Below the pieces are notes generated by a model. It did not search any database. It was not told where the DNA came from and saw only the letters and a list, made by a program, of their open reading frames with translations. Shown in pieces: positions 1-64,000 of a DNA stretch of 64,000 nucleotides. The DNA is from Candidatus Faecicola pullistercoris (GTDB lineage: Bacteria > Bacillota > Clostridia > Christensenellales > CAG-917): the NCBI GenBank assembly GCA_018714105.1, contig DVNW01000003.1, positions 18,265 through 82,264 on the forward strand, written 5' to 3'. How positions within the stretch are numbered: the first letter of the stretch is position 1; each line of letters starts with the position of its first letter. A program made the position numbers and the translations under genes.

Positions 1-2
1 AA

Positions 3-185
3 CAGACGGGAGAAACGCCCGTACTACTTCTCGACGACGTGCTCAGCGAGCTTGACGAAGCCAGATGCCGTAAGCTCATCGAAAAAACGCAAGGCGTGCA
101 GACCCTGCTGACATGCACAGAATACACCGTTAAAAACCCTATTCCGAAAAAGACGTTCCGTATCGAAAACGGAAGCGTAAAATAA
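3..185 (+). CDS. recF: DNA replication/repair protein RecF, 3' end only (gene starts before the window)
   Basis: Hand translation of frame 3 gives QTGETPVLLLDDVLSELDEARCRKL...QTLLTCT...FRIENGSVK*. PVLLLDDVLSELD is the RecF Walker B region. Not in the ORF track. Confidence 0.9.
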   Translation, partial: QTGETPVLLLDDVLSELDEARCRKLIEKTQGVQTLLTCTEYTVKNPIPKKTFRIENGSVK

Positions 186-216
186 AAGAAAGCGGCACCG
201 CCGCTTTCTTATTTTT
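186..216. terminator. Bidirectional intrinsic terminator between recF and parB
   Basis: AAGAAAGCGG-caccg-CCGCTTTCTT perfect 10-bp stem with A-run before and T-run after, between convergent genes. Confidence 0.75.
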
Positions 217-259
217 AACAAAAAGCAAAGATTAACGATAAAATTTTACCTGTCAGCTA

Positions 260-1162
260 TTATTTTGCGCCGATATTGGCTTTAAGAAACTCGACAAGCT
301 CATAAATGCGCTGTAAGTCGTCCGCCGAAAAATAGTCAATCATTATACGGCCCTTTTCGTCGTTACCTTTAATTTTAACGCGTGTGCCGAATACCCTTTT
401 GAGTTCGCCTACGAAGGATTTTAGCTCTCTGCTCTGAACCTCTTTTTCGCGCGGGCCCATGCCCATTTTTTTGCGGTTGAAATAGAGTTTTACTTCCATT
501 TCGAGATCGCGTACGCTCTTTTTGTTGTCGCATGCGCGGTTGGCAAAGTCTATCTGAAGTTCGCGCTCGGTTACAGGCAGCAAGGCTCTCGCGTGGCCTG
601 CCGACAGCCTGCCCGATCTTACCAGTTCGATGACTTCGGGCTGAAGCTGTAAAAGCCTTAACAGGTTTGTAATGGTAGGACGGCTTTTACCTATTTTGGA
701 GGCGACTTCTTCCTGAGTCATTCCGTACGACTTTATCAGCTCCTGCAAGCCGACCGCCGCTTCTATGGGGTTGAGGTCTTCCCTTTGAAGGTTTTCTATA
801 AGCGCAACTTCCATTACCTGTTGCGTGGAAAGCTCTTTTACTATCGCGGGGACCTGATGCAGGCCCGCCAGAATGGCCGCTCTGAAACGTCTTTCGCCCG
901 CTATAATCATATATCTTCCTTCGTTTTTGAGAAGGATTAACGGTTGAAGAACGCCGTACGTCTTTACCGACTCGGCAAGCTCTTTCAGGGCCAGATCGTC
1001 AAACTGCTTTCGCGGCTGATTCGGATTGTTGTCGATAAGCGAAACGGGTATTTCGGTAACCCCGGAATTTTGTTTTTTCTGTTCTTCCTTTAAAATTTCC
1101 TCTTCGTTGAAGTTGCTCAGCAGGGCGTCGAGGCCTCTGCCTAAACCTTTGCCTATTGCCAT
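260..1162 (-). CDS. parB: ParB/Spo0J chromosome partitioning protein
   Basis: N-terminal KGLGRGLDALL peptide, NPNQPRK, IIAGERRFRA box II, LIENLQREDLNPIE, HTH with SRPTITN, LSAGHARAL. Confidence 0.95.
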   Translation of the reverse strand: MAIGKGLGRGLDALLSNFNEEEILKEEQKKQNSGVTEIPVSLIDNNPNQPRKQFDDLALKELAESVKTYGVLQPLILLKNEGRYMIIAGERRFRAAILAGLHQVPAIVKELSTQQVMEVALIENLQREDLNPIEAAVGLQELIKSYGMTQEEVASKIGKSRPTITNLLRLLQLQPEVIELVRSGRLSAGHARALLPVTERELQIDFANRACDNKKSVRDLEMEVKLYFNRKKMGMGPREKEVQSRELKSFVGELKRVFGTRVKIKGNDEKGRIMIDYFSADDLQRIYELVEFLKANIGAK

Positions 1163-1203
1163 AACGGTTCTCCTTAAAGTAATATTGCCTTACGGCTGCC
1201 GCA

Positions 1204-1899
1204 TTAAAGCGGATTTTTACGTTCTTTGCCGCCGCCGCGCGGGTATTTCAAGGGCGTGGGAGCGGTTTTTTCTATTATAACAAGCGTTCTTCCGTCTCCC
1301 GAAAACGGAAGATTCAGTTTTACCGACTGCGCTATTCTGCCTTTCAGCAGTTCCAGCGCACGGGCAGCATATTGTTCTTCGTCGCAGTCGCCGCCCTTGT
1401 AGGCGATAAATATTCCGCCCGGCTTTACCAGGGGTAAGGCGTATTCCGCAAGAGTATTCAGTCGGGCTACCGCCCTTGCCGTAACCACGTCGAAACTCTC
1501 GCGCAAAGGCCCTTTCGCCGCATCTTCGGCGCGGATATGCAGGGCCGACGCGTTTTTAAGCCCCAGAGCATCTATCTGCCCTTGCAGAAATGAAACTCTT
1601 TTCCCGAGAGCGTCCATCATCGTTACGGACACGTCCTGTCTTACCAGTTTAAGTGGTATCGCGGGAAAACCCGCTCCGCTGCCTATATCCGCAAGAGAAG
1701 CGTTTTCGGGTATGTATTGCGCGGCCGTAAGACTGTCGAGAAAGTGCTTGATTATAAATTCCGTTCTGTCCGTGATCGCGGTAAGGTTTACCGAACGGTT
1801 ATAGTCGATTACGGCTTCGTAATACCGTTCGAACTTAAGTGCGGTTTCGGCGCTTAAATCTATGTTAAGAGCTTTGCAGCCCCGTGTCAGCAATTCCAT
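1204..1899 (-). CDS. rsmG: 16S rRNA m7G527 methyltransferase RsmG (GidB)
   Basis: NLTAI, HFLDS, DIGSGAGFP, RAE, TARAVA, YPR motifs. Confidence 0.95.
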   Translation of the reverse strand: MELLTRGCKALNIDLSAETALKFERYYEAVIDYNRSVNLTAITDRTEFIIKHFLDSLTAAQYIPENASLADIGSGAGFPAIPLKLVRQDVSVTMMDALGKRVSFLQGQIDALGLKNASALHIRAEDAAKGPLRESFDVVTARAVARLNTLAEYALPLVKPGGIFIAYKGGDCDEEQYAARALELLKGRIAQSVKLNLPFSGDGRTLVIIEKTAPTPLKYPRGGGKERKNPL

Positions 1900-1900
1900 A

Positions 1901-3430
1901 TTAAATATCGGTATCGAACATCTCTATGCCGCGCTTTACTCCTACCTTTCCCGTGCGGTTCTTTTCCTTGATAAGAAGGGCCGCAACAAGAGCAAGAATA
2001 AGGTTGACTGCGCAGTACGGTACCAGCATTCTGAAATCGCCGAACATGGTTTCGCCCTGTGCCGTTACGTATTCTACGTTCCAGAGTTTGCCGAAAATTT
2101 CCACTATCGCGCTTGACAGAATGGGGGTTATTACCATTGCAACCGTCATCGACGAGGCAAAAATACCCGTGCCGCTGCCTACCGTGTTTTGGTCGGAGTA
2201 TTCCAAAAACAGAGGATATATGTTTACCATTACGAAACCGTATCCGAAACCCGCTACCGCAAAGCACATATAAGTAACCGTAAGATAAAGCGCTTCGGGC
2301 ATTCCCGACATGATTACGGTAAGAGAATTTAAAGAAACTACGGCAAACGCCGCGGACATTACTATAAACCCTGCTATTATGGATTTTTTGCGTCCGAACG
2401 CGGTTGCGAATTTCGTCGCCGGAACGAAGCCCAGCACCGCGCCCGCCATGGTTACTATCATAGGAACGGTTATCGCCTCGACTTTAAGCACGAAAGTAGC
2501 GTAATTGTTAAGATTGCTTACCAAAGCGTTGTACGCCATGTAGAAGAAGAATACGGCAAGAAGAATAAATATCTTGTCTTTCAGAACGGACGACTTCTTT
2601 GTTTTCGTAGCGGGAGTGATTACGGCTTCGTCCGCGTTTCCGTCCGCAACCGCATCCTGAGAAATCGCGGGCGCCTCGTCAACCGCAGTATCGGCTGCAA
2701 CCTCGGAAGTTTCCGCCCCTTCGCATAATTCTTCGGAGAGCGCGCTGTCAGATGCCTCGGGCAAAGACTGATCGGCAGGTTTGGTCGAACTATTTTCAAA
2801 CTCCTCCGTTTCGCGGCGGAAGTCTTCAATATATTTGTTCTCGTTAACCTTTTTAAGGAATATCGCCATCGTAATCAGCGACGACACTATTATGCCTATA
2901 ACCACGGGATAATAATTGTTTTCCGCGATATTGCTTTTGGTCAGGAACGGCGAAACAAGAGCTATCGCTACAACGTTGAAAAGCGCGCTTACTATATTGG
3001 ATATCGCATTGGCTTTACTGCGTAAAGGTTCGGGCGTGATATCGGGTACCAGCGAAAGCGCGGGAGAACGGTATGCCGCCATAGCAATCAAACTTATACA
3101 TAATGAAATTATGTATAAAGGTAAATTTTGTTTGTTCGCGAACACCGCGACTAACAGAAATGCCGCCAGTGAGACGCAAGTTCCCGCCACTATGTAAGGC
3201 ATGCGTCTGCCGTATTTTGTGTGCGTCTTGTCCGACAGGTAGCCGAACAGCGGAAGAAGAAATAACCCCAGAATATTGTCTATCGCCAGAATAAAACCCG
3301 AAACGGTAGGTTTTAAAGAAAACGTCTGAATGTTTATTGTTTGAATCAATTGGTCGTAACCAAACCAGAAAATCGTGATCCAGCCAAACGCAAGCGAAGC
3401 ATATATTACGTGTTTCGTGTTCAGTTTCAT
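1901..3430 (-). CDS. MFS transporter (glycoside/sugar:cation symporter-like) with long acidic central loop
   Basis: About 12 hydrophobic segments; GYLSDKTHTKYGRRMPYI motif A variant; PDITPEPLRSKANA. Confidence 0.8.
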   Translation of the reverse strand: MKLNTKHVIYASLAFGWITIFWFGYDQLIQTINIQTFSLKPTVSGFILAIDNILGLFLLPLFGYLSDKTHTKYGRRMPYIVAGTCVSLAAFLLVAVFANKQNLPLYIISLCISLIAMAAYRSPALSLVPDITPEPLRSKANAISNIVSALFNVVAIALVSPFLTKSNIAENNYYPVVIGIIVSSLITMAIFLKKVNENKYIEDFRRETEEFENSSTKPADQSLPEASDSALSEELCEGAETSEVAADTAVDEAPAISQDAVADGNADEAVITPATKTKKSSVLKDKIFILLAVFFFYMAYNALVSNLNNYATFVLKVEAITVPMIVTMAGAVLGFVPATKFATAFGRKKSIIAGFIVMSAAFAVVSLNSLTVIMSGMPEALYLTVTYMCFAVAGFGYGFVMVNIYPLFLEYSDQNTVGSGTGIFASSMTVAMVITPILSSAIVEIFGKLWNVEYVTAQGETMFGDFRMLVPYCAVNLILALVAALLIKEKNRTGKVGVKRGIEMFDTDI

Positions 3431-3581
3431 TTAACCTAAAGTCCTTTTAAACAATATATACTCAATATATTATAAATTATAGCAAAACAATTATAAAAAA
3501 ACAATAGATTTTGTTAAATTATGTGGAAAACGCTTTTAAAGTGTGGTATAATCAGTTCATAACGCAAAGGAAAACATCAGT

Positions 3582-4262
3582 ATGAAAACAACGGCAATAC
3601 TTGTAGCAATGAGCGAAGAGCTCCGCCCTTTTGCCAAAAGCCTGGGGAAAGGAAGGCAGGCGGGCGAATTCTGCGGTAAAGAAATAACCGTATACGACAC
3701 GGCAGACGGCCGGATATATCTGATAAACACGGGCGTGGGCGAAATAGCCGCAGCCGCGGCAACGCAGGCCGCCGTCGAGCGCTGGAATCCCGACCTTATA
3801 ATCAATTTCGGGCTGGTAGGCTCGCTTAGCGGCGCAATCAGGGCCGGAGACGTGGTGGTAGCGGATAAAATCGTGCATTACGATTACGATATTTCCGCCC
3901 TTGAAAACGTGTGCGTCGGGAAATATACCGAGCTTGCCGACGTGTATATACCCTGTTCTCCCATAAAAGACCGCATAGCCCGAAAGTTCGGACTCCCGTT
4001 GGTTACCGTAGCTTCGGGCGATAAGTTTATCGCCGACGCGCAGGCTAAAAAACAGCTGGTACAATCTTTCGGCGCTCAAATATGCGAGATGGAAAGCGCG
4101 GCAATCGCCCTGACCGCCTATCGGAACGGCAAACAATGCCTGTTTCTCAAAATCGTGTCGGATAACGCCGACGAGAACAGTCCCGCAGATTTTGTCAAAG
4201 CCTGCGAAAAGGGCACGGAAAAATTGTCGGAAATCATGGTAAAATTGATAAAGGAGCTTTAA
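3582..4262 (+). CDS. mtnN: 5'-methylthioadenosine/S-adenosylhomocysteine nucleosidase
   Basis: AMSEE, GVGEIAAA, SGDKFI, CEMESAAIA, IVSDNAD motifs; directly upstream of luxS. Confidence 0.9.
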   Translation: MKTTAILVAMSEELRPFAKSLGKGRQAGEFCGKEITVYDTADGRIYLINTGVGEIAAAAATQAAVERWNPDLIINFGLVGSLSGAIRAGDVVVADKIVHYDYDISALENVCVGKYTELADVYIPCSPIKDRIARKFGLPLVTVASGDKFIADAQAKKQLVQSFGAQICEMESAAIALTAYRNGKQCLFLKIVSDNADENSPADFVKACEKGTEKLSEIMVKLIKEL

Positions 4263-4263
4263 A

Positions 4264-4695
4264 ATGGAAAAAATCAAATCTTTTACGATAGATCATCGCA
4301 CGCATAAACCGGGACTGTATCTTTCGGGAGCGGCAAGAGGCATAAGCACTTTTGACCTAAGATTCAAGTTTCCCAATAAAGGAGAGTATCTCGATATCGC
4401 CGCCATGCACACGATCGAACACCTTTTTGCCACGGTCATACGCAACAGCGAGGTAAAAGACGACGTGGTATATTTCGGGCCGATGGGGTGCAGAACGGGA
4501 TTTTACCTTCTTATGCACGATACCGACAGGGAAAAAGCGCTTCCCTTAATAATAAAAGCCTTCGAAGATTGTCTTTTGCTAACCGAAATACCGGGAAACA
4601 AAGAGGAAGAATGCGGAAATTACAAAGAGCATGACCTACAAAAAGCAAAGGAAGAAATCAAAAAGTATCTCCTGATATTAAAAGAAGGCCGCTGA
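4264..4695 (+). CDS. luxS: S-ribosylhomocysteine lyase (AI-2 synthase)
   Basis: SFTIDH, HTIEH, GPMGCRTGFY, CGNY motifs. Confidence 0.95.
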   Translation: MEKIKSFTIDHRTHKPGLYLSGAARGISTFDLRFKFPNKGEYLDIAAMHTIEHLFATVIRNSEVKDDVVYFGPMGCRTGFYLLMHDTDREKALPLIIKAFEDCLLLTEIPGNKEEECGNYKEHDLQKAKEEIKKYLLILKEGR

Positions 4696-4718
4696 GGCCT
4701 TTTTTAACGAGCAAAATA

Positions 4719-6074
4719 CTAAATCAGAGGAAGAGAGATATTGCTGTCGTCCAGACCGTTTCCGAAAAACATCTCCTCCACAACGGGCGCAAACGGGCCC
4801 TTTTTTATTATTTTCAGCCAAAAATCAATCTTTTTAACGTAACCGGTTATTATATTTGCGCGGATGTCTCCTTCAAAAGACGGGTTGCCCGCATAAACGG
4901 TTTCCGCCAGCTTTAACAAAAACGGAAAAACTTTTTGGTCTTTTAACAAAAGCGCTTCCTTTTTATCTATTCCGCTTTTCTTTTTACACTTTTTCCACAG
5001 CTTATAAAAATCCAGTCCGTTTAGTTTTTTCCCAAAATATCTTATCGGAAGCCAGAATTTATCCACCTTGTCTCCCGTAATGCTTATGGCGTTCAGACCT
5101 TCTTTTACAAGCGCCTTGTCTCCTGCGGCCGCGCCTTTTACAGTGTCCTCTATAAAGCCGAAAAAACCTTGACGGGTATATTCGTATAACGAAATCGCCT
5201 GGTCGTAACCTTTCCATTCCGGCACGGTCAACGTTGTCACATCTATCCTGTCGCCGAAAACCTCGACTTTTCTGTAAAAAGGCGGGAATCCGCTCAGTGC
5301 GGCCGTGCTGACGTCATAAAATTCTCCCTTTTCCAACGGTTGCGAACTTACGTTATGTACGTGCGAATGTCCCGTAAATATAACTCTGCCGCCGTATGAG
5401 GCCAATTCTGTATAAAGCTCGTTATACGGGTCAAGCATATTCTTCGTAGTGATTTTATCGTATATCGGCGACGACGGGAAAAGAGGATAATGGGCAAAAA
5501 ACAAAGGGATATCGCCGCGCTTTTTGCATTCTTCACCCTGCTTTTTAAGCCATGAGCGCGCCGAAGGACAAAGGCCGCAAACGGTATAAGATCCGAAATC
5601 GTCTCCGTTAAGGAAAAACAACGTAAGCCCTGCTACGGGCCTGACGGCATAGGACATCGACTCCTCATCGAACGACATGGCGTCGCACGGGCCGAATTCG
5701 TAATACATATCCCAAAGAGCGCGCCGCTCGACCTTGTCTACGTCATGAATTTTAGAGCCGTCTTCTTCGTAGCGGTAGGATTTTGCCCCGTTGAAATAAT
5801 CGTGAGACGCCGTAAAAGCGTAAACGGTTATACCCCTTTCTTTCAGCCCGCGAAGCAGCAATAAAAACTCTTCGTGGCTTTTGACCTCGCCGTTTTTTGT
5901 CAGATCTCCCGTCAAAATCAAAACGTCCCCGGCTTTCAGGCCGTCGGTTGCCGAAATAAACATTTCCCTCGAGTCCCACGCGCGCAACTGGTCGGGAATA
6001 AATACCTTTTTGCGGAAGTATTCTTTTGAGTAATAATGAATATCCGTTGCCAGATAAAAGGAAAAATTTGCCAT
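4719..6074 (-). CDS. Calcineurin-like metallophosphoesterase
   Basis: TDIH, TGDLT, ASHD (GNHD position), AHYP, GHSH motifs in the N-terminal ~270 aa. Confidence 0.75.
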   Translation of the reverse strand: MANFSFYLATDIHYYSKEYFRKKVFIPDQLRAWDSREMFISATDGLKAGDVLILTGDLTKNGEVKSHEEFLLLLRGLKERGITVYAFTASHDYFNGAKSYRYEEDGSKIHDVDKVERRALWDMYYEFGPCDAMSFDEESMSYAVRPVAGLTLFFLNGDDFGSYTVCGLCPSARSWLKKQGEECKKRGDIPLFFAHYPLFPSSPIYDKITTKNMLDPYNELYTELASYGGRVIFTGHSHVHNVSSQPLEKGEFYDVSTAALSGFPPFYRKVEVFGDRIDVTTLTVPEWKGYDQAISLYEYTRQGFFGFIEDTVKGAAAGDKALVKEGLNAISITGDKVDKFWLPIRYFGKKLNGLDFYKLWKKCKKKSGIDKKEALLLKDQKVFPFLLKLAETVYAGNPSFEGDIRANIITGYVKKIDFWLKIIKKGPFAPVVEEMFFGNGLDDSNISLPLI

Positions 6075-6204
6075 AAATCCCCCAAAGCATTATATAAACA
6101 ATTATACATAGGACAGCGGAAAAAATCAACACAAATCAAAAAATACAAATGTTATGCCTTAAAAACCGCGGAAAATAAGCAAAATACAGAACCAAAAACC
6201 AAAA

Positions 6205-6220
6205 TGTTCCACGGGAAACA
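6205..6220. promoter_or_regulatory. parS site (near consensus)
   Basis: TGTTCCACGGGAAACA, one mismatch to TGTTNCACGTGAAACA. Confidence 0.65.
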
Positions 6221-6942
6221 TTGTTTAAAAATTTTCGTAAATATTGACGAAATAACGGGAAAAGCAGATCGCAACATGACTGAAAATGCGGAAAAAAGGA
6301 ATAATCGGAGCAAAAAACCGAAGGAAATACGTGCGGCAGATCGTCAGGAGCAATAAAAAGGCGCGTGCTTATCGGATTACCGTTTTTGCCCGCGCGGCAA
6401 GGCCGTTTTTCCGAAACATATGCCAAAACCTGTCCTGAAAGCGGTTTTTACGGCCGCGCAAGCGGGCCATATCGGGGAAAAGCCCTTTTCCATAAGAAAC
6501 CGCTTGCATGCTTTTTCCGGCAATATGCGCCTTTAAAAGGGCCGCAATAAAGCAATTACATACGACTCAGACCGGGTTTGGTCGGTAAAATTCCGTTAAA
6601 ATCATGTCGGAAAACAGACGGATATGCGATTAATAGAAAGCTGCAACTGCAATCCGCAATATCACGTCGCGGAATCGCGCGACCGGGAATGCCGCCGTAA
6701 AAGCCGCGGCGGGAAAACTCGAATTACTTCGGCAATCGGAAAAAACAATCGCTGTTCCGCGAATGCGGGCGGTAGGCACTGCGAGACGAATAGCGGGAAA
6801 AACGGCCACCAAACCGCAAAAAAAAACCGCTAAATGCATCATTATAAAGTTATATTCACGCGAGAAATCGAAACAGTGCGGTTTTATGCAAAAACAAGCC
6901 AAATAAGCATAAATATGCACAAATTGTAAATAAATATTCGCA

Positions 6943-7095
6943 TTACGACAGGTATCCGGTTTTAGACGAGCAGTTCGGGCAGAGCGCTTCACCGCCGACG
7001 CAGCTCGGGCAAATCAGGGCGCCGCACGTTGGGCAAATACCGGCGTCCCCGTCTTTAATGGGCTTTCCGCATACGGAACATCTTATTTCGGCCAT
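6943..7095 (-). CDS. 50-aa cysteine-rich protein with four CxxC pairs (double zinc-ribbon-like)
   Basis: Hand translation MAEIRCSVCGKPIKDGDAGICPTCGALICPSCVGGEALCPNCSSKTGYLS*; GGAGG RBS 6 nt before ATG; GC-rich island in an AT-rich tract; too short for the ORF track. Confidence 0.8.
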   Translation of the reverse strand: MAEIRCSVCGKPIKDGDAGICPTCGALICPSCVGGEALCPNCSSKTGYLS

Positions 7096-7263
7096 AGTAA
7101 ACCTCCGATAATATTATTGCCGATAAACGAAAAAATAGACAAACAATCAAAAAATTACCAAAATCCCATAGAAGCCGCCGGTTTTTTATTGAAAAATTAT
7201 ATTAAAACTTGTAAAAACGCCGGTTTTCCGTAATGTAAAACAAAACCGGAAACGCGGCAAAAA

Positions 7264-7272
7264 TTATCCACA
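7264..7272 (+). promoter_or_regulatory. DnaA box (perfect)
   Basis: TTATCCACA. Confidence 0.7.
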
Positions 7273-7418
7273 AAAATCATGGTCGAAATTTAGGTGGTGA
7301 AAGAACGCGATTTTATAAAATCGGCCGTGAAACATTTAAATAAAACCAATAAAAAAGCGAAAAAAACATAGGAAAACAGCCTAAAATTCGAAAAATAAAC
7401 GTAAAAACAGGCCGATAT

Positions 7419-7434
7419 GGTTTCCTGTGAAACA
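7419..7434. promoter_or_regulatory. Degenerate parS-like site
   Basis: GGTTTCCTGTGAAACA, 3 mismatches to TGTTTCACGTGAAACA, within the parS cluster. Confidence 0.4.
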
Positions 7435-7435
7435 A

Positions 7436-7444
7436 TGTGGATAA
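7436..7444 (-). promoter_or_regulatory. DnaA box (perfect)
   Basis: TGTGGATAA = reverse complement of TTATCCACA. Confidence 0.7.
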
Positions 7445-7450
7445 CTCAAA

Positions 7451-7466
7451 AGTTTCACGTGAAACC
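7451..7466. promoter_or_regulatory. parS site
   Basis: aGTTTCACGTGAAACc, perfect 14-bp palindromic core. Confidence 0.85.
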
Positions 7467-7485
7467 TACAAACCATACTTTCTAT

Positions 7486-7501
7486 TGTTTCACGTGAAAC
7501 A
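7486..7501. promoter_or_regulatory. parS site (perfect consensus)
   Basis: TGTTTCACGTGAAACA. Confidence 0.92.
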
Positions 7502-7521
7502 ATCGTCGCCGTGGAAGTAAT

Positions 7522-7530
7522 TGTGGACAA
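7522..7530 (-). promoter_or_regulatory. DnaA box (one mismatch)
   Basis: TGTGGACAA = reverse complement of TTGTCCACA. Confidence 0.5.
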
Positions 7531-9059
7531 CTGAAACCGAGGAATTTTATGCTAAAATACGACAATAATTTTGAGTAAAAGCAGGATTCGGCTGCTATGA
7601 CTTTAATCTTAACCTGATAAAACAAAGTTAAGCCCTGTCGGATTATCGGAAAATGCGTTTTGCGTGGACAAAAGCTTTTGTTGCTTTGATTTATCGCGCT
7701 TGATTCGTACGGATTGCTTTTTGTGCGATCTTCTCACAAGACGGTCGATAATATATGTATCGGGCAATGTGCGACGGATTTTTAAGAAAGAGTTTTTACG
7801 AATTTGTGTTTATAGCGGCGCGGCAGGCAGACGCGTTTTGCGCATCAGTTTATTTATTGCGTGTGGCGGGTTTTGTGCGTGTTCGGGGCAAAACAAACCG
7901 ATTACTGTTTAAACTGCGAAAATTTCTGCGGAAAGCGCGGGTGCGGTAGCGTTTCGGTTTCCTGTCCCTGGCAAGGGCATTTGTAATGCTGGCTGTGCGG
8001 TATGCTTAAAGTCGCAATTAATTTCTTTTGATATCAAATTTGAATTCAAATAACAGAGGGGCGGTTAATGCACCGTGCCGTAACGGTGTGCTGCCTGCGG
8101 TTTAATGTTTTGGTATGACTTGCGGCATTGTCGGTAAAGTAAGGCATTGATAATCGCAAACGAACTTAAGGTTTGTTCGGATGCGGCGAGCAATGCCTGA
8201 AAGCGCAGTGTAACGGGATAAAGGCCGCGCAGACAATGTTCCCTGCACAAAATAGCGATAAACACATATCGACCGACCGTATGATCCTTTCGTGTGCGAG
8301 CGGCAAGAATGATTGTGAACCGAATATATAAACTAAGTAAAAAACGTGCGCAAACAGCAAAACGGAAAGCGCAATTCACGCCTGCGGCAGACTCAGACGT
8401 TGTAGCCGCATGCGTAAACAGGGTAAATAACCGTTTTCGGCAGCGTGAAAAGAAATATTGTAAAGCTGATATAATAACGGCGGCGCAAAAACGGGGTGCG
8501 TAATGGCGACTCGGAAAAGCCTGTCCGTAAAATCGCGAAATAAGTTTTTAAATTATAAAACGGCGTGAATCAGCATACTCGGAGAAGCGTATGCTTGAGG
8601 CTTTGCTCATAAACGATAATCAACGCCGCGAAAGTGGCGCTCACGCGCGGGCAGAGACAACCGGTATCCGACTGCGGATTTGAAATGGGAGCGAGGCGTG
8701 ATATCGAAGGCTGCCGGACGGGGCCGAAAACGTACTCGCGGAGGCTTGGGCGGCGAAAAGGCTGACGGCGGGCGACCAAAGTATATAGCGTCCGTTGCGT
8801 TATTGGCGCAGGCGGAAGATTGTCGCAAACAGGCGGGCGAAAAAATCGGGATAATTAAAACAGAAGCTTTTGACGGTTGGCTATTCCTGCGGGCGGAAGA
8901 TTTGCCGTGAGCGCGACGGACGGATTTCTGCCCGATTGCGGAAAGGCTGTCGTTGTGCGTTTGCAAAAATAACGGCGGAAACGAGGCAGAGCGGCGATGC
9001 GAATAAAGTCGAAGAAGACTTGCGACCGAGCGTAATAATGTCGAAAAACAGGTTTAAGG

Positions 9060-10322
9060 TTATATTTTACTATTTATGTCGGGAAAAGAGGGATTTTCGG
9101 ACGAAAGCCTTTTGAGCATTAATATAAAAGCAATCATTACCACGCAGACAGAAGAGGCTGCGAGCAAGCCGAGTTTTAAAGAGGCCTCCTCGGGTGAAGA
9201 GCCGAAGGCGGAAGGCAGAGCCGTGTCCGCCGTTTTATCCGATATAAGCCCGACTATTGCGGGGCCGAGGCTGCAACCGAGGTCTCCTCCGAGCGACAGA
9301 AGTCCGAACATCGGAGTGCCGCCTTCGGGAATAGTAGAGGAAGACAGGCTGAAACTTGCGGGCCAGAGTATCCCGGCAAAGAACCCGCACAGGGCACATC
9401 CTGTCAGCGAAAGTACGGGGATGGGCGAAAAGACGGTCAGCATATATGCGGCAAAGCACCCGCCGCTGCTGACGAGCAAGGCTGTTTTCAGGTTGAGCTT
9501 GTCGGCTTTAAGACCAAAAAGAACGCGGGCAAGGCCCATGCAGAAGGCAAAACAGCAAGGTCCCAGAAGGTCACCCGTGGTTTTGGATATTCTTAGGCCG
9601 AGTTCGGCAAACAGCGAGCTCCACTGGGAAACGGCCTGCTCGGCGGCTCCCGCACATATCATCATTACGAAAAGTATCCAGAAAGCGCGCTTTGCCAGAA
9701 GGCGCTTTACCGGAAGTTTCTTTTCCTCGTCCACGAGCTTTGCAAAAGGAACTTTGCAGAACATAAAAATATTAACCGCCGGTATAACGGCCCATAACAG
9801 CGGAAGCCATCGCCACAGTCCGAGACCCGCAACATTAAAATACAGGGTAGACAGCAGAACGACGGCGACGTGTCCCCAGCAGTAAAACGAATGAAGAACG
9901 CTCATAGTAGCGCTTTTCTTTTCGCGCGGAAGAGCCTCTACTATGGGGCTGATTATGACTTCGATGAGGCCGCCGCCCGTAGCCAGAACGACGGTTGCCG
10001 TCAAAATAGCGGCATACGGGGGAACGACTAAGGGAAGAAGACCCAAAAACGCCAGCCCGATTACCGAGAGCGCATGTGCAATTATGCCCGATGCCCTGTA
10101 ACCGATCCTGTCGACATATTTCGCGCCTATCAGATCTACGGCTATCTGTACGCCGAAGTTTACCGAAATTATCAGACTGATTTTTTCGAGCGAAATACCC
10201 AGATCCCGATTGAATACGACAAAAAGCAAGGGAGACAAATTGTTGATTATGGCCTGGGTGACGTATCCGACGTAGCAGGAATACAAAGTATGCGTATAGG
10301 TGAATCTGCCGAATTTTTTCAT
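9060..10322 (-). CDS. MFS transporter (sugar permease-like)
   Basis: About 12 hydrophobic segments; YVDRIGYR motif A; LHSFYCWG. Confidence 0.85.
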   Translation of the reverse strand: MKKFGRFTYTHTLYSCYVGYVTQAIINNLSPLLFVVFNRDLGISLEKISLIISVNFGVQIAVDLIGAKYVDRIGYRASGIIAHALSVIGLAFLGLLPLVVPPYAAILTATVVLATGGGLIEVIISPIVEALPREKKSATMSVLHSFYCWGHVAVVLLSTLYFNVAGLGLWRWLPLLWAVIPAVNIFMFCKVPFAKLVDEEKKLPVKRLLAKRAFWILFVMMICAGAAEQAVSQWSSLFAELGLRISKTTGDLLGPCCFAFCMGLARVLFGLKADKLNLKTALLVSSGGCFAAYMLTVFSPIPVLSLTGCALCGFFAGILWPASFSLSSSTIPEGGTPMFGLLSLGGDLGCSLGPAIVGLISDKTADTALPSAFGSSPEEASLKLGLLAASSVCVVMIAFILMLKRLSSENPSFPDINSKI

Positions 10323-10651
10323 GATAACAGTATAACAGAATCTTGCAAAAAAGTAAATTAAAATTCGTTAAAAAATAAGTTAATATAAATTTTTAATTTA
10401 TATTAAATTAATTCGAGTTCCGCAAAGAGGCAATTTTGACGTTTATCAGGTCGCGTATCAGCTGCAACAGATTGCCTACTGCTACAAGCTCGGCGGCATC
10501 GTCGGGCAGACATTCGGCTATACATGCGGCAATGGCGGACAGTTCGGCTGGCGACAGCGTTTTAAGATTCATACTCCATTATATTAAAAGGGAGCGAAAA
10601 ATGTAATAAAGTACAAAAAACAGGGTTAAACGGTTTATCGTCGAAAAACGA

Positions 10652-10680
10652 TTGACATAAGCTTACTATTTTATTATAAT
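10652..10680 (+). promoter_or_regulatory. sigmaA promoter of the rpmH operon
   Basis: TTGACA-N17-TATAAT, perfect consensus. Confidence 0.85.
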
Positions 10681-10749
10681 AATTTGGCAATATTAATATA
10701 TAATGAGGGAACGCCCGCGGTATGCGGGTAAACCCGAACGGAGGCAGAC

Positions 10750-10884
10750 ATGAAAAGGACTTACCAACCCAAAAAGAGACAGCGCAGCAAGGTTCACGGA
10801 TTCAGAAAAAGAATGCAGACCAAAGCCGGCAGAAACGTATTGGCAAGGCGTCGTCGTAAAGGCAGAAAACAGCTTTCGGCTTAA
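10750..10884 (+). CDS. rpmH: 50S ribosomal protein L34
   Basis: Hand translation [44 protein letters not shown]; GGAGG RBS; upstream of rnpA. Confidence 0.98.
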
Positions 10885-10942
10885 TCGGCCGACGACAGGG
10901 GGCAACTAATTTTAGTTGCCCTATAAATAATCGGGCAAAGAA

Positions 10943-11320
10943 ATGCAGAGCAGATACCGACTTAAAAGCAACGGTTCGTTCAATTACATATACCGCCGCG
11001 GCGAAAGCGTAAGCGGAAAGGGCATGGTCTTGATCCGGGCCAAAACCAGATTGCCTATGAAAGTGGGCTTTTCGGTAAGTAAGAAAGTCGGTAAAAGCGT
11101 AGTAAGAAACAAGGCGAAAAGGCGGCTTAAAGAGAGTTTCCGCAGTCTTATAGACCGCGTTGACGGCGGATACAATTACGTTGTCGTGGCCCGTAAGGCG
11201 ATAGCGGAGATGGATTTTCACGAAATCAAGGCCGAACTTACCCTTCTTCTGGATCGGAGCGGCGCGCTGAAACGCGCCGACGGAGATAAAAATGAAAAAA
11301 GCGGCGATACTGCCGATTAA
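10943..11320 (+). CDS. rnpA: Ribonuclease P protein component
   Basis: GFSVSKKVGKSVVRNKAKRRLKE (RNR motif); synteny. Confidence 0.95.
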   Translation: MQSRYRLKSNGSFNYIYRRGESVSGKGMVLIRAKTRLPMKVGFSVSKKVGKSVVRNKAKRRLKESFRSLIDRVDGGYNYVVVARKAIAEMDFHEIKAELTLLLDRSGALKRADGDKNEKSGDTAD

Positions 11321-11534
11321 ATTTTACAAGCGGTTTATTTCGTCCGCGACCGCAAACAGGTGCATATACGAACCCAGCTGTTCGATGTATGCGGCCGAGG
11401 CTATCCGTAAATTCGGGGCTTTACGCGGTATTATTATGGGTGCGGGAAGGATTCTTCGCTGCACGCCCTTTCACGCCGGGGGGAGAGACCCCGTCCCGGA
11501 GAATTACAGAGGGAGAGCAAAATGGTTGATATAA
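11292..11534 (+). CDS. yidD: Membrane protein insertion efficiency factor YidD
   Basis: CIYEPSCSMYA...RILRCTPFHAGGRDPVP; synteny. Confidence 0.93.
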   Translation: MKKAAILPIKFYKRFISSATANRCIYEPSCSMYAAEAIRKFGALRGIIMGAGRILRCTPFHAGGRDPVPENYRGRAKWLI

Positions 11535-12559
11535 GTAGCGTTATGTTGAGCGGCGTTTCCGACGTGGTGGCCAAGTTTATCGAATGGATTTACAACGGCG
11601 TCGGCAATTATGCCGTGGCGGTAATACTGTTTACCCTGATATTGAAAGTCGCGCTGTCGCCTCTCGACGTTTGGCAGAAGATAGCGCTTCGTAAAAACAA
11701 CAAGGCGATGGAACGCCTTAAACCCAAACTCGAAAAACTGCAAAAGCAGTGCGGCGGAAACAAAGAGCTTTACGCGCAAAAACAGATGCAGCTTTATAAA
11801 GAGGAAGGATATTCCATGTTCGGCAGCTGCATACCGATGATAGTTACGCTGGTGCTGTTTTTCGTTATATTCGCGGGGTTCAGGGCCGAGGTTAAAAACG
11901 TCAACGTGGAAATGTATTCCGAAATGAGAGAGGCTTATTACTCCACTTACGACGCTACGGGCGGCGACGTGGACGCTTCCAAACAGGCGGTTATAGAGAG
12001 GTTCGAAAAGGATTACGCTTCGAGAATAAGTTTCTTGTGGGTAAACAACATATTCATGCCCGACGGCTGGCAGGACGCCATCCCCGCGTACGATAAGTTC
12101 GTAAGCTCGGGCATCGGCGGCGTAGGCGCGACGGATCCGTATAAGGACCAGGCGTCCATAACGGGCGACAGATACGAAAACGCGGGCGAAACCGGCTATA
12201 ACGAAGTCATGCTGGCGTTGCAGGAAAAATACAATAACCGCTGGAACGGGTTCCTGATATTGCCCCTTCTTGTAGTGGCACTGTCCGTAGTAAGCAGTAA
12301 GCTCAACAAGCCCATGCAGGCTCCTACCGCGGGCGGTAACGAGCAGACCGAGGCCGCAATGAAGGCAAATATGAAGGTAATGCAGTATATGATGCCCGTT
12401 ATGATGGGCGTGTTCGCTCTGTTTTACAGCGCGGCGTTTACGCTTTACATGTTCATAAGTTCGTTGTTTACCACGGTGTTCCAGCTGGTTTACAACCTTG
12501 TGGCCAAGCGGAAGGATAAAAAAGAGGAAGAGCAAAGGTTAATTAATACCTATAAATAA
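11522..12559 (+). CDS. yidC: YidC/Oxa1/SpoIIIJ membrane protein insertase
   Basis: TM segments, coiled region PKLEKLQK...QMQLYKEEG, GSCIPM, LYMFISSLF; synteny. Confidence 0.92.
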   Translation: MVDISSVMLSGVSDVVAKFIEWIYNGVGNYAVAVILFTLILKVALSPLDVWQKIALRKNNKAMERLKPKLEKLQKQCGGNKELYAQKQMQLYKEEGYSMFGSCIPMIVTLVLFFVIFAGFRAEVKNVNVEMYSEMREAYYSTYDATGGDVDASKQAVIERFEKDYASRISFLWVNNIFMPDGWQDAIPAYDKFVSSGIGGVGATDPYKDQASITGDRYENAGETGYNEVMLALQEKYNNRWNGFLILPLLVVALSVVSSKLNKPMQAPTAGGNEQTEAAMKANMKVMQYMMPVMMGVFALFYSAAFTLYMFISSLFTTVFQLVYNLVAKRKDKKEEEQRLINTYK

Positions 12560-12569
12560 GGAGACAGTA

Positions 12570-13262
12570 ATGAGAAGTATCGAAATCAAGGCGTCCAGCG
12601 TGGAAAAGGCGACCGAAGAGGGATTGAGTCAGTTGGGGATAAGCAAAGAAAATGCCGAAGTGGAAGTAGTAAGCGAAGGCGGATTGTTCAGCAAAGCGGT
12701 TGTAAGAATCAGCGAGAAGGAAAGGCCCGGGGACAGGGCGAGAGAGTTTCTCAAAACGTTATTTGAAAAAATGAGGCTTAACTGCGAAGTCGGCTGCGAA
12801 AGCGAAGACGGAGTGATAAAGGTATCCATAACGGGGCCCGACAGCGGCATAGCGATAGGATACCGCGGCGAAGTGCTGGACGCTATACAGTATCTGACGC
12901 TGCTGATTGCCAACGAGGGCGAGGACAAGTTCGAAAAGGTTGTGATAAACGCCGAAAACTATCGCGAAAAGCGCGAAAAGACTCTGGAAGGACTTGCCAA
13001 AAAACTTGCTTACAAGGCGGGTAAGAGCGGTAAGCCCATAGAACTGGAGCCGATGAATCCCTTTGAAAGAAGGATTATTCACACGGCCCTGCAGGATAAC
13101 CCTTACGTAACCACTTCTTCCGAAGGCGTCGAGCCGCGCAGGCATATCGTTATCACGCCCAAGGAGAGGGCGGGTAAGGACGCGCCCGTAAAAGATTTCT
13201 CGGTAAAGAGAAACGGGCCGCCCAAGGTTAAGAGCTTCGGATACAAAAAGAGAAGATTTTAA
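12570..13262 (+). CDS. jag: Jag/EloR (KhpB) RNA-binding protein
   Basis: Jag_N, KH (IGYRGEVLDAIQYL) and R3H (PMNPFERRIIH) domains. Confidence 0.93.
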   Translation: MRSIEIKASSVEKATEEGLSQLGISKENAEVEVVSEGGLFSKAVVRISEKERPGDRAREFLKTLFEKMRLNCEVGCESEDGVIKVSITGPDSGIAIGYRGEVLDAIQYLTLLIANEGEDKFEKVVINAENYREKREKTLEGLAKKLAYKAGKSGKPIELEPMNPFERRIIHTALQDNPYVTTSSEGVEPRRHIVITPKERAGKDAPVKDFSVKRNGPPKVKSFGYKKRRF

Positions 13263-13309
13263 TGATAATGCGCCCACGTCAAGGTGGGCGTAATTATTTG
13301 AGAGGTATT

Positions 13310-14647
13310 ATGGTAATAGCGGCGATATCCACGGCCGTACAGACGGGCGGAATTGCGGTAATAAGATTGAGCGGAGAGCAAAGCCTCGACATCGCGGCAC
13401 GTCTTTTCACGGCCAAAAAGCTTAAAGACGGCTTTAAACCCGACCCCGGATACATGTATCTGGGAACGATTGACGCGGGCGGCTTTTGCGATAAATGCTA
13501 TATGGTTTATTTCAGAGGTCCCGCGAGCTTTACGGGTGAAGACGTGGTAGAGTTTCATCTGCACGGCGGAGTAAGGCTTGCTCAGGGCGTGCTGGACGCG
13601 TGTTGCGCGGCAGGCGCACGCCCGGCGGAGCGCGGCGAATTTACCAAAAGGGCTTTTTTAAACGGTAAACTCGCGCTTGCCGACGCAGAGGGCGTAATAG
13701 ATATGATTAACGCCGACAGCCGGGCCGCATTGAGCGCGGCTTACAGGCTTATGGAAGGCGAGCTGTCGGCAAAAGTGCGTATAATTCAGGACCTTCTGTT
13801 CGATACCGTTACGGGGCTTGAAGCCACGCTGGACTATCCCGACGAGATGGAAGACGAGCAGCTTCCCTCGGCTTACGGGCGCATACTGCAGGCGCTGGAA
13901 ATGCTGGAACCGCTTATTAAAGGGCAGAGCTACGGCCAAATGGCCAAATACGGCATCAACGCAGTGCTTACCGGCAGGACAAACGTGGGCAAATCCTCGC
14001 TTATGAACAAAATGCTGGGAAGTCAGCGCGCCATAGTAACGGAAAAGGCGGGTACGACCAGAGACGTTATAACCGAAAGCCTCGAACACAACGGCGTAAA
14101 AATCAACCTCGCCGATACCGCCGGCATAAGAGAGAGCGCGGACGAAATTGAACAAGAAGGCGTTAAGCGTGCTAAAAACGCATTGTCAAGTGCCGATTTG
14201 GTAATTTTCGTACAGGCCGCAGACGATATGGGCGACAGCCCCGTCGAGCAATGCGCGGGTAAAAGAATAATTAAGGTAATAAACAAAACCGACCTCGTTA
14301 AAGGCATAAAGCCCGGCCGCAAAGAGAAAGAAGAAGGTTTCGACGCCGTGTTCGGCGTATCCGCGCTTACGGGAGAAGGGGTAGAGGAAGTGCTCGACTA
14401 CGTTGCGGGACTGTTCACGCAAGGCGAGGGATCGGGCGAAATCGTTACGAACGTCAGACACGCCGACGCCATAAGAAAGGCGTATGAGAGGCTGAAAGAG
14501 GCGCGGGACGGATTTGCTTCGGCACCGACGGATTGTGTGTTGGTTGACGTCAGGGCGGCGTGGACTTGTCTGGGAGAAATCACGGGAAACACGGCGAGCG
14601 AGGACATTGTGAACGCGATATTCCAAAGATTTTGCGTAGGGAAATAA
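13310..14647 (+). CDS. mnmE: tRNA modification GTPase MnmE (TrmE)
   Basis: IAAIST, IRLSG, SFTGED, GEFTKRAFLNGK, GRTNVGKSS, GTTRD, FCVGK; start moved to ATG 13310 after GAGGT RBS. Confidence 0.96.
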   Translation: MVIAAISTAVQTGGIAVIRLSGEQSLDIAARLFTAKKLKDGFKPDPGYMYLGTIDAGGFCDKCYMVYFRGPASFTGEDVVEFHLHGGVRLAQGVLDACCAAGARPAERGEFTKRAFLNGKLALADAEGVIDMINADSRAALSAAYRLMEGELSAKVRIIQDLLFDTVTGLEATLDYPDEMEDEQLPSAYGRILQALEMLEPLIKGQSYGQMAKYGINAVLTGRTNVGKSSLMNKMLGSQRAIVTEKAGTTRDVITESLEHNGVKINLADTAGIRESADEIEQEGVKRAKNALSSADLVIFVQAADDMGDSPVEQCAGKRIIKVINKTDLVKGIKPGRKEKEEGFDAVFGVSALTGEGVEEVLDYVAGLFTQGEGSGEIVTNVRHADAIRKAYERLKEARDGFASAPTDCVLVDVRAAWTCLGEITGNTASEDIVNAIFQRFCVGK

Positions 14648-14650
14648 CTT

Positions 14651-16576
14651 ATGGAAAAGGTTTTTGACGCCATAGTGATAGGGGCGGGACACGCAGGCAT
14701 AGAAAGCGGACTCGCGCTGGCAAGAAAAGGACACAGAACGCTTTTGCTTACCCTCAATCTCGAAGGGGTAGGGTTTATGGCGTGCAATCCCGCAATCGGA
14801 GGCACGGCCAAAGGTCACCTCGTAAGGGAAATAGACGCGCTCGGCGGACAGATGGCGGTTACGGCGGACAGAACGCTGTTGCAGCTTAGAATGCTCAACT
14901 CGGGAAAAGGTCCCGCCGTTCACAGTCTGAGAGGGCAGTCCGACAAGGCCGTTTATCATCGGGAGATGAAAAAGGTTCTCGAAAGTCAGAAAAATCTTTG
15001 CCTTACCGAAGGCGAGGTTACGGAGCTTATCACCGAAGGCGGCAAGGTTAAAGGTGTGGTAACCTCGATGGGCATCAGATATTACGCACCCGCCGTGGTT
15101 ATTGCCAGCGGAGTTTATCTCGACAGCCGCATCATTATCGGCGATTATTCGGCCAAATCGGGGCCGGCGGGATTCCCGTATGCAAAAAATCTTACCGGAA
15201 GCCTTCTGGACGCAGGGCTTGAAATCCGCAGGTTCAAAACGGGGACTCCGGCAAGAATAGACGGCCGCACGATAGATTATTCCGTCATGGAAATTCAGGA
15301 AGGCGACACGACAATCGACAAATTCAGCTTTCTGAGCAAGGGAAAACTGCTGAAACAGACGCCGTGTTATCTTACGTATACCAACGAGCGCACGCACGAG
15401 ATTATACGTAAGAATCTTCACCGTGCGCCTCTTTACAACGGCGGTATAAACGGAGTGGGGCCGAGATACTGTCCTTCGATAGAGGATAAGGTCATGCGCT
15501 TTGCCGACAAGGAAAGACATCAGCTTTTCGTAGAGCCCGAAGGCGCGCATACCAACGAAAAATACATACAGGGCATGAGCTCGTCCCTGCCTTACGACGT
15601 GCAGATAGAAATGTATCGTACGGTAAAAGGGCTGGAACACTGCCGGTTCATGCGGTTCGCTTACGCAATAGAATACGACTGCATCAATCCTCTGCAGCTG
15701 CTTCCCACCTACAAGGTAAAACACATAGAGGGCCTTTATACGGCGGGACAGATAAACGGAAGCAGCGGTTACGAGGAGGCGGCGGCGCAAGGGCTTATCG
15801 CAGGCATAAACGCCGCGCTGTATCTTGAAGGAAAGGAGCCCTATATCCTGACAAGGGATCGGGCGTATATAGGCGTGCTTACGGACGATCTCGTTACAAA
15901 GGGCACCAACGAACCTTATCGCATGATGACGGCGCGCGCGGAACACAGGCTGTATCTCAGACAGGACAACGCCGACCTGCGCCTTACCGAGGACGGGTAC
16001 AGGCTCGGACTGGCGAGCGAGAAAAGATATAAAAACATGCTCTCGAAAAGGGAAGAAGTAAATAAAGTAATAGCCGTTGCCGCGGCCAGAAGGTTTACCT
16101 CTGCGGACAGCATATATCGGGATAAAGGGATAGAAGCGCCCGCCAACGGCAAAAGCATGGCCGAGCTTTTGAAACGCACGGATTTCTGCATAAAGGATTT
16201 CTTGCCATACGTGGCCGAGCTGCGCGACGCGGGCGAAAGGGCGCTTAATACCGCCGAGGTGGAAATAAAGTACGAAGGGTATCTTAAAAAAGCAGAAACG
16301 GCAATTAAAGAGCAAAAACGAATGGAAGAAACCCCGTTATCGGCAGATATCGACTATCTCGGAATAAACGGACTGCGCCTTGAAGCGCGTCAGAAACTGC
16401 AAAAAATAAAGCCGCTTACTCTGGCGCAGGCGGCAAGAATATCGGGCGTTTCGCCCGCGGACGTGTCCGTGCTTATTGTCTGGCTTCAACGGGAAAAGGA
16501 CAGGTCAGTCGGAAAGTCCGCAAAGGAAATCGAGCGAAACTTCGAAATACCCGGCAATGGCAACGAGAGAGCTTAA
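14651..16576 (+). CDS. mnmG: tRNA uridine-5-carboxymethylaminomethyl modification enzyme MnmG (GidA)
   Basis: GAGHAG, CNPAIGG, GPRYCPSIEDK, AGQINGSSGYEEAAAQG, ISGVSPAD. Confidence 0.97.
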   Translation: MEKVFDAIVIGAGHAGIESGLALARKGHRTLLLTLNLEGVGFMACNPAIGGTAKGHLVREIDALGGQMAVTADRTLLQLRMLNSGKGPAVHSLRGQSDKAVYHREMKKVLESQKNLCLTEGEVTELITEGGKVKGVVTSMGIRYYAPAVVIASGVYLDSRIIIGDYSAKSGPAGFPYAKNLTGSLLDAGLEIRRFKTGTPARIDGRTIDYSVMEIQEGDTTIDKFSFLSKGKLLKQTPCYLTYTNERTHEIIRKNLHRAPLYNGGINGVGPRYCPSIEDKVMRFADKERHQLFVEPEGAHTNEKYIQGMSSSLPYDVQIEMYRTVKGLEHCRFMRFAYAIEYDCINPLQLLPTYKVKHIEGLYTAGQINGSSGYEEAAAQGLIAGINAALYLEGKEPYILTRDRAYIGVLTDDLVTKGTNEPYRMMTARAEHRLYLRQDNADLRLTEDGYRLGLASEKRYKNMLSKREEVNKVIAVAAARRFTSADSIYRDKGIEAPANGKSMAELLKRTDFCIKDFLPYVAELRDAGERALNTAEVEIKYEGYLKKAETAIKEQKRMEETPLSADIDYLGINGLRLEARQKLQKIKPLTLAQAARISGVSPADVSVLIVWLQREKDRSVGKSAKEIERNFEIPGNGNERA

Positions 16577-16711
16577 AGTAGGCTCTCTTTTCGCGTTTTC
16601 CCACAGGCTGATAACGCCTTTGCTTACGCCCAGACTGCGGGCGAGTTCTACCTGCCCTACACCCCTTTCCAGACGAAGCTCTTTTAATCTTTCGGCAAAA
16701 ACGGTATTCAT
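16505..16711 (-). CDS. XRE-family helix-turn-helix regulator
   Basis: FAERLKELR...QVELARSLGVSKGVISLWENAKREP...YFEVSLDFL. Confidence 0.88.
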   Translation of the reverse strand: MNTVFAERLKELRLERGVGQVELARSLGVSKGVISLWENAKREPTLSSLVAIAGYFEVSLDFLCGLSD

Positions 16712-16720
16712 AATACAATA

Positions 16721-16773
16721 TTCTCACTTTTGTAAGAAATTATCTTGACTTCTTACTATTGTAAGAATATAAT
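16721..16773 (+). promoter_or_regulatory. sigmaA promoter with two inverted-repeat operators
   Basis: TTGACT(16745)-N17-TATAAT(16768); TTCTCAC-N4-GTAAGAA at 16721-16738 and TTCTTAC-N4-GTAAGAA at 16750-16767. Confidence 0.7.
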
Positions 16774-16834
16774 ATTAATATCAACGTAAAGGTATAATAT
16801 TATACTGACCATAAAACAAGGAGATACTTTCGTC

Positions 16835-17605
16835 ATGAAAGCCATCGAGGTAAAAAATTTAAAAAAGACTTTTACGCTGTCGGCCAAACAGCGCGCGGCC
16901 AAAAAGACCAAGGAAAAACTGCTTGTGGCCGTGGACGGGCTGAGTTTCGAAGCCGAAAAAGGCGAGATTTACGGGCTGCTGGGGCCTAACGGCGCGGGCA
17001 AGACAACTACTCTGCGCATGATTTCCACCTTGATAAAGCCCGACGAAGGGGATATTTTCATAGAAGGCGTCGACCTTAAAAAGAGCCCCGACGAATGCAG
17101 AAAAAAACTGGGCTTTCTCACGAGCGATTTAAAGCCGGACGAACAGTTTACGCCCGACTATCTGTTCGGGTTTTTAAGCGCGCTGCACGGCGTGCCCGGG
17201 GAAACGGCGGCTAAACGCAAAAAAGAGCTTTTCGAAAGATTCGGCATAGACAAGTTCGCCCAAACGAAAATAGCAAACCTCTCCACCGGCATGAAACAGA
17301 AAGTAAGCATCGCCATTTCTCTTGCCCACGACCCCGAAATCATTATCTTCGACGAGCCTACTAACGGCCTTGACGTACTTACCGCCAAAACGGTTACGGA
17401 TTTTCTGACCGAACTTAAAGAGCAGGGGAAGTGCATACTTCTTTCCACACATATTTTCTCGCTGGTAGAAAAGATTTGCGACAGGGTAGGCATTATTATC
17501 AACGGCCGAATGGTTGCCGACGGCAGCCTGAAAGAGCTGACGGCCGAAAAGAATATAGAGGACCTGTTCTTCGATATTTATAAAAGAGAGGTGGGCGAAG
17601 AATGA
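16835..17605 (+). CDS. ABC transporter ATP-binding protein (NatA-like)
   Basis: GPNGAGKTT, LSTGMKQK signature, IIFDEPTNGLD. Confidence 0.9.
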   Translation: MKAIEVKNLKKTFTLSAKQRAAKKTKEKLLVAVDGLSFEAEKGEIYGLLGPNGAGKTTTLRMISTLIKPDEGDIFIEGVDLKKSPDECRKKLGFLTSDLKPDEQFTPDYLFGFLSALHGVPGETAAKRKKELFERFGIDKFAQTKIANLSTGMKQKVSIAISLAHDPEIIIFDEPTNGLDVLTAKTVTDFLTELKEQGKCILLSTHIFSLVEKICDRVGIIINGRMVADGSLKELTAEKNIEDLFFDIYKREVGEE

Positions 17606-18789
17606 AAAATATCTGGACCGTACTTAAAAAAGAAGTTAAAAGATTTTTCAGCGACAAAAGGACGGCTTTCGCAAGCATAGTTCTGCCCGGCCTTCTGATT
17701 TACTTTATTTACAGCCTTATGGGCAGCGCGATAGAGGATCTTTTCGCGCCCGAGGAGGGATATCAGCCCGCGGTGTACGCCGTGAACATGCCTGACGGTA
17801 TGGAAGACGTCTTCAAAAATATGGGTATTGACGCAAAGTATACCCTTATAACGGCATCCGAAGCAGACGCGAAGAAACAGGAAATAAGCGGCGGGGAAGC
17901 GGACATATTGCTGGTGTTCCCCGAGGACTTTATGCGGAAAATAGAGGAGTACGACCCCGAAAGCGGGCTTGCCGCGCCTCAGGTGGAGATATACTTCAAT
18001 TCGGCCGAGACGGAATCGCAAAATGCCTATATCCTTTTTGAAAGCGCGCTCAACGCGTTCGAAAGCAGCTTATCCAACCGCTTCGACATAAACGCCGGCG
18101 GCGGAATATACGACCTCGCCACCAAAGAGGATATAGCGGGTAAGATGTTCTCCATGATGCTGCCGTTCCTTATTATTATATTCCTGGTAAGCTCCAGCAT
18201 GGCTTTTGCCATGGAGAGCGTCGCGGGCGAAAAGGAAAGAGGCACCATAGGCACCATACTCATCACCCCCATAAAGAGATGGGAACTCGCCGTAGGCAAG
18301 ATACTGGGTACGGGATGTCTGTCGTTACTGTCGGCACTGTCGAGCTTTTTGGGAATAGTGCTCTCTCTCCCCAAACTGATGGGAACCGAAAGCTCGGGCG
18401 TCGAAATGAACGTATACGGTGCGCAGCACTATCTGCTGATTCTTCTTATAATGCTGGTCAGCGTGCTTATTATCGTGGCGGGAATGATGCTGCTGTCCGC
18501 TTTCGCGAAGAACATGAAGGAAGCGAATATGTATACCATGCCGTTTATGATAATATGTATGGTAATAGGCCTTAGCGGCATGCTTTTGTCGGGCAAAAAC
18601 CTGCCTCTCGGAATATACTTTATTCCGCTGTTCAACAGCATACAGGCGATGTCGGCCATACTTTCCTTTAATATAAACGGCGCGGCCATAGCCATAACGA
18701 TAGTGTCCGATATAGTTTATTTCGGCGTTATGATATGGCTGCTTACCGTAATGTTCAACAACGAAAAGATTATGTTCAAAAAAGACTGA
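17602..18789 (+). CDS. ABC-2 type permease (NatB-like)
   Basis: N-terminal TM, extracellular domain, AGEKERGT motif, several C-terminal TMs; overlaps the ATPase stop. Confidence 0.85.
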   Translation: MKNIWTVLKKEVKRFFSDKRTAFASIVLPGLLIYFIYSLMGSAIEDLFAPEEGYQPAVYAVNMPDGMEDVFKNMGIDAKYTLITASEADAKKQEISGGEADILLVFPEDFMRKIEEYDPESGLAAPQVEIYFNSAETESQNAYILFESALNAFESSLSNRFDINAGGGIYDLATKEDIAGKMFSMMLPFLIIIFLVSSSMAFAMESVAGEKERGTIGTILITPIKRWELAVGKILGTGCLSLLSALSSFLGIVLSLPKLMGTESSGVEMNVYGAQHYLLILLIMLVSVLIIVAGMMLLSAFAKNMKEANMYTMPFMIICMVIGLSGMLLSGKNLPLGIYFIPLFNSIQAMSAILSFNINGAAIAITIVSDIVYFGVMIWLLTVMFNNEKIMFKKD

Positions 18790-18805
18790 ACGGCATTTAA
18801 ACAAT

Positions 18806-18836
18806 AAAAAAGCGACGCGTTAAGCGTCGCTTTTAG
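18806..18836. terminator. Bidirectional terminator between the ABC permease and ftsH
   Basis: AAAAGCGACGC-gttaa-GCGTCGCTTTT. Confidence 0.75.
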
Positions 18837-18850
18837 TTTTTAATTTAAAA

Positions 18851-20881
18851 TCAGAACTCGTCCGAAGGATTGTCGTCGCAATCCTTTTCGGCAGGAGTTT
18901 CGTCCGCAGTATCGGGAGCGGCAGCGTCGGAAGCAGGGGCAGACTCGGAATCGGCGGGTTTTGCTTCGGGAATTATCAGATTGCTCGCGGCAACCTTGGC
19001 CTTTTTGCTTTCCTCCTCCATTACGGCGATTATTTCGTCGGCGGACTTGCCGTCGAACAGCATGTCGACTTCCTCGCTAAAGATAGTGCTTTTCTTATAG
19101 AGAAGTTTTACCATGTCGTCAAGTATGCGGCGGTTTGCCGTAAGAATTTCGGTGGCCTTTTTATAGCAGGCGTCCAGAATGGATTTGACCTGTTCGTCTA
19201 CCTTGCCGGCCATTTCTTCGCTGAAACTGTGGGAAACTCCGAAATCCCTGCCCAGGAAAACTTCCTGTTCCGCGCCGAGATATATCGTGCCGAGAGGACT
19301 CATACCCCATTCGGTAACCATTTTTCTGGCAATGCCCGAAGCGCGCTGAATATCGTTGGAAGCGCCCGTAGAAATATCCTTAATGACGAGTTCTTCCGCC
19401 ACTCTGCCGCCAAGCATCATGGTTATGGTATCAAGAAGTTTGTTCTGCGTTACGTGCGAGTCGTCGCTGTCGGGACGGGTAATGGTATAGCCCGCCGCCA
19501 TGCCGCGAGGAATAATACTGACTTCGTGCACGTCGTCGCAATGCTTTAACATTTTTGCGACAATGGCGTGGCCGCTTTCGTGATAAGCGGTGATGCGTTT
19601 GTCGGTTTCGGTAACCAGACGGCTTTTTTTCTGGGGGCCGGCAATAACCTTGTTTATGGCCTCGTTTATTTCCTTCATGCCTATTGAAACCTTGTTTTCG
19701 CGCGCCGAGAGTATTGCCGCTTCGTTAAGCAGATTTTCGATATCCGCGCCTGTAAAGCCCGAAGTAAGGCGGGCAAGGGTTTTGAAGTCGATATCGTTTT
19801 CGAGATGCTTGTTTCTGGAATGAATTTTGAAAATGGCCTCTCTGCCTCTTACGTCGGGGACGTTTACGTATATCTGACGGTCGAACCTGCCCGGACGGAG
19901 CAGGGCGGGGTCGAGAATGTCCGCACGGTTGGTGGCGGCCATAATTATTATGCCTTCGTTTACCTCGAAGCCGTCCATCTGAACGAGCAGCTGGTTAAGC
20001 GTCTGTTCTCTTTCGTCGTGGCCGCCGCCCATGCCGGCGCCTCTCTTACGGCCGACGGCGTCGATTTCGTCTATGAATATAATGCAGGGCATATTGCGTT
20101 TGGCCTGGTCGAACAGGTCTCTTACCCTGGACGCGCCCACGCCTACGAACATCTCCACGAAGTCCGAACCGCTTATACTGAAAAAGGGAACGTTGGCTTC
20201 GCCCGCGACGGCTTTGGCAAACAGCGTTTTGCCCGTACCGGGAGAGCCTACGAGAAGCACGCCTTTGGGTATTCTGGCGCCCGCGTCGGTAAACCTTTTG
20301 GGGTTTTTAAGAAAGTCGACTATCTCGCGAAGTTCTTCTTTTTCCTCTTCCGCGCCCGCCACGTCGGTGAAGCGCACCTTTACGTTCTGATTAACGCGGG
20401 CTTTGGTCTTGCCGAAATTCAGAGCGGAAGAATTCGCGCCCTGGGTCTGCTTGTAAATAAAATAGAACAGCACGAACAAAAGCACCATGCCGATAAGCGG
20501 AATGCCTATCGAGAACAGCATCGCGTTTTTACTGGGGTTATCGTAAGTAACCGTGGGAACGGTTTGCCCTTCGGGCAGGTCCTCGATTACCTTATACAGC
20601 TGTTCCACGTTTCTGTCGGGAACGTAAACGGTATAGTCGGAGCGCTTCGGAAAAGCGTTGTCCGTGATTTTGCTGTCGACCTTGCGCGCTTTTACCACGT
20701 AATCGCCCGAAATATAGATATCCGAAATTTCTCCTTTCCGGATTTTATCGAGAAGGCCGCCCTCGCCGCCGTAGCTTATTGTTTCGCCCTCGCCGCCGGG
20801 CAGAAGGAATATCAGAAGCAACAATACGGCCACCATGATACCGAAAGTGAACAGCCCTCTGTATTTGTAAGATTTTTTCAC
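18851..20881 (-). CDS. ftsH: ATP-dependent zinc metalloprotease FtsH
   Basis: Two TMs, [29 protein letters not shown] zinc motif. Confidence 0.97.
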
Positions 20882-21092
20882 TTAATAAAGCCTCCACAGC
20901 ATAATAAATAAAACTATAACAAAATGGTTAAAAATACATTAAAGCATAAGGGAATATACTTTTTCCGGAATTATTATAGTTATATTATATTATACCATAA
21001 ATACAGAAAAAATCAATAAGAATACGCAACACTTGAAATTTTGCGAAAAAGCCGATTGCACGGCATTGCGCTCAAGCTGTTTCGAAAGCAAG

Positions 21093-21542
21093 TCAGGCAA
21101 GGGCAGAGCTTATCATAAACGCTATTTTATCGCCTAATTTCATTATATTATCGTGCGGTACGGTTAACAGGGTGGTCAAAGAGTTTGCGCCGAAACGGTC
21201 GACGACGCCCAGTATGCCTACGTCGCCCACGGGGCAGGTTTTGCCGGTAACGGCCTTTTTGGGGTTGACTCCCGAGGCGGTTATCCTGATCTTGCCGACG
21301 GCGTCCTCTCTGCCGAGCGCGGCGTCCACCGCTATCAGAGTGCTGTCGGGATGCACTTTTTTTATAAAATCGATGTATGCTTTGTAATTTCGGCCGTTTA
21401 CGCTGCGTTCCGTAGTGCCGTATACGTAATGGCGCACGTTGTATTTTCGGGTGAGCAGATCGCCCACCACGGGGCCCAGGCTGTCGCCCGCTATTTTCTC
21501 GCTGCCTATGCACAAAATAACCGCCGGTTTCTGGTTAATCAA
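21093..21542 (-). CDS. yyaC: Spore protease YyaC-family protein (DUF1256)
   Basis: ILCIGS...GDSLGPVVG, VYGT, IAVDAALG, VGDVGILGVV; GGAGG RBS. Confidence 0.85.
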   Translation of the reverse strand: MINQKPAVILCIGSEKIAGDSLGPVVGDLLTRKYNVRHYVYGTTERSVNGRNYKAYIDFIKKVHPDSTLIAVDAALGREDAVGKIRITASGVNPKKAVTGKTCPVGDVGILGVVDRFGANSLTTLLTVPHDNIMKLGDKIAFMISSALA

Positions 21543-21568
21543 CGCTGTTTCCTCCTGTCGCTTTTAAT

Positions 21569-21598
21569 TTTTATTGACAACGAAAGGAATTTTTATAC
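21569..21598 (-). promoter_or_regulatory. Possible sigmaF-type promoter of yyaC
   Basis: GTATA-N15-GTCAATAAAA on the minus strand vs consensus GYWTA-N15-GGnnAnAnTW; yyaC is sigmaF-dependent in B. subtilis. Confidence 0.35.
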
Positions 21599-21711
21599 GT
21601 TATTTGGTTGCAAAAAAGGGTAAATAACATTATAATTATTGTGTATATTATCCGGAAAAAGCGGATATAACTTATTCTACGGGCAAATTCTTGCACCGAG
21701 GAGGAAATACC

Positions 21712-22476
21712 TTGTTCGTATTGGGTGGTTTTGCAATCGGATACGTTGACGTCGCTATAATCTGCGTCGCGGTTATTGCTCTTATCGTGGGCGCGATAGG
21801 CGGTTTCCGCAATGCGCTGGAAAAGGGCTTTTTCGGCAGGATTATAGTTTTAAGTCTTTCGCTTATAGTTGCAATCGGGCTTGTTCACGGGATAGGCAAT
21901 CTTTCCACGCCCGTTAAAAAACTGGGATTTTATACCGACACTCAACAGAAAATCGCGTCGTCCATTTCTTCCGGCAGCGAGCTTATGAACAGCGAGGTGT
22001 ACTATTTCGAGGGCGTCCTGTACGTTACGGTGGACGGGAAAGAAGTTTCGCTAAGCGAGGCGCTTTCTTCCTTCGATAACCAGACTCTCAACGCCGCGCT
22101 TTCCAAACTCATTTCGCCCGAACTGGTAAACAGTTTCGAAGAGCCCACTCTTGCGAATATTTTTGCGGGCATGGCCACCGAGGCGATATTCATAGCGGGC
22201 GCGTTTATCGTGCTTGCCGTTGTTTTCACGCTGTTGTCGTTTATGCTGTGCAAACTTATCAGAAAATCGTCCGAGTCCAACGACGGCGTTGTCGTGTTCG
22301 ACAGGATTCTTGGCGCGGCCGCTCAGCTCGTGCTTGCCGCCGCAATCGTGGGAGGATTGCTGTTTGCGGTGTTCGTATTCCGCGAAAACGCGCAGATGGC
22401 ACCCGTTATGGAATACGTCAACTATTCGGTAATAGCCGGCAAACTGTTCGAGCTTTTCGGTCAGTTCGGTATCTGA
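21712..22476 (+). CDS. CvpA-like membrane protein
   Basis: N-terminal D...I...G..GF pattern, VFDRILGA motif, four TMs; TTG start after GGAGG. Confidence 0.6.
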   Translation: MFVLGGFAIGYVDVAIICVAVIALIVGAIGGFRNALEKGFFGRIIVLSLSLIVAIGLVHGIGNLSTPVKKLGFYTDTQQKIASSISSGSELMNSEVYYFEGVLYVTVDGKEVSLSEALSSFDNQTLNAALSKLISPELVNSFEEPTLANIFAGMATEAIFIAGAFIVLAVVFTLLSFMLCKLIRKSSESNDGVVVFDRILGAAAQLVLAAAIVGGLLFAVFVFRENAQMAPVMEYVNYSVIAGKLFELFGQFGI

Positions 22477-22696
22477 ACAGTATATAAAGTCTGTTTGAAA
22501 AGAGACAAAGTTTGTCTCTTTTATTTTTTATGCCATTATTTTACAGCGCTCCCTTCTTTTCGGGCACGCGGAGGCGGAGGCTAGGGTCCGCGATAAAGAT
22601 TTTACTTGCAAAAGGCCCGCTTTTAGTGTATTATTAAACAGTAAATAGTTTTAACAGGCGTATGCGCTCTCCGCGGGCGCGCGTCGGGAGGTTTTT

Positions 22697-25600
22697 ATGA
22701 AAGGATTCGGCGGAAGACTTCTGACTTTTGTTTTCGGTATGATTACCGGCATAATCGTTTTCGTGCTGGGGTTGGGCGGCGCGCTGTACGGCATAGTGAC
22801 CAGCGTGAAGGTCAGCCAGATCGAAGAAAAAACGGGTACCGATTATACCGCAGGCACGCCCGTTGCCGACATGTCGCTGCTGCAACTGTTCAACAAGCTG
22901 AAAGAAACCGTTGCCGACAAGGACAATATTACGCTTGCTTCCATTGAAGAGGTTTACGGCATCGACCTTGTAGCCAAAATAGAAAGCGCGCTCGAAATTC
23001 AGGCCGAAAACAAAACGGTGCTCGTTAAGGCCGACGAACTTGCCGCGTACGACGTCGAACAGTCTTTGGGCAGGCTCAACAGATACGTATTCAACGACGA
23101 GACCAAAGCCATAGAACTTCAGACGTATACCGACGCCGAAGGCAACGTCAAGGCACAGCAGCTTCCCGTAGTGAAGGCGGCCTTCGTGGACGGCAAAAAT
23201 ACCGCGGGCGGCAATTACAGCGTTTATTTTAACGGAACGCAGAACGTGATTCAGTTCAAACTCACCGACACGTTCGAGGACAAGACCGCAAGATATACGG
23301 TCAGCGCCGCGGGCGAACTTACCGAAAGCGCGAGCGGAGCCTACATAAAACTTCACGACGGAATGAAGGATTTGCTTAAAGATACCAAGCTGATGTCGGT
23401 ATCGGCAAATCTCAATCTCGTAATAAACATGCTCACGCTGGATTCGATTTCGGCAAACTTCAATCTCGCTCTTCCCGACATGAGTCTTATTCAGGACTAC
23501 GAAAACCTGCCCGTAATGCAGGGTATACAGGCCATTATCGAGGAAATCAACGGCGCGTCCGATAAAACTTTCGGCGAAATAGAGGAGCTGCTGGGGCTCT
23601 CGCTCGGCGAGGGCGGAGTAGCCGATTTCATAAGCAGTTACAAAATCAGCGAAATTAACAAGGCCGTCGAGGAAATGACCGTCGGCGACCTCAAAGACGA
23701 TATAGACCGCGACATTTACGTCAGAGTAAGCGACTTTTCGGCGTATAACGAAGGCGAAGGGCTGCCCGCATACGTAAACAAATTCGATCTTACGGGCGCC
23801 CGGCCCGCACTTACCGCAAAAGGTTCGGTTAAAAACGGCGAGAACTATGTCATAGCTACCGACGGCGAGAATCTTACCATAAGCGAAATAGTGGACGGCA
23901 CGCCTCAGGAAAGAACGGAAAAATTCGTCGTTATAACCAATACCGACGGCAAAAACGAGATAGTAGCCTATGACGAAACGGCTCACGCGGGCCTCGAAGT
24001 GTACGTAAGAGTACACGAGGGAAGCGGTATTTTAAGCGTCCTTGCAGGCACTAATCTAAACTCTTTCGACAGCACGGTAGGGACCATTAAACTGGGCGAC
24101 GTCATGGATATTTACGAAAGCGATACATACGTTCAGTCCGATTCGGGCGAATACGCTCTGGTAGACGGCGCTTTCGTGCCCTACGAAGAGAGTATGGGCG
24201 ATACCTATATCCGTTACACCCTTAAAGAAAAGAGCCAGAAAATACTTATCGAACTTCGCAACACCACTCTCGATAACCTTTCTTCAAAAATGAAGGAACT
24301 TACCATAAGCTCCATGCTTGACGGTTTCGACAGGGATATTTACGCACTGTATACCGACATCACCGCTGCCGCCGAGGGAGACCTTATCGACGGCTACATC
24401 AGCAGGGTGGAAAACGGCAGCCTTGCCGCGGCCGACGATCAGATCCGCGTAACTGCTGAAATGAAGTCGGGCGAAAGATATACGCTTAAAGATTTCGGCG
24501 GCACGCTCAAAATAGTTTACGACGCAGAGGGCGAATACGTGAAGGTTCACGAGGGAACCAGCACCGCCGCTCTTAAAGCGCTTGCCGACGCAAGCCTCGA
24601 CAACATGAATTCGGTAATAGAAAACCTTATTCTCGGCGAGGTTATGGAAATCGAAAGAGCGGACGTATTCGAAGTATGCGCGGACGACGCCTGCGCTCAC
24701 TCCAAACATTACAAATACCTGGACGGCATAGGCTACGTCAAGGCCGAGGCCGGATATGCGGGAACCAAATATTATAAGGCGGTTGAAAAGAGCAGCGAGC
24801 TTATGATAAGGCTTGCCGACACCAAGGTTACCGAAATAGGCGCGGAGGCGCAGGCGATTATGGACGAACTCAAACTTTCGGACGTAATAGAAATCGACGC
24901 CGACAGATACCGCGACATTACGGCCGAGGAATACGCCGCGCTTGCTTCTGCGGACGTCGAATCGCTTAAATCCTACGCCGTAATCACATCGACCGACGCC
25001 GACGTGCCGGGGCTCATTCCCGGAATGGCGTATTCCATCCTGAGGCGCGAAGGCAAATACGTTATCAACGGCGCGGAATACGACGCTCTTCCCGCGCAGG
25101 AATTTATAAAATACCGCATTTACGAGGGGCTTGACAACGTGCTCATGAAAAAGCTGAGCGGCATAACCGTAAACTACGTGGCCGCGGCGATGAAGGACGT
25201 CGTCAAGGACGTACGCCTTTGCGAAGTAATTACGATAGACGTCGACGAGTTCGATGCCGTTACCGACACGGCGGCCATAGCCGAGGCTTTTGCCGAGGGT
25301 AACCTGTTCAAAAAGGCGGATAACGGCTACTGGTACGTAATAGTCACCGACGCCCCGCTGCCCGGCGATACCGAAGGATATTATGTAAGAACCTACGAAG
25401 GTTCCGACAACGCAATAATTAAAAAACTTGCCAACGTCTGCATCGGCGAAGTCAGCCGTTATATGCAGGACGCGGTAAACGATACCACTTTCGGAGAGCT
25501 TAATATAGGCGGCAGCGACGAAAAGGGCATCTTCCAGCAGCCCGCCATCAAAAACGCCAAAATCAGCGAGATAGACGACGCCATCAAATCCACCCTCGAA

Positions 25601-25780
25601 CAGGCCACTCTCGTACAGATTAACGATTGGGCAAACCTGGGGATCGAGGAAGGCAACCTGCTTCTTACCGTGCTCGGAAACATGACTATCAAGGATTTCT
25701 TCACCGCGGTCAAGAACAATATAAGCCTGGACGGAAGCGGAAACGTGGTTATTTCCTTTCCGTCGCCCGTAGCGCCGTGA
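22697..25780 (+). CDS. Large acidic membrane-anchored repeat protein, function unknown
   Basis: 1027-aa ORF, GGAGG RBS, N-terminal hydrophobic anchor, recurring helical motifs. Confidence 0.8.
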   Translation: MKGFGGRLLTFVFGMITGIIVFVLGLGGALYGIVTSVKVSQIEEKTGTDYTAGTPVADMSLLQLFNKLKETVADKDNITLASIEEVYGIDLVAKIESALEIQAENKTVLVKADELAAYDVEQSLGRLNRYVFNDETKAIELQTYTDAEGNVKAQQLPVVKAAFVDGKNTAGGNYSVYFNGTQNVIQFKLTDTFEDKTARYTVSAAGELTESASGAYIKLHDGMKDLLKDTKLMSVSANLNLVINMLTLDSISANFNLALPDMSLIQDYENLPVMQGIQAIIEEINGASDKTFGEIEELLGLSLGEGGVADFISSYKISEINKAVEEMTVGDLKDDIDRDIYVRVSDFSAYNEGEGLPAYVNKFDLTGARPALTAKGSVKNGENYVIATDGENLTISEIVDGTPQERTEKFVVITNTDGKNEIVAYDETAHAGLEVYVRVHEGSGILSVLAGTNLNSFDSTVGTIKLGDVMDIYESDTYVQSDSGEYALVDGAFVPYEESMGDTYIRYTLKEKSQKILIELRNTTLDNLSSKMKELTISSMLDGFDRDIYALYTDITAAAEGDLIDGYISRVENGSLAAADDQIRVTAEMKSGERYTLKDFGGTLKIVYDAEGEYVKVHEGTSTAALKALADASLDNMNSVIENLILGEVMEIERADVFEVCADDACAHSKHYKYLDGIGYVKAEAGYAGTKYYKAVEKSSELMIRLADTKVTEIGAEAQAIMDELKLSDVIEIDADRYRDITAEEYAALASADVESLKSYAVITSTDADVPGLIPGMAYSILRREGKYVINGAEYDALPAQEFIKYRIYEGLDNVLMKKLSGITVNYVAAAMKDVVKDVRLCEVITIDVDEFDAVTDTAAIAEAFAEGNLFKKADNGYWYVIVTDAPLPGDTEGYYVRTYEGSDNAIIKKLANVCIGEVSRYMQDAVNDTTFGELNIGGSDEKGIFQQPAIKNAKISEIDDAIKSTLEQATLVQINDWANLGIEEGNLLLTVLGNMTIKDFFTAVKNNISLDGSGNVVISFPSPVAP

Positions 25781-26355
25781 CGGAAATTATAATCCGGCCG
25801 TATCAAAGCCGCGACAGAGAGGCCGTGAGGCGGGTATGCCTTGCGACCTCGGACTACGGCCCGAAAAACACGGAAGTACTGTATACCCTGTATTGCGATT
25901 ATTATATCGAGCAGGAACCCGAAAACGTCTTCGTGGCAGACGCGGGCGGCGAGGCTGCAGGATACGTCCTTTGCGCCGAAGACGAGAAAAAATATCTGCA
26001 AAACTATAAAAAACACTATTTTAAAAGGCTAAAAAAGGCAAGTAAACTTATGTTTTTGTCAAAACTGCTGGAAAACGCATATAACCGCAGATTTGCAAAG
26101 GCATATCCGGCGCATCTGCATATCGACATCGAACCGCCCTATCAGCGGCAGGGCGTCGGACACAGGCTTATGGACGCGCTTATTTCCGAACTCGGACGAA
26201 AAGGCATTAAGGGCGTAAGGCTGACCGTTGCGGCCGACAATAAAAAAGGCGTCAACTTTTACCTGAAATACGGCTTTGAAAAACTGGCTTCGCCGGGCGG
26301 CAGGGCGTACGTGATGGGTTATAAAATAAAGGCGAATACCGTTGACAAAAATTAA
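25777..26355 (+). CDS. GNAT-family N-acetyltransferase
   Basis: IRPYQ..D start, YPAHLHIDI, YQRQGVG acetyl-CoA motif, FYLKYGF; probable GTG start overlapping the upstream stop. Confidence 0.85.
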   Translation: MTEIIIRPYQSRDREAVRRVCLATSDYGPKNTEVLYTLYCDYYIEQEPENVFVADAGGEAAGYVLCAEDEKKYLQNYKKHYFKRLKKASKLMFLSKLLENAYNRRFAKAYPAHLHIDIEPPYQRQGVGHRLMDALISELGRKGIKGVRLTVAADNKKGVNFYLKYGFEKLASPGGRAYVMGYKIKANTVDKN

Positions 26356-26383
26356 TCGGTACGTATATAATATATTAAACCGA

Positions 26384-26592
26384 ATAAGGCGTTGAGAAAC
26401 AAGAGTATTTTTCCACGGTCGCCAAGAGAGCAGCGGTCGTCGGCTGAAAGCCGCTGTGCGAACGGAAAAAGAAAGTGCGGTTTCGAGCCTTTGCGGAGGA
26501 AATGCCGCAACGGGCGCTCCCGATACAGGGCAAGCTACTGACAGGTGGATAACGATTTTTAAAGGTCGTCCTTTCGGGCGGCCTTATTTTTA
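26384..26592 (+). ncRNA. T-box leader (Cys specifier) upstream of cysE-cysS
   Basis: Follows TTGACA-N18-TATAAT; AGAGA and GCTGA stem I motifs, TGC codon at 26476-26478, T-box-like AGGTGGATAACG, terminator AAGGTCGTCC-tttc-GGGCGGCCTT followed by a T-run. Confidence 0.8.
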
Positions 26593-26616
26593 TCCCGAAA
26601 GGGGAAGGAGAAAGCC

Positions 26617-27333
26617 ATGTTTTCAAGCATAAAAGCCGATCTTGCCGCCGTGCTCGAAAAAGATCCCGCGGCAACGGGCAAATTTACCGTAATGCTTACT
26701 TATCCCGGGTTTAAGGCTCTTTTTAACCACAGGATAGCGCACTGGCTGTACAACAGAAAATTCAAACTGCTAGCAAGGCTTATAGCCAGGCGTTCAAGGC
26801 GCGTTACGGGTATAGAAATCCATCCCGCCGCCAAAATAGGAAAGGGCGTGTTTATCGACCACGGCGCGGGCGTGGTTATAGGCGAAACGGCCGAAGTGGG
26901 TAACAACGTGGTCTTGTATCAGGGCGTTACGCTGGGCGGCACGGGCAAGCATACAGGAAAGAGGCACCCCACTATCGAGGACGACGTTATGATATCGGCA
27001 GGCGCAAAAGTTCTGGGCCCCTTTACCGTGGGCAAGGGCAGCAAAATAGGCGCCGGCAGCGTTGTGCTCAAACCCGTACCTCCTTACAGTACCGTGGTGG
27101 GCGTGCCGGGCAGAATTGTGAAACAGAACGGAAAGCGCATTGCCGATATGGATCAGGTTCTGCTTCCCGACCCGATAATGGAGGAGTTCCGCAGACTCAA
27201 TCACCGCATCAGCGAACTGGAAGAAAAGCTCGGCGTAGCTTCGTGCAGATATTCCATTTCGGAGGACGTGGACAACCGCCCCGTGGGCGAAGAAGAACTC
27301 AAAAAACTCGAAGAACTCGAAGAGGAGAAATAA
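26617..27333 (+). CDS. cysE: Serine O-acetyltransferase
   Basis: DPAA, TGIEIHPAAKIG, FIDHG, GVTLGGTGK...RHPT hexapeptide repeats. Confidence 0.95.
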   Translation: MFSSIKADLAAVLEKDPAATGKFTVMLTYPGFKALFNHRIAHWLYNRKFKLLARLIARRSRRVTGIEIHPAAKIGKGVFIDHGAGVVIGETAEVGNNVVLYQGVTLGGTGKHTGKRHPTIEDDVMISAGAKVLGPFTVGKGSKIGAGSVVLKPVPPYSTVVGVPGRIVKQNGKRIADMDQVLLPDPIMEEFRRLNHRISELEEKLGVASCRYSISEDVDNRPVGEEELKKLEELEEEK

Positions 27334-27334
27334 T

Positions 27335-28732
27335 ATGCTTAAACTTTACAATACCTTAACCAGAAAGAAGGAAGAGTTCGTACCTCTGGATTCCAAAAAG
27401 GTAACGATGTATTCCTGCGGGCCCACGGTTTACGGCTACGCTCATATAGGAAACATGCGCACCTATATTTTTATGGATCTGATAAGGCGCGTGCTGAGGT
27501 ATGACGGATACAAGATAAAAGGCGTTATGAACATTACCGACGTAGGGCACCTGATGGCCGACAGCGACGACGGCGAGGATAAAATGGAAAAGGCCGCAAA
27601 GGAACAGCAGAAGAGCCCTTACGAAATCGCCGAACACTATACAAAGGCCTTTTTCGAGGACCTTGAAAGGCTCAATATCGGCCGTCCCGAGATAATAGCA
27701 AAGGCTACCGAGCACATTCCCGAAATGATAGACTTCGTCAAGGAGCTTCAGAACAAGGGCTACGGATACGAAACGTCGGACGGAATATATTACGATATAG
27801 CAAAATTCCCCGGGTACGGAAAGCTGTCGGGCGCAAAGCTGGACGAGCAGAAGGCGGGCGCAAGAGTGGAGGTCAACCCCGAAAAGCACAACGCCGCCGA
27901 CTTCGCTATATGGAAAAAGGCCGAAAAGGGCCATATAATGCAATGGCCCAGCCCGTGGGGAATGGGCTATCCGGGCTGGCACATAGAGTGTTCGGCCATG
28001 AGCATAAAATATCTGGGCAAGAAATTCGACATACACTCCGGCGGCGTAGATCATATTCCCATTCATCACGAAAACGAAATCGCGCAGAACGAGGCCTATA
28101 CGGGCGAAAAAAGCGTCAATTACTGGCTGCACGGCGAGTTTATGCTGGTGGACAACGGAAAGATGAGCAAAAGCCTGGGAAACACCTATACAATCAGTCA
28201 GCTGCAGGAAAAAGGATATGACCCCATGGTATTCAGGTTCTTCTGCGAAAACGCGCATTACCGCAAAAAACTTAATTTCACATTCGAAGGAATGGACGGC
28301 GCGAAAAAGTCGTACGAAAGGCTTCTGAGCACGCTGTATATGCATAAAAAGTCTTCGGCGGCGGCGCCTGCGGAAGTAATCGAAAAATACAAAACGGAGT
28401 TTAACAATGCAATAAACGACGATTTAAATATCCCTTTGGCGCTCGGAGTGCTGTTTACCATGCTTAAAGAGCCCAAAAGCTGCGACATATACAAAACGGC
28501 GCTCGAATTCGACAAGGTTCTGGGGTTGCGTCTCGACAAGGCAAGACCCGCGGAAGAGACGGCCGCTGTCGACGTACCCGAGGACGTGATGAAAATAGCG
28601 CAGCAGAGGGCCGAGGCCAAAAAGAACAGGGATTACGCCCTGGCCGACGCACTGAGAGCCGCGGCTGAAGAAAAAGGATACAGAATTATAGATAAGCCCG
28701 ACGGTTACGTCGTAGTCGCGGCAAACGAGTAG
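27335..28732 (+). CDS. cysS: Cysteine--tRNA ligase
   Basis: CGPTVY, HIGN, PGWHIEC, HHENE, KMSKS. Confidence 0.97.
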   Translation: MLKLYNTLTRKKEEFVPLDSKKVTMYSCGPTVYGYAHIGNMRTYIFMDLIRRVLRYDGYKIKGVMNITDVGHLMADSDDGEDKMEKAAKEQQKSPYEIAEHYTKAFFEDLERLNIGRPEIIAKATEHIPEMIDFVKELQNKGYGYETSDGIYYDIAKFPGYGKLSGAKLDEQKAGARVEVNPEKHNAADFAIWKKAEKGHIMQWPSPWGMGYPGWHIECSAMSIKYLGKKFDIHSGGVDHIPIHHENEIAQNEAYTGEKSVNYWLHGEFMLVDNGKMSKSLGNTYTISQLQEKGYDPMVFRFFCENAHYRKKLNFTFEGMDGAKKSYERLLSTLYMHKKSSAAAPAEVIEKYKTEFNNAINDDLNIPLALGVLFTMLKEPKSCDIYKTALEFDKVLGLRLDKARPAEETAAVDVPEDVMKIAQQRAEAKKNRDYALADALRAAAEEKGYRIIDKPDGYVVVAANE

Positions 28733-28742
28733 AGGAATAACC

Positions 28743-30329
28743 ATGTTAAGTTTCAGAAAGAAAAGAAAAGAGGAAAACGCGGCCGAAGAAAAAGAGGCCG
28801 CAAAGGAATTTGACGCGTCCGTAGCGGAAGCGCCTTCCGTCGGGTTGCCGTCAGAGTCGGCAGGGGCGGAGGAAAACGGGGATTTGAACGGCGCCGTCGA
28901 CCTGATTTCCGAAAAAGAGGGAGAGGAAGAAGAAAGCCTTACGGCCGACGCACGGGCCGACGGGGACGGCGTACTTGCTTTTGCAGCGGAAGAGCCGTCC
29001 GCACCCGAGGCTGCCGTCCGTCCCGAAAAGGCGGAAAGCGAGGGACCCTCGTTTGAAAGCCGCCAGCTCGAACTCGACGCCAGAAAGAAGGAAAAAGACG
29101 GAGAAAAGAAAAAGCAGGAAATATTAAGCCGTATTCACAACGAGCGGCTTACCGAAAGGGAGATGGCGGAATATACGGCCAAACAGGCGGTAGAAAGGAT
29201 AGAAGAGTTTTCCAGAGCCAGATATTCGGGCACGGACAACGAGCGCCTTGCCGCGCAGAAAATAAGGGACATCGTAGAGGAAAGCACGGGGCGCACAGCC
29301 AGACTCGAACCTTTTAACGTGTGGCCTTTTGCCGGAAGGCTGGGAATACCCGTATACGGAATGGCCTATCTGGCCGTGCTTTTGCTGTATATCATATATC
29401 AGCCTTTGGGAATAGTTCTTATACCCGTTCTCGCCGCGGTTATGCTGGTGCAGATAAGGTATAACGGCAACGTGTTCAGCAGGCTTTTCCCAAGAAAGAC
29501 CTCGTACAACGTCGTTTCCGAATACAGACGCGGGGACAAAACCGTCAACACCGTTATACTCGGCTGCCGATACGATACCGATTACGACAAGCCCGTCGAC
29601 CATTTTCTGGGCAGGCACAAGACCAATCCCAAGGTCAAGGAAACGGGCATCTGGCTTATCCTTATAAGCATGGCGCTGACGTTCGTGTTTGCCGTAATAC
29701 TTTCGGCCGTCAAAAATCCGCCAAAGGCGCTTAAAATAGTTCTGTTGCTGATAAACGTAATCGTATCCGGCCTGGCGATAGCCTATATGGCTACTTATTT
29801 CAATTATTTCAAAGACGCAGCGAGAGAAAGCAGAGAGGGCCTTTCCGGCCTGGGTATAGGACTGGCGATTATGAAATATTATACTCTGCATCCGTGGGAA
29901 CTGCCGGACGGAACGAAACTTGTGTTTGCCGCTTTCGGTAGTTCGTTTGCGGGGAACAAGGGCAGCGAAGCCTTTATCAAGGCGCACAGAAAAGACGACC
30001 TTTTGGTAAAACCGCTTATCATCGACCTCGACAACATGCTGGACGGCGAGTACGCCGTAACGGTTGCGGATACAGGGTTTAAAACGGATTACAACGCAAA
30101 ACTCTGTTCGGCCGTGGCGGAAGGAATCAAAGCGGGCGGCGGACAGGTTATAAAGGAAAGCAGACACTTTTATTACAACGACGCTCTTCCTTTCGCGAGG
30201 AAAGGCTATGCGGCTGTTTGCGTCAGCAGAAAATCGGGACACAAAAAGCAGGAATACAAGGACTGCGCGGACACTTATTCGCAGATGCTTGCCGCCGTAA
30301 GGGAAAGCATAAACGGGCTGAAACAATAG
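28743..30329 (+). CDS. Membrane protein with degenerate M28 peptidase-like fold and acidic N-terminus
   Basis: SYNVV, VILGCRYDT, FAAFGSSFAGNKGS, IIDLD, NDALPF resemble M28 segments; four TMs. Confidence 0.55.
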   Translation: MLSFRKKRKEENAAEEKEAAKEFDASVAEAPSVGLPSESAGAEENGDLNGAVDLISEKEGEEEESLTADARADGDGVLAFAAEEPSAPEAAVRPEKAESEGPSFESRQLELDARKKEKDGEKKKQEILSRIHNERLTEREMAEYTAKQAVERIEEFSRARYSGTDNERLAAQKIRDIVEESTGRTARLEPFNVWPFAGRLGIPVYGMAYLAVLLLYIIYQPLGIVLIPVLAAVMLVQIRYNGNVFSRLFPRKTSYNVVSEYRRGDKTVNTVILGCRYDTDYDKPVDHFLGRHKTNPKVKETGIWLILISMALTFVFAVILSAVKNPPKALKIVLLLINVIVSGLAIAYMATYFNYFKDAARESREGLSGLGIGLAIMKYYTLHPWELPDGTKLVFAAFGSSFAGNKGSEAFIKAHRKDDLLVKPLIIDLDNMLDGEYAVTVADTGFKTDYNAKLCSAVAEGIKAGGGQVIKESRHFYYNDALPFARKGYAAVCVSRKSGHKKQEYKDCADTYSQMLAAVRESINGLKQ

Positions 30330-30343
30330 CGAAAAACCAAAAT

Positions 30344-30372
30344 AAAACTCTTCCCCGCCGGGAAGAGTTTTT
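30344..30372. terminator. Bidirectional terminator
   Basis: AAAACTCTTCCC-cgcc-GGGAAGAGTTTT. Confidence 0.75.
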
Positions 30373-30384
30373 GCGTTACGGGTA

Positions 30385-31548
30385 TCAGATGTCGAGTTTC
30401 ATGTCGCCGTCTTTTATATGGCCTTTCTTGCGCATGAGAAGGCATACCGCCCAGCTTATCACCGCAGGCAAGACGAACAGCAGCAGAATTATGCCCAGTG
30501 CCAGAGTCCAGTCGTTTATCACTCCCTTGCTGGCGTCTATGGTGCCGAACACGCCTACAAGACCGCTTGTACCCATGCCGCCGCCGGACGCGTTACATCT
30601 GAGCTTGAATACGCAGGTCGATACGGGACCGAGTACGGCGCTTGCAACTATGGGCGGAATAAAGATTTTGGGATGTTTCATTATATTCGGGATTTGCAGC
30701 ATGCTTGTGCCCAGGCCCTGAGCTATAAGTCCGCCGAATCCGTTTTCGCGGTAGGACATTACGGCAAAACCTACCATCTGACAAGCGCAGCCCACTACCG
30801 CCGCGCCTCCCGCAAGCAGCATGGCGTCGCTGGTATTGGTAGCGGCTATGGACACCCATATGGCCGCCGAAGAAGTGGGCATTGTAAGCAGAATGCCCAT
30901 TATAACCGCAATTATCACGCCCATTACGAAGGGCTGAGCCGTCGTGGCAAGCTCGATCCATGTGCCGAGCAGCTCGGTAAACCTTACGAAGGGCCATGCG
31001 ACGTAAGCCGCAAGTATGGACGAAAGCATGCAGGTAAGCGGAACGAGAAGAATATCAAGTTTGGTTTTTCCCGAAACGAGGGAAGACAGTTCTATCGCTA
31101 TAACAGAGCACACGTAAGCGCCTATCGGATTGCCGGGCAGGGCTTTGGAGAGAAGCGCGGTTATATCCGAAAGCGTTCCTCCCGTAAACGCGGCGCCCGC
31201 GCCTATGAACTGATTGGAAAACGCGCCTATAAAGCCCGCGACTATGGAAGCGAAAACCACCATTTTGGGCGCTTTCAGATGAGAGGCTATGCCCGCGCCT
31301 ATGCCCGCGCCCATAAGTATCGAGGCAACCTGTCCCGCAAAATACAGTATGGCGCCGAAAGAATTGTCAAGGCCTATGAGTTCGCCTATCGTCTTTAATA
31401 TCGTACCCGCTATCAGGGTTACGAAAAGGCCCTGCGCCATGCCGCTGAAAGCGTCGATGAAATATCGTTTTAAAAGACGTTTTGCCACCGCGCCCCAGCC
31501 TTTGCTGTCGGGATATTCCCACGATTTTTTAAAATTGGATTTTTCCAT
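30385..31548 (-). CDS. PTS EIIC-like (PfoR/PF13303-type) membrane protein
   Basis: GMAQGLFVTLIAG, LDILLVP, PTSSAAI, AQGLGTSMLQIPNI, GMGTSGLVG. Confidence 0.8.
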   Translation of the reverse strand: MEKSNFKKSWEYPDSKGWGAVAKRLLKRYFIDAFSGMAQGLFVTLIAGTILKTIGELIGLDNSFGAILYFAGQVASILMGAGIGAGIASHLKAPKMVVFASIVAGFIGAFSNQFIGAGAAFTGGTLSDITALLSKALPGNPIGAYVCSVIAIELSSLVSGKTKLDILLVPLTCMLSSILAAYVAWPFVRFTELLGTWIELATTAQPFVMGVIIAVIMGILLTMPTSSAAIWVSIAATNTSDAMLLAGGAAVVGCACQMVGFAVMSYRENGFGGLIAQGLGTSMLQIPNIMKHPKIFIPPIVASAVLGPVSTCVFKLRCNASGGGMGTSGLVGVFGTIDASKGVINDWTLALGIILLLFVLPAVISWAVCLLMRKKGHIKDGDMKLDI

Positions 31549-31746
31549 TTCTTGCCCTCGGAAAAGTATTTAAGTAGAATATAGCACAAACACGAGGGGA
31601 CAGTCAAAGAAATAAAATAAAAATGACAAAAAAAAGAAAATAGACAAAACCGCGGTCGGTGTAGACGATTAAATGCGCAACCGTTCGCAGTCAGCCGTTC
31701 GGCAAAGAAAAATGCGCCTGACGGGGAACAAAAATTAAAAAAGGTA

Positions 31747-31775
31747 TTGAAAAAGATAAACGGATATGTTATGAT
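31747..31775 (+). promoter_or_regulatory. sigmaA promoter of the aminotransferase-transketolase operon
   Basis: TTGAAA-N17-TATGAT with TG extended -10. Confidence 0.65.
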
Positions 31776-31809
31776 TAATTCAATAATTATATAATAGGGA
31801 GGTAGTTCT

Positions 31810-32565
31810 ATGGACAATGTAACCAAGGCAAAAATCAATCTTTTTGCCGTATTACGCAACATGCAGGACCTGTGTGAAATGGACGCGCAATCCAAAGAAC
31901 TCATTAAAGATACCAAATTGGCGGTAGAGTTCAACGTACCCGACGTAGGCAGTGCGGTAATGAAGTTCGAAAACGGAAAATGCACTTTTACAAAAGGCAA
32001 GGGAAAAGCGGGTTTGAAATTATGGTTCACTTCGGCCGAGCATTTCAATAAACTTATCGACGGGGAAAAGACGGTACCCATTTTCATAAACGTTTTCAAA
32101 GTAAGTTTTCTTACCGGAATATTTACCAAACTGGCGGAACGCCTGACCTATTATTTAAAACCGACGGACGAGCTGCTTAAAGACGAGGATTATTTCAGAA
32201 TCAATACATACCTTACCGCGTATACCGCGTTCCACGCCCTCTGCGAGATAGGCAACAGCGACGAAATAGGCAAACTTAACGCGAGCAGAATTCCCGACGG
32301 CGAAATTCAGATGACCGTCGACGGCGGACCGCAGATGGTTATATCGGTAGACAAAAAGCATCGCCTTACGCCCTCTATCGGCACCAGCGCCAACCCCAGG
32401 GCTATTATGAGATTTTTCTCTTTGAAATCCTGCAACGACATTTTGAACGGAAAGTCCGATATATTCTCCGGACTCGGCGGCGGCACCTTTATGATTAAGG
32501 GATATCTGCCGATGTTAGACAATATGAGCAAACTGTTAAGTCAGGTAAGCAGATATTTGGCATAG
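31810..32565 (+). CDS. Hypothetical protein, tandem SCP2-like (lipid-binding) domains
   Basis: GGAGG RBS; two units of strand-strand-strand, xFxS-helix, ending ILNGKSD...GGGTFMIKG...L as in SCP2 folds (by eye). Confidence 0.55.
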   Translation: MDNVTKAKINLFAVLRNMQDLCEMDAQSKELIKDTKLAVEFNVPDVGSAVMKFENGKCTFTKGKGKAGLKLWFTSAEHFNKLIDGEKTVPIFINVFKVSFLTGIFTKLAERLTYYLKPTDELLKDEDYFRINTYLTAYTAFHALCEIGNSDEIGKLNASRIPDGEIQMTVDGGPQMVISVDKKHRLTPSIGTSANPRAIMRFFSLKSCNDILNGKSDIFSGLGGGTFMIKGYLPMLDNMSKLLSQVSRYLA

Positions 32566-32577
32566 GAGGTATTTGAG

Positions 32578-33858
32578 ATGAAATTTCCGATTAACGAATA
32601 TAAAAAGAGTAACGAACTGTATCAGAGGGCTCTTAAAGTAGTGCCCGGCGGCGTTTACGGCCACCTCGGCCCGTCCGAAGGCTGTGCTATACCCATTTCG
32701 GCGTTTCCCATATTCTCGTCCAAAGCCAAAGGAGCTTACTTCTGGGACGTGGACGGCAACAGGTTTGTGGATTATATGTGCGCTTACGGCCCCAACGTGC
32801 TGGGTTATAACGATCCCGACGTCGACGCGGCGGCCGCGGCTCAGCTCAAAAAGGGCAACTGCGTCACCATGCCCGGCGACGTAATGGTTCCTTTTGCCGA
32901 ACTTATGTGCGATACCGTAAACATGGCCGATTGGGTGGTTTTTGCCAAAAACGGCGGCGACGTTACTTCATACGCGGTCATGATAGCAAGGCAGGCAACC
33001 GCCCGAAAGAAAATACTTATGATAAAGGGCAGTTATCACGGCGTTGCGCCCTGGACGCAGAAACTCGGTCACGGCGGCATTATCCCCGAGGACGTATGCA
33101 ACAACCTTTACTGTACCTTTAACGATATAGAGGATTTCAAACGCGTAGTAGAAGCCAACAAGGGCGAGATAGCCTGCTTTATAACCACGCCTTATTCTCA
33201 TCCCATATTTACCGACAACGAACTTCCCAACGAAAACTGGTATAAAGAAGTACGCAGGATATGCGACGAAAACGGCATCGTGCTTATATTCGACGATATC
33301 CGTTGCGGTTTCAGGCTCAACGTAAAGGGCAGCGACTACCATTACGGCGTAAAGGCCGACCTGCAATGCTTCTGTAAGGCTCTCGCCAACGGATACAACG
33401 TATCCGCACTGTGCGGAACAGACGCACTCAGGGGTTACGCTACCGACGTTTACTATACCGGCTCGTACTGGCTGTCGGCCGAACCTTTTGCCGCAGGTAT
33501 CGCGTGTATTTCCAAAATGCTGAATACCGACAACTGGGGCGGAAAGCAGTTCCACGAATATATCAGGGCAAAAGGCGTAAAATTGCTGGACGGTCTCGTA
33601 GACGTGGCTAAAACCAACGGGTTCGACCTTGTAGTATCCGGCGAACCGGCGATGTGGTATATGCGTCTTAACAACGATTACACCACCATGTTGCATCAGG
33701 AATGGGTTGCCGAATGCGTCAAGAGGGGCGTGTTCTTCGTAAGCCACCACAACCACTTCATCAACGCGGCCCTGTCAGACGAGGATATTCAGTTTACCCT
33801 CGACGTTGCCGACGAAGCATACAAGGTAGTAAAGGCAAATCATCCTGAATTAGGCTAA
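32578..33858 (+). CDS. Class III PLP aminotransferase, FumI (aminopentol aminotransferase)-like
   Basis: PGGVYGH, DYMCAYGPNVLGY, ADWVVFAKNGGD, GSYHG, FDDIRCGFR, CFCKALANG (PLP Lys), TGSYWLSA. Confidence 0.8.
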   Translation: MKFPINEYKKSNELYQRALKVVPGGVYGHLGPSEGCAIPISAFPIFSSKAKGAYFWDVDGNRFVDYMCAYGPNVLGYNDPDVDAAAAAQLKKGNCVTMPGDVMVPFAELMCDTVNMADWVVFAKNGGDVTSYAVMIARQATARKKILMIKGSYHGVAPWTQKLGHGGIIPEDVCNNLYCTFNDIEDFKRVVEANKGEIACFITTPYSHPIFTDNELPNENWYKEVRRICDENGIVLIFDDIRCGFRLNVKGSDYHYGVKADLQCFCKALANGYNVSALCGTDALRGYATDVYYTGSYWLSAEPFAAGIACISKMLNTDNWGGKQFHEYIRAKGVKLLDGLVDVAKTNGFDLVVSGEPAMWYMRLNNDYTTMLHQEWVAECVKRGVFFVSHHNHFINAALSDEDIQFTLDVADEAYKVVKANHPELG

Positions 33859-33952
33859 AAACAAGGGTTTATCTTTGAATTTGCAGAGATAAACCCTGTT
33901 TATTTGCATTAATAATCAATTATTACAGACATATTTTAAGGAGGAAACATTT

Positions 33953-34822
33953 ATGGCTTTAACAAAAAAAGAATGGGTTGCCCTCGAAAACAAAGCCGCC
34001 GACCTCAGAGAGCTTTGTTTGGATACCGTCAAATGGGCCGGCAGCGGCCATATGGGCGGCAGCTTCAGTTCGGCAGACATTCTTACTCTTCTGTATTACA
34101 AATACGCTAATTTCGACCCCAAGGATCCCGAGAATCCCGACAGGGACAGAATAGTGGTTTCCAAAGGGCATATAGGTATAATACTTGCCCCGTTGTTCGT
34201 TCAGCTGGGATTGCTTGACAAAGAACAGCTCAAAACCTTCAACCTTACCGGAAGCAAACTGGGTATCCACCTCGACTGCAACAAGGTTAAGGGCTTGGAC
34301 AGCTCGACCGGTTCGCTCGGTCACGGCTCTTCGCTGGCGCTCGGCATGGCTCTCGCCGCCAGGGTAAAAGGTCAGAAATACAAGACCTTCCTCATACTCG
34401 GCGACGGCGAATGCGACGAAGGCTCCGTATGGGAAGCGGCCATGGCTACCGCTCACTTCAACGTAACCGACCTTATCACGATAGTAGACCGTAACCACAA
34501 CATGATAGACGGCAATACCGAAGACGTCATGAAGCTCGAACCCTTCGCCGACAAATGGACGGCTTTCGGATTCGAGACCATAGTAGTCGACGGGCATAAC
34601 ATGAACGCTTTGTCCGAGGCTCTCGACAAGGCATTCAAGGCAAAGGACAAACCCGTCTGCATCATTGCCGACACCGTAAAAGGCGAAGGCGTTTCCTTTG
34701 CGGCCGGAAATTACAAATGGCATTACGGCGCGCTTGACCAACCCAAGTACGAAACGGCCAAAAAAGATTTGGCCGAGCATCGCAAGATGAGAATCGAAAG
34801 AGCTGAGAAGGAGGGAATTTAA
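33953..34822 (+). CDS. Split transketolase, N-terminal (ThDP-binding) subunit
   Basis: SGHMGG, RDRIVVSKGH, STGSLGHG, GDGECDEG, DGH, TVKG. Confidence 0.92.
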   Translation: MALTKKEWVALENKAADLRELCLDTVKWAGSGHMGGSFSSADILTLLYYKYANFDPKDPENPDRDRIVVSKGHIGIILAPLFVQLGLLDKEQLKTFNLTGSKLGIHLDCNKVKGLDSSTGSLGHGSSLALGMALAARVKGQKYKTFLILGDGECDEGSVWEAAMATAHFNVTDLITIVDRNHNMIDGNTEDVMKLEPFADKWTAFGFETIVVDGHNMNALSEALDKAFKAKDKPVCIIADTVKGEGVSFAAGNYKWHYGALDQPKYETAKKDLAEHRKMRIERAEKEGI

Positions 34823-34824
34823 TC

Positions 34825-35835
34825 ATGGCTGGCGGATTAACATATACGGCGGTTGAAAGTACCAAAATGGCAACCGCGGAAATTTACGGTAAAACTCTTG
34901 TCGAACTGGGCGAGGAAAACCCCAATATCGTTGCTCTTACGGCCGACCTCGCTGGTTCTACCAAAATAGGCGAATTCAAAAACAGGTTCCCCGACAGATT
35001 CTTTAACGTCGGTATCGCCGAGCAGAACATGTACGGTACGGCGGCGGGTATGGCGAAATGCGGGCTTATTCCCTTTGCGTCGTCCTTCTCCGTTTTCGCG
35101 AGCCTCAGGTCTCTCGATCAGATTCACACCGATATCTGCTATCAGAACGTAAACGTTAAAATCATCGGTACGCACGGCGGCACCTCTTTCGGGCAGGCGG
35201 GTTCCACTCACCACGCCATCGAGGACTTTGCCGTTATCAGGGGCCTCGTAAACATGACGCTTATCTGTCCCGCGGACGGTATCGAAACGGGCCTCGCGGT
35301 AAGGGCTGCCGCTAACACCCCCGGACCGTTCTATATCAGAATAAACAGAGGTTTCGACCTTACCGTTTACAACACTTCGGATTACGGCTTCGAGGTAGGC
35401 AAAGCCGTTAAAATGGTTGACGGTACCGACCTTACCATCATCGCGTGCGGCTCTTGCGTATATCAGGCGGTTCAGGCTGCCAATATTCTGCAGCACGACC
35501 ACAAAATCAGCGCGAGAGTTCTTAACATGCATACCCTTAAACCTATCGACAGGGAAGCCATACTCGAAGCGGTTAAGGAAACCCGCCGTATAGTTACGGT
35601 TGAGGACCACACCGTTATAGGCGGCCTCGGCAGCGCCGTTGCCGAAGTTGTTGTCGAAGGCGGCAAGGCCTGCGCTTTCAGAAAGCTCGGTTTGCAGGAT
35701 AAGTTCTCTGCAATCGGCCTGCACGAAGACCTTATGGCTATGCACGAAATCGATGCCGAAGGTATCGTTAAAAACGTCCTCGAACTTATGAAGATGGACT
35801 TCGAAATGGACGAGGACTGGGGCGACGAGGTATAA
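34825..35835 (+). CDS. Split transketolase, C-terminal subunit
   Basis: ADLAGST, GIAEQNM, GSTHHAIED, TVEDH, GGLGSAV. Confidence 0.92.
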   Translation: MAGGLTYTAVESTKMATAEIYGKTLVELGEENPNIVALTADLAGSTKIGEFKNRFPDRFFNVGIAEQNMYGTAAGMAKCGLIPFASSFSVFASLRSLDQIHTDICYQNVNVKIIGTHGGTSFGQAGSTHHAIEDFAVIRGLVNMTLICPADGIETGLAVRAAANTPGPFYIRINRGFDLTVYNTSDYGFEVGKAVKMVDGTDLTIIACGSCVYQAVQAANILQHDHKISARVLNMHTLKPIDREAILEAVKETRRIVTVEDHTVIGGLGSAVAEVVVEGGKACAFRKLGLQDKFSAIGLHEDLMAMHEIDAEGIVKNVLELMKMDFEMDEDWGDEV

Positions 35836-35839
35836 TACT

Positions 35840-36676
35840 ATGGCAAAAGAAGTTAAAATCACTCAGGACGATTTGTATGCGGCCAGGATATTCTTTTATT
35901 CCGCTCTGCCGCTGCTGAAAGTCATTGCCGAGAGTGAGCCCAAATACGGCGACAAATTCAAAGGCAAAAGTTTTGTATTCCAGGTATCCGCGGCGTACGA
36001 AGGCGCGGAGGGCGGCAAAATGGCCACGCACTTTGTCGTTGAGGACGGAGTATGGACCACTTTCGTAGGGAAAGCGCACGAAGCGCCCGACGTTGAGTTT
36101 GCCTTTTCCGATCTGAAGAAGTTTATAATATTCTTCTCGGGCAAGGGTATGCCTCTTCCCAAAATCAAAGGCCTTACCAAACTCGGAGTGCTTGTCCCCA
36201 TACTCATGGCTCTGCTCAGAATGGCCGGGCTTTTGCAAGCGAAGGACGCACCCAAAAAGGACGAGGATCAGCAGATGCTCGTAAAACTTTACTTCTATCT
36301 GCTGCCCAACGGAATATCTCAGCTCAACAAACTCGGCCACCCCGAGGCCAAAGCCTTTACCGGGCCCAGCCCCGACCGCGCTTACGCGTGGGAAGTAACG
36401 GGTTATCCCGAGCTTAAATCCTGGCTCAGGATAAAGGCCGGCAACAGCAAGGCGGGCAGAGGAGAATATCAGCGTTGCAAACCCTTTTTGACCATGCGTT
36501 TCGACAGCACTCAGCATGCCCTCGACATACTTATGTCCAAAGGCGATATGATAGAGTACATGTCCAAAATGTGGCTTATTATCGACGGCGCGCCCGAATT
36601 CGGAGCCGTGCTGGGAGACCTTATGATGCTTGTAGGCTACTATGCCCAAGGCACTTATTTAGACGCGGCAAAATAA
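35840..36676 (+). CDS. Hypothetical protein, tandem SCP2-like domains
   Basis: HFVVEDGV...PDVEFAFSD and MRFDS...DILMSKGD...IIDG units parallel 31810..32565. Confidence 0.5.
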   Translation: MAKEVKITQDDLYAARIFFYSALPLLKVIAESEPKYGDKFKGKSFVFQVSAAYEGAEGGKMATHFVVEDGVWTTFVGKAHEAPDVEFAFSDLKKFIIFFSGKGMPLPKIKGLTKLGVLVPILMALLRMAGLLQAKDAPKKDEDQQMLVKLYFYLLPNGISQLNKLGHPEAKAFTGPSPDRAYAWEVTGYPELKSWLRIKAGNSKAGRGEYQRCKPFLTMRFDSTQHALDILMSKGDMIEYMSKMWLIIDGAPEFGAVLGDLMMLVGYYAQGTYLDAAK

Positions 36677-36687
36677 ATTTAAAAGTC

Positions 36688-36715
36688 AAAAGCGGGGTTT
36701 TAAGCCCCGCTTTTG
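36688..36715 (+). terminator. Intrinsic terminator ending the transketolase operon
   Basis: AAAAGCGGGG-ttttaag-CCCCGCTTTT. Confidence 0.7.
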
Positions 36716-36733
36716 CACAACTTAAAGGTTAAT

Positions 36734-37348
36734 ATGGCAATAAATTCATTGATTCTTGCGCTGACCGAGGCGCAAAGCACGGGTATTATGATGGGCGTTA
36801 TGGCCGCCGTAATACTCATTTTACTTGTTATCAAACTGTTGGGTACCTCTTACGGCGACCAGCACGTTTCCGACGGTTACCGCTTTATGAAAGAAGGCGA
36901 CTACGACAAGGCCGCTTTCCATTTCGAAAAGGCGATAAAGTCGGGAAAGTTCAAAAAACTTAAAATCCACAACGCTTACGAAGGTCTTGCGGAAACCGAA
37001 CTTTATCGCAAGAATTACGACCGCGCGGCAGAAAAGGCAAACGAAGCGCTTCTGCGCCATACGGAAGACAGCGCGGCGTATAACATTCTCGGCAGAGTGT
37101 ATTCCGAACAGGGCGACAGCCGGAAAGCGGTGGAAATGTTTCTCAAGCAGAGTCAGATAAAGGAAGATACCGATTGCTACGTTCTTCTGGCTTTCGAATA
37201 CGCGAGACTGGGCGACGAAAAGCAGGCAAACATAGCCGTCAACAACGCTCAGCGGCTCAAACATCCCGATATTAAAGAAATGCGCAAGGACATTAAGCGC
37301 ATCCTGAACGAGTCAAAAAGAAAAACCTCGGCAAAACAGGAGAAATAA
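36734..37348 (+). CDS. Membrane-anchored TPR protein
   Basis: One TM followed by TPR-like repeats (GDYDKAAFHFEKAI; AYNILGRVY..QGD..KAVEMF). Confidence 0.75.
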   Translation: MAINSLILALTEAQSTGIMMGVMAAVILILLVIKLLGTSYGDQHVSDGYRFMKEGDYDKAAFHFEKAIKSGKFKKLKIHNAYEGLAETELYRKNYDRAAEKANEALLRHTEDSAAYNILGRVYSEQGDSRKAVEMFLKQSQIKEDTDCYVLLAFEYARLGDEKQANIAVNNAQRLKHPDIKEMRKDIKRILNESKRKTSAKQEK

Positions 37349-37350
37349 AC

Positions 37351-38292
37351 ATGGTTAAAGCAGTAATTCTCGACGGGCATACAGTGAAGGGCGAGGACCT
37401 GAACTTCGACGCGATAAGGTGGCTTGTTGACCTTACGGAATACGACAATACCTCAAAAGAACAGGTAATCGGCCGTGTAAAAGGGGCTGAGATTGTGTTT
37501 ACCAACAAGGTGATTATAGATAAAGAGGTTATGGACGCCTGTCCCGAGCTCAGGTTTGTCGCGGTTTTCGCCACGGGCTATAACGTCGTGGATGTTAATT
37601 ATGCCAAAGAAAAGGGCATAACGGTCAGCAACGTACCCGCTTACAGCACGGACAGCGTCGTGCAGATGACTTTTGCGCTTATTTTGGAACTTGCGGTGCG
37701 CGTCAGCGTACACGCCAAAGCCGTTGCCGACGGGGAATGGAAAAGCTGTCCTTATTTCTGCTTCTGGAAAACGCCGCTTACCGAACTCAGCGGAAAAACC
37801 CTGGGCATAATAGGTTACGGCAGCATCGGCAAAGCCGTGGAAAAAGTAGCAAAAGCATTTAATATGAATGTGCTTGTACACAACCGCACGCCATTTGCGG
37901 GAAGCGTGGAACTCGAATATCTGCTGGAAAATTCGGATATAGTCAGTCTGCATTGTCCGCTTACGGCCAAAAACGCGAAAATGATAAACGGCGACGCTTT
38001 GGCTAAAATGAAAAAAACGGCTTTTCTGATAAATACGGCACGAGGCCCTCTTGTGGACGAACAGGCGTTGTATCAGGCCCTTAAAAACAAGGATATTGCG
38101 GGAGCCGCTCTGGACGTCATCGAAAAAGAGCCCATGGCGGCGGACAACAGGCTTGCCGAGCTTGACAACTGCGTCATTACGCCGCATATAGCATGGGCCA
38201 CCAAAGAGGCGAGATCGAGGCTGATAGAGATAAGCGTCCGAAATTTGAAGGGCTACCTTGACGGAAAGCCGATAAATACGGTAACCGGCTGA
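37351..38292 (+). CDS. D-2-hydroxyacid (glycerate/hydroxypyruvate reductase-like) dehydrogenase
   Basis: ATGYN, NVPAYST, GIIGYGSIG, HCPLT, INTARG, TPHIAW. Confidence 0.9.
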   Translation: MVKAVILDGHTVKGEDLNFDAIRWLVDLTEYDNTSKEQVIGRVKGAEIVFTNKVIIDKEVMDACPELRFVAVFATGYNVVDVNYAKEKGITVSNVPAYSTDSVVQMTFALILELAVRVSVHAKAVADGEWKSCPYFCFWKTPLTELSGKTLGIIGYGSIGKAVEKVAKAFNMNVLVHNRTPFAGSVELEYLLENSDIVSLHCPLTAKNAKMINGDALAKMKKTAFLINTARGPLVDEQALYQALKNKDIAGAALDVIEKEPMAADNRLAELDNCVITPHIAWATKEARSRLIEISVRNLKGYLDGKPINTVTG

Positions 38293-38367
38293 AACCCAAA
38301 TCCCCGCGCGGGGATTTTTATTTTGAAAAAAGGAATGGTTTTAGGATTATAGCGCATAATAACGCCG

Positions 38368-38814
38368 ATGAATAAAACCGCAGTTTTATATTTAATACTG
38401 TTCGCGGCGGTCGCGACGGCGTTCGCGATTCCGGCGGAAGGAGAAAGGGCAATGGCTATTACCGTGGATTTCGAAACGGTCGGAGACGGATACGTCAGGC
38501 TGTTCGAAGAAAGGATTTTATCCGAAAAAGTCGTATCTGGAAAAAGCGCGGAGGAAATAGAAGATATTGCCCGAAAGCTTAAAGTAAGCCCGCGAAAGGC
38601 AAAATGCCTGATGTGTCTGCGCGCGGCCGTTATGGACGGCGGAGGGGAAATAACCCTTGAAGAGCTTGCGCGAAAGAGCGACGCCGAACTTACAGGGATA
38701 TTTGTTTCTTATTATAAGGAAAAGGCCAAAACCATGTCGCGGCAGCAGAAAAAAGCAGTGGGCGAGGAGTTCAGGCGGCTGAAAAGGGAAGAGCCTATAA
38801 AAATCAAACTGTGA
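38368..38814 (+). CDS. Hypothetical protein, possibly secreted
   Basis: Signal-peptide-like N-terminus; alternative start at ATG 38452 after AAGGAG. Confidence 0.5.
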   Translation: MNKTAVLYLILFAAVATAFAIPAEGERAMAITVDFETVGDGYVRLFEERILSEKVVSGKSAEEIEDIARKLKVSPRKAKCLMCLRAAVMDGGGEITLEELARKSDAELTGIFVSYYKEKAKTMSRQQKKAVGEEFRRLKREEPIKIKL

Positions 38815-38857
38815 TTTTACAGCTGCAAAACGCGGCATAAAATACCGTTTATGCAAT

Positions 38858-38887
38858 AAAAAAGCGGCGCCGAAGCGCCGCTTTTTA
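38858..38887. terminator. Bidirectional terminator
   Basis: AAAAAGCGGCGC-cgaa-GCGCCGCTTTTT. Confidence 0.78.
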
Positions 38888-38895
38888 TTATTTTT

Positions 38896-39540
38896 TTATT
38901 TGGTACGAATGGTTTTAATAAACAGAGAGTAAAGAAGTTCGTCCGAAAATTCCTTCGCGCCGGTTTTTTCCAGCACGGTTTTGACGATATATTCGCGGCA
39001 GCCTTCTTCCAGAACGCGGATTGCCTCGAATGCGTCTTCCACCGTGGCTCCGCAGGCGAACACGCCGTGGTTGGCAAGGAAACAGCCGTTACGGTCTTTC
39101 AGGGCTTCGAGAGTGTTGGCCGTGATTTTTTTGGTGCCGGGAAGGCCGTATTTGGCGCATCTGGCTTCGCCGCCTATATATTTTGCCATTCTGTCGTTCA
39201 TTACGGGAAGGGATTTCCTCGTGGAGGCAAAGATACTGCACTGAGTGGGGTGGCTGTGAAGCACTACGTTTATTTCGGGTCTGTCGCGGAGTATGGCGGC
39301 GTGGATTTTTCTTTCGCTGGTGGGTTTTTTGGGGCCCGTCCATTCGAGGGTGTTTATGTCCACTATAGCCATGTCTTCGGGCGTCAGGGTGATATAATCC
39401 AGTCCGCTGGGAGTTACCAGCATGCGGTTTTCGTCGAGGCGTATGGAGATATTGCCCCAGGTTCCCTGAACGAGGTTTTCTTTAAGCATATCGACGCCGG
39501 CCTGTTTTACGGCACAGCGCAGTTCGTATTCGTTAGCCAT
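38896..39540 (-). CDS. Class II aldolase (L-fuculose-1-phosphate aldolase-like), catalytic residues intact
   Basis: GTWGNIS, TPSG, PTSE (catalytic Glu), HSH, LANHG zinc ligands. Confidence 0.88.
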   Translation of the reverse strand: MANEYELRCAVKQAGVDMLKENLVQGTWGNISIRLDENRMLVTPSGLDYITLTPEDMAIVDINTLEWTGPKKPTSERKIHAAILRDRPEINVVLHSHPTQCSIFASTRKSLPVMNDRMAKYIGGEARCAKYGLPGTKKITANTLEALKDRNGCFLANHGVFACGATVEDAFEAIRVLEEGCREYIVKTVLEKTGAKEFSDELLYSLFIKTIRTK

Positions 39541-39550
39541 AAGTCCCTCC

Positions 39551-40219
39551 TTAATTGTGTTCTTCGTTCATTTTGGCCGCCTGGTTGGCTTTGCTGTACT
39601 TCTTCTTGTAGATGAAGCGTTGCAGATTGGCGTCCAGAAATCCGAGTGATACGCAGCCGCCTATTATCGTCCCTTCTATAAAGGTCTTGGCGGCTTTTTC
39701 GAGAACGAGACAGGCGGTATAGGCTTCGTCGAGAGTCCTTCCGCTGCTGAGCATTCCCTTGTTTCTGACCAGGCAGGCGTTACGTCCTTTAATGGCTTTG
39801 AGCACGTATTCGCACGTAAGGTCCTGCGCCGTTTTGATATTCGCGCCCACAATCTGCGACATATCGTCGAGAACGGGAGGAATGGTAACGCCCTCGTTTG
39901 CGCAGACGCAGGCGTTGACGGGCTGAGTATGCATAATGGCACCCGTTTCGGGCTGAGCCTTATAGATACCGGTATGTACGGCTATTTCGGCCTTTTCCTT
40001 TTCGGAGACGTTTGCCGACCCGAAGAAGGATACGTTTATGATGTCGGCTTCGGTCAGATTTGCCAGATCCGCGCCGTGCCTGGTGATATACATTGCGCTT
40101 TCGCCTTCTTTTACGCTAACGGTGCCGTTTTCGCCCACGAGGTTTTCGTCGGAGAGTTTTTTAGCGTATTCTATAATGGCCGCAACAAGAGTTTTGTTCA
40201 TTTTAAAGTTCTCCTTCAA
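39551..40219 (-). CDS. Class II aldolase-family paralog with degenerate zinc site
   Basis: Same fold pattern but HTQ in place of HxH and RNKG in place of NHG. Confidence 0.75.
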   Translation of the reverse strand: MKENFKMNKTLVAAIIEYAKKLSDENLVGENGTVSVKEGESAMYITRHGADLANLTEADIINVSFFGSANVSEKEKAEIAVHTGIYKAQPETGAIMHTQPVNACVCANEGVTIPPVLDDMSQIVGANIKTAQDLTCEYVLKAIKGRNACLVRNKGMLSSGRTLDEAYTACLVLEKAAKTFIEGTIIGGCVSLGFLDANLQRFIYKKKYSKANQAAKMNEEHN

Positions 40220-41732
40220 ATCGTTTGGAATTGGCGGCTTTGTAAGTCGACGCCAGATTTTTGTAGATTGCCTTATAGGTTTTGAACAGAGGATTGTAGA
40301 TATCGGCGTTACGCGCGTTGGGGGTATACGTTTTGGTGATTTTCACGAAGTCCCTGGCGTCTGAAAAGCTTTTGAGTTCGCCGAGGCCTATGAGAGCGAT
40401 AATCGCGCAACCCAAAGCGCCTGCGTTTCTGGGGTTGTCGACTATGGAAAACTCGGTGTTGGTAATATCGGCTATAATCTGCATCCAGGCGTTGTCTAGC
40501 GCGCCGCCGCCGATAATACGGAAGCTTTTACAGCTGAAACCGTAATCCTTTTTAAAGTTTTCGAGAATCCATCTGAGGTTATAAGCTACGCCTTCGTAAA
40601 CGGCGCGCATCAGATGTTCTCTGGTATGAGTCGGGTTGATGTTGAACAGGGTGGCTCTAGTGGTGGTGGAGCTTACGGGACAGCGTTCGCCCATCATCCA
40701 CGGCGTGCAGATGAGGTAGTCGCTTCCGGGGGCGATGGTATTGATGACTTCGTCCATATAAGCGTAAATACCTTCGCCTTTTTCCTGTTGTTCGGTTTTG
40801 AAGAACTGGTCGCACAGCCATTGAATGTTGCTTCCCGCGGCTTCGGTTATGCCCGCGATAAGGTTCATTTCGGGGTCCGCGCTCTGTATAGCGGCCGCGC
40901 CGTGTTTAAAGGCCGTGGCCGTTTTGGAAGTTGCCGCCACCCATGCCGAGGTGCCGAGGTAAATGTGAATATCGCCGTCGCCGTTCATTCCGCTTCCTAT
41001 CGCCGCCGACTGAACGTCGTCGCATCCGCCGAATACCGGAATGCCTTCGACAAGGCCCATTTCTTTGGCCGCTTCTTCGGTAAGACCGCCTACGTTGTCC
41101 GTGCTTTTTACGAGAGGGGGAAGTTTATTCATATCTAGCCCCGTAAGACGCAGCACGCTGAGCCACGTCTTCTTTTTGAGGTCGAGGCCGTAAGACGAAG
41201 CGCCGGACAGTTCGAATACCATGCGTCCCGTGCAACGGTATTTGAGATAGCCGTTAACGTCGAGTATGTATTTGGTATGATTGTAAATGTCGGGCCGCTC
41301 TTCTTTGAGCCAGATTATTTTTGCGATGCAGTCCTTACCCATTATAGGCGTGCCCGCAACCAGGGTAAACAGTTTTTTGCCGCCCAGTTTTTTCATGATT
41401 GACTGAGCCTGTTTTTCTGCGCGCGCGTCTACCCACGTAATATTGTTGTAAAGGCAGTTGCCTTTTTCGTCCATGGGTATTACGCCCTGTGCCTGCGTGG
41501 AAAATATTATGCCGCCTATATCCTCGGGAGAAATACCCTGAGAAGATATTATGTCGCGCGTGGACTGACAAACGGCTTTCCAGTAGTCTTCGGGATCCTG
41601 TTCCACCCAGGCGGGGTAGGGATAATACGTGGGATAAGGCGCGACCTTGGTGGCTATGATTTTACCGTCATAGCTCACCAGAACGGCCTTGTCCGAACTT
41701 GTACCTATATCGTGTGCAAGTATGTATTTCAT
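40203..41732 (-). CDS. FGGY-family carbohydrate kinase
   Basis: DIGTSSDK, EQDP, WVDAR, GTSAW, GERCP, RAVYEGV, GGGA. Confidence 0.92.
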   Translation of the reverse strand: MKYILAHDIGTSSDKAVLVSYDGKIIATKVAPYPTYYPYPAWVEQDPEDYWKAVCQSTRDIISSQGISPEDIGGIIFSTQAQGVIPMDEKGNCLYNNITWVDARAEKQAQSIMKKLGGKKLFTLVAGTPIMGKDCIAKIIWLKEERPDIYNHTKYILDVNGYLKYRCTGRMVFELSGASSYGLDLKKKTWLSVLRLTGLDMNKLPPLVKSTDNVGGLTEEAAKEMGLVEGIPVFGGCDDVQSAAIGSGMNGDGDIHIYLGTSAWVAATSKTATAFKHGAAAIQSADPEMNLIAGITEAAGSNIQWLCDQFFKTEQQEKGEGIYAYMDEVINTIAPGSDYLICTPWMMGERCPVSSTTTRATLFNINPTHTREHLMRAVYEGVAYNLRWILENFKKDYGFSCKSFRIIGGGALDNAWMQIIADITNTEFSIVDNPRNAGALGCAIIALIGLGELKSFSDARDFVKITKTYTPNARNADIYNPLFKTYKAIYKNLASTYKAANSKRFEGEL

Positions 41733-41756
41733 AATTTACCTCTTACGCAAGGGGAT

Positions 41757-43253
41757 TTATTTGTCGAGAGGACGTTTGCACTCTTCTACGGTGGCGAAGA
41801 CTTTTTCGAATCTGTCGAGAGCCGCGTCTACGACTTCGTCGGTATCCGCCATAGAGGTGTACAGCCTGCTGCCGGCAAGAGTGATGATTCCGTTTGCCGC
41901 ATACGCCGCGCCCATCTGTTCCATAGCCGTCTTTCTTCTCATCATTTCGTCCTTGTTTTTGAGCATGGGAATTACGGATTTAAGCAGGTTCATGCTGGAA
42001 TAGTCGTAACTCATTGCGCCCGTGCATTCGAGGTGAACGATAGAACCCTGGTTGTAAGCCACGAAAGGCAGACCGTATTTGGCAATCAGCGCTTTGAGAC
42101 CGGCGGTGATTCTGTCGCCGGCCTGACCGGCCTTTTCGCAAGCGTTGGTTTCGGCTATTGCCTGTATGCAGCAGTATCCTGCGAAAGCGGACAGGGGGTT
42201 GGCCGCGAGAGTGCCGCCTACGTAAGCTCTCTTCATCATGGTGCCTACGCCGGCCGCCATGCATTTTACGAGGTCGGCTCTGCCGCCTACGCCGCCGGCT
42301 GCGGGATATCCGCCCGCGATAACTTTACCGAATATGGTAAGGTCGGGTTTTACGTTGAAGTAGCCCTGAGCGCCGCCCAGACCTACGCGGAAGCCCGTAA
42401 CGACTTCGTCGAAGATGAACAGCGCGCCGTATTTGTCGCAAAGTTCCCTTACGCCTTTGTTGTAATCGAAATCGACGGGACGGGTGCCGCTTTCGGGACC
42501 TACGGGTTCAACTATAACGGCCGCGGTGCCGCCTTTAAGTTTGTTGCGTCTGAGCATCGCTTCGAGCATGTTAAGATCGTTGGGTCTTACTTCGTCGGTA
42601 GTGCCGTAGCAGCCCTTGGGTATGCCGTGAGATTCGAGGAAGCTGCGGCTTCCGGGGATTTTCAGGCCGTAAACCATCTGATCGCTCCAACCGTGGTAAG
42701 CTCCGCCGATTTTGATGATTCTCTTTTTCTTGGTAGCGCAGCGGGCTATTCTGATAGCGGCCATTACGGATTCGGTACCCGAACCGAGCATCCTGAACAT
42801 TTCTACGTTGGGCATGTGCTTGTTGATTTCTTTGGCAAGCAGCAGTTCGGCTTCGTGGAAAAGACCGGTAACGGGGCCGCATTCTTTGACAAGCGCCATT
42901 ACTTTTTCCTGAACGGGCTTGTAATTGCTGCCGAGTACGGTGGGACCGCCGGCCTGTAAAAAGTCAAAGTATTTGTTTCCGTCGATGTCGTATAAGTATG
43001 CGCCTTCCGCCTTAACCATGCAGAGGGGGAAGGGATAGTTGAACGCCAGGTTGTGCTGAACGCCGCCGGGGATATAGTTTTTGGCCTCGGTGGTAATAGC
43101 CTTGGATTTGGCGCACTTGGTTTCGTAGTGTTCGAGAACGTCTTTCAGCGCCTGGTCCGATATGCACCATATAGGCTTGCTGGTTAATTCTTTCAGTTCC
43201 TTGTAAATTTCGGATGCGGGTTGCCATTTGCTGATTGCGTATCCGTTGCTCAT
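41757..43253 (-). CDS. Class III PLP aminotransferase (GSA-aminomutase-like fold) with N-terminal extension
   Basis: IPGGVQHN, GAYLYDIDGN, SGTES, GAYHG, FDEVVTGFR, IFGKVIAGG, GGTLAANP. Confidence 0.88.
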   Translation of the reverse strand: MSNGYAISKWQPASEIYKELKELTSKPIWCISDQALKDVLEHYETKCAKSKAITTEAKNYIPGGVQHNLAFNYPFPLCMVKAEGAYLYDIDGNKYFDFLQAGGPTVLGSNYKPVQEKVMALVKECGPVTGLFHEAELLLAKEINKHMPNVEMFRMLGSGTESVMAAIRIARCATKKKRIIKIGGAYHGWSDQMVYGLKIPGSRSFLESHGIPKGCYGTTDEVRPNDLNMLEAMLRRNKLKGGTAAVIVEPVGPESGTRPVDFDYNKGVRELCDKYGALFIFDEVVTGFRVGLGGAQGYFNVKPDLTIFGKVIAGGYPAAGGVGGRADLVKCMAAGVGTMMKRAYVGGTLAANPLSAFAGYCCIQAIAETNACEKAGQAGDRITAGLKALIAKYGLPFVAYNQGSIVHLECTGAMSYDYSSMNLLKSVIPMLKNKDEMMRRKTAMEQMGAAYAANGIITLAGSRLYTSMADTDEVVDAALDRFEKVFATVEECKRPLDK

Positions 43254-43265
43254 TTTTCTGACCTC

Positions 43266-43844
43266 CTAATAATTCTTTAAAAAAGTTATGAATTTGTTTA
43301 TGCTTTCTTTTATCTCAAAGTCGGACGAAAAGTCCTCCTTATAAATAAACTTCTGAAATATCAGCCCGTAGTAGACGCCCATGAGAATGGCCGACAGCTC
43401 TTTCGGCGAAAACTGTTCGGAAAGCCCTTTGAACCCCGACCTTTCGGTAATGGACTTTTGCAGGTACAGATCGATTTCCTTGAAGGAATTGTCTTTTTTG
43501 CTGAGAATGCCGCGCATAAGCAGTTCGCCCGTAAGGTAAGGATAGGGGAAGGTGTCGTCCACCAGGCGGAACAGCATCGACCGCAAAGGAAATCCTTTGT
43601 CCGACGCGACCGCGGCTTCGAGCATATCGTTTATTTCCTGCGAGGCGATTTCTTCAAGCAGCTCGTCAACCGAGCCGAAATGGTTGAAAAAGGTTGACCG
43701 CGAGACGTCGGCGTGTTCGCTTATTTCGTCTATGGTGGTTTTATCAATACCCTTTTGTTCGAACAGAGTTTTTGCGCTGTGCAAAATAGCTTTGTGGGTA
43801 TTGTTCTTTTTTCTTAACCGTCTTGATTGCTGTTGATTTTCCAT
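43266..43844 (-). CDS. TetR/AcrR-family transcriptional regulator
   Basis: ILHSAKTLFEQKG...TTIDEISEHADVSRSTFFNHF. Confidence 0.9.
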   Translation of the reverse strand: MENQQQSRRLRKKNNTHKAILHSAKTLFEQKGIDKTTIDEISEHADVSRSTFFNHFGSVDELLEEIASQEINDMLEAAVASDKGFPLRSMLFRLVDDTFPYPYLTGELLMRGILSKKDNSFKEIDLYLQKSITERSGFKGLSEQFSPKELSAILMGVYYGLIFQKFIYKEDFSSDFEIKESINKFITFLKNY

Positions 43845-44311
43845 CAGCCGTCGCCACCCTTTATTAACGTTTTTAAACGTCAGTTTAAGTACTGTTTAAA
43901 TTTTACCATACGAAAGAGCAAAAAGTAAAGCAAATTAAAAAAATAATTGTACTGAGGTGCAATTTTATACGAAAATACAAAAATGACCTCGGCGGCCGCC
44001 GGCAAAAGGATTCGGCCGTGCGGCAAAGCGCAAAAGGCCTAATACGGGCGGCGGAACGCTACCGAGCGCAGGCTGCCGAAAAGCTGCGACCGAGAATAAA
44101 TTGTCGGAAACCGCTGTTAAAAGCGGGAATTTAGCTTTTAAACCTCGCATTTGCTTTAAATAAAAAGTTTTGCCGTTTCGGCGAAAATGCAGCGGCAAAG
44201 GCGCATAATCCTTTCCGTAAAGTCCTTCGTCGGCTCTTTTTGCGCTGAAAAACGGGCCGCCGTCAGGAATGCGCGGAGCTTTTCTTTTATATATATACTA
44301 TCGATTATTTG

Positions 44312-44340
44312 TTGACATATCGCGATTTTGCGGTTATAAT
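44312..44340 (+). promoter_or_regulatory. sigmaA promoter of greA-lysS
   Basis: TTGACA-N17-TATAAT. Confidence 0.8.
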
Positions 44341-44391
44341 CAAATACATTATACGGGTTTTTATCCGTATTATTTTTAAGGAGCTTTAATA

Positions 44392-44865
44392 ATGGAAAAA
44401 ATTTATTTGACCAAAAAAGGTTACGACGAACTTAAAGAGCGTTACGATTATCTGTGCGGACAGGGCAGAGCCGAAATGGCCGAAAAAATCAAAGTCGCGC
44501 GCGAATTCGGCGACCTCAGCGAGAATGCCGAGTACGATATCGCCAAAAACGAACAGGCCTTTATGGAAAAAGAAATTAAGGAAATCGACGACAAGCTCGC
44601 AAACGCAATCATCATAGACGAAAGCGAACTCGACAACAAAACCGTAAGCATCGGAAGCACGGTTAAAGTTCTGGACGTCGAGCTCGACACGAAGGAAGAG
44701 TATAAAATCGTAGGTTCCAGCGAAGCCGAGATAGCCGAAAACAAAATCAGCAACGAATCGCCCCTCGGCAAAGCGCTTATCGGTAAAAAGAAAAACGCCG
44801 TAGTCGACGTGGAAACTCCCGACGGCATCGTTAAATACAAAATACTTTCTATCAGCGTAGACTGA
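44392..44865 (+). CDS. greA: Transcription elongation factor GreA
   Basis: [24 protein letters not shown]. Confidence 0.96.
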
Positions 44866-44882
44866 TTTTTCGGGTAAAACTT

Positions 44883-46391
44883 ATGGACGAATCTGTTTTG
44901 AATGTCAGCGCGGCTCCCGAAGAGGAAGCCGATATTAACGAAATACTTAAAATCCGCAAGGAAAAACTTGCAGAGCTTATCGCTGCAGGCAAAAATCCTT
45001 ACGAAATCGTTAAATTCGATAAGGAAAACTCTTCCGCCGATATTATTGACAATTATCCGGACTACGAGGGTAAAACGGTATCGCTTGCCGGCCGCCTCGT
45101 AAGCAAAAGGGTTATGGGCAAGGCCAGTTTCGGGCATCTTCTCGACGGGCAGGGCCAGATTCAGCTTTATTTTAAAAAGGACGTTCTCGGCGACGACGTT
45201 TACGAGGACTTCAAAAAGTACGATATAGGCGACATTATCGGCGTCAAAGGCGAGGTCTTTACCACGCATAAGGGTGAAATCAGCGTCAAGGTTACCGAGC
45301 TTTCACTGCTTTCCAAGTCCCTTCTGCCCCTTCCCGAGAAGTGGCACGGGCTTACAAATACCGACCTCAGGTACCGCCAGAGGTACGTAGATCTTATCGC
45401 CAACCCCGAAGTCAAAAAGACTTTCGTCGTAAGAAGCAGGATAATAAGCGCGATAAGAGAGTTTCTGGACGGCGAAGGCTTTATCGAAGTCGAAACGCCT
45501 ATCCTCAATACCATAGCGGGCGGCGCAAGCGCAAGGCCCTTCATTACCCATCACAACACTCTCGATATCGATATGTACATGCGCATAGCTCCCGAGCTGT
45601 ATCTCAAAAGGCTTATCGTGGGCGGCTTCGAAAAAGTCTACGAAATGGGCAGGCTGTTCAGAAACGAAGGTATGGACCCCAAACACAATCCCGAATTCAC
45701 AACAGTGGAACTCTATCAGGCTTATACCGATTATCACGGAATGATGGATATCACCGAAAGGCTTTTCGAGTTTGTGGCTTTAAAAGCGGTGGGAACTACC
45801 GAAATTACCTATCAGGGGCAGGCCGTAAGCCTCAAAGCTCCCTGGGAAAGGATTACCATGACGGACGCTGTCAAAAAGTATACGGGCCTTGATTTCTCGG
45901 ACGAAAGCAGACTCCCCGAGCTCATCAAAGAGGCCGAAAAGGCGGGCGTGGGTTTTGAAAAGGACGTCAGCTGGGGTAAGGCGCTTTACACCGTTTTCGA
46001 TCAGCTTGTCGAACAGCATCTCACAGGCCCCGTGTTCGTAACGGATTATCCCGTAGAGGTTTCGCCTCTCGCAAAGAGAAAGGCGTCGGACAAACGCCTT
46101 ACCGAGAGGTTCGAATTCTTTATAAACTGCAGGGAAATGGGCAACGCGTTCAGCGAGCTTAACGACCCGATCGACCAGCGCGAACGCTTTATGCAGCAGG
46201 TTAAGGAACGCGAAAAGGGCGACGACGAGGCACAGATGATGGACGAAGATTTCGTTACCGCGCTCGAATACGGCCTTCCGCCCACAGGCGGGTTGGGAAT
46301 AGGCGTGGACAGGCTGGTAATGCTGCTTACCGACAGCTTCTCGATAAGAGACGTACTGCTGTTCCCCACGATGAAACCCAAAGGCAAATAA
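44883..46391 (+). CDS. lysS: Lysine--tRNA ligase (class II)
   Basis: [52 protein letters not shown]. Confidence 0.97.
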
Positions 46392-46430
46392 ACCGCAAAA
46401 ACGATAAAACTACGGCCGAAAGGCCGTTTT

Positions 46431-47516
46431 TTATTTGCGGTCGAGAAAGACGCGGAACAGAGGAAGACAGGAAGAAAAGAATTTTTTATACGACGTGCAA
46501 TAATCTCTGTCCGCTTTGCTGCGTTTACAACCGCCGCCTCTGCACATTTTGTAAAAAGCGCAGCTTTTGCACCGTTCGTCTGCGGGAAGGCTTTCTTCGA
46601 TAAAACCGACGGCGGCCGCGGAGCGGGAAAGGGCCGTTAAAGACGTCTCGTTCACGTTGCCGAGAAGATACTCGTCCAGGCAATAAAAATCACACGGATA
46701 CACGTTGCCGTTGCCCTCGATTACCAGCTGATGCGAGCAGTGTCCGTTCATACCGCATTGCTCGGGCGGTTCGCCGCGGAAAAGCCGTACGTAATTATCG
46801 AGCTGCCTTACGCTAGTGTAATTGCCGCTCACGTAATCCTTTACGTAAAGGTTGAATATGCGCACGAGGTAATCGCCGTACTGCTCGGCCGTCATATACA
46901 GGCGGCTCTCGCTTTTGTCGCCGAAGGGGCGCAGACAGGGTATGAATTGCAGATATCTGAAGCCGCGGTCGGTGAAAAACCTGTATACGGTTTCTATATT
47001 TTCGGCAATATCTGCGGTTAAAACAGTCAAAACATTAAAATCAACGCCGTATTCGGTTAAAATATCGGCTGCTTTTATAATATCGTTATAGGCATACGCG
47101 CCGTTTTTGTACATTCGGTTGCGGTTGAAATTGCGGTCGCCGTCCAGGCTCAGCCCTATCAGGAAGCCGTGTTTTTTGAAAAAACGGGCCCATTCTTCGT
47201 TTATCAGCGTTCCGTTGGTTTGAAGGCTGTAATACACGGGTATGTTTTCGGCGTTGGCTTTAAGGACGAATTCGGTGAAGCGTTCGAAATATTCCGCTCC
47301 CGCGATAAGGGGTTCGCCGCCCTGAAAGGCAAAGGCCACGCTGTCGCCTTCGGCAAGGGAAAACGCGTCCGAAATCAGCTTTTCGGCCGTGGCGGAGGAC
47401 ATTATTCCGTAATCGTAACTCTCGCGGCTGTCGGCAAGCGAATGATAAAAACAGTATTTGCACCCGAGATTGCACAGGCTTGACGCGGGCTTTATCATTA
47501 TGGATACGTGGGGCAT
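46431..47516 (-). CDS. Anaerobic sulfatase-maturating radical SAM/SPASM enzyme
   Basis: IKPASSLCNLGCKYCFY, QGGEP, QFIP, YPCDFY and C-terminal SPASM cysteines; downstream of a sulfatase. Confidence 0.9.
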   Translation of the reverse strand: MPHVSIMIKPASSLCNLGCKYCFYHSLADSRESYDYGIMSSATAEKLISDAFSLAEGDSVAFAFQGGEPLIAGAEYFERFTEFVLKANAENIPVYYSLQTNGTLINEEWARFFKKHGFLIGLSLDGDRNFNRNRMYKNGAYAYNDIIKAADILTEYGVDFNVLTVLTADIAENIETVYRFFTDRGFRYLQFIPCLRPFGDKSESRLYMTAEQYGDYLVRIFNLYVKDYVSGNYTSVRQLDNYVRLFRGEPPEQCGMNGHCSHQLVIEGNGNVYPCDFYCLDEYLLGNVNETSLTALSRSAAAVGFIEESLPADERCKSCAFYKMCRGGGCKRSKADRDYCTSYKKFFSSCLPLFRVFLDRK

Positions 47517-47554
47517 AAGAAGTCCTTTAAAAAAGGGCGGAGGACAACCCCTTT

Positions 47555-49534
47555 TTATTTATAGTATTGTTTGTTTACGCCGCGTCTGTTTGCTTTGAAT
47601 TCGTCCATGGCGTCTTCCATGGCCTGTTTCATTTCTGCGGCTATTTCGGGGTAGACGTCGGCCCGGTTATAGTTTTCGCCCGAGTCGTCGGTGATTATGT
47701 GCAGCCAGTTTTTGCGCACGAGATTGAAAAATGCCGGGTTGTCGTTCTGCATCTTTTTGAAGTATTTGAACTGTAACCAGTCGTTGTCGGTTATTATTTC
47801 GTAATCGGAATAATTTTGGTTTATTTCGAGCAGGCGGTCGGTGTCTATCGTATACTGAATACCTTTAATCTGTTCGCGCTTCATATACAGTATAGGGTTG
47901 TCCGCGCCGTGGATGTAATCCTTTTCGCCCGTCAGCATGGGAATCATCGATACGCCGTCTATTTCGCGGTCGAAGGGCATGTAGTTTAAAGTCCGGCCGT
48001 TATTGCCCGTTATGCCGGCAAGCTCGACGAGAGTGGGATAAAGGTCTACGAGTACGGCCGAGCCCTCTACGCGGGTAGCGGAACCCGTAACCGCGCCTAC
48101 AGCCTCGGGATTAGCTTCCCACTTCATCATAAACGGGACTTTCTGTCCGCCTTCGTAAGCAAGGTACTTCCCGCCTCTTAGTTCGCCCGTAGAGCCTTGC
48201 AGGGCGGGGCCGTTATCCGAGGTGAAAACTATAACGGTATTGTCGTAAACGCCAAGCTCTTTCATGGTTTCGAACAGTTCGCCGAGATAGTAGTCGAACT
48301 CGGTTACGCAGTCGGCGTAAACGTCGAGACCCGTGGCCCCGTCGAATTCCTCGCCTACCGAAAGCGGCGCGTGCGGCCACGGAGTAGAGTAATAAGCAAA
48401 GAACGGAGCGTCGCCTTCCGCCGCGTCCGTGATGAAGGCCGTCATTTCTTCATGCAGTTTTTTGGTGACTCCCGCCTGACTTTCGCGGAGTTTTGCCGTT
48501 GTGAAATCGGGATCGGGCGTGGCTTCGCCGTTCTGTTCGGTAACAAAGTAATAAGGCGTCATGTCGTTTACCTGATATGAGCCGTAGAAATAATCGAAGC
48601 CCTGGTTTGTGGGCAGATACTGTCCGTAATCGCCCAGATGCCATTTGCCTATCGCGCCCGTATTGTAACCCGCGGCTTTGAAGGTTTCGGCCACGGTGAT
48701 TTCGTCGCCGAGCATACCGTCTACGTTATTGCCCAGTTCGAAAGAATTGTAATGACGCGTCATCGAGAAAGGAACAAAGCATTTTTCGGTGGGATACATT
48801 ACGTTGTCGGCATAGCCGCGGTAAGGATATCTGCCCGTCATCGCCGCAAAGCGGGAAGGAGAGCATACCGAATACGTAGCGTAAAAGTTTTCGAAATACA
48901 GACCGTTGTCGGCTATGGAGTCTATGTTCGGGGTATCGAAAATGGCGCCGTAACGGGATATATCCCCGTAACCGAGGTCGTCCATCAGTATAAAGAGCAC
49001 GTTTGGGCTGTTTGCCTTGGTTTTGTCGGCATCCACGCCGGCGAGATACTCGTCGTGCCCCTTTTGCAGACTGAACACTTTGGGCTTGGATTTAAGGTTC
49101 ATCGTAAGGGCGTATACCACCGAGGTCAGTATCAGTGCGACGCTCAGGCATACGGCCGCGGCAACCTGTCTGTGTTTTTTTACGTACAGGCTCACGTAAT
49201 ACAAAAACAATATCACGATAAACGACGGAAGCGCAAGCCCTATATTGCTTAACAGACGCATTCCGAAAGAGGCGTCCGCGCCCCATACGATATAATACAT
49301 GGTTATTCCGAAAGAGGCGGCAACGTATCCGTAAAAATACCATATGTTTATGCGCTTTCGGGTAACCGTGCCGAGAAAGAGCAAGGCCGATACGATACAG
49401 CAGTAAAGCGCGCTTATTACGGCTATGAGATTAAGCCGGACAATCCACAGCGCCAGCATCAGCAGAACGCCGAGCGCGCCTGTTATCACGGAAAACACCC
49501 GTATTTTGAAATTTACGCTCATACCTTTTTCCAT
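47555..49534 (-). CDS. Cys-type sulfatase with five N-terminal TM helices
   Basis: PNVLFILMDDLGYGD, CSPSR formylglycine motif, GKWHLG, SDNG; start moved to ATG 49534 after GAGGTG. Confidence 0.9.
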   Translation of the reverse strand: MEKGMSVNFKIRVFSVITGALGVLLMLALWIVRLNLIAVISALYCCIVSALLFLGTVTRKRINIWYFYGYVAASFGITMYYIVWGADASFGMRLLSNIGLALPSFIVILFLYYVSLYVKKHRQVAAAVCLSVALILTSVVYALTMNLKSKPKVFSLQKGHDEYLAGVDADKTKANSPNVLFILMDDLGYGDISRYGAIFDTPNIDSIADNGLYFENFYATYSVCSPSRFAAMTGRYPYRGYADNVMYPTEKCFVPFSMTRHYNSFELGNNVDGMLGDEITVAETFKAAGYNTGAIGKWHLGDYGQYLPTNQGFDYFYGSYQVNDMTPYYFVTEQNGEATPDPDFTTAKLRESQAGVTKKLHEEMTAFITDAAEGDAPFFAYYSTPWPHAPLSVGEEFDGATGLDVYADCVTEFDYYLGELFETMKELGVYDNTVIVFTSDNGPALQGSTGELRGGKYLAYEGGQKVPFMMKWEANPEAVGAVTGSATRVEGSAVLVDLYPTLVELAGITGNNGRTLNYMPFDREIDGVSMIPMLTGEKDYIHGADNPILYMKREQIKGIQYTIDTDRLLEINQNYSDYEIITDNDWLQFKYFKKMQNDNPAFFNLVRKNWLHIITDDSGENYNRADVYPEIAAEMKQAMEDAMDEFKANRRGVNKQYYK

Positions 49535-49668
49535 ATACACCTCACAAGCGGTCGCGTAACCGTATAATTCGATTATACAGTAAGGCAAGCCGTTTGTAAA
49601 CGCAAATAAAAATAAAATATCCGCTCATTTGATTTTGCTAAGCGGCCGATGCGGAGTATAATAAGGTT

Positions 49669-50946
49669 ATGGAACCCTTGCTATTTAACGAAATTCAAAA
49701 GTATGCCGACAGAGCCGCCGTCCGTTTTCACATGCCGGGCCATTCGGGCGAGAAAACCGACGCTCTTTACGCGAGCGCGCCTTACGATATAACCGAACTG
49801 CCTTTTTCCGACAACCTTCAAAATCCGACAGGGATAATAAAAGAAGCGGAAGAACGCGCCGCCACGGCGTACGGCGGCCGCCATGCACTTTATCTTACCC
49901 AGGGCGCAACGGCGGCGCTTTTCTGCGCGATAGGCGCGTCCGCCGGACGAGGGGACAAGGTGCTGGTGGAAAGAGCTTGTCATAAATCGGTGTATTCGGC
50001 CGTGCGCTTTTTCGGGCTTAAGGCCGAGTACGTGTATCCCGACTTCGACGAAAACGGAATTCCGCTCGCGCTGACGGCACGCAAGGCCGAGGAGGCGATA
50101 GACCGACATCCCGACGCCGTCGCGTTTATTTTCAACGCGTGCAACTATTTCGGAAGGGCGGCGGACGCGCAAGCGGCCGAAGCGGCCAAAGCGGCGGGAA
50201 TGACCGTTATTGCCGATCAGGCCCACGGAGCTCATTATCCTTTTTACGACAATCTGCCGGACGGGTTTTCGGAAACCGCCGATTTTTGTGCCGTCAGCCT
50301 GCACAAAACGCTTGACGTCTACACCGGAGGCGCTTTGCTTATTGTCAATAACGAAGGTTTATATGATAAAACCTGCTCGTTAAGGGCGGATTTGCATACT
50401 ACAAGCCCGTCTTATCTTGTTATGGCGTCTATGGACAAGGCGGTTTGCGATATGTATAACGAGGGGCGGAAAACATATGCCGAAATCGAAAAAACCGTAA
50501 AGGAATTCAAAAAGAACAGCAATATCGTTTTTGCGGAAAACGACGATTTTACCAGGCTGGTAACGCTAGGCCTTGATAAAAACAAACTTGCGGCCGCAAA
50601 CATCGAAAAGGAAGCGCAGTGGGGCGACGCGGACGTTTTCATACTGACTCCGTCGAACTATAAAAAGACAGAACTTTTAAAAAATTGCGCGGGCGGACAA
50701 CTCCGTTCGGGCCGACGGCCTTATTTGCCCTTGCCCGTCAAGGGCGTCGCGGGCGACAGGTACGAGTTTGTCGACCTTGAAAAAGCAGAGGGGAGAACGG
50801 CTTACAAAGAGGCCGGAATTTACCCTCCGGGAATTCCCGCGGTGGCTTACGGCGAGAAAATTACGGCCGATATACTTAAACTTTTTTCCGAAAACGAGGT
50901 GTTCGGACTTGTGAACGGGAAAATTTGTGTTATAATAGATAAGTAA
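49669..50946 (+). CDS. Orn/Lys/Arg decarboxylase-family PLP enzyme (YaaO-like)
   Basis: FHMPGH, DITE, CHKS, DQAHG, SLHKT, YPPGIP; upstream of tmk. Confidence 0.85.
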   Translation: MEPLLFNEIQKYADRAAVRFHMPGHSGEKTDALYASAPYDITELPFSDNLQNPTGIIKEAEERAATAYGGRHALYLTQGATAALFCAIGASAGRGDKVLVERACHKSVYSAVRFFGLKAEYVYPDFDENGIPLALTARKAEEAIDRHPDAVAFIFNACNYFGRAADAQAAEAAKAAGMTVIADQAHGAHYPFYDNLPDGFSETADFCAVSLHKTLDVYTGGALLIVNNEGLYDKTCSLRADLHTTSPSYLVMASMDKAVCDMYNEGRKTYAEIEKTVKEFKKNSNIVFAENDDFTRLVTLGLDKNKLAAANIEKEAQWGDADVFILTPSNYKKTELLKNCAGGQLRSGRRPYLPLPVKGVAGDRYEFVDLEKAEGRTAYKEAGIYPPGIPAVAYGEKITADILKLFSENEVFGLVNGKICVIIDK

Positions 50947-50972
50947 TTTAAGTTTATACGTTCAGGTGAAAC

Positions 50973-51602
50973 ATGAAAGGAAAACTCGTAACCTTCGAAG
51001 GTTGTGAGGGTGTGGGAAAATCCACGCAGCTCAAACAGCTTCAGGCCTATCTCGAAAAGACGGGACAAAAAGCTCTTTTTACCAGGGAGCCGGGCGGCAA
51101 CGCCATTTCCGAACAGATCAGGGCGGTAATTCTCAATCCCGAAAACAAGGAAATGTCTCCGATATGCGAGGCTCTTCTTTACGCCGCGGCCAGGGCTCAG
51201 CTTGTGGAAAAGGTTATACAGCCCGCGCTTGAAAGGGGCGAACTCGTTATATGCGACCGTTTCGTGGATTCCTCCGTGGCATATCAGGGAGGAGCAAGAG
51301 GGCTGGGCGCGGAAACCGTCATAGCCATCAACGATTACGCGCTTAAAGGGCTCAAGCCCGATCTGACCGTATTTATCGACCTTCCGCCCGAGAGGTCGTT
51401 CAGGAGCAGGACCAAGGCCTTGTCGCTGGAAGACCGCTTCGAAAACGAGAATCAGGAATTTCATAAAAAGGTTTACGAGGGATATATAAGGGCGGCCGAG
51501 CTTTCGCAAGGGCGTATAGTCAAGGTCGAGCCGTGCGCCGACAAGGCGCAGACCACGGCCAAAATAATCAATCTGCTCAGGCAAAAGGGCATTATCGTAT
51601 GA
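50973..51602 (+). CDS. tmk: Thymidylate kinase
   Basis: FEGCEGVGKST, TREPG, CDRF, AYQG, DRFE. Confidence 0.96.
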   Translation: MKGKLVTFEGCEGVGKSTQLKQLQAYLEKTGQKALFTREPGGNAISEQIRAVILNPENKEMSPICEALLYAAARAQLVEKVIQPALERGELVICDRFVDSSVAYQGGARGLGAETVIAINDYALKGLKPDLTVFIDLPPERSFRSRTKALSLEDRFENENQEFHKKVYEGYIRAAELSQGRIVKVEPCADKAQTTAKIINLLRQKGIIV

Positions 51603-52570
51603 TTTTATTCGGGGACAGGCTCAAAAACAGCGCCGCTTACAAAAGCGTGGAAAGAGATATAGTTTCTGGCAACATCGCCCACGCTTACATGCTGGTTTCG
51701 CCCGACGGAAAGGCAACGGGCAGTCTTATAAAGCTGATAGCCATGCGGATATTCTGCAAAAAGGGCGGCTGCGGCCTCTGTCCCGAGTGCAAAAAAGTTC
51801 TTAGCGGCAACCATTCGGACATAGTATACGTAAACGCCGACGAGGGAAAAATAGGCGTTGAAACGGTAAACGCCATGGTGGAAGATACCTATATTCTTTC
51901 CAACGAAGGCGGATACAAGCTGTATTTCGTGCTTTCGGCCGAGCAGATGAACGCGGCGGCGCAGAACAAACTTTTGAAAACGCTCGAAGAGCCGCCCGAA
52001 AACGTGATTATATTTCTTGCGGTAAAAAACGCGGCGGCCATGTACGACACGATAAAGTCGCGCGTCAGAACGGTAAGGCTTGACGTGTTTTCCCGACAGG
52101 AGATTTACGACGAAATCGTCAAAACCGCCTCGCCCGAAAAAGCCGCGACAGCAGCCGCCTGTGCCGACGGAATGCTGGGCAAAGCGCTAGATATAGCAAC
52201 GTCCGAAACCTATTCCGAAGTTTACGACAAGGCCTTTTGGATATTACTTAATATAACCAAAAGCAAGGATATTTCGTCGGTTTTGAACGATAAAGTATTC
52301 TCTAAGGACAATTTTCCCGTTTTACTTGACGTTTTAAGCGTGATATTCGGGGACGTGGCCGAGGTCGCGGCAAACCCTGTTTGCGCGGAAAGCAAACAGC
52401 GGGGGGACGCTATTAAAAAACTTGCCGCGGAGTTTACCCCCAAGGCTGCCGCCGCCGTAATTTTCGCGCTTAACGAAAACAGAAAAATGCTGAACTACAA
52501 TACCTCTTCGGTATCGGTTGCGGAAAATATGCTTTTTAAAATTCTGGAGGTCAAACATTTATGTCGGTAG
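51599..52570 (+). CDS. holB: DNA polymerase III delta' subunit
   Basis: HAYM, CGLCPEC zinc module, AAQNKLLKTLEEPP, TIKSR; tmk-holB-ricT synteny. Confidence 0.9.
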   Translation: MILFGDRLKNSAAYKSVERDIVSGNIAHAYMLVSPDGKATGSLIKLIAMRIFCKKGGCGLCPECKKVLSGNHSDIVYVNADEGKIGVETVNAMVEDTYILSNEGGYKLYFVLSAEQMNAAAQNKLLKTLEEPPENVIIFLAVKNAAAMYDTIKSRVRTVRLDVFSRQEIYDEIVKTASPEKAATAAACADGMLGKALDIATSETYSEVYDKAFWILLNITKSKDISSVLNDKVFSKDNFPVLLDVLSVIFGDVAEVAANPVCAESKQRGDAIKKLAAEFTPKAAAAVIFALNENRKMLNYNTSSVSVAENMLFKILEVKHLCR

Positions 52571-53433
52571 TAATCGGTGTAAAATTCAAAAGTTCCAACA
52601 AGATATATTATTTCAGCCCCGAGGGAACGGAGTTCTCCGAAGGGGAAGGAGTTATCGTCGAAACGGCCCGAGGCGTGGAGTACGGCAAGGTAATGGCGGC
52701 AAACAAGGAAGTGCCCGAAAGCGAGATAGTTCCGCCGCTTAAACCCGTTATCCGAAAGGCGACGCCCGCCGACGACAAACAGCTCGAAGCCAACGAAAAA
52801 CTTAAAGAAAACGCGCTGAAAACGGCGGCCGAAAAAATAGCCAGACATAACCTCGTTATGAAACTCGTGGACGCCGAATATACTTTTGACAGAAACAAGG
52901 TCATACTTTATTTCACCGCCGACGGGCGTATAGATTTCCGCGAGCTGGTAAAGGATCTGGCCTCTGCGCTCAAAGTCAGGATAGAGCTTAGGCAGATTTA
53001 CGAAAGAGACGACACCAAAATGCGCGGGGCGCTGGCCGCTTGCGGCAGACCGTGCTGCTGCGCGACGCATCTTCCTGATTTTGAGAAAGTTTCGGTGAAA
53101 ATGGCCAAAATTCAGGGACTAAGCCTCAACCCTTCCAAAATCAGCGGAGTATGCGGCAGGCTTATGTGCTGTCTGAAATACGAAAACGACTACTATGCCG
53201 AAATGTTCAAGAAAATGCCCAAGGTGGGCAGCCGCGCTCATACCCCCGACGGAGAGGGTATAGTGGAAAGCAACGACATATTGCGTCAGAAAGTCAAGGT
53301 AAAAGTTTTGCAGTCCGACGACAGCTACGAGATTAAAACTTACAGCCTGGATCAGATAAAAGCAAAGGTGCATCAGTCCGAAAGCGACGCCGAAGCCGTT
53401 ATAGACGAAAGCCTTAAATCTATAATGGATTGA
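52561..53433 (+). CDS. ricT: PSP1-domain protein RicT (YaaT)
   Basis: RIDFRELVKDL, RIELRQI, CGRPCCC, KISGVCGRLMCCLKYE. Confidence 0.92.
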   Translation: MSVVIGVKFKSSNKIYYFSPEGTEFSEGEGVIVETARGVEYGKVMAANKEVPESEIVPPLKPVIRKATPADDKQLEANEKLKENALKTAAEKIARHNLVMKLVDAEYTFDRNKVILYFTADGRIDFRELVKDLASALKVRIELRQIYERDDTKMRGALAACGRPCCCATHLPDFEKVSVKMAKIQGLSLNPSKISGVCGRLMCCLKYENDYYAEMFKKMPKVGSRAHTPDGEGIVESNDILRQKVKVKVLQSDDSYEIKTYSLDQIKAKVHQSESDAEAVIDESLKSIMD

Positions 53434-53516
53434 CAACATTTTGTTAAAATCGCTTTGCAACCGCCTTTTTCGGTGGTATAATATAAATACAAAATCTTAT
53501 TAAGGAGAGTTTTATT

Positions 53517-53687
53517 ATGGCACACAAAATCAGCGACGATTGTATCAGTTGCGGCGCTTGCGCAGACACCTGCCCCGTAGGAGCTATTTCTCAAGGCAGC
53601 GACCATTACGAAATTGACGCAAACGAATGCATAGATTGCGGAGCTTGTGAAGGCGGTTGCCCCGTAAGCGCAATTTCCGAAGAGTAA
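53517..53687 (+). CDS. 2[4Fe-4S] clostridial-type ferredoxin
   Basis: Hand translation MAHKISDDCISCGACADTCPVGAISQGSDHYEIDANECIDCGACEGGCPVSAISEE*; AAGGAG RBS; own promoter and terminator. Confidence 0.95.
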   Translation: MAHKISDDCISCGACADTCPVGAISQGSDHYEIDANECIDCGACEGGCPVSAISEE

Positions 53688-53852
53688 TAACTCAAACAAA
53701 TGGAAAAAGGCGAAAGCCTTTTTTTCATATCTGCGGTTTAAAGGCTTGCGGGTTGTTGACAAGCCGCACCGCTTTTTGCTAATATCTCATTATCAAATAA
53801 AGGCAGACGGCGAGTTTTAGTTTATTGCCTTGCCGGTTGTCGGGAGGAATTA

Positions 53853-56510
53853 ATGAATCAATGGCACTCTTTAAATAAAGAAAAGGTTATGGAAAGTTTT
53901 TCCGTGGGCGCGGAAGGGCTTTCGCGGGAGGAAGCGGCCGCCGGGCTCGAAAAGTACGGGAAAAACGAATTGCAGAAGGCGCGAAAAAAATCCCTGTTGC
54001 AAAAGTTTTTCGCCCAGTTCAAGGACGTTATGATAATCGTTCTGATTGTCGCCGCCCTGATATCGGCGGTTATCGCCGTCGCGAGAAAGGAATACGGAGA
54101 ACTTGTAGACAGCGGCATCATACTGCTTATAGTAATTCTGAACGCAGTAATCGGGCTCGTGCAGGAGAACAAGGCCGAAGCCGCGCTTGACGCCTTGCAG
54201 AACATGAACAAGCCTTTTTCCAAAGTGGTCAGGGGCGGAGACGTGGTTCAGATACGCAGCGAGGAGATAGTTCCCGGAGACATTGTCAACCTCGAAGCGG
54301 GGGATATTGTGCCCGCCGACCTCAGGCTGATAAGCTGTTCTTCGCTGAAAATAGAGGAGGCCGCGCTTACGGGCGAGTCCGTGCCTGCGGAAAAGGACGC
54401 GGACGCCGTCATCGGGGAAGACGCGCCTCTTGGCGACCGCAGCAATATGGCATACAGCGGGGGCGTGGTGACTTACGGACGAGGTCAGGGCGTAACCGTG
54501 GCTACGGGAATGAATACCGAAGTCGGCAAAATAGCCAAAATGCTGGGCGCGGCCGAGCAGCAGATTACTCCTTTGCAGAAACAGCTGGCAAAAACGGCAA
54601 AGATACTCAGCATTGCCGTTCTGGCGGTTGCGGCGGTCATCTTTGCGGTCAGCGTGATACGCAAAACGGAAATAGTTGAGGCCTTTATGACGGCGGTAGC
54701 CATTGCCGTTGCCGCCATACCCGAGGGGCTGCCCGCCGTGGTAACCATAGTTCTGGCGCTCGGCGTGCAGAAGATGAGCAAGCGCAACGCCATAATAAAA
54801 AATCTTCCCGCAGTTGAAACGCTGGGCTGCTGCGAGGTAATTTGTTCGGATAAGACGGGAACGCTTACGCTCAACAAAATGACGGTTAAAGCCATGTATA
54901 CGCTGTCCTCGGGAGTGCTTTCCGCCGGTGATACGTCTTTGGAGGGCGACACGGGCCTTGCGGTAAAAGCCATGGTTCTTTGTAACGATACGGTAAAAAC
55001 CGCCGAAGGCGAGCTGATAGGTGACCCCACTGAAACGGCTTTGGTGGAGTTTTACGAAAGTTTGGGCGGAGATTACCGCCTTCTCACTTCGGCCGCCGTC
55101 AGGACGGACGAAATCCCCTTCGACAGCGTGCGTAAAACAATGAGCACGGTAAATATGGAAAACGGCGTTCTTACGGGTTATATCAAGGGCGCTACCGACG
55201 TGCTGCTCAACAAGTGCGCGTATATATCGGATAACGGGACGGTAAGAAAAATAGAACAGGCCGACAAAGACGCGGTCAGAAAGGCCACCAAAGCCATGGC
55301 GGACAAGGCGCTCAGAGTTCTGGGAATTGCCGTCAAGCACGACAATCTTGATAAAAACGACCTTGAAAACGATATGATTTTCGTTGGCGCGGTGGGAATG
55401 ATAGATCCTCCCAGGCCCGAGGTTAAAGAGGCCGTCAGAGTTTGCAAACAGGCGGGTATGCGCCCCGTTATGATTACCGGCGACCATATCGATACGGCAA
55501 AGGCAATAGCTGCCGAAATAGGTATTCTCGGACAGGACGACAAGGTTATGACCGGCGCAGAAATCGATCGGGTTCCCGACGACGAATTTGCGGCTATGAT
55601 TCACGAATACGCCGTGTTCGCAAGGGTAAGCCCCGAAAACAAGGTTAAAATCGTAAAGGCCTTTAAGGCAAACGCCAAGACGGTGGCTATGACGGGCGAC
55701 GGCGTCAACGACGCACCTTCCATCAAGGAGGCGGATATAGGCATCGGCATGGGCATTACGGGTACCGAAGTCAGCAAGGGAGCGGCCGACATGGTACTTA
55801 CCGACGACAATTTCGCAACCATCGTCGGCGCGGTCGAGGAAGGTCGTAAAATTTACAGCAACATAAAAAAAGCCATACAGTTTTTGCTGTCGGCCAATAT
55901 CGCCGAGGTGCTTTGCCTGTTTATTGCAACGGTATTTATGAAAGTAACTTTTCTTACTCCCGTCATGATTTTGTGGGTCAATCTGGTAACCGACTCCTTG
56001 CCCGCTCTTTCGCTCGGCATGGAAAAGGCCGAAAACGACGTAATGAACTACCCGCCCAGAAAATCGGGCAGCAGCCTTTTTGCCGGAAAAACGGGTAAGG
56101 ATATAATTATTCAGGGCATAATGCAGACGGCTTTGGTAATGCTGAGCTTCTGCATAGGCAATTACGTTTTGCCCGACGGCGTTCAGAATCACGACGTGGC
56201 CATGACGATGGGCTTCGTAAGTCTGTGCTTCATTCAGCTTTTCCACAGCTACAATTTAAGGTCGCAGTCGCAAAGCGTGTTCAACCGCAAGATGTTCGAC
56301 AATAAATATCTCAACATTTCTTTCGTCATAGGCGCGGTACTCATAACGGGCGTAATCCTGATACGCCCGATAGGAAACCTTTTCAGCACTTCGCCGTTGA
56401 CTACGGTCGAATGGGCGATAAGTCTGGCCGTGGCGTTTGCCGTCATACCGCTTGTGGAAATACAGAAAATCATCGAAAAAGCGGTTGAAAAAGCAAAAGC
56501 AGGAAAATAA
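53853..56510 (+). CDS. P-type IIA cation (Ca2+)-transporting ATPase
   Basis: TGES, IPEGL, DKTGT, GDPTE, KGA, TGD, GDGVND. Confidence 0.93.
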   Translation: MNQWHSLNKEKVMESFSVGAEGLSREEAAAGLEKYGKNELQKARKKSLLQKFFAQFKDVMIIVLIVAALISAVIAVARKEYGELVDSGIILLIVILNAVIGLVQENKAEAALDALQNMNKPFSKVVRGGDVVQIRSEEIVPGDIVNLEAGDIVPADLRLISCSSLKIEEAALTGESVPAEKDADAVIGEDAPLGDRSNMAYSGGVVTYGRGQGVTVATGMNTEVGKIAKMLGAAEQQITPLQKQLAKTAKILSIAVLAVAAVIFAVSVIRKTEIVEAFMTAVAIAVAAIPEGLPAVVTIVLALGVQKMSKRNAIIKNLPAVETLGCCEVICSDKTGTLTLNKMTVKAMYTLSSGVLSAGDTSLEGDTGLAVKAMVLCNDTVKTAEGELIGDPTETALVEFYESLGGDYRLLTSAAVRTDEIPFDSVRKTMSTVNMENGVLTGYIKGATDVLLNKCAYISDNGTVRKIEQADKDAVRKATKAMADKALRVLGIAVKHDNLDKNDLENDMIFVGAVGMIDPPRPEVKEAVRVCKQAGMRPVMITGDHIDTAKAIAAEIGILGQDDKVMTGAEIDRVPDDEFAAMIHEYAVFARVSPENKVKIVKAFKANAKTVAMTGDGVNDAPSIKEADIGIGMGITGTEVSKGAADMVLTDDNFATIVGAVEEGRKIYSNIKKAIQFLLSANIAEVLCLFIATVFMKVTFLTPVMILWVNLVTDSLPALSLGMEKAENDVMNYPPRKSGSSLFAGKTGKDIIIQGIMQTALVMLSFCIGNYVLPDGVQNHDVAMTMGFVSLCFIQLFHSYNLRSQSQSVFNRKMFDNKYLNISFVIGAVLITGVILIRPIGNLFSTSPLTTVEWAISLAVAFAVIPLVEIQKIIEKAVEKAKAGK

Positions 56511-56601
56511 AACAATTCAGAAAGGCCGCCGAGGCCTTTTTGTTTTATCCGGCTTGACAAAAGGGCGAATGGCCTGTTAAAACAAAATCGGAGAACAGAC
56601 T

Positions 56602-58287
56602 ATGAAAGAATATTCCGTGTCTTTTAAAAATCCCCGCGAAACGGAAAAAACGCTGGATTATATCAATTCTCTTTGCGCGGACGGCCTTTGCGCCTTACCG
56701 GCGGAAGAAAAAGAGAAAGAACTGACGTTCAGGGCGGAAAACTCGCTGAGCGAACTGCTTTCGGCGTGCGAAACCGTAAGGGACACTAAGGTTTTCACGG
56801 TTGCGGCGGAAGACCTTGCCGACAGACTGAAAAAGCTTTACGCCAGAATTATGACGGGCAGATATTTTACCGTGCTCAACGACGCGGACCCCGCCAGGAT
56901 ACTGCTGTCGGAAGGCAGATGCTTTTTTACCGATTTCTCTCAAGCGGGCGAGGGCGAGCCTGCAACGGACGCGGCTTCGTTTACGGCGCACGTGCTTATC
57001 TCGGGCAAGCCTTTTACGCCTTTCAAAATGCGGCTTGCGGAAGAACTCATATCCGTTTTCACGAAAAAGCTCAATCTGAGCAGAGGCGAAATCCTGCGCA
57101 AACTGTATGAACGCCTGAAAAAACTTGCCGCAAAAACGGGCGTCATGGCAGACTGTCTGAAAACGGTAAACGCCTTTGTGAAAAAAATAGTGATATGTCC
57201 CGACAGTTTCAAAGGAACGCTGACGTCCGGGCAGGTGTGCGCGGCCGTGGAAACGGCTTTTGCAAAAGAGTTTCCGAATGCGGTTATCGAAAGTATAACG
57301 GCGGCCGACGGCGGAGAAGGAACGCTCGAATGCTATATGGCGGCGGCGGGCGGAAAATACCGGACCTTTACCGTAACTGACGCGGACGGCAGAAAAATAA
57401 ACGCCGAGTATCTGCGCGACGAAAACAATAATTTGTCGGTAATAGAGTCCGCCAAGGTCATAGGCCTGCCGATGACGGAAATCAGAAACCCGATGTATAC
57501 CTCGACTTACGGGCTGGGGCAGCTTATCCGAAGCAGGCTGGAGCAGGGCGACAGAGTGGCGCTGGCTCTGGGAGGCAGTTCCACTACGGACGGCGGCGCG
57601 GGGATACTCAGTGCGCTGGGAGCCGTGTTTTACGGAAAAAACGGCCGATTCGTACCCACGGGCGGCACGCTTAAAGATATAGAACAAGCGGACTTTTCAA
57701 ACCTTATAAAGGGCGAAACTATTTGCGTGTGCGACGTCGAAAACCCGTTTTGCGGGCCCGACGGAGCGGCCTTCGTGTACGCGCCCCAGAAAGGAGCGTC
57801 TCCCGAGGAAGTCATTCTTCTTGACCAAGGATTAAGGCATTTTGCCGATATTCTCTGCCGGGCCACGGGACGCGATCCCACGGCCGAAAAAGGGGCGGGA
57901 GCCGCCGGAGGGATAAGCGGAGGGCTCTGGGCGGCCGCGGGTGCTCCGATACGGCCGGGGGCGGAGTTTTTACTTGAAGCCGCCGGGTTTTCGAATAAAA
58001 TCGCCGACGCCGATTTCGTTATCACGGGGGAAGGCAAGCTCGACAGAACGTCTTTTTCGGGCAAGCTTGTCGGGTTTGTCGTAAAAGAGGCCGCGGCAAG
58101 AAAAGTACCCGTTACCGCCATAAGCGGAGTGATTGACGACGAACTGAACAATTACGCCGAATACGGGCTTAAACACGCTTTTTATACAGCTAAACCGCTG
58201 CTTTCGTTTGAAGAGCTGAAAAAGACGGCTTATGAAGACCTTGTTTTTGAAGCGGCAAGAATTGCAAAAGAGGAACGGCTTTTCTGA
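56602..58287 (+). CDS. Glycerate kinase (GlxK family) fused to an N-terminal kinase-like domain
   Basis: From ~aa 195: PDSFKG, ADGGEG, LGGSSTTDGG, CDVENP, GAGAAGG, TGEG. Confidence 0.85.
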   Translation: MKEYSVSFKNPRETEKTLDYINSLCADGLCALPAEEKEKELTFRAENSLSELLSACETVRDTKVFTVAAEDLADRLKKLYARIMTGRYFTVLNDADPARILLSEGRCFFTDFSQAGEGEPATDAASFTAHVLISGKPFTPFKMRLAEELISVFTKKLNLSRGEILRKLYERLKKLAAKTGVMADCLKTVNAFVKKIVICPDSFKGTLTSGQVCAAVETAFAKEFPNAVIESITAADGGEGTLECYMAAAGGKYRTFTVTDADGRKINAEYLRDENNNLSVIESAKVIGLPMTEIRNPMYTSTYGLGQLIRSRLEQGDRVALALGGSSTTDGGAGILSALGAVFYGKNGRFVPTGGTLKDIEQADFSNLIKGETICVCDVENPFCGPDGAAFVYAPQKGASPEEVILLDQGLRHFADILCRATGRDPTAEKGAGAAGGISGGLWAAAGAPIRPGAEFLLEAAGFSNKIADADFVITGEGKLDRTSFSGKLVGFVVKEAAARKVPVTAISGVIDDELNNYAEYGLKHAFYTAKPLLSFEELKKTAYEDLVFEAARIAKEERLF

Positions 58288-58424
58288 TAACCACGTCCGA
58301 AAACGCAGGTTGACACATAATAAAACAAGCACCGCGAAGGGGCTTGTTTTCTGTTTGCAGGCAAACGGGTTTTGCCGGATAAGAATTTTCGTTCCGGGTA
58401 TTTCCGGTAAACTATAACATTTTG

Positions 58425-59408
58425 CTATTTTCTTCTTATGCCTAATTCGTCGGCAACTTCCAACAGACGGTCTACGTCGGCTTGTTCCTGCCTGCCGTGG
58501 ATATTCGGCGCAACGTTAACCACAAGGGTATTGCCTTGGCTTGTCAGCAATCTGTATTTTTCCGCTATAAAGTCTTTGCTTACAAGTTTGTCCGAAGTGT
58601 AGCCAGGGTCCCAGAACCAGTTAGTCATATTGCGGATACATATCGTGGCTTCGAAAGGCAGGTAGTACCTTTTGCCCCTGTACGTATATAATTTGGGATC
58701 GTTTTTTGCGGTAAAATGAGGATCCAGCAATCTGAAATCACTGGGGAAATATCTTATGGGCATACCTTCTTTGTAATTTTCGGGGAAAAATTTTTTTAAC
58801 GTTGTTTTGGTCCACGGGTAGCCTATCGTAACGTTTACAGCCGTGGCGCAGTCCGGCTGCAGCGTGTGCACAAGGTCGTATATTTTAGGGACGTTCCATT
58901 TGCGCGGACGTTTATCCCAGCCGCCGTCAAGCCATAATTCAGCAATCTCACCGTATCTGCCGTCCAGTAGCTCCGTAAGCTGAGCGCACATATATTCGAC
59001 GTAACGCGTATCGTCCTTGTAACATTTTTCGTGCCTGTCCCACAGGGAATAGTACAACCCGAGCTTTATGCCGTATTTTTTACAGGCTGTCGCCACGGCG
59101 GCAACCACGTCGGTTTTGTTCGGAGAATTGTTTACGCAATAACTTGTCGTCGTTGTATCCCACAGGCAGAAGCCGTCGTGGTGTTTGGTGATGAGGATGA
59201 CGTAATTCATTCCTGCGTTATATGCGTTTTTAATCCAACCGTCTGCGTCTATGCCGGAGGGATTGTAACTTCTGACGGGCAGTTTGCCGTCGGACCATTC
59301 CGTGTCGTTGAAGGTGTTTATGCCGAAGTGGATAAACATTCCGTATTTACGGTTTATCTGAGCTTGTTGGCAGGCGTTGGGCGCGTCGGACGGGGCCAGC
59401 GTTATCAT
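58425..59408 (-). CDS. GH29 alpha-L-fucosidase (catalytic domain only, no signal peptide)
   Basis: GMFIHFG, KHHDGFCLW, GLYYSLWD, YGEIAELWLDG. Confidence 0.85.
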   Translation of the reverse strand: MITLAPSDAPNACQQAQINRKYGMFIHFGINTFNDTEWSDGKLPVRSYNPSGIDADGWIKNAYNAGMNYVILITKHHDGFCLWDTTTTSYCVNNSPNKTDVVAAVATACKKYGIKLGLYYSLWDRHEKCYKDDTRYVEYMCAQLTELLDGRYGEIAELWLDGGWDKRPRKWNVPKIYDLVHTLQPDCATAVNVTIGYPWTKTTLKKFFPENYKEGMPIRYFPSDFRLLDPHFTAKNDPKLYTYRGKRYYLPFEATICIRNMTNWFWDPGYTSDKLVSKDFIAEKYRLLTSQGNTLVVNVAPNIHGRQEQADVDRLLEVADELGIRRK

Positions 59409-59737
59409 AATAATCTTCTTTCCGTATAATTTATTTGCAGAACTTCCGCAATGTAATTGTAAGCCATACGAGAACGCCTGTCAACGGTTAATTATGATGC
59501 GCGTGCGGCAAACCGAATAAAGCCCCGTAAGGACTATGAAAATTAAAATCCGGCAAGCTGCGGCCCTGAGTACTGAACGCGGTGTTTGTCGAAAAAAGGG
59601 AAGCGAGGTATTTGGCCCGGGTCGGGCGCAGGGCCCTTTTGAAGTCGTTTTGCTTGCCTTGCGGTATTTTATATGATATAATAGCCAAAAATTATTATAT
59701 GCGGGCGTGCGTCTGCACGCGCTGCGGGAGAACGCGA

Positions 59738-60934
59738 ATGATACCCTTTTCGCCGCCCGACATAACTCAGGCGGAAATAGACGAAGTCGTGGATACTTTA
59801 AAGTCCGGATGGATTACCACCGGACCCAAGACAAAAGAATTTGAAAGACGTATTGCGGCCTGCTGCGGTACGTCCAAAGCCGTTTGCCTCAATTCGGCCA
59901 CCGCAGGGCTGGAACTGATACTGCGTATACTGGGCGTGGGCCCCGGGGACGAGGTTATCACTTCGGCATATACCTATACCGCAAGCGCAAGCGTCATAAA
60001 CCATGTGGGCGCGGACATAGTGCTTCTCGATACGGCGGGCGACGGTTACGAAATTGACTACGGCGCCCTCGAAAGGGCGATATCGCCCAAAACCAAAGCC
60101 GTTATACTTGTGGACATAGCGGGCAAGATATGCGATTACGGCAGGGCATTCGATATTATAGAAAGCAAAAAAGGTCTGTTTAAAGGCCGTACGCCTTTGC
60201 AGAAGGCTTTCGGAAGGCCTGTGCTGATTGCGGACGCGGCGCACAGTTTCGGCGCGGTCAAAGACGGGATAAAAAGCGGCGCTCACGCCGATTTTTCCTC
60301 GTTCAGTTTTCACGCAGTCAAAAACCTTACCACGGCCGAAGGCGGCGCGGTGGTATGGAAAAGCCGCCCGTTTCCGGACGACGAGGAAATCTACCGCTTG
60401 TTCATGCTGTGGTCTTTGCACGGCCAAAGCAAGGACGCGCTTTCCAAAAACAAAGCGGGAGCGTGGGAATACGACATCAGACTCTGCGGTCAGAAGTGCA
60501 ATATGACGGATATTATGGCCGCGATAGGACTTGCCCAGCTTAAAAGATATCCCGACCTGCTGGCGCGGCGCAGACAGATTATCGCCAAATACGACGAGGT
60601 TATAGGCGATCTTGCCGTGCCGGTAAAACATTTCGGGGAGAACTTCGCTTCAAGCGGGCACCTTTACCTTGCAAGGGTTAAGGGCATAGGAGAGGAACAG
60701 CGCAACCGTATTATCGGGCTCATGGCAGAAAAGGAAATCGCCGTAAACGTGCATTACAAACCGCTGCCCATGATGACGGCGTATAAGAATCTCGGTTTCG
60801 ATATCAAAAATTATCCCGACGCTTATTCGAAATACGCGTGCGAGATTACGTTGCCGCTGCACACTCTGCTTTCCGACGGGGACGCGGAGTTCGTAGCCGA
60901 ATCCTTCGCGGAATGCGTAAAAAAGGTGAAATAA
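59738..60934 (+). CDS. DegT/DnrJ/EryC1/StrS sugar aminotransferase
   Basis: FSPPDI, SGWITTGPK, NSATA, DAAHS, SFHAVKNLTTAEGG; start moved to ATG 59738 after GGAG. Confidence 0.92.
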   Translation: MIPFSPPDITQAEIDEVVDTLKSGWITTGPKTKEFERRIAACCGTSKAVCLNSATAGLELILRILGVGPGDEVITSAYTYTASASVINHVGADIVLLDTAGDGYEIDYGALERAISPKTKAVILVDIAGKICDYGRAFDIIESKKGLFKGRTPLQKAFGRPVLIADAAHSFGAVKDGIKSGAHADFSSFSFHAVKNLTTAEGGAVVWKSRPFPDDEEIYRLFMLWSLHGQSKDALSKNKAGAWEYDIRLCGQKCNMTDIMAAIGLAQLKRYPDLLARRRQIIAKYDEVIGDLAVPVKHFGENFASSGHLYLARVKGIGEEQRNRIIGLMAEKEIAVNVHYKPLPMMTAYKNLGFDIKNYPDAYSKYACEITLPLHTLLSDGDAEFVAESFAECVKKVK

Positions 60935-60935
60935 A

Positions 60936-61607
60936 ATGACGGAAAACGAAAATGCGGGCGTCGTCGATTTCGACGCTCTTATGAAAAAGAAAAAAGCGGC
61001 GCTCTTTTTTAAAAGGTGTTTCGATGTAACGGCGTCTTTTTTCGGGATACTGTTTCTGCTTATTCCTTTTGCCGCGGTGGCGGTTGCGGTTAAATGTTCT
61101 TCGCGCGGGCCCGTCTTTTTCCGGCAGATCAGAGTAGGTAAAAACGGCAGGGAATTCAGAATTTACAAATTCCGCACCATGGTGGCCGACGCCGAGAAAA
61201 AGGGCATGCAGATTACCGTAGGGGGCGATTCGCGCGTTACGGGGATAGGCAGAGTTTTAAGAAAAACCAAAGTGGACGAGCTGCCGCAGCTGTTTAACGT
61301 GTTTGCGGGGCAGATGAGTTTCGTAGGGCCCAGGCCCGAAGTGCCGCACTATGTGGATATGTATTCCGATTATCAGAAGAACGTGCTCAGAATAAAGCCC
61401 GGTATTACCGAGCTGGCCTCCATAGTTTACCGCGACGAAAACGACGTTCTCGCCAAGAGCGAGGACCCTGAGCGCACCTATATCGAGGAAATTATGCCCG
61501 AAAAAATAAAGCTGAATATGCAGTATATGCAAAAAATGAACGTGTTTTACGATATATATCTGATTTTCAGGACCTTCGCGGCAGTACTGAAACGAGGTGA
61601 AAAATGA
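60936..61607 (+). CDS. Priming phosphoglycosyl (sugar) transferase
   Basis: KRCFD, KFRTM, DELPQL.NV..G.MSFVGPRPE, KPGIT. Confidence 0.92.
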   Translation: MTENENAGVVDFDALMKKKKAALFFKRCFDVTASFFGILFLLIPFAAVAVAVKCSSRGPVFFRQIRVGKNGREFRIYKFRTMVADAEKKGMQITVGGDSRVTGIGRVLRKTKVDELPQLFNVFAGQMSFVGPRPEVPHYVDMYSDYQKNVLRIKPGITELASIVYRDENDVLAKSEDPERTYIEEIMPEKIKLNMQYMQKMNVFYDIYLIFRTFAAVLKRGEK

Positions 61608-62653
61608 CTGCTTCCGAAAACATCAGGGTATCGCTGTGCGTGATAGCGTTTAACGAGCAGGAGAATATAGGCGACCTGTTCGCGGATATAACAAAGCAGA
61701 CATACGATCACGCCAAAACCGAGATCGTGCTTGTGGACAGCGGCTCTGAGGACGACACTCGTAAAATGATGTCGGAATTTAAACGCGACAGCGATTTCGC
61801 GTCGGTGAAGATACTTGACAATCCTCTTAAAATACAGGCGGGCGGCTGGAACACGGCAATTACTAACGCGTCGGGCGAACTTATTATCCGAGTAGACGCG
61901 CATGCACGTATACCCGAGGATTTCGTTCAGGAAAACGTTAACTGCATAGACAGCGGCGAGGACGTATGCGGAGGGCGCAGGATAAACGTCATAAAGGGCG
62001 ATTCGGTCGGGAAAAAAATACTGCTTATGGCCGAAAACTCAATGTTCGGAAGCGGGGTGGCCACTTACAGAAACTCGGACAAGAAACAGTACGTGAAGAC
62101 GGTCGCGCACGCTTGCTATAAGCAAGAAGTGTTCCGCAAGTGCGGTTTGTTCAACACAGGGCTTTTGAGATCGGAAGACAACGAAATGCACTACCGTATC
62201 AGGAAAAACGGGTATAAAATATGCATGTCCGATAAAATTCATTCCCGATATCTCACCCGTGCTTCTCTGAAAGGAATGCTGAAACAGAAGTGGGGTAACG
62301 GCAAATGGATAGGAATAACCGCCGTCAGAAAAACGCCGTCGGTATTTTCGCTTTATCATTATGTGCCCGCCGTGTTTGCGGTTGCGGCATTCGTATGCTT
62401 TGCGCTGTTCTGCGCGTCGTTTGCGCCCGATATTCCTGCCTGGACGAGGGTGCCTTTCGTGGCGGGCGTCGCTCTTTACCTGATTGCCGACCTTGTTCTT
62501 ACCGTTAAAAGCTGTAAGGATTATAAGGAGCCCAGAGGACTTTTCGCGCTGCCGCTGCTGTTTCCGTTGCTGCATTTCGCGTACGGTCTGGGCACGGTTT
62601 ACGGCATAATGATTTCGCCCTTTGTAAAAACAGACGGAGACAATAAAAAATGA
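61604..62653 (+). CDS. GT2 glycosyltransferase (ExoA-like) with C-terminal TMs
   Basis: FNEQ, VDSGS.D, RVDAH, RSEDNE. Confidence 0.88.
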   Translation: MTASENIRVSLCVIAFNEQENIGDLFADITKQTYDHAKTEIVLVDSGSEDDTRKMMSEFKRDSDFASVKILDNPLKIQAGGWNTAITNASGELIIRVDAHARIPEDFVQENVNCIDSGEDVCGGRRINVIKGDSVGKKILLMAENSMFGSGVATYRNSDKKQYVKTVAHACYKQEVFRKCGLFNTGLLRSEDNEMHYRIRKNGYKICMSDKIHSRYLTRASLKGMLKQKWGNGKWIGITAVRKTPSVFSLYHYVPAVFAVAAFVCFALFCASFAPDIPAWTRVPFVAGVALYLIADLVLTVKSCKDYKEPRGLFALPLLFPLLHFAYGLGTVYGIMISPFVKTDGDNKK

Positions 62654-63606
62654 AAGTATCGGTAATAGTTCCCGTTTATAACACTTCGCGGTATCTCGAG
62701 CAATGCGTCGGGAGTATAATTGCGCAAACTTATAAGGATTTGGAAATTATACTCGTTGACGACGGAAGTACGGACAACAGCGGCGAGATTTGCGACGAGC
62801 TTGCAAAAAAAGACGGAAGAATAGTGTGCTTTCATAAAAAAAACGGCGGTCTCGGCAGCGCCAGAAATTACGGGCTCGAACGCGCTACGGGCGAGTACAT
62901 ATCGTTTATCGACTCGGACGACCTTGCAGATAAGGACATGATAAGCGTTTTGGTTTCGGATATAGAAAGATTCGGGGCGGACATGGCGGGATCGGAATAT
63001 CTGGAATTCTGCGACAGTCTTCCTTCCGTTACCGAAAAGGTCAGGGCAAAATGCGTGGATACCGACGTCGAGGGATATTTTTTGCATAAGAACAGGCTTT
63101 ATTGCGTCGTGAGATATCTTTACCGTCGCGACGTACTGGGAGGTCTGCGATTTGACGAGAGAATCAGACTCGGAGAGGACCAGGATTTTATATTCAGGTA
63201 TGTCAAAGGTGTCCGTAAAGCTTCGTTCAGCACTTATAACGGGTATTTTTACAGACAGAATCCTTTGTCGTTATCTTCGGGAAAACTTAAAGAAAATCAC
63301 GTATCCGACCTTAACTGCCGTCTGAAAATTTACGCTGACGCTTCAAAAAAGAACAAAAAGGCCGCGTATGCTCACTACCTCAAAGGCGTACTGGCATTCT
63401 GGTGCAAAGGCATTGTTTACGGCACGGATTGTCAGACCGATTACGTAGGCATATATGCCGATAAACTTAACGAAAACAAATGGAAAATATTGTTTTCGAG
63501 GCATATCGGGGTGCGATACAAAGCGGTTGCTCTGACTTTGTTTGCGGGTAAAAGGCTTGCCCGGAAAATCGTTAAAAAATATTTGGGTAAAATATGGAAA
63601 AAATAA
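62650..63606 (+). CDS. GT2 glycosyltransferase
   Basis: VSVIVPVYN, VDDGSTD, NGGLGSARN, FIDSDD, GED. Confidence 0.92.
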   Translation: MKVSVIVPVYNTSRYLEQCVGSIIAQTYKDLEIILVDDGSTDNSGEICDELAKKDGRIVCFHKKNGGLGSARNYGLERATGEYISFIDSDDLADKDMISVLVSDIERFGADMAGSEYLEFCDSLPSVTEKVRAKCVDTDVEGYFLHKNRLYCVVRYLYRRDVLGGLRFDERIRLGEDQDFIFRYVKGVRKASFSTYNGYFYRQNPLSLSSGKLKENHVSDLNCRLKIYADASKKNKKAAYAHYLKGVLAFWCKGIVYGTDCQTDYVGIYADKLNENKWKILFSRHIGVRYKAVALTLFAGKRLARKIVKKYLGKIWKK

Positions 63607-64000
63607 AAATTCTTATAAGCGGCATAGGACGCTATCGCGGAGGAATAGGCAGCGTTGTTTACAACGTTATTTGCAATATGGACAAAACGAAGTTCGAACC
63701 CGTGATTCTGCTTACGTACGACAGCGTAACGGAAAAAGACTTTGCCGCGCTGGGCGTCGAAATTAAAAAGATCACTCCGTTCGGCCAGAGGGTGAAGCTT
63801 TATAAAAAAGAGCTGGAAAAGGTATTTGAGGAAGGCCGCTACGATTACGTCTGGATAAACAACACCAGCAAGGTGGACGTGATTATTTTCAGGCTTGCAA
63901 AGAAATACGGCGTAAAAACGATAGCGCATTCGCACGGAGAGTGCGTTGAAGGCGGTTTAGCGAAAAAGCTTTTATACAAAAGCATAGAATTTTTCACGGC
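63594..64000 (+). CDS. GT4-like glycosyltransferase, 5' part (runs off the window)
   Basis: Hand translation MEKIKILISG...GGIGSVVYN...YDYVWIN...AKKYGVKTIAHSHG, open to the end of the window. Confidence 0.75.
   Translation, partial: MEKIKILISGIGRYRGGIGSVVYNVICNMDKTKFEPVILLTYDSVTEKDFAALGVEIKKITPFGQRVKLYKKELEKVFEEGRYDYVWINNTSKVDVIIFRLAKKYGVKTIAHSHGECVEGGLAKKLLYKSIEFFT

Follow-up and report, generated by a model that had tools for sequence, protein, structure and literature searches.

The aminotransferase FumI has been described as deaminating hydrolysed fumonisin B1 at C2 with pyruvate (PMC3136697). This substrate is an analogue of sphinganine, though itself a 1-deoxy base. In the E. coli transketolase, residues R358, S385, H461 and R520 have been described as binding the substrate phosphate, and D469 as hydrogen-bonding to a sugar hydroxyl and selecting the stereoisomer; mutation of these residues led to the acceptance of non-polar aldehydes, and hydrogen bonds to substrate hydroxyls have been ascribed to a His-rich motif (PMC11387542, PMC7661550). 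Split transketolases are reported to keep (S)-selectivity (PMC13663882). One split transketolase of gut Clostridia, the steroid-17,20-desmolase DesAB, is described as cleaving the side chain of cortisol (PMC12876203). The locus considered here encodes a FumI-like aminotransferase beside a split transketolase with an altered substrate funnel, and both are accompanied by proteins predicted to have an SCP2-like fold.

Layout of the two convergent operons

The window, meaning the whole stretch of 64,000 nucleotides from Candidatus Faecicola pullistercoris, an anaerobe of the gut-type Clostridia, contains two convergent operons according to ORF calls and Pfam: operon A at 31810–38814 on the plus strand and operon B at 38896–43844 on the minus strand. 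The ORFs and Pfam domains of both agree with the gene content described in the original prediction, except that operon A, which had been taken to end at A5, continues beyond its five-gene core (A1–A5). The additional genes, all on the plus strand, encode A6, a TPR protein identified by Pfam (36713–37348); A7, a D-isomer-specific 2-hydroxyacid dehydrogenase by Pfam that falls below NCBIfam cutoffs (37351–38292); and A8, an ORF product of 148 aa with a hydrophobic N-terminus and no assigned function (38368–38814). A6 is a lineage-specific accessory present in only three of 56 related loci (L022, L030 and L051), and A8 has weak homologs in the first two of these.

Upstream of operon A is a promoter-like site (31747–31775, plus strand; TTGAAA-17-TATGAT, extended TG), recognised by consensus match only, and between A2 and A3 there is a hairpin with a 14-bp stem (33864–33897, plus strand), a pattern match only, that could be an internal attenuator. 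A terminator-like hairpin (38859–38886) with a 12-bp stem, seven GC pairs and a T-tail separates the convergent operons. Sub-threshold Rfam matches in this region were confined to that hairpin.

Each operon carries a class III aminotransferase gene, A2 and B2, whose products share 27% identity. The earlier remark that no heme genes accompany them is true genome-wide, as neither ALAD nor GlutR_N was matched anywhere in the 98.4%-complete genome, with controls matching in 11 and 10 of 14 genomes. The C5 tetrapyrrole pathway is therefore absent, and neither A2 nor B2 is HemL.

Enzymes and SCP2-like proteins of operon A

A2 (32578–33858, plus strand; Aminotran_3) matched FumI (PDB 6hbs) over its full length with an E-value of 3.7e-91 and 309 bits, followed by GSAM at 159 bits, and it scored under every NCBIfam GSAM cutoff. 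Identity to FumI is only about 38%, as counted on the alignment match line, but FumI is the closest characterised aminotransferase, and it is catabolic.

The split transketolase consists of A3 (33953–34822, plus strand; Transketolase_N), the N-terminal ThDP/PP subunit, for which the closest structure is the split transketolase 6yak, and A4 (34825–35835, plus strand; Transket_pyr and Transketolase_C), the C-terminal subunit with Pyr and TKC domains. The ThDP site and the His-rich motif are retained, including the catalytic histidines, with A3 keeping the equivalents of E. coli H26, H66, H100, H261, D155 and N185, and A4 those of S385, H461, H473 and R520. The substitutions are G262 to Tyr in A3 and, in A4, R358 to Ala18, D469 to Ala125 and L466 to Phe122. 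These are largely shared by relatives: the R358 position is Ala in 41 of 43 and Ser in the other two, the D469 position is Ala in 39 and Gly in four of 43, and L466 is invariably Phe in the 25 relatives for which an alignment with the E. coli enzyme was made. D469 is also Ala or Gly in all six transketolases adjoining an S278 (A5) homolog, from the window and five other genomes, and Asn in both transketolases that lack such a neighbour, one from this genome and one from L099. The retention of S385, H461 and R520 means that the partner may still be anionic or phosphorylated.

Stereochemistry counts against cleavage of sphingoid bases by this enzyme, as the natural D-erythro bases would give a (3R)-ketol and transketolases make and cleave (3S)-ketols. 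H26, mutation of which inverts transketolase selectivity, is conserved in A3.

A1 (S251; 31810–32565, plus strand; 251 aa) and A5 (S278; 35840–36676, plus strand; 278 aa) had been predicted to be SCP2-like, and this was upheld by structure but not by sequence, neither giving a Pfam or NCBIfam match even at E=10. Their AlphaFold2 models (pLDDT 91.9 for A1 and 92.8 for A5) are two-lobed and, in Foldseek searches of the PDB, matched SCP2 proteins with best E-values of 1e-5 and 4e-4, respectively, the matches including the SCP2-like domain of alkylsulfatases and TM-scores by target being 0.5–0.69. A5 is a distant paralog of A1, and in an ESM Atlas neighbour cluster 20% of members carry PF02036. 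The models thus support an SCP2-like lipid-carrier fold for both, and a carrier role is proposed, with A5 as the partner of the transketolase. In a distant homolog (P0358, the only fusion found) tkC and S278 are naturally fused and the active-site pattern is the same, and complex prediction for transketolase and A5 gave weak support (median 0.46 against 0.00 for the best control, with partner pLDDT of at least 88).

Operon A in related genomes and its possible role

In a gene-order comparison of the 56 related loci, tkN, tkC and S278 occur together, with S278 after tkC, wherever upstream sequence exists. The S251 and aminotransferase genes occur as a pair at 42 loci, are jointly missing from eight and are never discordant, the remaining six loci being truncated. 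In other lineages, neighbouring genes include Fe-S flavoenzyme ene-reductase-like genes (eight of the 56 loci, and L098), aldehyde:ferredoxin oxidoreductase (L041, L045 and L098), an MdlD-like aldehyde dehydrogenase directly downstream (three loci), alanine dehydrogenase (three), MerR (nine), MFS (five) and DegV (11). In the window, as in the Christensenellales-type loci, the operon adjoins neither a transporter nor an aldehyde dehydrogenase, an ene-reductase or a dedicated regulator, and its neighbours in these small genomes are housekeeping genes. Genes specific to sphingolipids, ceramidases among them, were not detected; the PF04734 search says nothing either way, as its control too matched in no genome.

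The preferred reading, unproven but plausible at a probability of roughly 40%, is that the substrate of module A is a hydrophobic 2-amino-1,3-diol resembling sphingoid bases, and that neither a kinase nor a PLP lyase is needed. An oxo acid, probably pyruvate, would receive the C2 amine through A2, leaving a 1,3-dihydroxy-2-ketone, and the atypical transketolase A3/A4 would then cleave between C2 and C3, releasing a fatty aldehyde and passing the ThDP-bound C2 ketol unit on to an acceptor. With one two-lobed carrier per enzyme, A1 may hand the water-insoluble substrate to A2, and A5 may do so for A3/A4. Where an ene-reductase, aldehyde dehydrogenase or aldehyde:ferredoxin oxidoreductase is encoded next to the operon, as in other lineages, that enzyme could take over the aldehyde or enal. 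The idea of lipid cleavage by this branch gains from the SCP2 folds, the likeness of A2 to FumI, the loss of R358 and D469, and the aldehyde and ene enzymes found elsewhere. Against it stand the stereochemistry, the modest identity to FumI, the retained phosphate-site residues, the surroundings of the operon in the window and the eight loci with transketolase and S278 but no aminotransferase, where the ketol must arise in another way. The analysis establishes which genes are present and how their order covaries, along with the folds, the homology and the substitutions in the active site; the substrate, a direction that is catabolic or detoxifying, the acceptor and the role of the carriers are inferred.

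The substrate may instead be some other hydrophobic amine or ketol, and this is possible if somewhat unlikely; examples are an amino alcohol of the 1-deoxy kind (fumonisin- or AAL-type), an amino-diol that is aromatic, and a steroid ketol side chain of the sort cleaved by DesAB. It would fit the precedent of DesAB in gut Clostridia, the activity of FumI on a 1-deoxy base of 3S configuration, the carriage of sterols by SCP2 proteins (PDB titles), and the ene-reductase neighbours, whose best scores, though below cutoff, are to BaiCD and bilirubin-reductase models. Moreover, the eight loci without an aminotransferase show that entry can be at the level of a ketol. However, the aminotransferase accompanies the operon at 42 of 50 informative loci, and the retained His-rich motif, of which one particular His binds the donor C1 hydroxyl, is read as pointing to a 1-hydroxy ketol rather than a methyl ketone. 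Judged by record titles and names, the carriers were obtained from termite gut, digesters, soil and groundwater or are marine isolates, settings in which corticosteroids are unlikely. The operon also lacks a desC- or desE-type hydroxysteroid dehydrogenase gene.

As every step of module A is reversible, the data are compatible with either direction. Run in reverse, a C2 ketol from hydroxypyruvate or a ketose phosphate would be joined to a fatty aldehyde and then aminated, giving a sphingoid-like 2-amino-1,3-diol lipid without serine palmitoyltransferase. Engineered cascades of transketolase and transaminase are known to yield 2-amino-1,3-diols, the canonical (3S) product would pose no stereochemical problem, an A7-type dehydrogenase, a potential source of hydroxypyruvate, lies 3' of A5 in 21 of 56 loci, and both the housekeeping surroundings and the high protein conservation (58–80% identity) would suit such a pathway. 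It is nevertheless considered unlikely, given that FumI is catabolic, that the aldehyde and ene enzymes and the MFS, MerR and TetR genes of several lineages look catabolic or detoxifying, that no fatty acyl reductase adjoins the operon, and that the sporadic occurrence of the S278 family (8 of 400 class genomes) is not what a core membrane-lipid pathway would show.

Quite unlikely is a soluble amino sugar or amino-polyol as the substrate of module A, with the SCP2-like proteins serving as scaffold or regulator; the retained phosphate-site residues would allow for it, as would the predicted nature of the lipid binding and a divergent PTS_EIIC_2 permease gene upstream in the window, L022, L030, L051, L067 and L099. 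Against this, the permease is limited to one lineage, each operon has two dedicated SCP2-fold proteins, the substitutions at R358, D469, L466 and G262 are out of keeping with such a substrate, and A2 is FumI-like rather than amino-sugar-like.

Operon B and its relation to operon A

Operon B, all on the minus strand, starts with B1, a TetR-family regulator (43266–43844; TetR_N) that accompanies the cassette in nine of 12 loci, including the window. B2 (41757–43253; Aminotran_3) resembles GSAM and D-phenylglycine aminotransferase, and FumI is not among its PDB matches at E<=1e-35. B3 (40203–41732; FGGY_N/C) is an FGGY sugar kinase, xylulokinase-like but below cutoff (TIGR01312, 332 bits against 380). 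Both predicted class II aldolases (Aldolase_II) are present as paralogs, but B4 (39551–40219) is degenerate, having Gln and Lys in place of the second and third histidines of the FucA metal site and thus lacking two of its three metal ligands, so only the FucA-like B5 (38896–39540), which retains E73, H92, H94 and H155 with Y113 changed to Asp, looks catalytic. Elsewhere the cassette has MFS, SNF, GPH-type and sugar-binding ABC transporters as neighbours.

The original prediction joined the two operons into one sphingoid-base system, in which B would split phytosphingosine by kinase and aldolase to DHAP and pentadecanal. This is very improbable: the operons are adjacent and convergent in the window, the metal site of B5 is intact, the D-erythro stereochemistry of FucA-type aldolases would suit D-ribo-phytosphingosine, and two B loci have an MdlD-like aldehyde dehydrogenase, but B lies beside A in only five of 56 related loci, all with the same greA synteny and four lacking the kinase, an MtnW-like RuBisCO-like protein replaces the aldolase in three B loci, B has no SCP2 partner, its transporters are of sugar or amine type, and nothing links it to lipids. 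The expected co-occurrence also failed in a class-wide sample, with B in 12 of 399 genomes and an A-like locus in just two of the 11 besides the window's own, on different contigs.

A and B are best explained as two unrelated modules. Module B is an independently distributed, TetR-controlled cassette of aminotransferase, FGGY kinase and class II aldolase or RuBisCO-like enzyme, most likely acting on a soluble amino-polyol or amino-ketose. The core of module A is a conserved, unstudied operon of Clostridia that may allow hydrophobic 2-amino-1,3-diols to be cleaved without a lyase.

Gene organization, aminotransferase A2 and the proteins A1 and A5

By ORF and Pfam analysis, the locus consists of two convergent gene strings, operon A on the plus strand (31810-38814) and operon B on the minus strand (38896-43844). 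Operon A has intergenic gaps of 2-94 nt and specifies, in order, A1 (251 aa, no Pfam match), a class III aminotransferase (A2), a split transketolase consisting of a PP subunit (A3) and a Pyr + TKC subunit (A4), A5 (278 aa, no Pfam match), a TPR protein (A6), a D-2-hydroxyacid dehydrogenase (A7) and a 148-aa protein (A8). Operon B carries the genes for a TetR regulator (B1), another class III aminotransferase (B2), an FGGY kinase (B3) and two class II aldolase-family proteins (B4 and B5). A promoter-like site is predicted upstream of operon A (31747-31775) and a terminator-like hairpin between the two operons (38859-38886); a further hairpin, with a 14-bp stem (33864-33897, plus strand), lies within the 94-nt gap between A2 and A3 and could let the two halves of operon A be expressed independently. 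No riboswitch or leader was found 5' of either operon, the sole matches being sub-threshold and on the terminator hairpin, and none of the operon A or B proteins reached an NCBIfam cutoff. The host genome is 1.6 Mb in size, with a completeness of 98.4%, and belongs among Clostridia as judged from the source names of close homologs.

Upstream of operon A, and divergent from it, is a gene for a PTS_EIIC_2 family permease (30385-31548, minus strand) that is found in the same arrangement at five related loci (L022, L030, L051, L067 and L099), and which could represent either lineage synteny or a pathway transporter. Next to this is the gene for a 528-aa protein (28743-30329, plus strand) that is acidic and of low complexity over its N-terminal third and contains several hydrophobic stretches; neither Pfam nor NCBIfam gave a match, and weak homologs (30-31% identity) occupy the same position at L051 and L067.

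Among solved structures, A2 is most similar to the aminopentol aminotransferase FumI (PDB 6hbs; E 3.7e-91, 309 bits, full length), followed by GSAM at 159 bits, and A2 resembles FumI-type long-chain amino-polyol aminotransferases far more than other class III subfamilies. Identity to FumI is about 38%, as counted by hand from the printed match line. FumI (PDB 6hbs/6hbv), from Sphingopyxis sp. MTA144, is a class III aminotransferase like A2, and is described as deaminating hydrolysed fumonisin B1, a long-chain amino-polyol and sphinganine mimic, at C2, with a preference for pyruvate (PMC3136697). Judged from its sequence, A2 would similarly deaminate a long-chain 2-amino-3-ol with pyruvate; beside this preference of FumI may be set the alanine dehydrogenase genes found near operon A in three loci. 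The two systems also differ. The FumI host is an aerobic alphaproteobacterium, unlike the anaerobic host of operon A, the fum cluster includes carboxylesterase and tricarballylate genes, and the available text of PMC3136697 reports no SCP2 or transketolase partner of FumI, unlike A2. The later steps of the fum cluster, including the fate of 2-keto-HFB1, were not found in the accessible main texts of the open literature. A2 belongs to a large family, with no fewer than 4238 proteins at E<=1e-40, and its generically named members in cultured species (Vallitalea spp., Lutispora saccharofermentans and Paramaledivibacter caminithermalis) are 61-64% identical to A2.

A role of either aminotransferase as HemL is excluded because the genome lacks ALAD and glutamyl-tRNA reductase (hemB and hemA), and the scores of A2 (218 bits against a cutoff of 398, and 196 against 527) and B2 (297 against 398, and 275 against 527) are all below the family cutoffs. 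The absence of heme genes, which the original prediction had noted beside the hemL-like folds, extends to the whole 98.4%-complete genome, where no match to ALAD or GlutR_N was found, the controls being positive in 11 and 10 of 14 genomes.

A1 and A5 are collinear, distant paralogs (22% identity, E 0.006) with no match to any sequence family even at E=10, PF02036 included. Their AlphaFold2 models (pLDDT 91.9 and 92.8, respectively) both contain the same helix-strand pattern twice, and Foldseek searches of the PDB with either model returned sterol carrier protein 2, UbiJ-SCP2 and the SCP2-like domain of alkylsulfatase, the alpha/beta fold being matched to many SCP2 structures with a probability of 1.00 and TM values by target of 0.5-0.69. 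Since these structures were returned for both models, the original description of the two proteins as SCP2-like is correct at the level of fold. They share this fold with the SCP2 carriers (SCP2, the UbiJ SCP2 domain and the alkylsulfatase C-terminal domain) but are about twice the size, have a repeated secondary-structure pattern and form a small family of their own. UbiJ provides a precedent for an SCP2 protein that presents a lipid to soluble enzymes, and the models suggest that A1 and A5 may likewise bind lipids. A word search for the family gave 589 matches, every name given being 'hypothetical'; 201 representatives were found at E<=0.001 among 1.84 billion proteins, and 8 of the 400 genomes sampled from the class have members.

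The split transketolase and its partners

The closest structures to A3/A4 are those of the split transketolase of Carboxydothermus hydrogenoformans (PDB 6yaj, 275 bits; 6yak, 226 bits). Alignment with E. coli TktA, the residue numbers of which are used here, showed that A3/A4 have the domains (PF00456, PF02779 and PF02780), the ThDP/metal motif (D155 and N185 equivalents) and the catalytic and hydroxyl-binding histidines of these canonical enzymes, with H26, H66, H100, H261 and H473 conserved in the window and in 25 aligned relatives. The equivalents of S385, H461 and R520 are also retained. In contrast to canonical transketolases, R358 is replaced by Ala, D469 by Ala (Ala125), L466 by Phe and G262 by Tyr, and these changes are conserved across the family linked to A5 homologs (S278). 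Position 358 is Ala in 41 of 43 relatives and Ser in the other two, so that the set of residues that bind the substrate phosphate (R358, S385, H461 and R520; PMC11387542) is incomplete. At position 469, 39 of the 43 have Ala and the other 4 Gly, and the aspartate characteristic of a sugar-phosphate transketolase, which forms a hydrogen bond with a sugar hydroxyl and thereby discriminates between stereoisomers (PMC11387542), is therefore missing. The same pattern at 469 and 466 was seen in more distant transketolases that adjoin an S278 homolog, and is missing in two split pairs that do not. All NCBIfam transketolase models scored below cutoff for A3/A4, and we reject a housekeeping transketolase on the conserved active-site changes. 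Mutation of R358, S385, D469 and R520 has opened the E. coli enzyme to non-polar aldehydes (PMC7661550, PMC5073344). From the residues kept and lost, we infer that A3/A4 would retain ketol chemistry on a 1,3-dihydroxy-2-ketone head, with nothing polar expected from C4 onward.

A second split transketolase-like pair is present in the same genome outside the window (contig C18, ~58835-60620). It is also non-canonical, with Asp at H461, Asn at D469 and Ala at S385, and a Pfam search of this 98%-complete genome found no canonical transketolase. In another genome of the same family (locus L099; genome G009, contig C3, 4822-10294) two split pairs lie back to back, one with an active site of the C18 type and the other with the S278-linked one; after the latter comes a highly divergent homolog of S278 (27% identity), and an aminotransferase gene and a homolog of A1 (S251) are on the opposite strand.

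A pattern scan of species-representative genomes, with gene content determined by tblastn, gave 56 loci related to operon A. In every locus with upstream sequence, the two transketolase genes accompany S278. The aminotransferase gene and S251 occur as a pair in 42 loci and are jointly missing from 8, no locus having one without the other; the remaining 6 are cut off by a contig edge. A 2-hydroxyacid dehydrogenase gene lies downstream of the operon in 21 loci. Given this covariation, of S251 with the aminotransferase and of S278 with the transketolase, each enzyme has its own SCP2-like partner. Three of the related loci, from termite-gut Christensenellaceae MAGs (L029, L031 and L032), consist of the transketolase-S278 core without an aminotransferase, and are flanked 5' by a gene for a BrxL-like protein and 3' by genes for a 402-aa protein (no Pfam match) and a GH38 alpha-mannosidase.

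A profile search retrieved one natural fusion of the A4 and A5 types, P0358, a distant homolog of 601 aa with 39% identity to A4 in its transketolase part and 27% to A5 in its S278 part, and with Ser at position 358, Gly at 469 and Phe at 466; as a single metagenomic gene call it could be a merged pair. A word search for fused forms of A5 gave one partial, 527-aa match only. Complex predictions of A3 and A4 with A5 lend weak support to an association of the three proteins: the scores were 0.57, 0.46 and 0.37 (best of three controls, 0.00), and scores of 0.60 or less that lie above the mark used (which 58 of 80 solved complexes attain, as do 2 of 110 mismatches) are wrong more often than right unless the pairing is already likely. 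Contacts agreed between runs to 80% or more, with a pLDDT of 88 or higher for the partner.

Other neighbouring genes were counted as BLAST clusters, with one Pfam-scanned representative each; the underlying ORFs were taken by a crude rule, as the longest available, so that some of them are antisense. A MerR regulator gene lies directly 5' in 9 loci, and DegV genes occur in 11, in three different arrangements. Others specify an Fe-S flavoenzyme of the OYE + Pyr_redox_2 type (8 loci and L098; best models BaiCD and bilirubin reductase, below cutoff), an MFS transporter (5 loci), an MdlD-like aldehyde dehydrogenase directly 3' of S278 (3 loci) and an aldehyde:ferredoxin oxidoreductase (L041, L045 and L098). 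These genes of other lineages are consistent with a pathway in which a hydrophobic aldehyde or enal is set free and alanine is recycled to pyruvate. Because the neighbours in the lineage of the window are housekeeping genes, this support is indirect.

Module B

In the original prediction, operons A and B formed one two-branch system, with phytosphingosine as the substrate of B. Their distribution does not bear this out: B lies beside A in only 5 of the 56 loci, all with greA adjacent and four without the kinase, and in the class sample only the genome of the window and two further ones have both, the latter on separate contigs. B2, which shares 27% identity with A2, is similar to GSAM and D-phenylglycine aminotransferase, and FumI is absent from its PDB matches at E<=1e-35. 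Phytosphingosine as the substrate is thus left unsupported, and we conclude that module B forms a cassette of its own, most likely acting on a soluble amine or ketose. The proposed order of its chemistry, from amine to ketose to phosphate ester, followed by cleavage, may apply to such a compound.

Orthologs of B2 (51-81% identity) were found in 12 of 399 sampled genomes, accompanied by an FGGY kinase gene in 11 of the 12 loci, a TetR gene in 9 and class II aldolase-family genes in most. Transporters nearby are of the MFS, SNF and GPH types, together with a sugar-binding periplasmic protein and Bmp. B3 has the FGGY domains and scores 332 bits with the xylulokinase (XylB) model TIGR01312, below the cutoff of 380. 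B5 keeps the metal ligands of FucA (H92, H94 and H155) and the catalytic E73, has Asp at Y113, and is below NCBIfam cutoffs. In B4 (39551-40219, minus strand) the second and third metal histidines are Gln and Lys, so that two of the three ligands are lost, and B4 might serve B5 as a non-catalytic partner. Several other genomes have, by longest-ORF call, a single aldolase-family protein of 332-403 aa in place of B4 and B5.

An MtnW-like RuBisCO-like protein (RLP) takes the place of the aldolase in three loci (391 bits against a cutoff of 409), which suggests that aldolase and RLP steps are interchangeable in an as yet undescribed ketose-phosphate pathway. Genes for such a protein lie beside those for a B2-type aminotransferase and an FGGY kinase at L089 (6531-7844), L095 and L096. 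Module B shares an FGGY kinase and a FucA-like aldolase with the L-fuculose and 5-deoxypentose 'DHAP shunt' modules (sugar kinase and class II aldolase), and the RLP of the three variant loci recalls MtnB/MtnW of methionine salvage, but it differs from both in having a GSAM-like aminotransferase and a degenerate aldolase paralog, and in reaching no family cutoff. No paper describing a matching cassette was found in the main texts of the literature.

Readings of operon A and their implications

Cleavage of a lipid amino-diol is the most economical reading of operon A from sequences and models, since it would account for five independent observations: the SCP2 fold, the likeness of A2 to FumI, the substitutions in the transketolase funnel, the pairwise covariation and the neighbouring genes. 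We give it a probability of roughly 0.4. Against it are the modest identity to FumI, the three phosphate-site residues that are retained and the loci without an aminotransferase. There is also a stereochemical mismatch, as D-erythro bases would give a (3R)-ketol and transketolases prefer (3S). Split transketolases are reported to keep (S)-selectivity (PMC13663882).

The boldest alternative is that the operon runs in the opposite direction, as a serine-palmitoyltransferase-independent route to sphingoid-like 2-amino-1,3-diol lipids in anaerobic Clostridia. The atypical transketolase would add a C2 ketol to an SCP2-held fatty aldehyde, and the FumI-like aminotransferase would then add the amine, making the pathway a natural counterpart of the engineered transketolase-transaminase cascade. 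We consider this improbable.

The established breakdown of sphingoid bases uses sphingosine kinase and S1P lyase, a PLP lyase. This route and the sphBCD system of Pseudomonas aeruginosa have in common with the cleavage proposed for operon A the class of substrate and a fatty aldehyde product, but they depend on a kinase and PLP lyase, or on a periplasmic oxidase and cytochrome c, whereas the proposed route would have no kinase, lyase or oxygen-linked step. The sphBC genes protect against sphingosine, sphinganine and phytosphingosine, and the metabolite formed from sphingosine could not be identified, according to the available text of PMC11398299. A parallel to A3/A4, by description, is the steroid-17,20-desmolase DesAB of Clostridium scindens and relatives, a split, adjacent N-/C-terminal transketolase pair of gut Firmicutes that cleaves the ketol-adjacent C-C bond of a lipophilic molecule, and which demonstrates that split transketolases can cleave lipophilic ketols (PMC12876203). 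The des operons are rare (44 in 2.23 million genomes) and, as described in the accessible part of that source, include desC or desE hydroxysteroid dehydrogenase genes and the desD transporter gene, with no aminotransferase or SCP2 genes (PMC12876203). Operon A also has a split transketolase but no hydroxysteroid dehydrogenase of the SDR or MDR type, A7 being a D-2-hydroxyacid dehydrogenase. Searches of main texts found no paper describing a transaminase-transketolase route, nor a transketolase associated with sphingoid bases or with SCP2 and an aminotransferase. A search for ceramidase (PF04734) gave no matches, but neither did its control in any genome, so that the search is uninformative.

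Sphingoid bases are antimicrobial, and are abundant as lipids of the diet, of hosts and of microbes. To our knowledge, little is known of their breakdown by bacteria, above all by anaerobes. Close homologs of A2 are carried by cultured Vallitalea, Lutispora and Paramaledivibacter, so the cleavage hypothesis can be tested now, and FumI-like enzymes of anaerobes may be of interest for detoxifying sphinganine-analogue mycotoxins. If the cleavage reading is true, lipid-cleaving transketolases would reach beyond the steroid desmolase, and the small, unannotated family of double SCP2-fold proteins would gain a function. Transamination followed by ThDP-dependent cleavage would then make up a novel route for a major class of lipids, free of kinase, lyase and oxygen, and could explain the tolerance or use of sphingoid lipids by some gut and sediment Clostridia.

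Follow-up and report, generated by a model that had tools for sequence, protein, structure and literature searches.

Sphingoid bases are made by serine palmitoyltransferase and 3-ketosphinganine reductase and broken down by a kinase and sphingosine-1-phosphate lyase, with PLP enzymes forming or cutting the C2-C3 bond on the amine or on its 1-phosphate. A different enzyme, the class III PLP-fold aminotransferase FumI of Sphingopyxis sp. MTA144 (PDB 6hbs), which acts with FumD in fumonisin breakdown in this aerobic proteobacterium, is reported to use pyruvate as acceptor in removing the C2 amino group from a long-chain 2-amino-3-ol, an analogue of sphinganine, and to have a Km of 1.1 uM (PMC3136697). 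Deamination of this 1-deoxy substrate leaves a methyl ketone, on which a transketolase (TK) could not act. No SCP2 partner or transketolase was found described for FumI in the source passages, which do not name the genes of the cluster.

Transketolases have been coupled to transaminases in engineered cascades for chiral 2-amino-1,3-diols, which take short, soluble substrates and operate in the direction of synthesis (PMC5813273), and E. coli TK has been evolved into variants (D469T, R520Q, S385Y; PMC5073344, PMC7661550). In anisomycin clusters of Streptomyces, a natural transketolase-family enzyme for non-phosphorylated substrates is conserved with an aminotransferase (AniP, AniQ and AniN; PMC11387542). 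According to the same source, AniP is a fused protein of 603 aa without the His-rich motif, its donors are aromatic keto acids, and the clusters as presented there are without SCP2 proteins.

Here we describe an operon from an anaerobic Clostridia-class gut bacterium that has the same enzyme types and would have the same head-group chemistry as the engineered cascades but, unlike them, is natural and pairs each enzyme with a predicted lipid carrier. With a probability of roughly 0.45, we read it as encoding two successive steps that convert a hydrophobic, unphosphorylated 2-amino-1,3-diol, most plausibly a sphingoid base, in breakdown or detoxification. No account of such an operon turned up in literature searches.

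Operon layout and the SCP2-like proteins

Seven co-oriented genes at 31810-38292 of the window (the whole stretch of DNA analysed, 64,000 nucleotides) form the operon; the original prediction had covered three of them. In order, they encode an SCP2-like protein 'a', an aminotransferase, TK alpha, TK beta, a second SCP2-like protein 'b', a TPR protein and a dehydrogenase, with gaps of 2 to 94 nt within the cassette. A consensus scan, by pattern match only, places a promoter-like site (TTGAAA, 17 nt, TATGAT, with TG preceding the second hexamer) at 31747-31775 on the forward strand, 35 nt 5' of the first gene, against a background of 14 such sites in the region versus 8.3 expected. A 14-bp stem-loop at 33864-33897 (+), within the 94 nt that separate the aminotransferase gene from the TK genes, is a putative weak terminator-like or attenuator-like element and is spanned by one RNA-library contig. 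Six nucleotides past the dehydrogenase stop codon, a hairpin followed by a T run (38298-38317, +; pattern match only) likely marks the operon end. Four metatranscriptome libraries of animal gut or faeces, belonging to three studies, contain contigs of at least 95% identity that cover the operon genes and bridge each junction from 'a' through the TPR gene; this support is weak because such libraries can contain DNA.

Protein 'a' (31810-32565, +; 251 aa) itself has no Pfam match, but 40 of the 64 members of its family match SCP2 (PF02036) at E<=0.01. Its AF2 model (pLDDT 93.3) has SCP2 proteins and alkylsulfatase SCP2 domains as top Foldseek matches in the PDB. Protein 'b' (35840-36676, +; 278 aa) likewise lacks a Pfam match, and 589 relatives were found for it, unnamed in all 120 of the matches listed. 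The model of 'b' (pLDDT 94.1) agrees with 'a' in the order of its secondary-structure elements and also finds SCP2 and alkylsulfatase SCP2 domains, and the two sequences align over their full length by BLASTP (E 0.006). As such, 'b' is a distant paralogue of 'a', and both are predicted from their models to adopt SCP2-type lipid-carrier folds. Protein 'a' lies immediately 5' of the aminotransferase in all 13 genome loci (the window, L001, L002 and L018-L027) and 'b' immediately 3' of TK beta wherever the contig extends; 'a' is thus the constant partner of the aminotransferase, and 'b' of the transketolase.

The two distal genes are less constant. The TPR-repeat protein (36713-37348, +; 211 aa; Pfam TPR families), probably anchored in the membrane by an N-terminal hydrophobic stretch, has a TPR-type counterpart at the corresponding place in close lineages only (L033, L044, L045, L107). 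The last gene (37351-38292, +; 313 aa) encodes by Pfam a D-2-hydroxyacid dehydrogenase of the glycerate dehydrogenase / glyoxylate-hydroxypyruvate reductase type. Its NCBIfam matches stay under cut-off, and its PDB relatives are led by the uncharacterised 5tx7, followed by the glycerate dehydrogenase/glyoxylate reductase 2cuk and glyoxylate reductases. A dehydrogenase of this type also lies 3' of the cassette in L001, L002, L033, L034, L035, L038, L039, L044, L045 and L107.

A FumI-like aminotransferase and a transketolase with an altered pocket

The aminotransferase (32578-33858, +; 426 aa) is assigned to class III by its translation and by Pfam (Aminotran_3, E 2.9e-36), NCBIfam and PDB matches. 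All six motifs of the original prediction (PGGVYGH, DYMCAYGPNVLGY, ADWVVFAKNG, TPYSH, DDIRCGFR and TGSYWLSA) are present in this reading frame, and the likeness to FumI was borne out: 6hbs, 'Aminopentol aminotransferase', leads the PDB matches (E 3.7e-91, 309 bits, residues 11-419), and FumI carries the same motifs, including DD.R.GFR. Across 43 relatives, D239, D240, R242, G244 and R246 are invariant, and at least 90% of these proteins retain K267. The proposed comparison with HemL gave a clear difference, the best HemL in the PDB search being 4e77 (E 1.1e-45, 159 bits), and no NCBIfam HemL model reached its cut-off (217.9 versus 398; 196.1 versus 527.3). These scores rule out a HemL identity and support assignment of the sequence as FumI-like. 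However, only about 155 of 409 alignment columns are identical to FumI (38%, a hand count from the PDB-search alignment), and characterised fumonisin transaminases share 61-74% mutual identity (PMC9858248), so that carrying over the FumI substrate is a lead only, which counts against the main reading.

The split transketolase consists of an N-terminal, ThDP-binding alpha subunit (33953-34822, +; 289 aa; Pfam Transketolase_N, E 8.7e-44) and a beta subunit with the pyrimidine-binding and C-terminal domains (34825-35835, +; 336 aa; Transket_pyr, E 1.6e-39; Transketolase_C, E 1.9e-28). It shares its two-gene architecture, ThDP/metal motifs and catalytic His and Glu residues with the enzyme of Carboxydothermus hydrogenoformans (6yaj/6yak; beta E 7.8e-81, alpha E 4.1e-66). 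Alpha keeps four His aligned with H37, H77, H110 and H258 of human TK, together with the GDG...N metal/ThDP motif, and beta retains S45, E66, H117, H129 and R175. The C. hydrogenoformans enzyme has Arg36 and the Glu-Asp of GEDG, whereas the cassette TK has Ala18 at the position of this Arg (human R318) and Gln124-Ala125 in place of Glu-Asp.

Both positions are altered in most or all cassette transketolases. Of 26 non-redundant TK-beta sequences, 25 have Ala and one has Gly at the equivalent of E. coli D469, and the R358 equivalent is Ala in 20, Gly in three and Ser in one, with Arg kept in two. By contrast, among the split TKs of 399 Clostridia genomes, the next-best 24 all keep the Arg and GEDG, and none has 'b' on its 3' side. 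In a quick tree, a branch with SH-aLRT 100 separates the cassette enzymes, which are always followed by the SCP2-like gene, from the others. They form a clade separate from ordinary Clostridia split TKs, one that has lost the Asp for the sugar hydroxyl and usually one phosphate-binding Arg; a second phosphate-binding Arg (R520 equivalent), a His and a Ser persist. In E. coli TK, D469 is reported to hydrogen-bond sugar hydroxyls and to select the stereoisomer, and changes at R358, S385, D469 and R520 to shift the enzyme to non-phosphorylated, non-polar substrates (PMC11387542, PMC7661550, PMC5073344). Two of the positions altered by engineers, D469 and R358, are therefore changed naturally here, and R520 is retained. 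Since all catalytic His residues (unlike in AniP) and Glu residues are kept, transfer of a glycolaldehyde unit would still be expected, requiring a 1-hydroxy-2-ketone.

Conservation and neighbours of the cassette

The pairing of the aminotransferase with the split transketolase, as originally proposed, is real, conserved and not accidental in both genome and metagenome loci. The five-gene order a-AT-TKalpha-TKbeta-b is present in 47 of 77 metagenome loci, another 26 being cut by contig ends and four being exceptions. Among 31 protein-'b' clusters built at 90% identity, 12 show the full cassette, at identities to the window's 'b' that reach as low as 40%.

The aminotransferase (AT) and 'a' also occur with no adjacent transketolase in seven of the 13 genome loci (L021-L027), so the coupling is frequent, not obligatory. 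TK and 'b' stand with no adjacent aminotransferase in L044, L107, L047, L137 and L138, which argues against the main reading; in genomes G106 and G389, no aminotransferase match at E<=1e-80 was found anywhere. In L018, the AT pair and the TK pair lie on opposite strands with two unrelated genes between them. These arrangements are what one would see if the two enzyme-carrier pairs were independent modules, often adjacent, with no common intermediate. We regard this as quite improbable, given that the order is kept in 12 of the 14 'b' clusters whose contig allows judgement, with such short gaps in the window, that the carriers are paralogues, and that C2 transamination of a 2-amino-1,3-diol, established chemistry for both families, gives exactly the head group a transketolase requires.

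The surroundings of the window's operon might instead suggest a sugar pathway. A PTS_EIIC_2-type permease (30385-31548, reverse strand; PF13303, E 2.7e-81) is divergent from it, and adjoining genes on the opposite strand encode an FGGY kinase, two members of the class II aldolase family and a second aminotransferase. Split transketolases serve special sugar pathways such as those of apiose (apulose-4-phosphate) and sulfoquinovose breakdown. The aminotransferase could then turn a 2-amino-2-deoxy-polyol into a ketose, which an ordinary sugar-phosphate TK would feed into the pentose phosphate pathway. However, the permease and the kinase/aldolase cluster, along with greA and lysS, are neighbours of the cassette only in the window's family and one related gut lineage and not in more distant loci, and no conserved kinase or sugar transporter was found with the cassette. 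With the lost Arg and Asp of the TK and two partner proteins predicted to be SCP2 folds, an amino-sugar or aminopolyol route is highly improbable. As a neighbour of the cassette, the permease is confined to the window's own family and close lineages (L018, L044, L050, L107), so shared descent could explain the pairing; it may be a transporter, but its membership of the operon is doubtful.

Substrate and direction of the proposed pathway

Substrate, direction, carrier roles and two-carbon acceptor are what we infer in the following scheme. The lipid amine would be held by 'a', and the aminotransferase would pass its C2 amino group to a 2-oxo acid, giving a 1,3-dihydroxy-2-ketone with a ketose head group. 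The split transketolase, with 'b', would then cut the C2-C3 bond, releasing a long-chain aldehyde and keeping the glycolaldehyde unit on thiamine diphosphate, from which it would go to an acceptor or be freed. Variable 3' oxidoreductases may process the products or co-substrates: the glyoxylate/hydroxypyruvate-reductase-like enzyme here, and elsewhere an enoate-reductase-like protein immediately 3' of the cassette (L019, L043, L047), aldehyde:ferredoxin oxidoreductase (L019), an Fe-dependent alcohol dehydrogenase (L047) and Zn-dependent ones (L047, L137, L138). Such a path would share with canonical sphingoid-base metabolism the class of molecule at its start or end, and with canonical breakdown the long-chain aldehyde, but would run through a 2-ketone with thiamine diphosphate.

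Breakdown is slightly favoured over a serine-palmitoyltransferase-independent synthesis because ligand-type regulators adjoin the cassette (MerR in L043, L047 and L137; TetR in L019 and L084; AraC in L084), because aldehyde- or enal-handling enzymes do so as well, because the distribution is patchy (11 of 399 genomes), and because the AT-carrier pair stands alone in more than half of its genome loci, as expected if deamination were useful by itself. Synthesis would use the same chemistry in reverse: the dehydrogenase would convert D-glycerate to hydroxypyruvate, the TK would transfer the two-carbon unit of hydroxypyruvate onto a fatty aldehyde, CO2 being lost, and the aminotransferase would aminate C2 of the resulting 1,3-dihydroxy-2-ketone, the SCP2-like proteins carrying aldehyde, ketone and amine. 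The in-operon dehydrogenase, of a type also found 3' of the cassette elsewhere, is more simply explained as a supplier of hydroxypyruvate in this direction. The missing R358 and D469 equivalents are in keeping with this reaction, in which both substrates would be unphosphorylated and the acceptor would have no 2-hydroxyl; laboratory changes at these positions are reported to let E. coli TK take non-polar aldehydes with hydroxypyruvate (PMC5073344, PMC7661550). The order transketolase, aminotransferase, SDR is reported as natural in anisomycin synthesis (AniP, AniQ, AniN; PMC11387542), an engineered cascade is described as making amino-diols (PMC5813273), and housekeeping genes surround the cassette in L092, L093, L096 and L101. 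Nevertheless, we consider synthesis unlikely: the sole characterised relatives of the aminotransferase are catabolic, the pair often lacks an adjacent TK, the regulators and enoate reductase suit inducible breakdown better, 11 of 399 is unlike a core membrane-lipid pathway, and a canonical (S)-selective TK would yield the non-natural C3 configuration. Sphingoid lipids are not known to us from these Clostridia, and literature searches found no report of them.

Stereochemistry bears on breakdown as well, as the ketone from a D-erythro sphingoid base would be 3R and known transketolases use 3S; ten wild-type split TKs are reported as all (S)-selective (PMC13663882). In the breakdown direction, an acceptor for the two-carbon unit is also not evident, and the remaining R520-equivalent Arg, His and Ser count against the main reading. 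The coupled lipid amino-diol conversion of the original prediction is partly supported, by the FumI-like enzyme, the conserved TK pairing, the predicted SCP2 folds and the lost TK residues; sphinganine would be a candidate substrate and breakdown a candidate direction, the hydroxypyruvate-reductase-like gene suiting synthesis equally.

A hydrophobic substrate outside the sphingoid bases, such as a long-chain triol or ketol, or a 2-amino-1,3-diol of xenobiotic or secondary-metabolite origin, aromatic or otherwise, would make the cassette a general detoxification or salvage module. This is improbable, as FumI is reported to act on a long aliphatic chain (PMC3136697), two dedicated carriers of about 250-280 aa exceed the needs of a moderately soluble aromatic amine, and conserved aromatic-ring enzymes were not found near the cassette. 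Against a lipid substrate, SCP2 folds also bind non-lipid hydrophobic ligands and, with the altered pocket, indicate merely 'hydrophobic, unphosphorylated'. Changes at D469 are reported to open E. coli TK to aromatic aldehydes (PMC5073344), and one natural split TK with a D469L equivalent to take aromatic acceptors (PMC13663882). The cassette is also present in metagenomes without a gut label. In L047, L137 and L138, the Zn-dependent alcohol dehydrogenase replaces the aminotransferase, which suggests that the ketols may be reached from alcohols too.

An operon wider than the enzyme pair

The region at 32578-35835 had been read, from its sequence, as a FumI-like aminotransferase coupled to a split transketolase, and it does hold three co-oriented open reading frames with the Pfam domains claimed; every motif listed in the original prediction is present in the 426-aa translation of the first of them, at 32578-33858. 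The operon is wider than this stretch, with seven genes lying head to tail on the forward strand, separated by gaps of 2 to 94 nucleotides. The first gene encodes a 251-aa protein, here called 'a' (31810-32565), and is followed by the aminotransferase (32578-33858; 426 aa, class III by Pfam), transketolase alpha (33953-34822; 289 aa, the N-terminal ThDP-binding part by Pfam) and transketolase beta (34825-35835; 336 aa, the pyrimidine-binding and C-terminal parts by Pfam). A 278-aa protein, here called 'b' (35840-36676), completes a five-gene core that we refer to as the cassette, and the operon ends with a TPR protein bearing an N-terminal hydrophobic segment (36713-37348) and a D-2-hydroxyacid dehydrogenase (37351-38292). 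A promoter-like site at 31747-31775 and a terminator-like hairpin just 3' of the dehydrogenase at 38298-38317 were found, both as pattern matches only. An Rfam scan of positions 28000-45000 matched no family, the TPP riboswitch included.

Contigs assembled from four metatranscriptome libraries, which come from three studies on animal gut or faeces, align to the operon with at least 95% identity and span the junctions a/aminotransferase, aminotransferase/alpha, alpha/beta, beta/b and b/TPR. Such libraries can include DNA, and their contigs reveal no level, strand or single transcript, so that the matches only hint weakly at transcription of these genes in the gut; the stretches they leave uncovered, at approximately 33268-33491 and 36852-37523, carry no meaning.

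The aminotransferase matches PF00202 over residues 43-396 (125.5 bits against a cut-off of 30.5, E = 2.9e-36). The likeness to FumI had been proposed from motifs, and it is borne out by the best PDB match, the 'Aminopentol aminotransferase' of Sphingopyxis (6hbs, FumI), at 309.3 bits (E = 3.7e-91, residues 11-419), compared with 159.4 bits for the best glutamate-1-semialdehyde aminomutase (HemL), a ranking judged by score alone. No NCBIfam model reaches its cut-off, and the HemL models fall well below theirs (NF000818, 217.9 against 398; NF004856, 209.6 against 486; TIGR00713, 196.1 against 527.3), so the alternative that the protein groups with HemL is not what the scores indicate. In pairwise alignment FumI shares the sequence blocks noted originally, among them DD.R.GFR and the PLP-binding lysine: K267 and the pyridine-nitrogen aspartate at D239/D240 align with identical FumI residues. 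Across 43 relatives, no change occurs at D239, D240, R242, G244 or R246, and at least 90% of them have K267. Counted by hand on the alignment, identity to FumI is about 155 of 409 aligned columns (38%). Because characterised fumonisin transaminases are reported to be 61-74% identical to one another (PMC9858248), the aminotransferase is a relative of FumI rather than its orthologue. FumI itself deaminates hydrolysed fumonisin B1, an analogue of sphinganine, at C2, with pyruvate as the preferred acceptor and a Km of 1.1 uM (PMC3136697).

Carrier-like partners and conservation of the cassette

Neither 'a' nor 'b' of the window has a Pfam match, even at an E-value of 5. All 210 relatives of 'a' are unnamed or 'hypothetical' except one 'putative sterol carrier protein', and 40 of 64 aligned relatives match the SCP2 family PF02036 at E <= 0.01 (best 1.1e-10). 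The AlphaFold model of 'a' (pLDDT 93.3) has strong PDB fold matches by Foldseek exclusively to SCP2 proteins or to the SCP2 domain of alkylsulfatases. Protein 'b' has 589 relatives; among the 120 listed, none is named and none carries a precomputed Pfam domain, and no match to PF02036 was obtained for the three members scanned (window, L019, L092). One look-alike Atlas cluster has SCP2 on 20% of its members. The model of 'b' (pLDDT 94.1) repeats the succession of helices and strands found in 'a' and matched the same structures. For both proteins Foldseek gives a probability of 1.00 for many SCP2 structures and alkylsulfatase SCP2 domains, these being matches of predicted models that each span about half of the protein; a single SCP2 domain is roughly half as large as either 'a' or 'b'. 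Full-length alignment of the two gives 22% identity (E = 0.006), and they are distant paralogues. From these models, both appear to be SCP2-type carrier folds, and their folds suggest that they may bind lipids. A predicted complex of the aminotransferase with 'a' scored 0.72, a value that is not specific, as a control reached 0.65.

A close aminotransferase homolog (E <= 1e-80) occurs in 11 of 399 sampled genomes of the same class. At all 13 genome loci compared (10 retrieved regions, two close relatives and the window), the gene immediately before the aminotransferase is that of 'a'. The transketolase and 'b' follow in the window and in L001, L002, L019 and L020, and in L018 they are nearby on the opposite strand; at the other seven loci the aminotransferase and 'a' stand alone amid unrelated genes, with a short-chain dehydrogenase adjoining in two. 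Scanning metagenomes with a profile of 'b' yielded 77 loci, 47 of which carry the full five genes in the same order over approximately 4.8-5.1 kb, while another 26 end at a contig edge and are compatible with that order. Three loci have room upstream yet lack the aminotransferase and 'a' (L044 and L107, of one lineage, and L047). The remaining one, L070, has homology to its sister contigs beginning only about 250 nucleotides before 'b', and we treat it as rearranged or misassembled. One human-gut lineage supplies 36 of the 77 loci; at 90% identity of 'b' they reduce to 31 clusters, with the full cassette in 12, no aminotransferase in two, and the remainder cut by contig ends. In genomes G106 and G389, too, transketolase alpha, beta and 'b' are followed by a Zn-dependent alcohol dehydrogenase and no aminotransferase match is found at E <= 1e-80. 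Since either pair occurs without the other, the cassette is made up of two closely linked pairs, aminotransferase plus 'a' and transketolase plus 'b', that are usually but not always joined.

Zn-dependent alcohol dehydrogenases of unusual length (403-442 aa) sit beside the transketolase and 'b' in cassettes without the aminotransferase, at L047:5494-6822, L137:2445-3665 and L138:1134-2345. Their position there suggests that the ketol used by the transketolase is also reachable from an alcohol.

A transketolase clade with an altered pocket

The two transketolase genes, 2 nucleotides apart, carry PF00456 (alpha) and PF02779 with PF02780 (beta). The beta subunit aligns with the solved split transketolase of Carboxydothermus hydrogenoformans (E = 7.8e-81) and with human transketolase, as does alpha. 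The alignments retain four histidines of alpha, the GDG...N metal motif, the cofactor-activating glutamate and two histidines of beta; in beta, H117, H129 and E66 are conserved across all cassette rows covering those positions. Two sites differ: Ala18 of beta replaces human R318 (R36 in C. hydrogenoformans), and Gln124-Ala125 replace the Glu-Asp of the GEDG motif (human D424). These positions correspond to what we take to be R358 and D469 of the Escherichia coli enzyme, a conversion of numbering checked by the spacing of the residues. The equivalents of E. coli S385, H461, H473 and R520 are kept (S45, H117 and R175 for S385, H461 and R520), leaving the sugar-phosphate pocket (R358/S385/H461/R520) incomplete.

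For comparison, we aligned the 30 best beta-subunit matches from the 399 genomes together with the cassette loci, giving 26 non-redundant cassette rows. The R358 equivalent is Ala in 20 of these, Gly in three, Ser in one and Arg in two (L110 and L111). The aspartate that binds the acceptor 2-hydroxyl (D469 equivalent) is Ala in 25 and Gly in one, whereas it is Asp in all 24 next-best split transketolases, which also retain the Arg and GEDG without exception. No 'b' was found within the available sequence (at least 1.47 kb) downstream of these 24. Conversely, every transketolase with 'b' downstream lacks the Asp, and 24 of the 26 lack the Arg as well. A quick maximum-likelihood tree, computed without five rows (three exact duplicates of other loci, L094, and the N-terminally cut L040), sets the 26 cassette rows apart from all others by a single branch (SH-aLRT 100; stem length 0.93 changes per site). 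On these alignments and this tree, the cassette transketolases are a separate clade with an altered pocket.

In the E. coli enzyme, D469 is described as taking part in the hydrogen bonds to the sugar hydroxyls and as selecting the stereoisomer (PMC11387542), and mutations of R358, S385, D469 and R520 are reported to shift activity to non-phosphorylated, non-polar or aromatic aldehydes (PMC7661550, PMC5073344). Given these effects and the residues lost, the cassette transketolase looks suited to an unphosphorylated substrate, that is, a donor or acceptor with neither a phosphate nor a hydroxyl beside the reacting centre. By its residues it can probably still carry a glycolaldehyde unit, which requires a 1-hydroxy-2-ketone; for this reason a 2-amino-1,3-diol would fit better than the 1-deoxy skeleton of fumonisin. 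As to the known special split transketolases, those for apulose-4-phosphate and for sulfo-sugars, no apiose or sulfoquinovose pathway genes occur among the conserved cassette neighbors.

The stereochemical caveat of the original prediction still holds: from natural D-erythro bases the ketone would be 3R, and the ten wild-type split transketolases tested in one study are reported to have kept (S)-selectivity (PMC13663882). The sequence is undecided between 3R and 3S, because the changed residue governs the centre neighboring C3 rather than C3 itself.

The only other split transketolase in the window's genome (contig C18, L029) and its counterpart at L018:1822-3395 keep the Arg and represent a third, divergent type. 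Its beta subunit has Asp at the first active-site histidine (H461 equivalent) and Asn at the D469 equivalent, so its pocket is likewise unusual, if it is the pentose-phosphate enzyme.

A candidate lipid amino-diol pathway and its direction

The enzyme families, the pairing and order of the genes, the predicted folds and the pocket changes together lead us to infer a pathway acting on a hydrophobic 2-amino-1,3-diol. Protein 'a' would hold the amino-diol while the aminotransferase deaminates C2, giving a 1,3-dihydroxy-2-ketone; the transketolase, aided by 'b', would then split the C2-C3 bond, freeing a long-chain aldehyde and leaving a two-carbon unit on ThDP, and enzymes from the tail of the operon would process the aldehyde or the co-substrates. 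We slightly favor this direction, breakdown or detoxification of sphingoid bases, at a probability of roughly 0.45. It is favored because every relative of the aminotransferase that has been characterised is a detoxifying deaminase, because the aminotransferase and its carrier often stand as a pair alone, because the distribution is patchy, and because ligand-type regulators and enzymes that handle aldehydes or enals recur beside the cassette. Among the latter, an enoate-reductase-like flavoprotein lies directly downstream in L019, L043 and L047, and would suit the 2-enal expected from sphingosine. L019 also has an aldehyde:ferredoxin oxidoreductase and a TetR regulator as neighbors, and L047 an Fe-alcohol dehydrogenase; a MerR regulator is upstream in L043 and L047 and downstream in L137 (the G106 locus), and L084 has AraC and TetR.

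The same genes could run in reverse, with hydroxypyruvate and a fatty aldehyde joined first and the product then aminated, which we consider rather improbable as the natural direction. Synthesis accounts at least equally well for the transketolase pocket and for the hydroxypyruvate-reductase-like gene of the operon, and it requires no unknown acceptor. The nearest PDB structures to this dehydrogenase, after one uncharacterised entry, are a glycerate dehydrogenase/glyoxylate reductase and then glyoxylate reductases, and a homolog lies 3' of the cassette in ten loci (L001, L002, L033, L034, L035, L038, L039, L044, L045 and L107). Still less probable is the proposition that anaerobic gut bacteria of the class Clostridia make sphingoid-like long-chain 2-amino-1,3-diols in this way, without serine palmitoyltransferase. 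On that view a dedicated transketolase would extend a fatty aldehyde by two carbons taken from hydroxypyruvate, which the in-operon dehydrogenase, or the aminotransferase acting on serine, would supply; amination of the resulting ketone would fall to the FumI-like aminotransferase, and the SCP2-type carriers would handle the lipids. If true, this would make the operon nature's equivalent of the engineered transketolase-transaminase cascade and give sphingoid bases a second origin, unrelated to the first.

In either direction, we rate the cassette as known kinds of enzyme assembled into an undescribed pathway. Fumonisin breakdown uses an aminotransferase of the same clade, and we know of no transketolase step in it. 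Ordinary split transketolases share the fold, but differ in the pocket and have no carrier partner. Engineered transketolase-transaminase cascades perform the same chemistry but are man-made, and AniP/AniQ/AniN of anisomycin synthesis, a natural transketolase-aminotransferase cluster, uses another type of transketolase on aromatic substrates. Full-text literature searches returned no description of this operon or of a transketolase acting on sphingoid-type lipids, and nothing relevant on sphinganine degradation by gut bacteria or on Christensenella and sphingolipids.

Sphingoid bases are signalling lipids and natural antibacterials of gut and skin; to our knowledge, little has been established about how anaerobic gut bacteria break them down, withstand them or produce them. 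The cassette offers a directly testable candidate route, based on thiamine chemistry on a lipid 'ketose', which we know from no described sphingolipid pathway. It would also give a first functional context to two large unnamed protein families (210 and 589 sequence clusters). A natural transketolase clade apparently already adapted to non-polar, unphosphorylated substrates, and a putative aminotransferase for long-chain amino-diols, are both sought-after biocatalysts, and the aminotransferase family may matter in the detoxification of sphinganine-analogue mycotoxins in the animal gut.

The surroundings of the cassette vary, and in L092, L093, L096 and L101 it lies amid housekeeping genes. DegV, alanine racemase and a class IV aminotransferase are upstream in L002 and L038, and L039 shows DegV and alanine racemase. 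The racemase, together with the class IV enzyme in L002 and L038, is directly upstream (L002:7186-9088, L038:3948-5853, L039:4731-5855), preceded on the opposite strand by the DegV fatty-acid-binding gene in these three related lineages, and the class IV enzyme of L002 and L038 is of the D-amino-acid type. This arrangement could be due to chance or could be a link to the alanine/pyruvate pair of FumI-type enzymes.

A convergent minus-strand cluster at 38896-43844 was considered as part of the pathway and set aside. It comprises two class II aldolase/adducin-family genes (38896-39540 and 39551-40219), an FGGY sugar kinase (40203-41732), a 498-aa HemL-like class III aminotransferase (41757-43253; under all NCBIfam cut-offs, best PDB match HemL at about 211 bits) and a TetR regulator (43266-43844). 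We excluded it because it accompanies the cassette only in close lineages, namely the window's family and one related gut lineage, where greA and lysS accompany it too, and is absent beside distant cassettes. The cluster recurs in a related human-gut lineage, there lacking a kinase match. It could encode an aminopolyol or amino-sugar pathway.

A search of the window's genome for neutral ceramidase (PF04734) gave no match, which is uninformative as control genomes were equally without one. Upstream of the operon, a PTS_EIIC_2 (PF13303) membrane protein gene on the minus strand (30385-31548), with no adjoining EIIA or EIIB gene, is conserved beside the cassette in the window's family (L018, L044, L050 and L107). 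Two forward-strand open reading frames, of 1,027 aa (22697-25780) and 528 aa (28743-30329), have no significant Pfam or NCBIfam match; the latter is acidic in its N-terminal part and contains several hydrophobic segments, and a 31%-identical counterpart lies upstream of the cassette in L050. Finally, at 46431-49588 on the minus strand, a 361-aa radical SAM/SPASM protein adjoins a 677-aa protein with a sulfatase-family domain, a pair resembling a sulfatase and its maturase, or else an enzyme of the LtaS-like kind.
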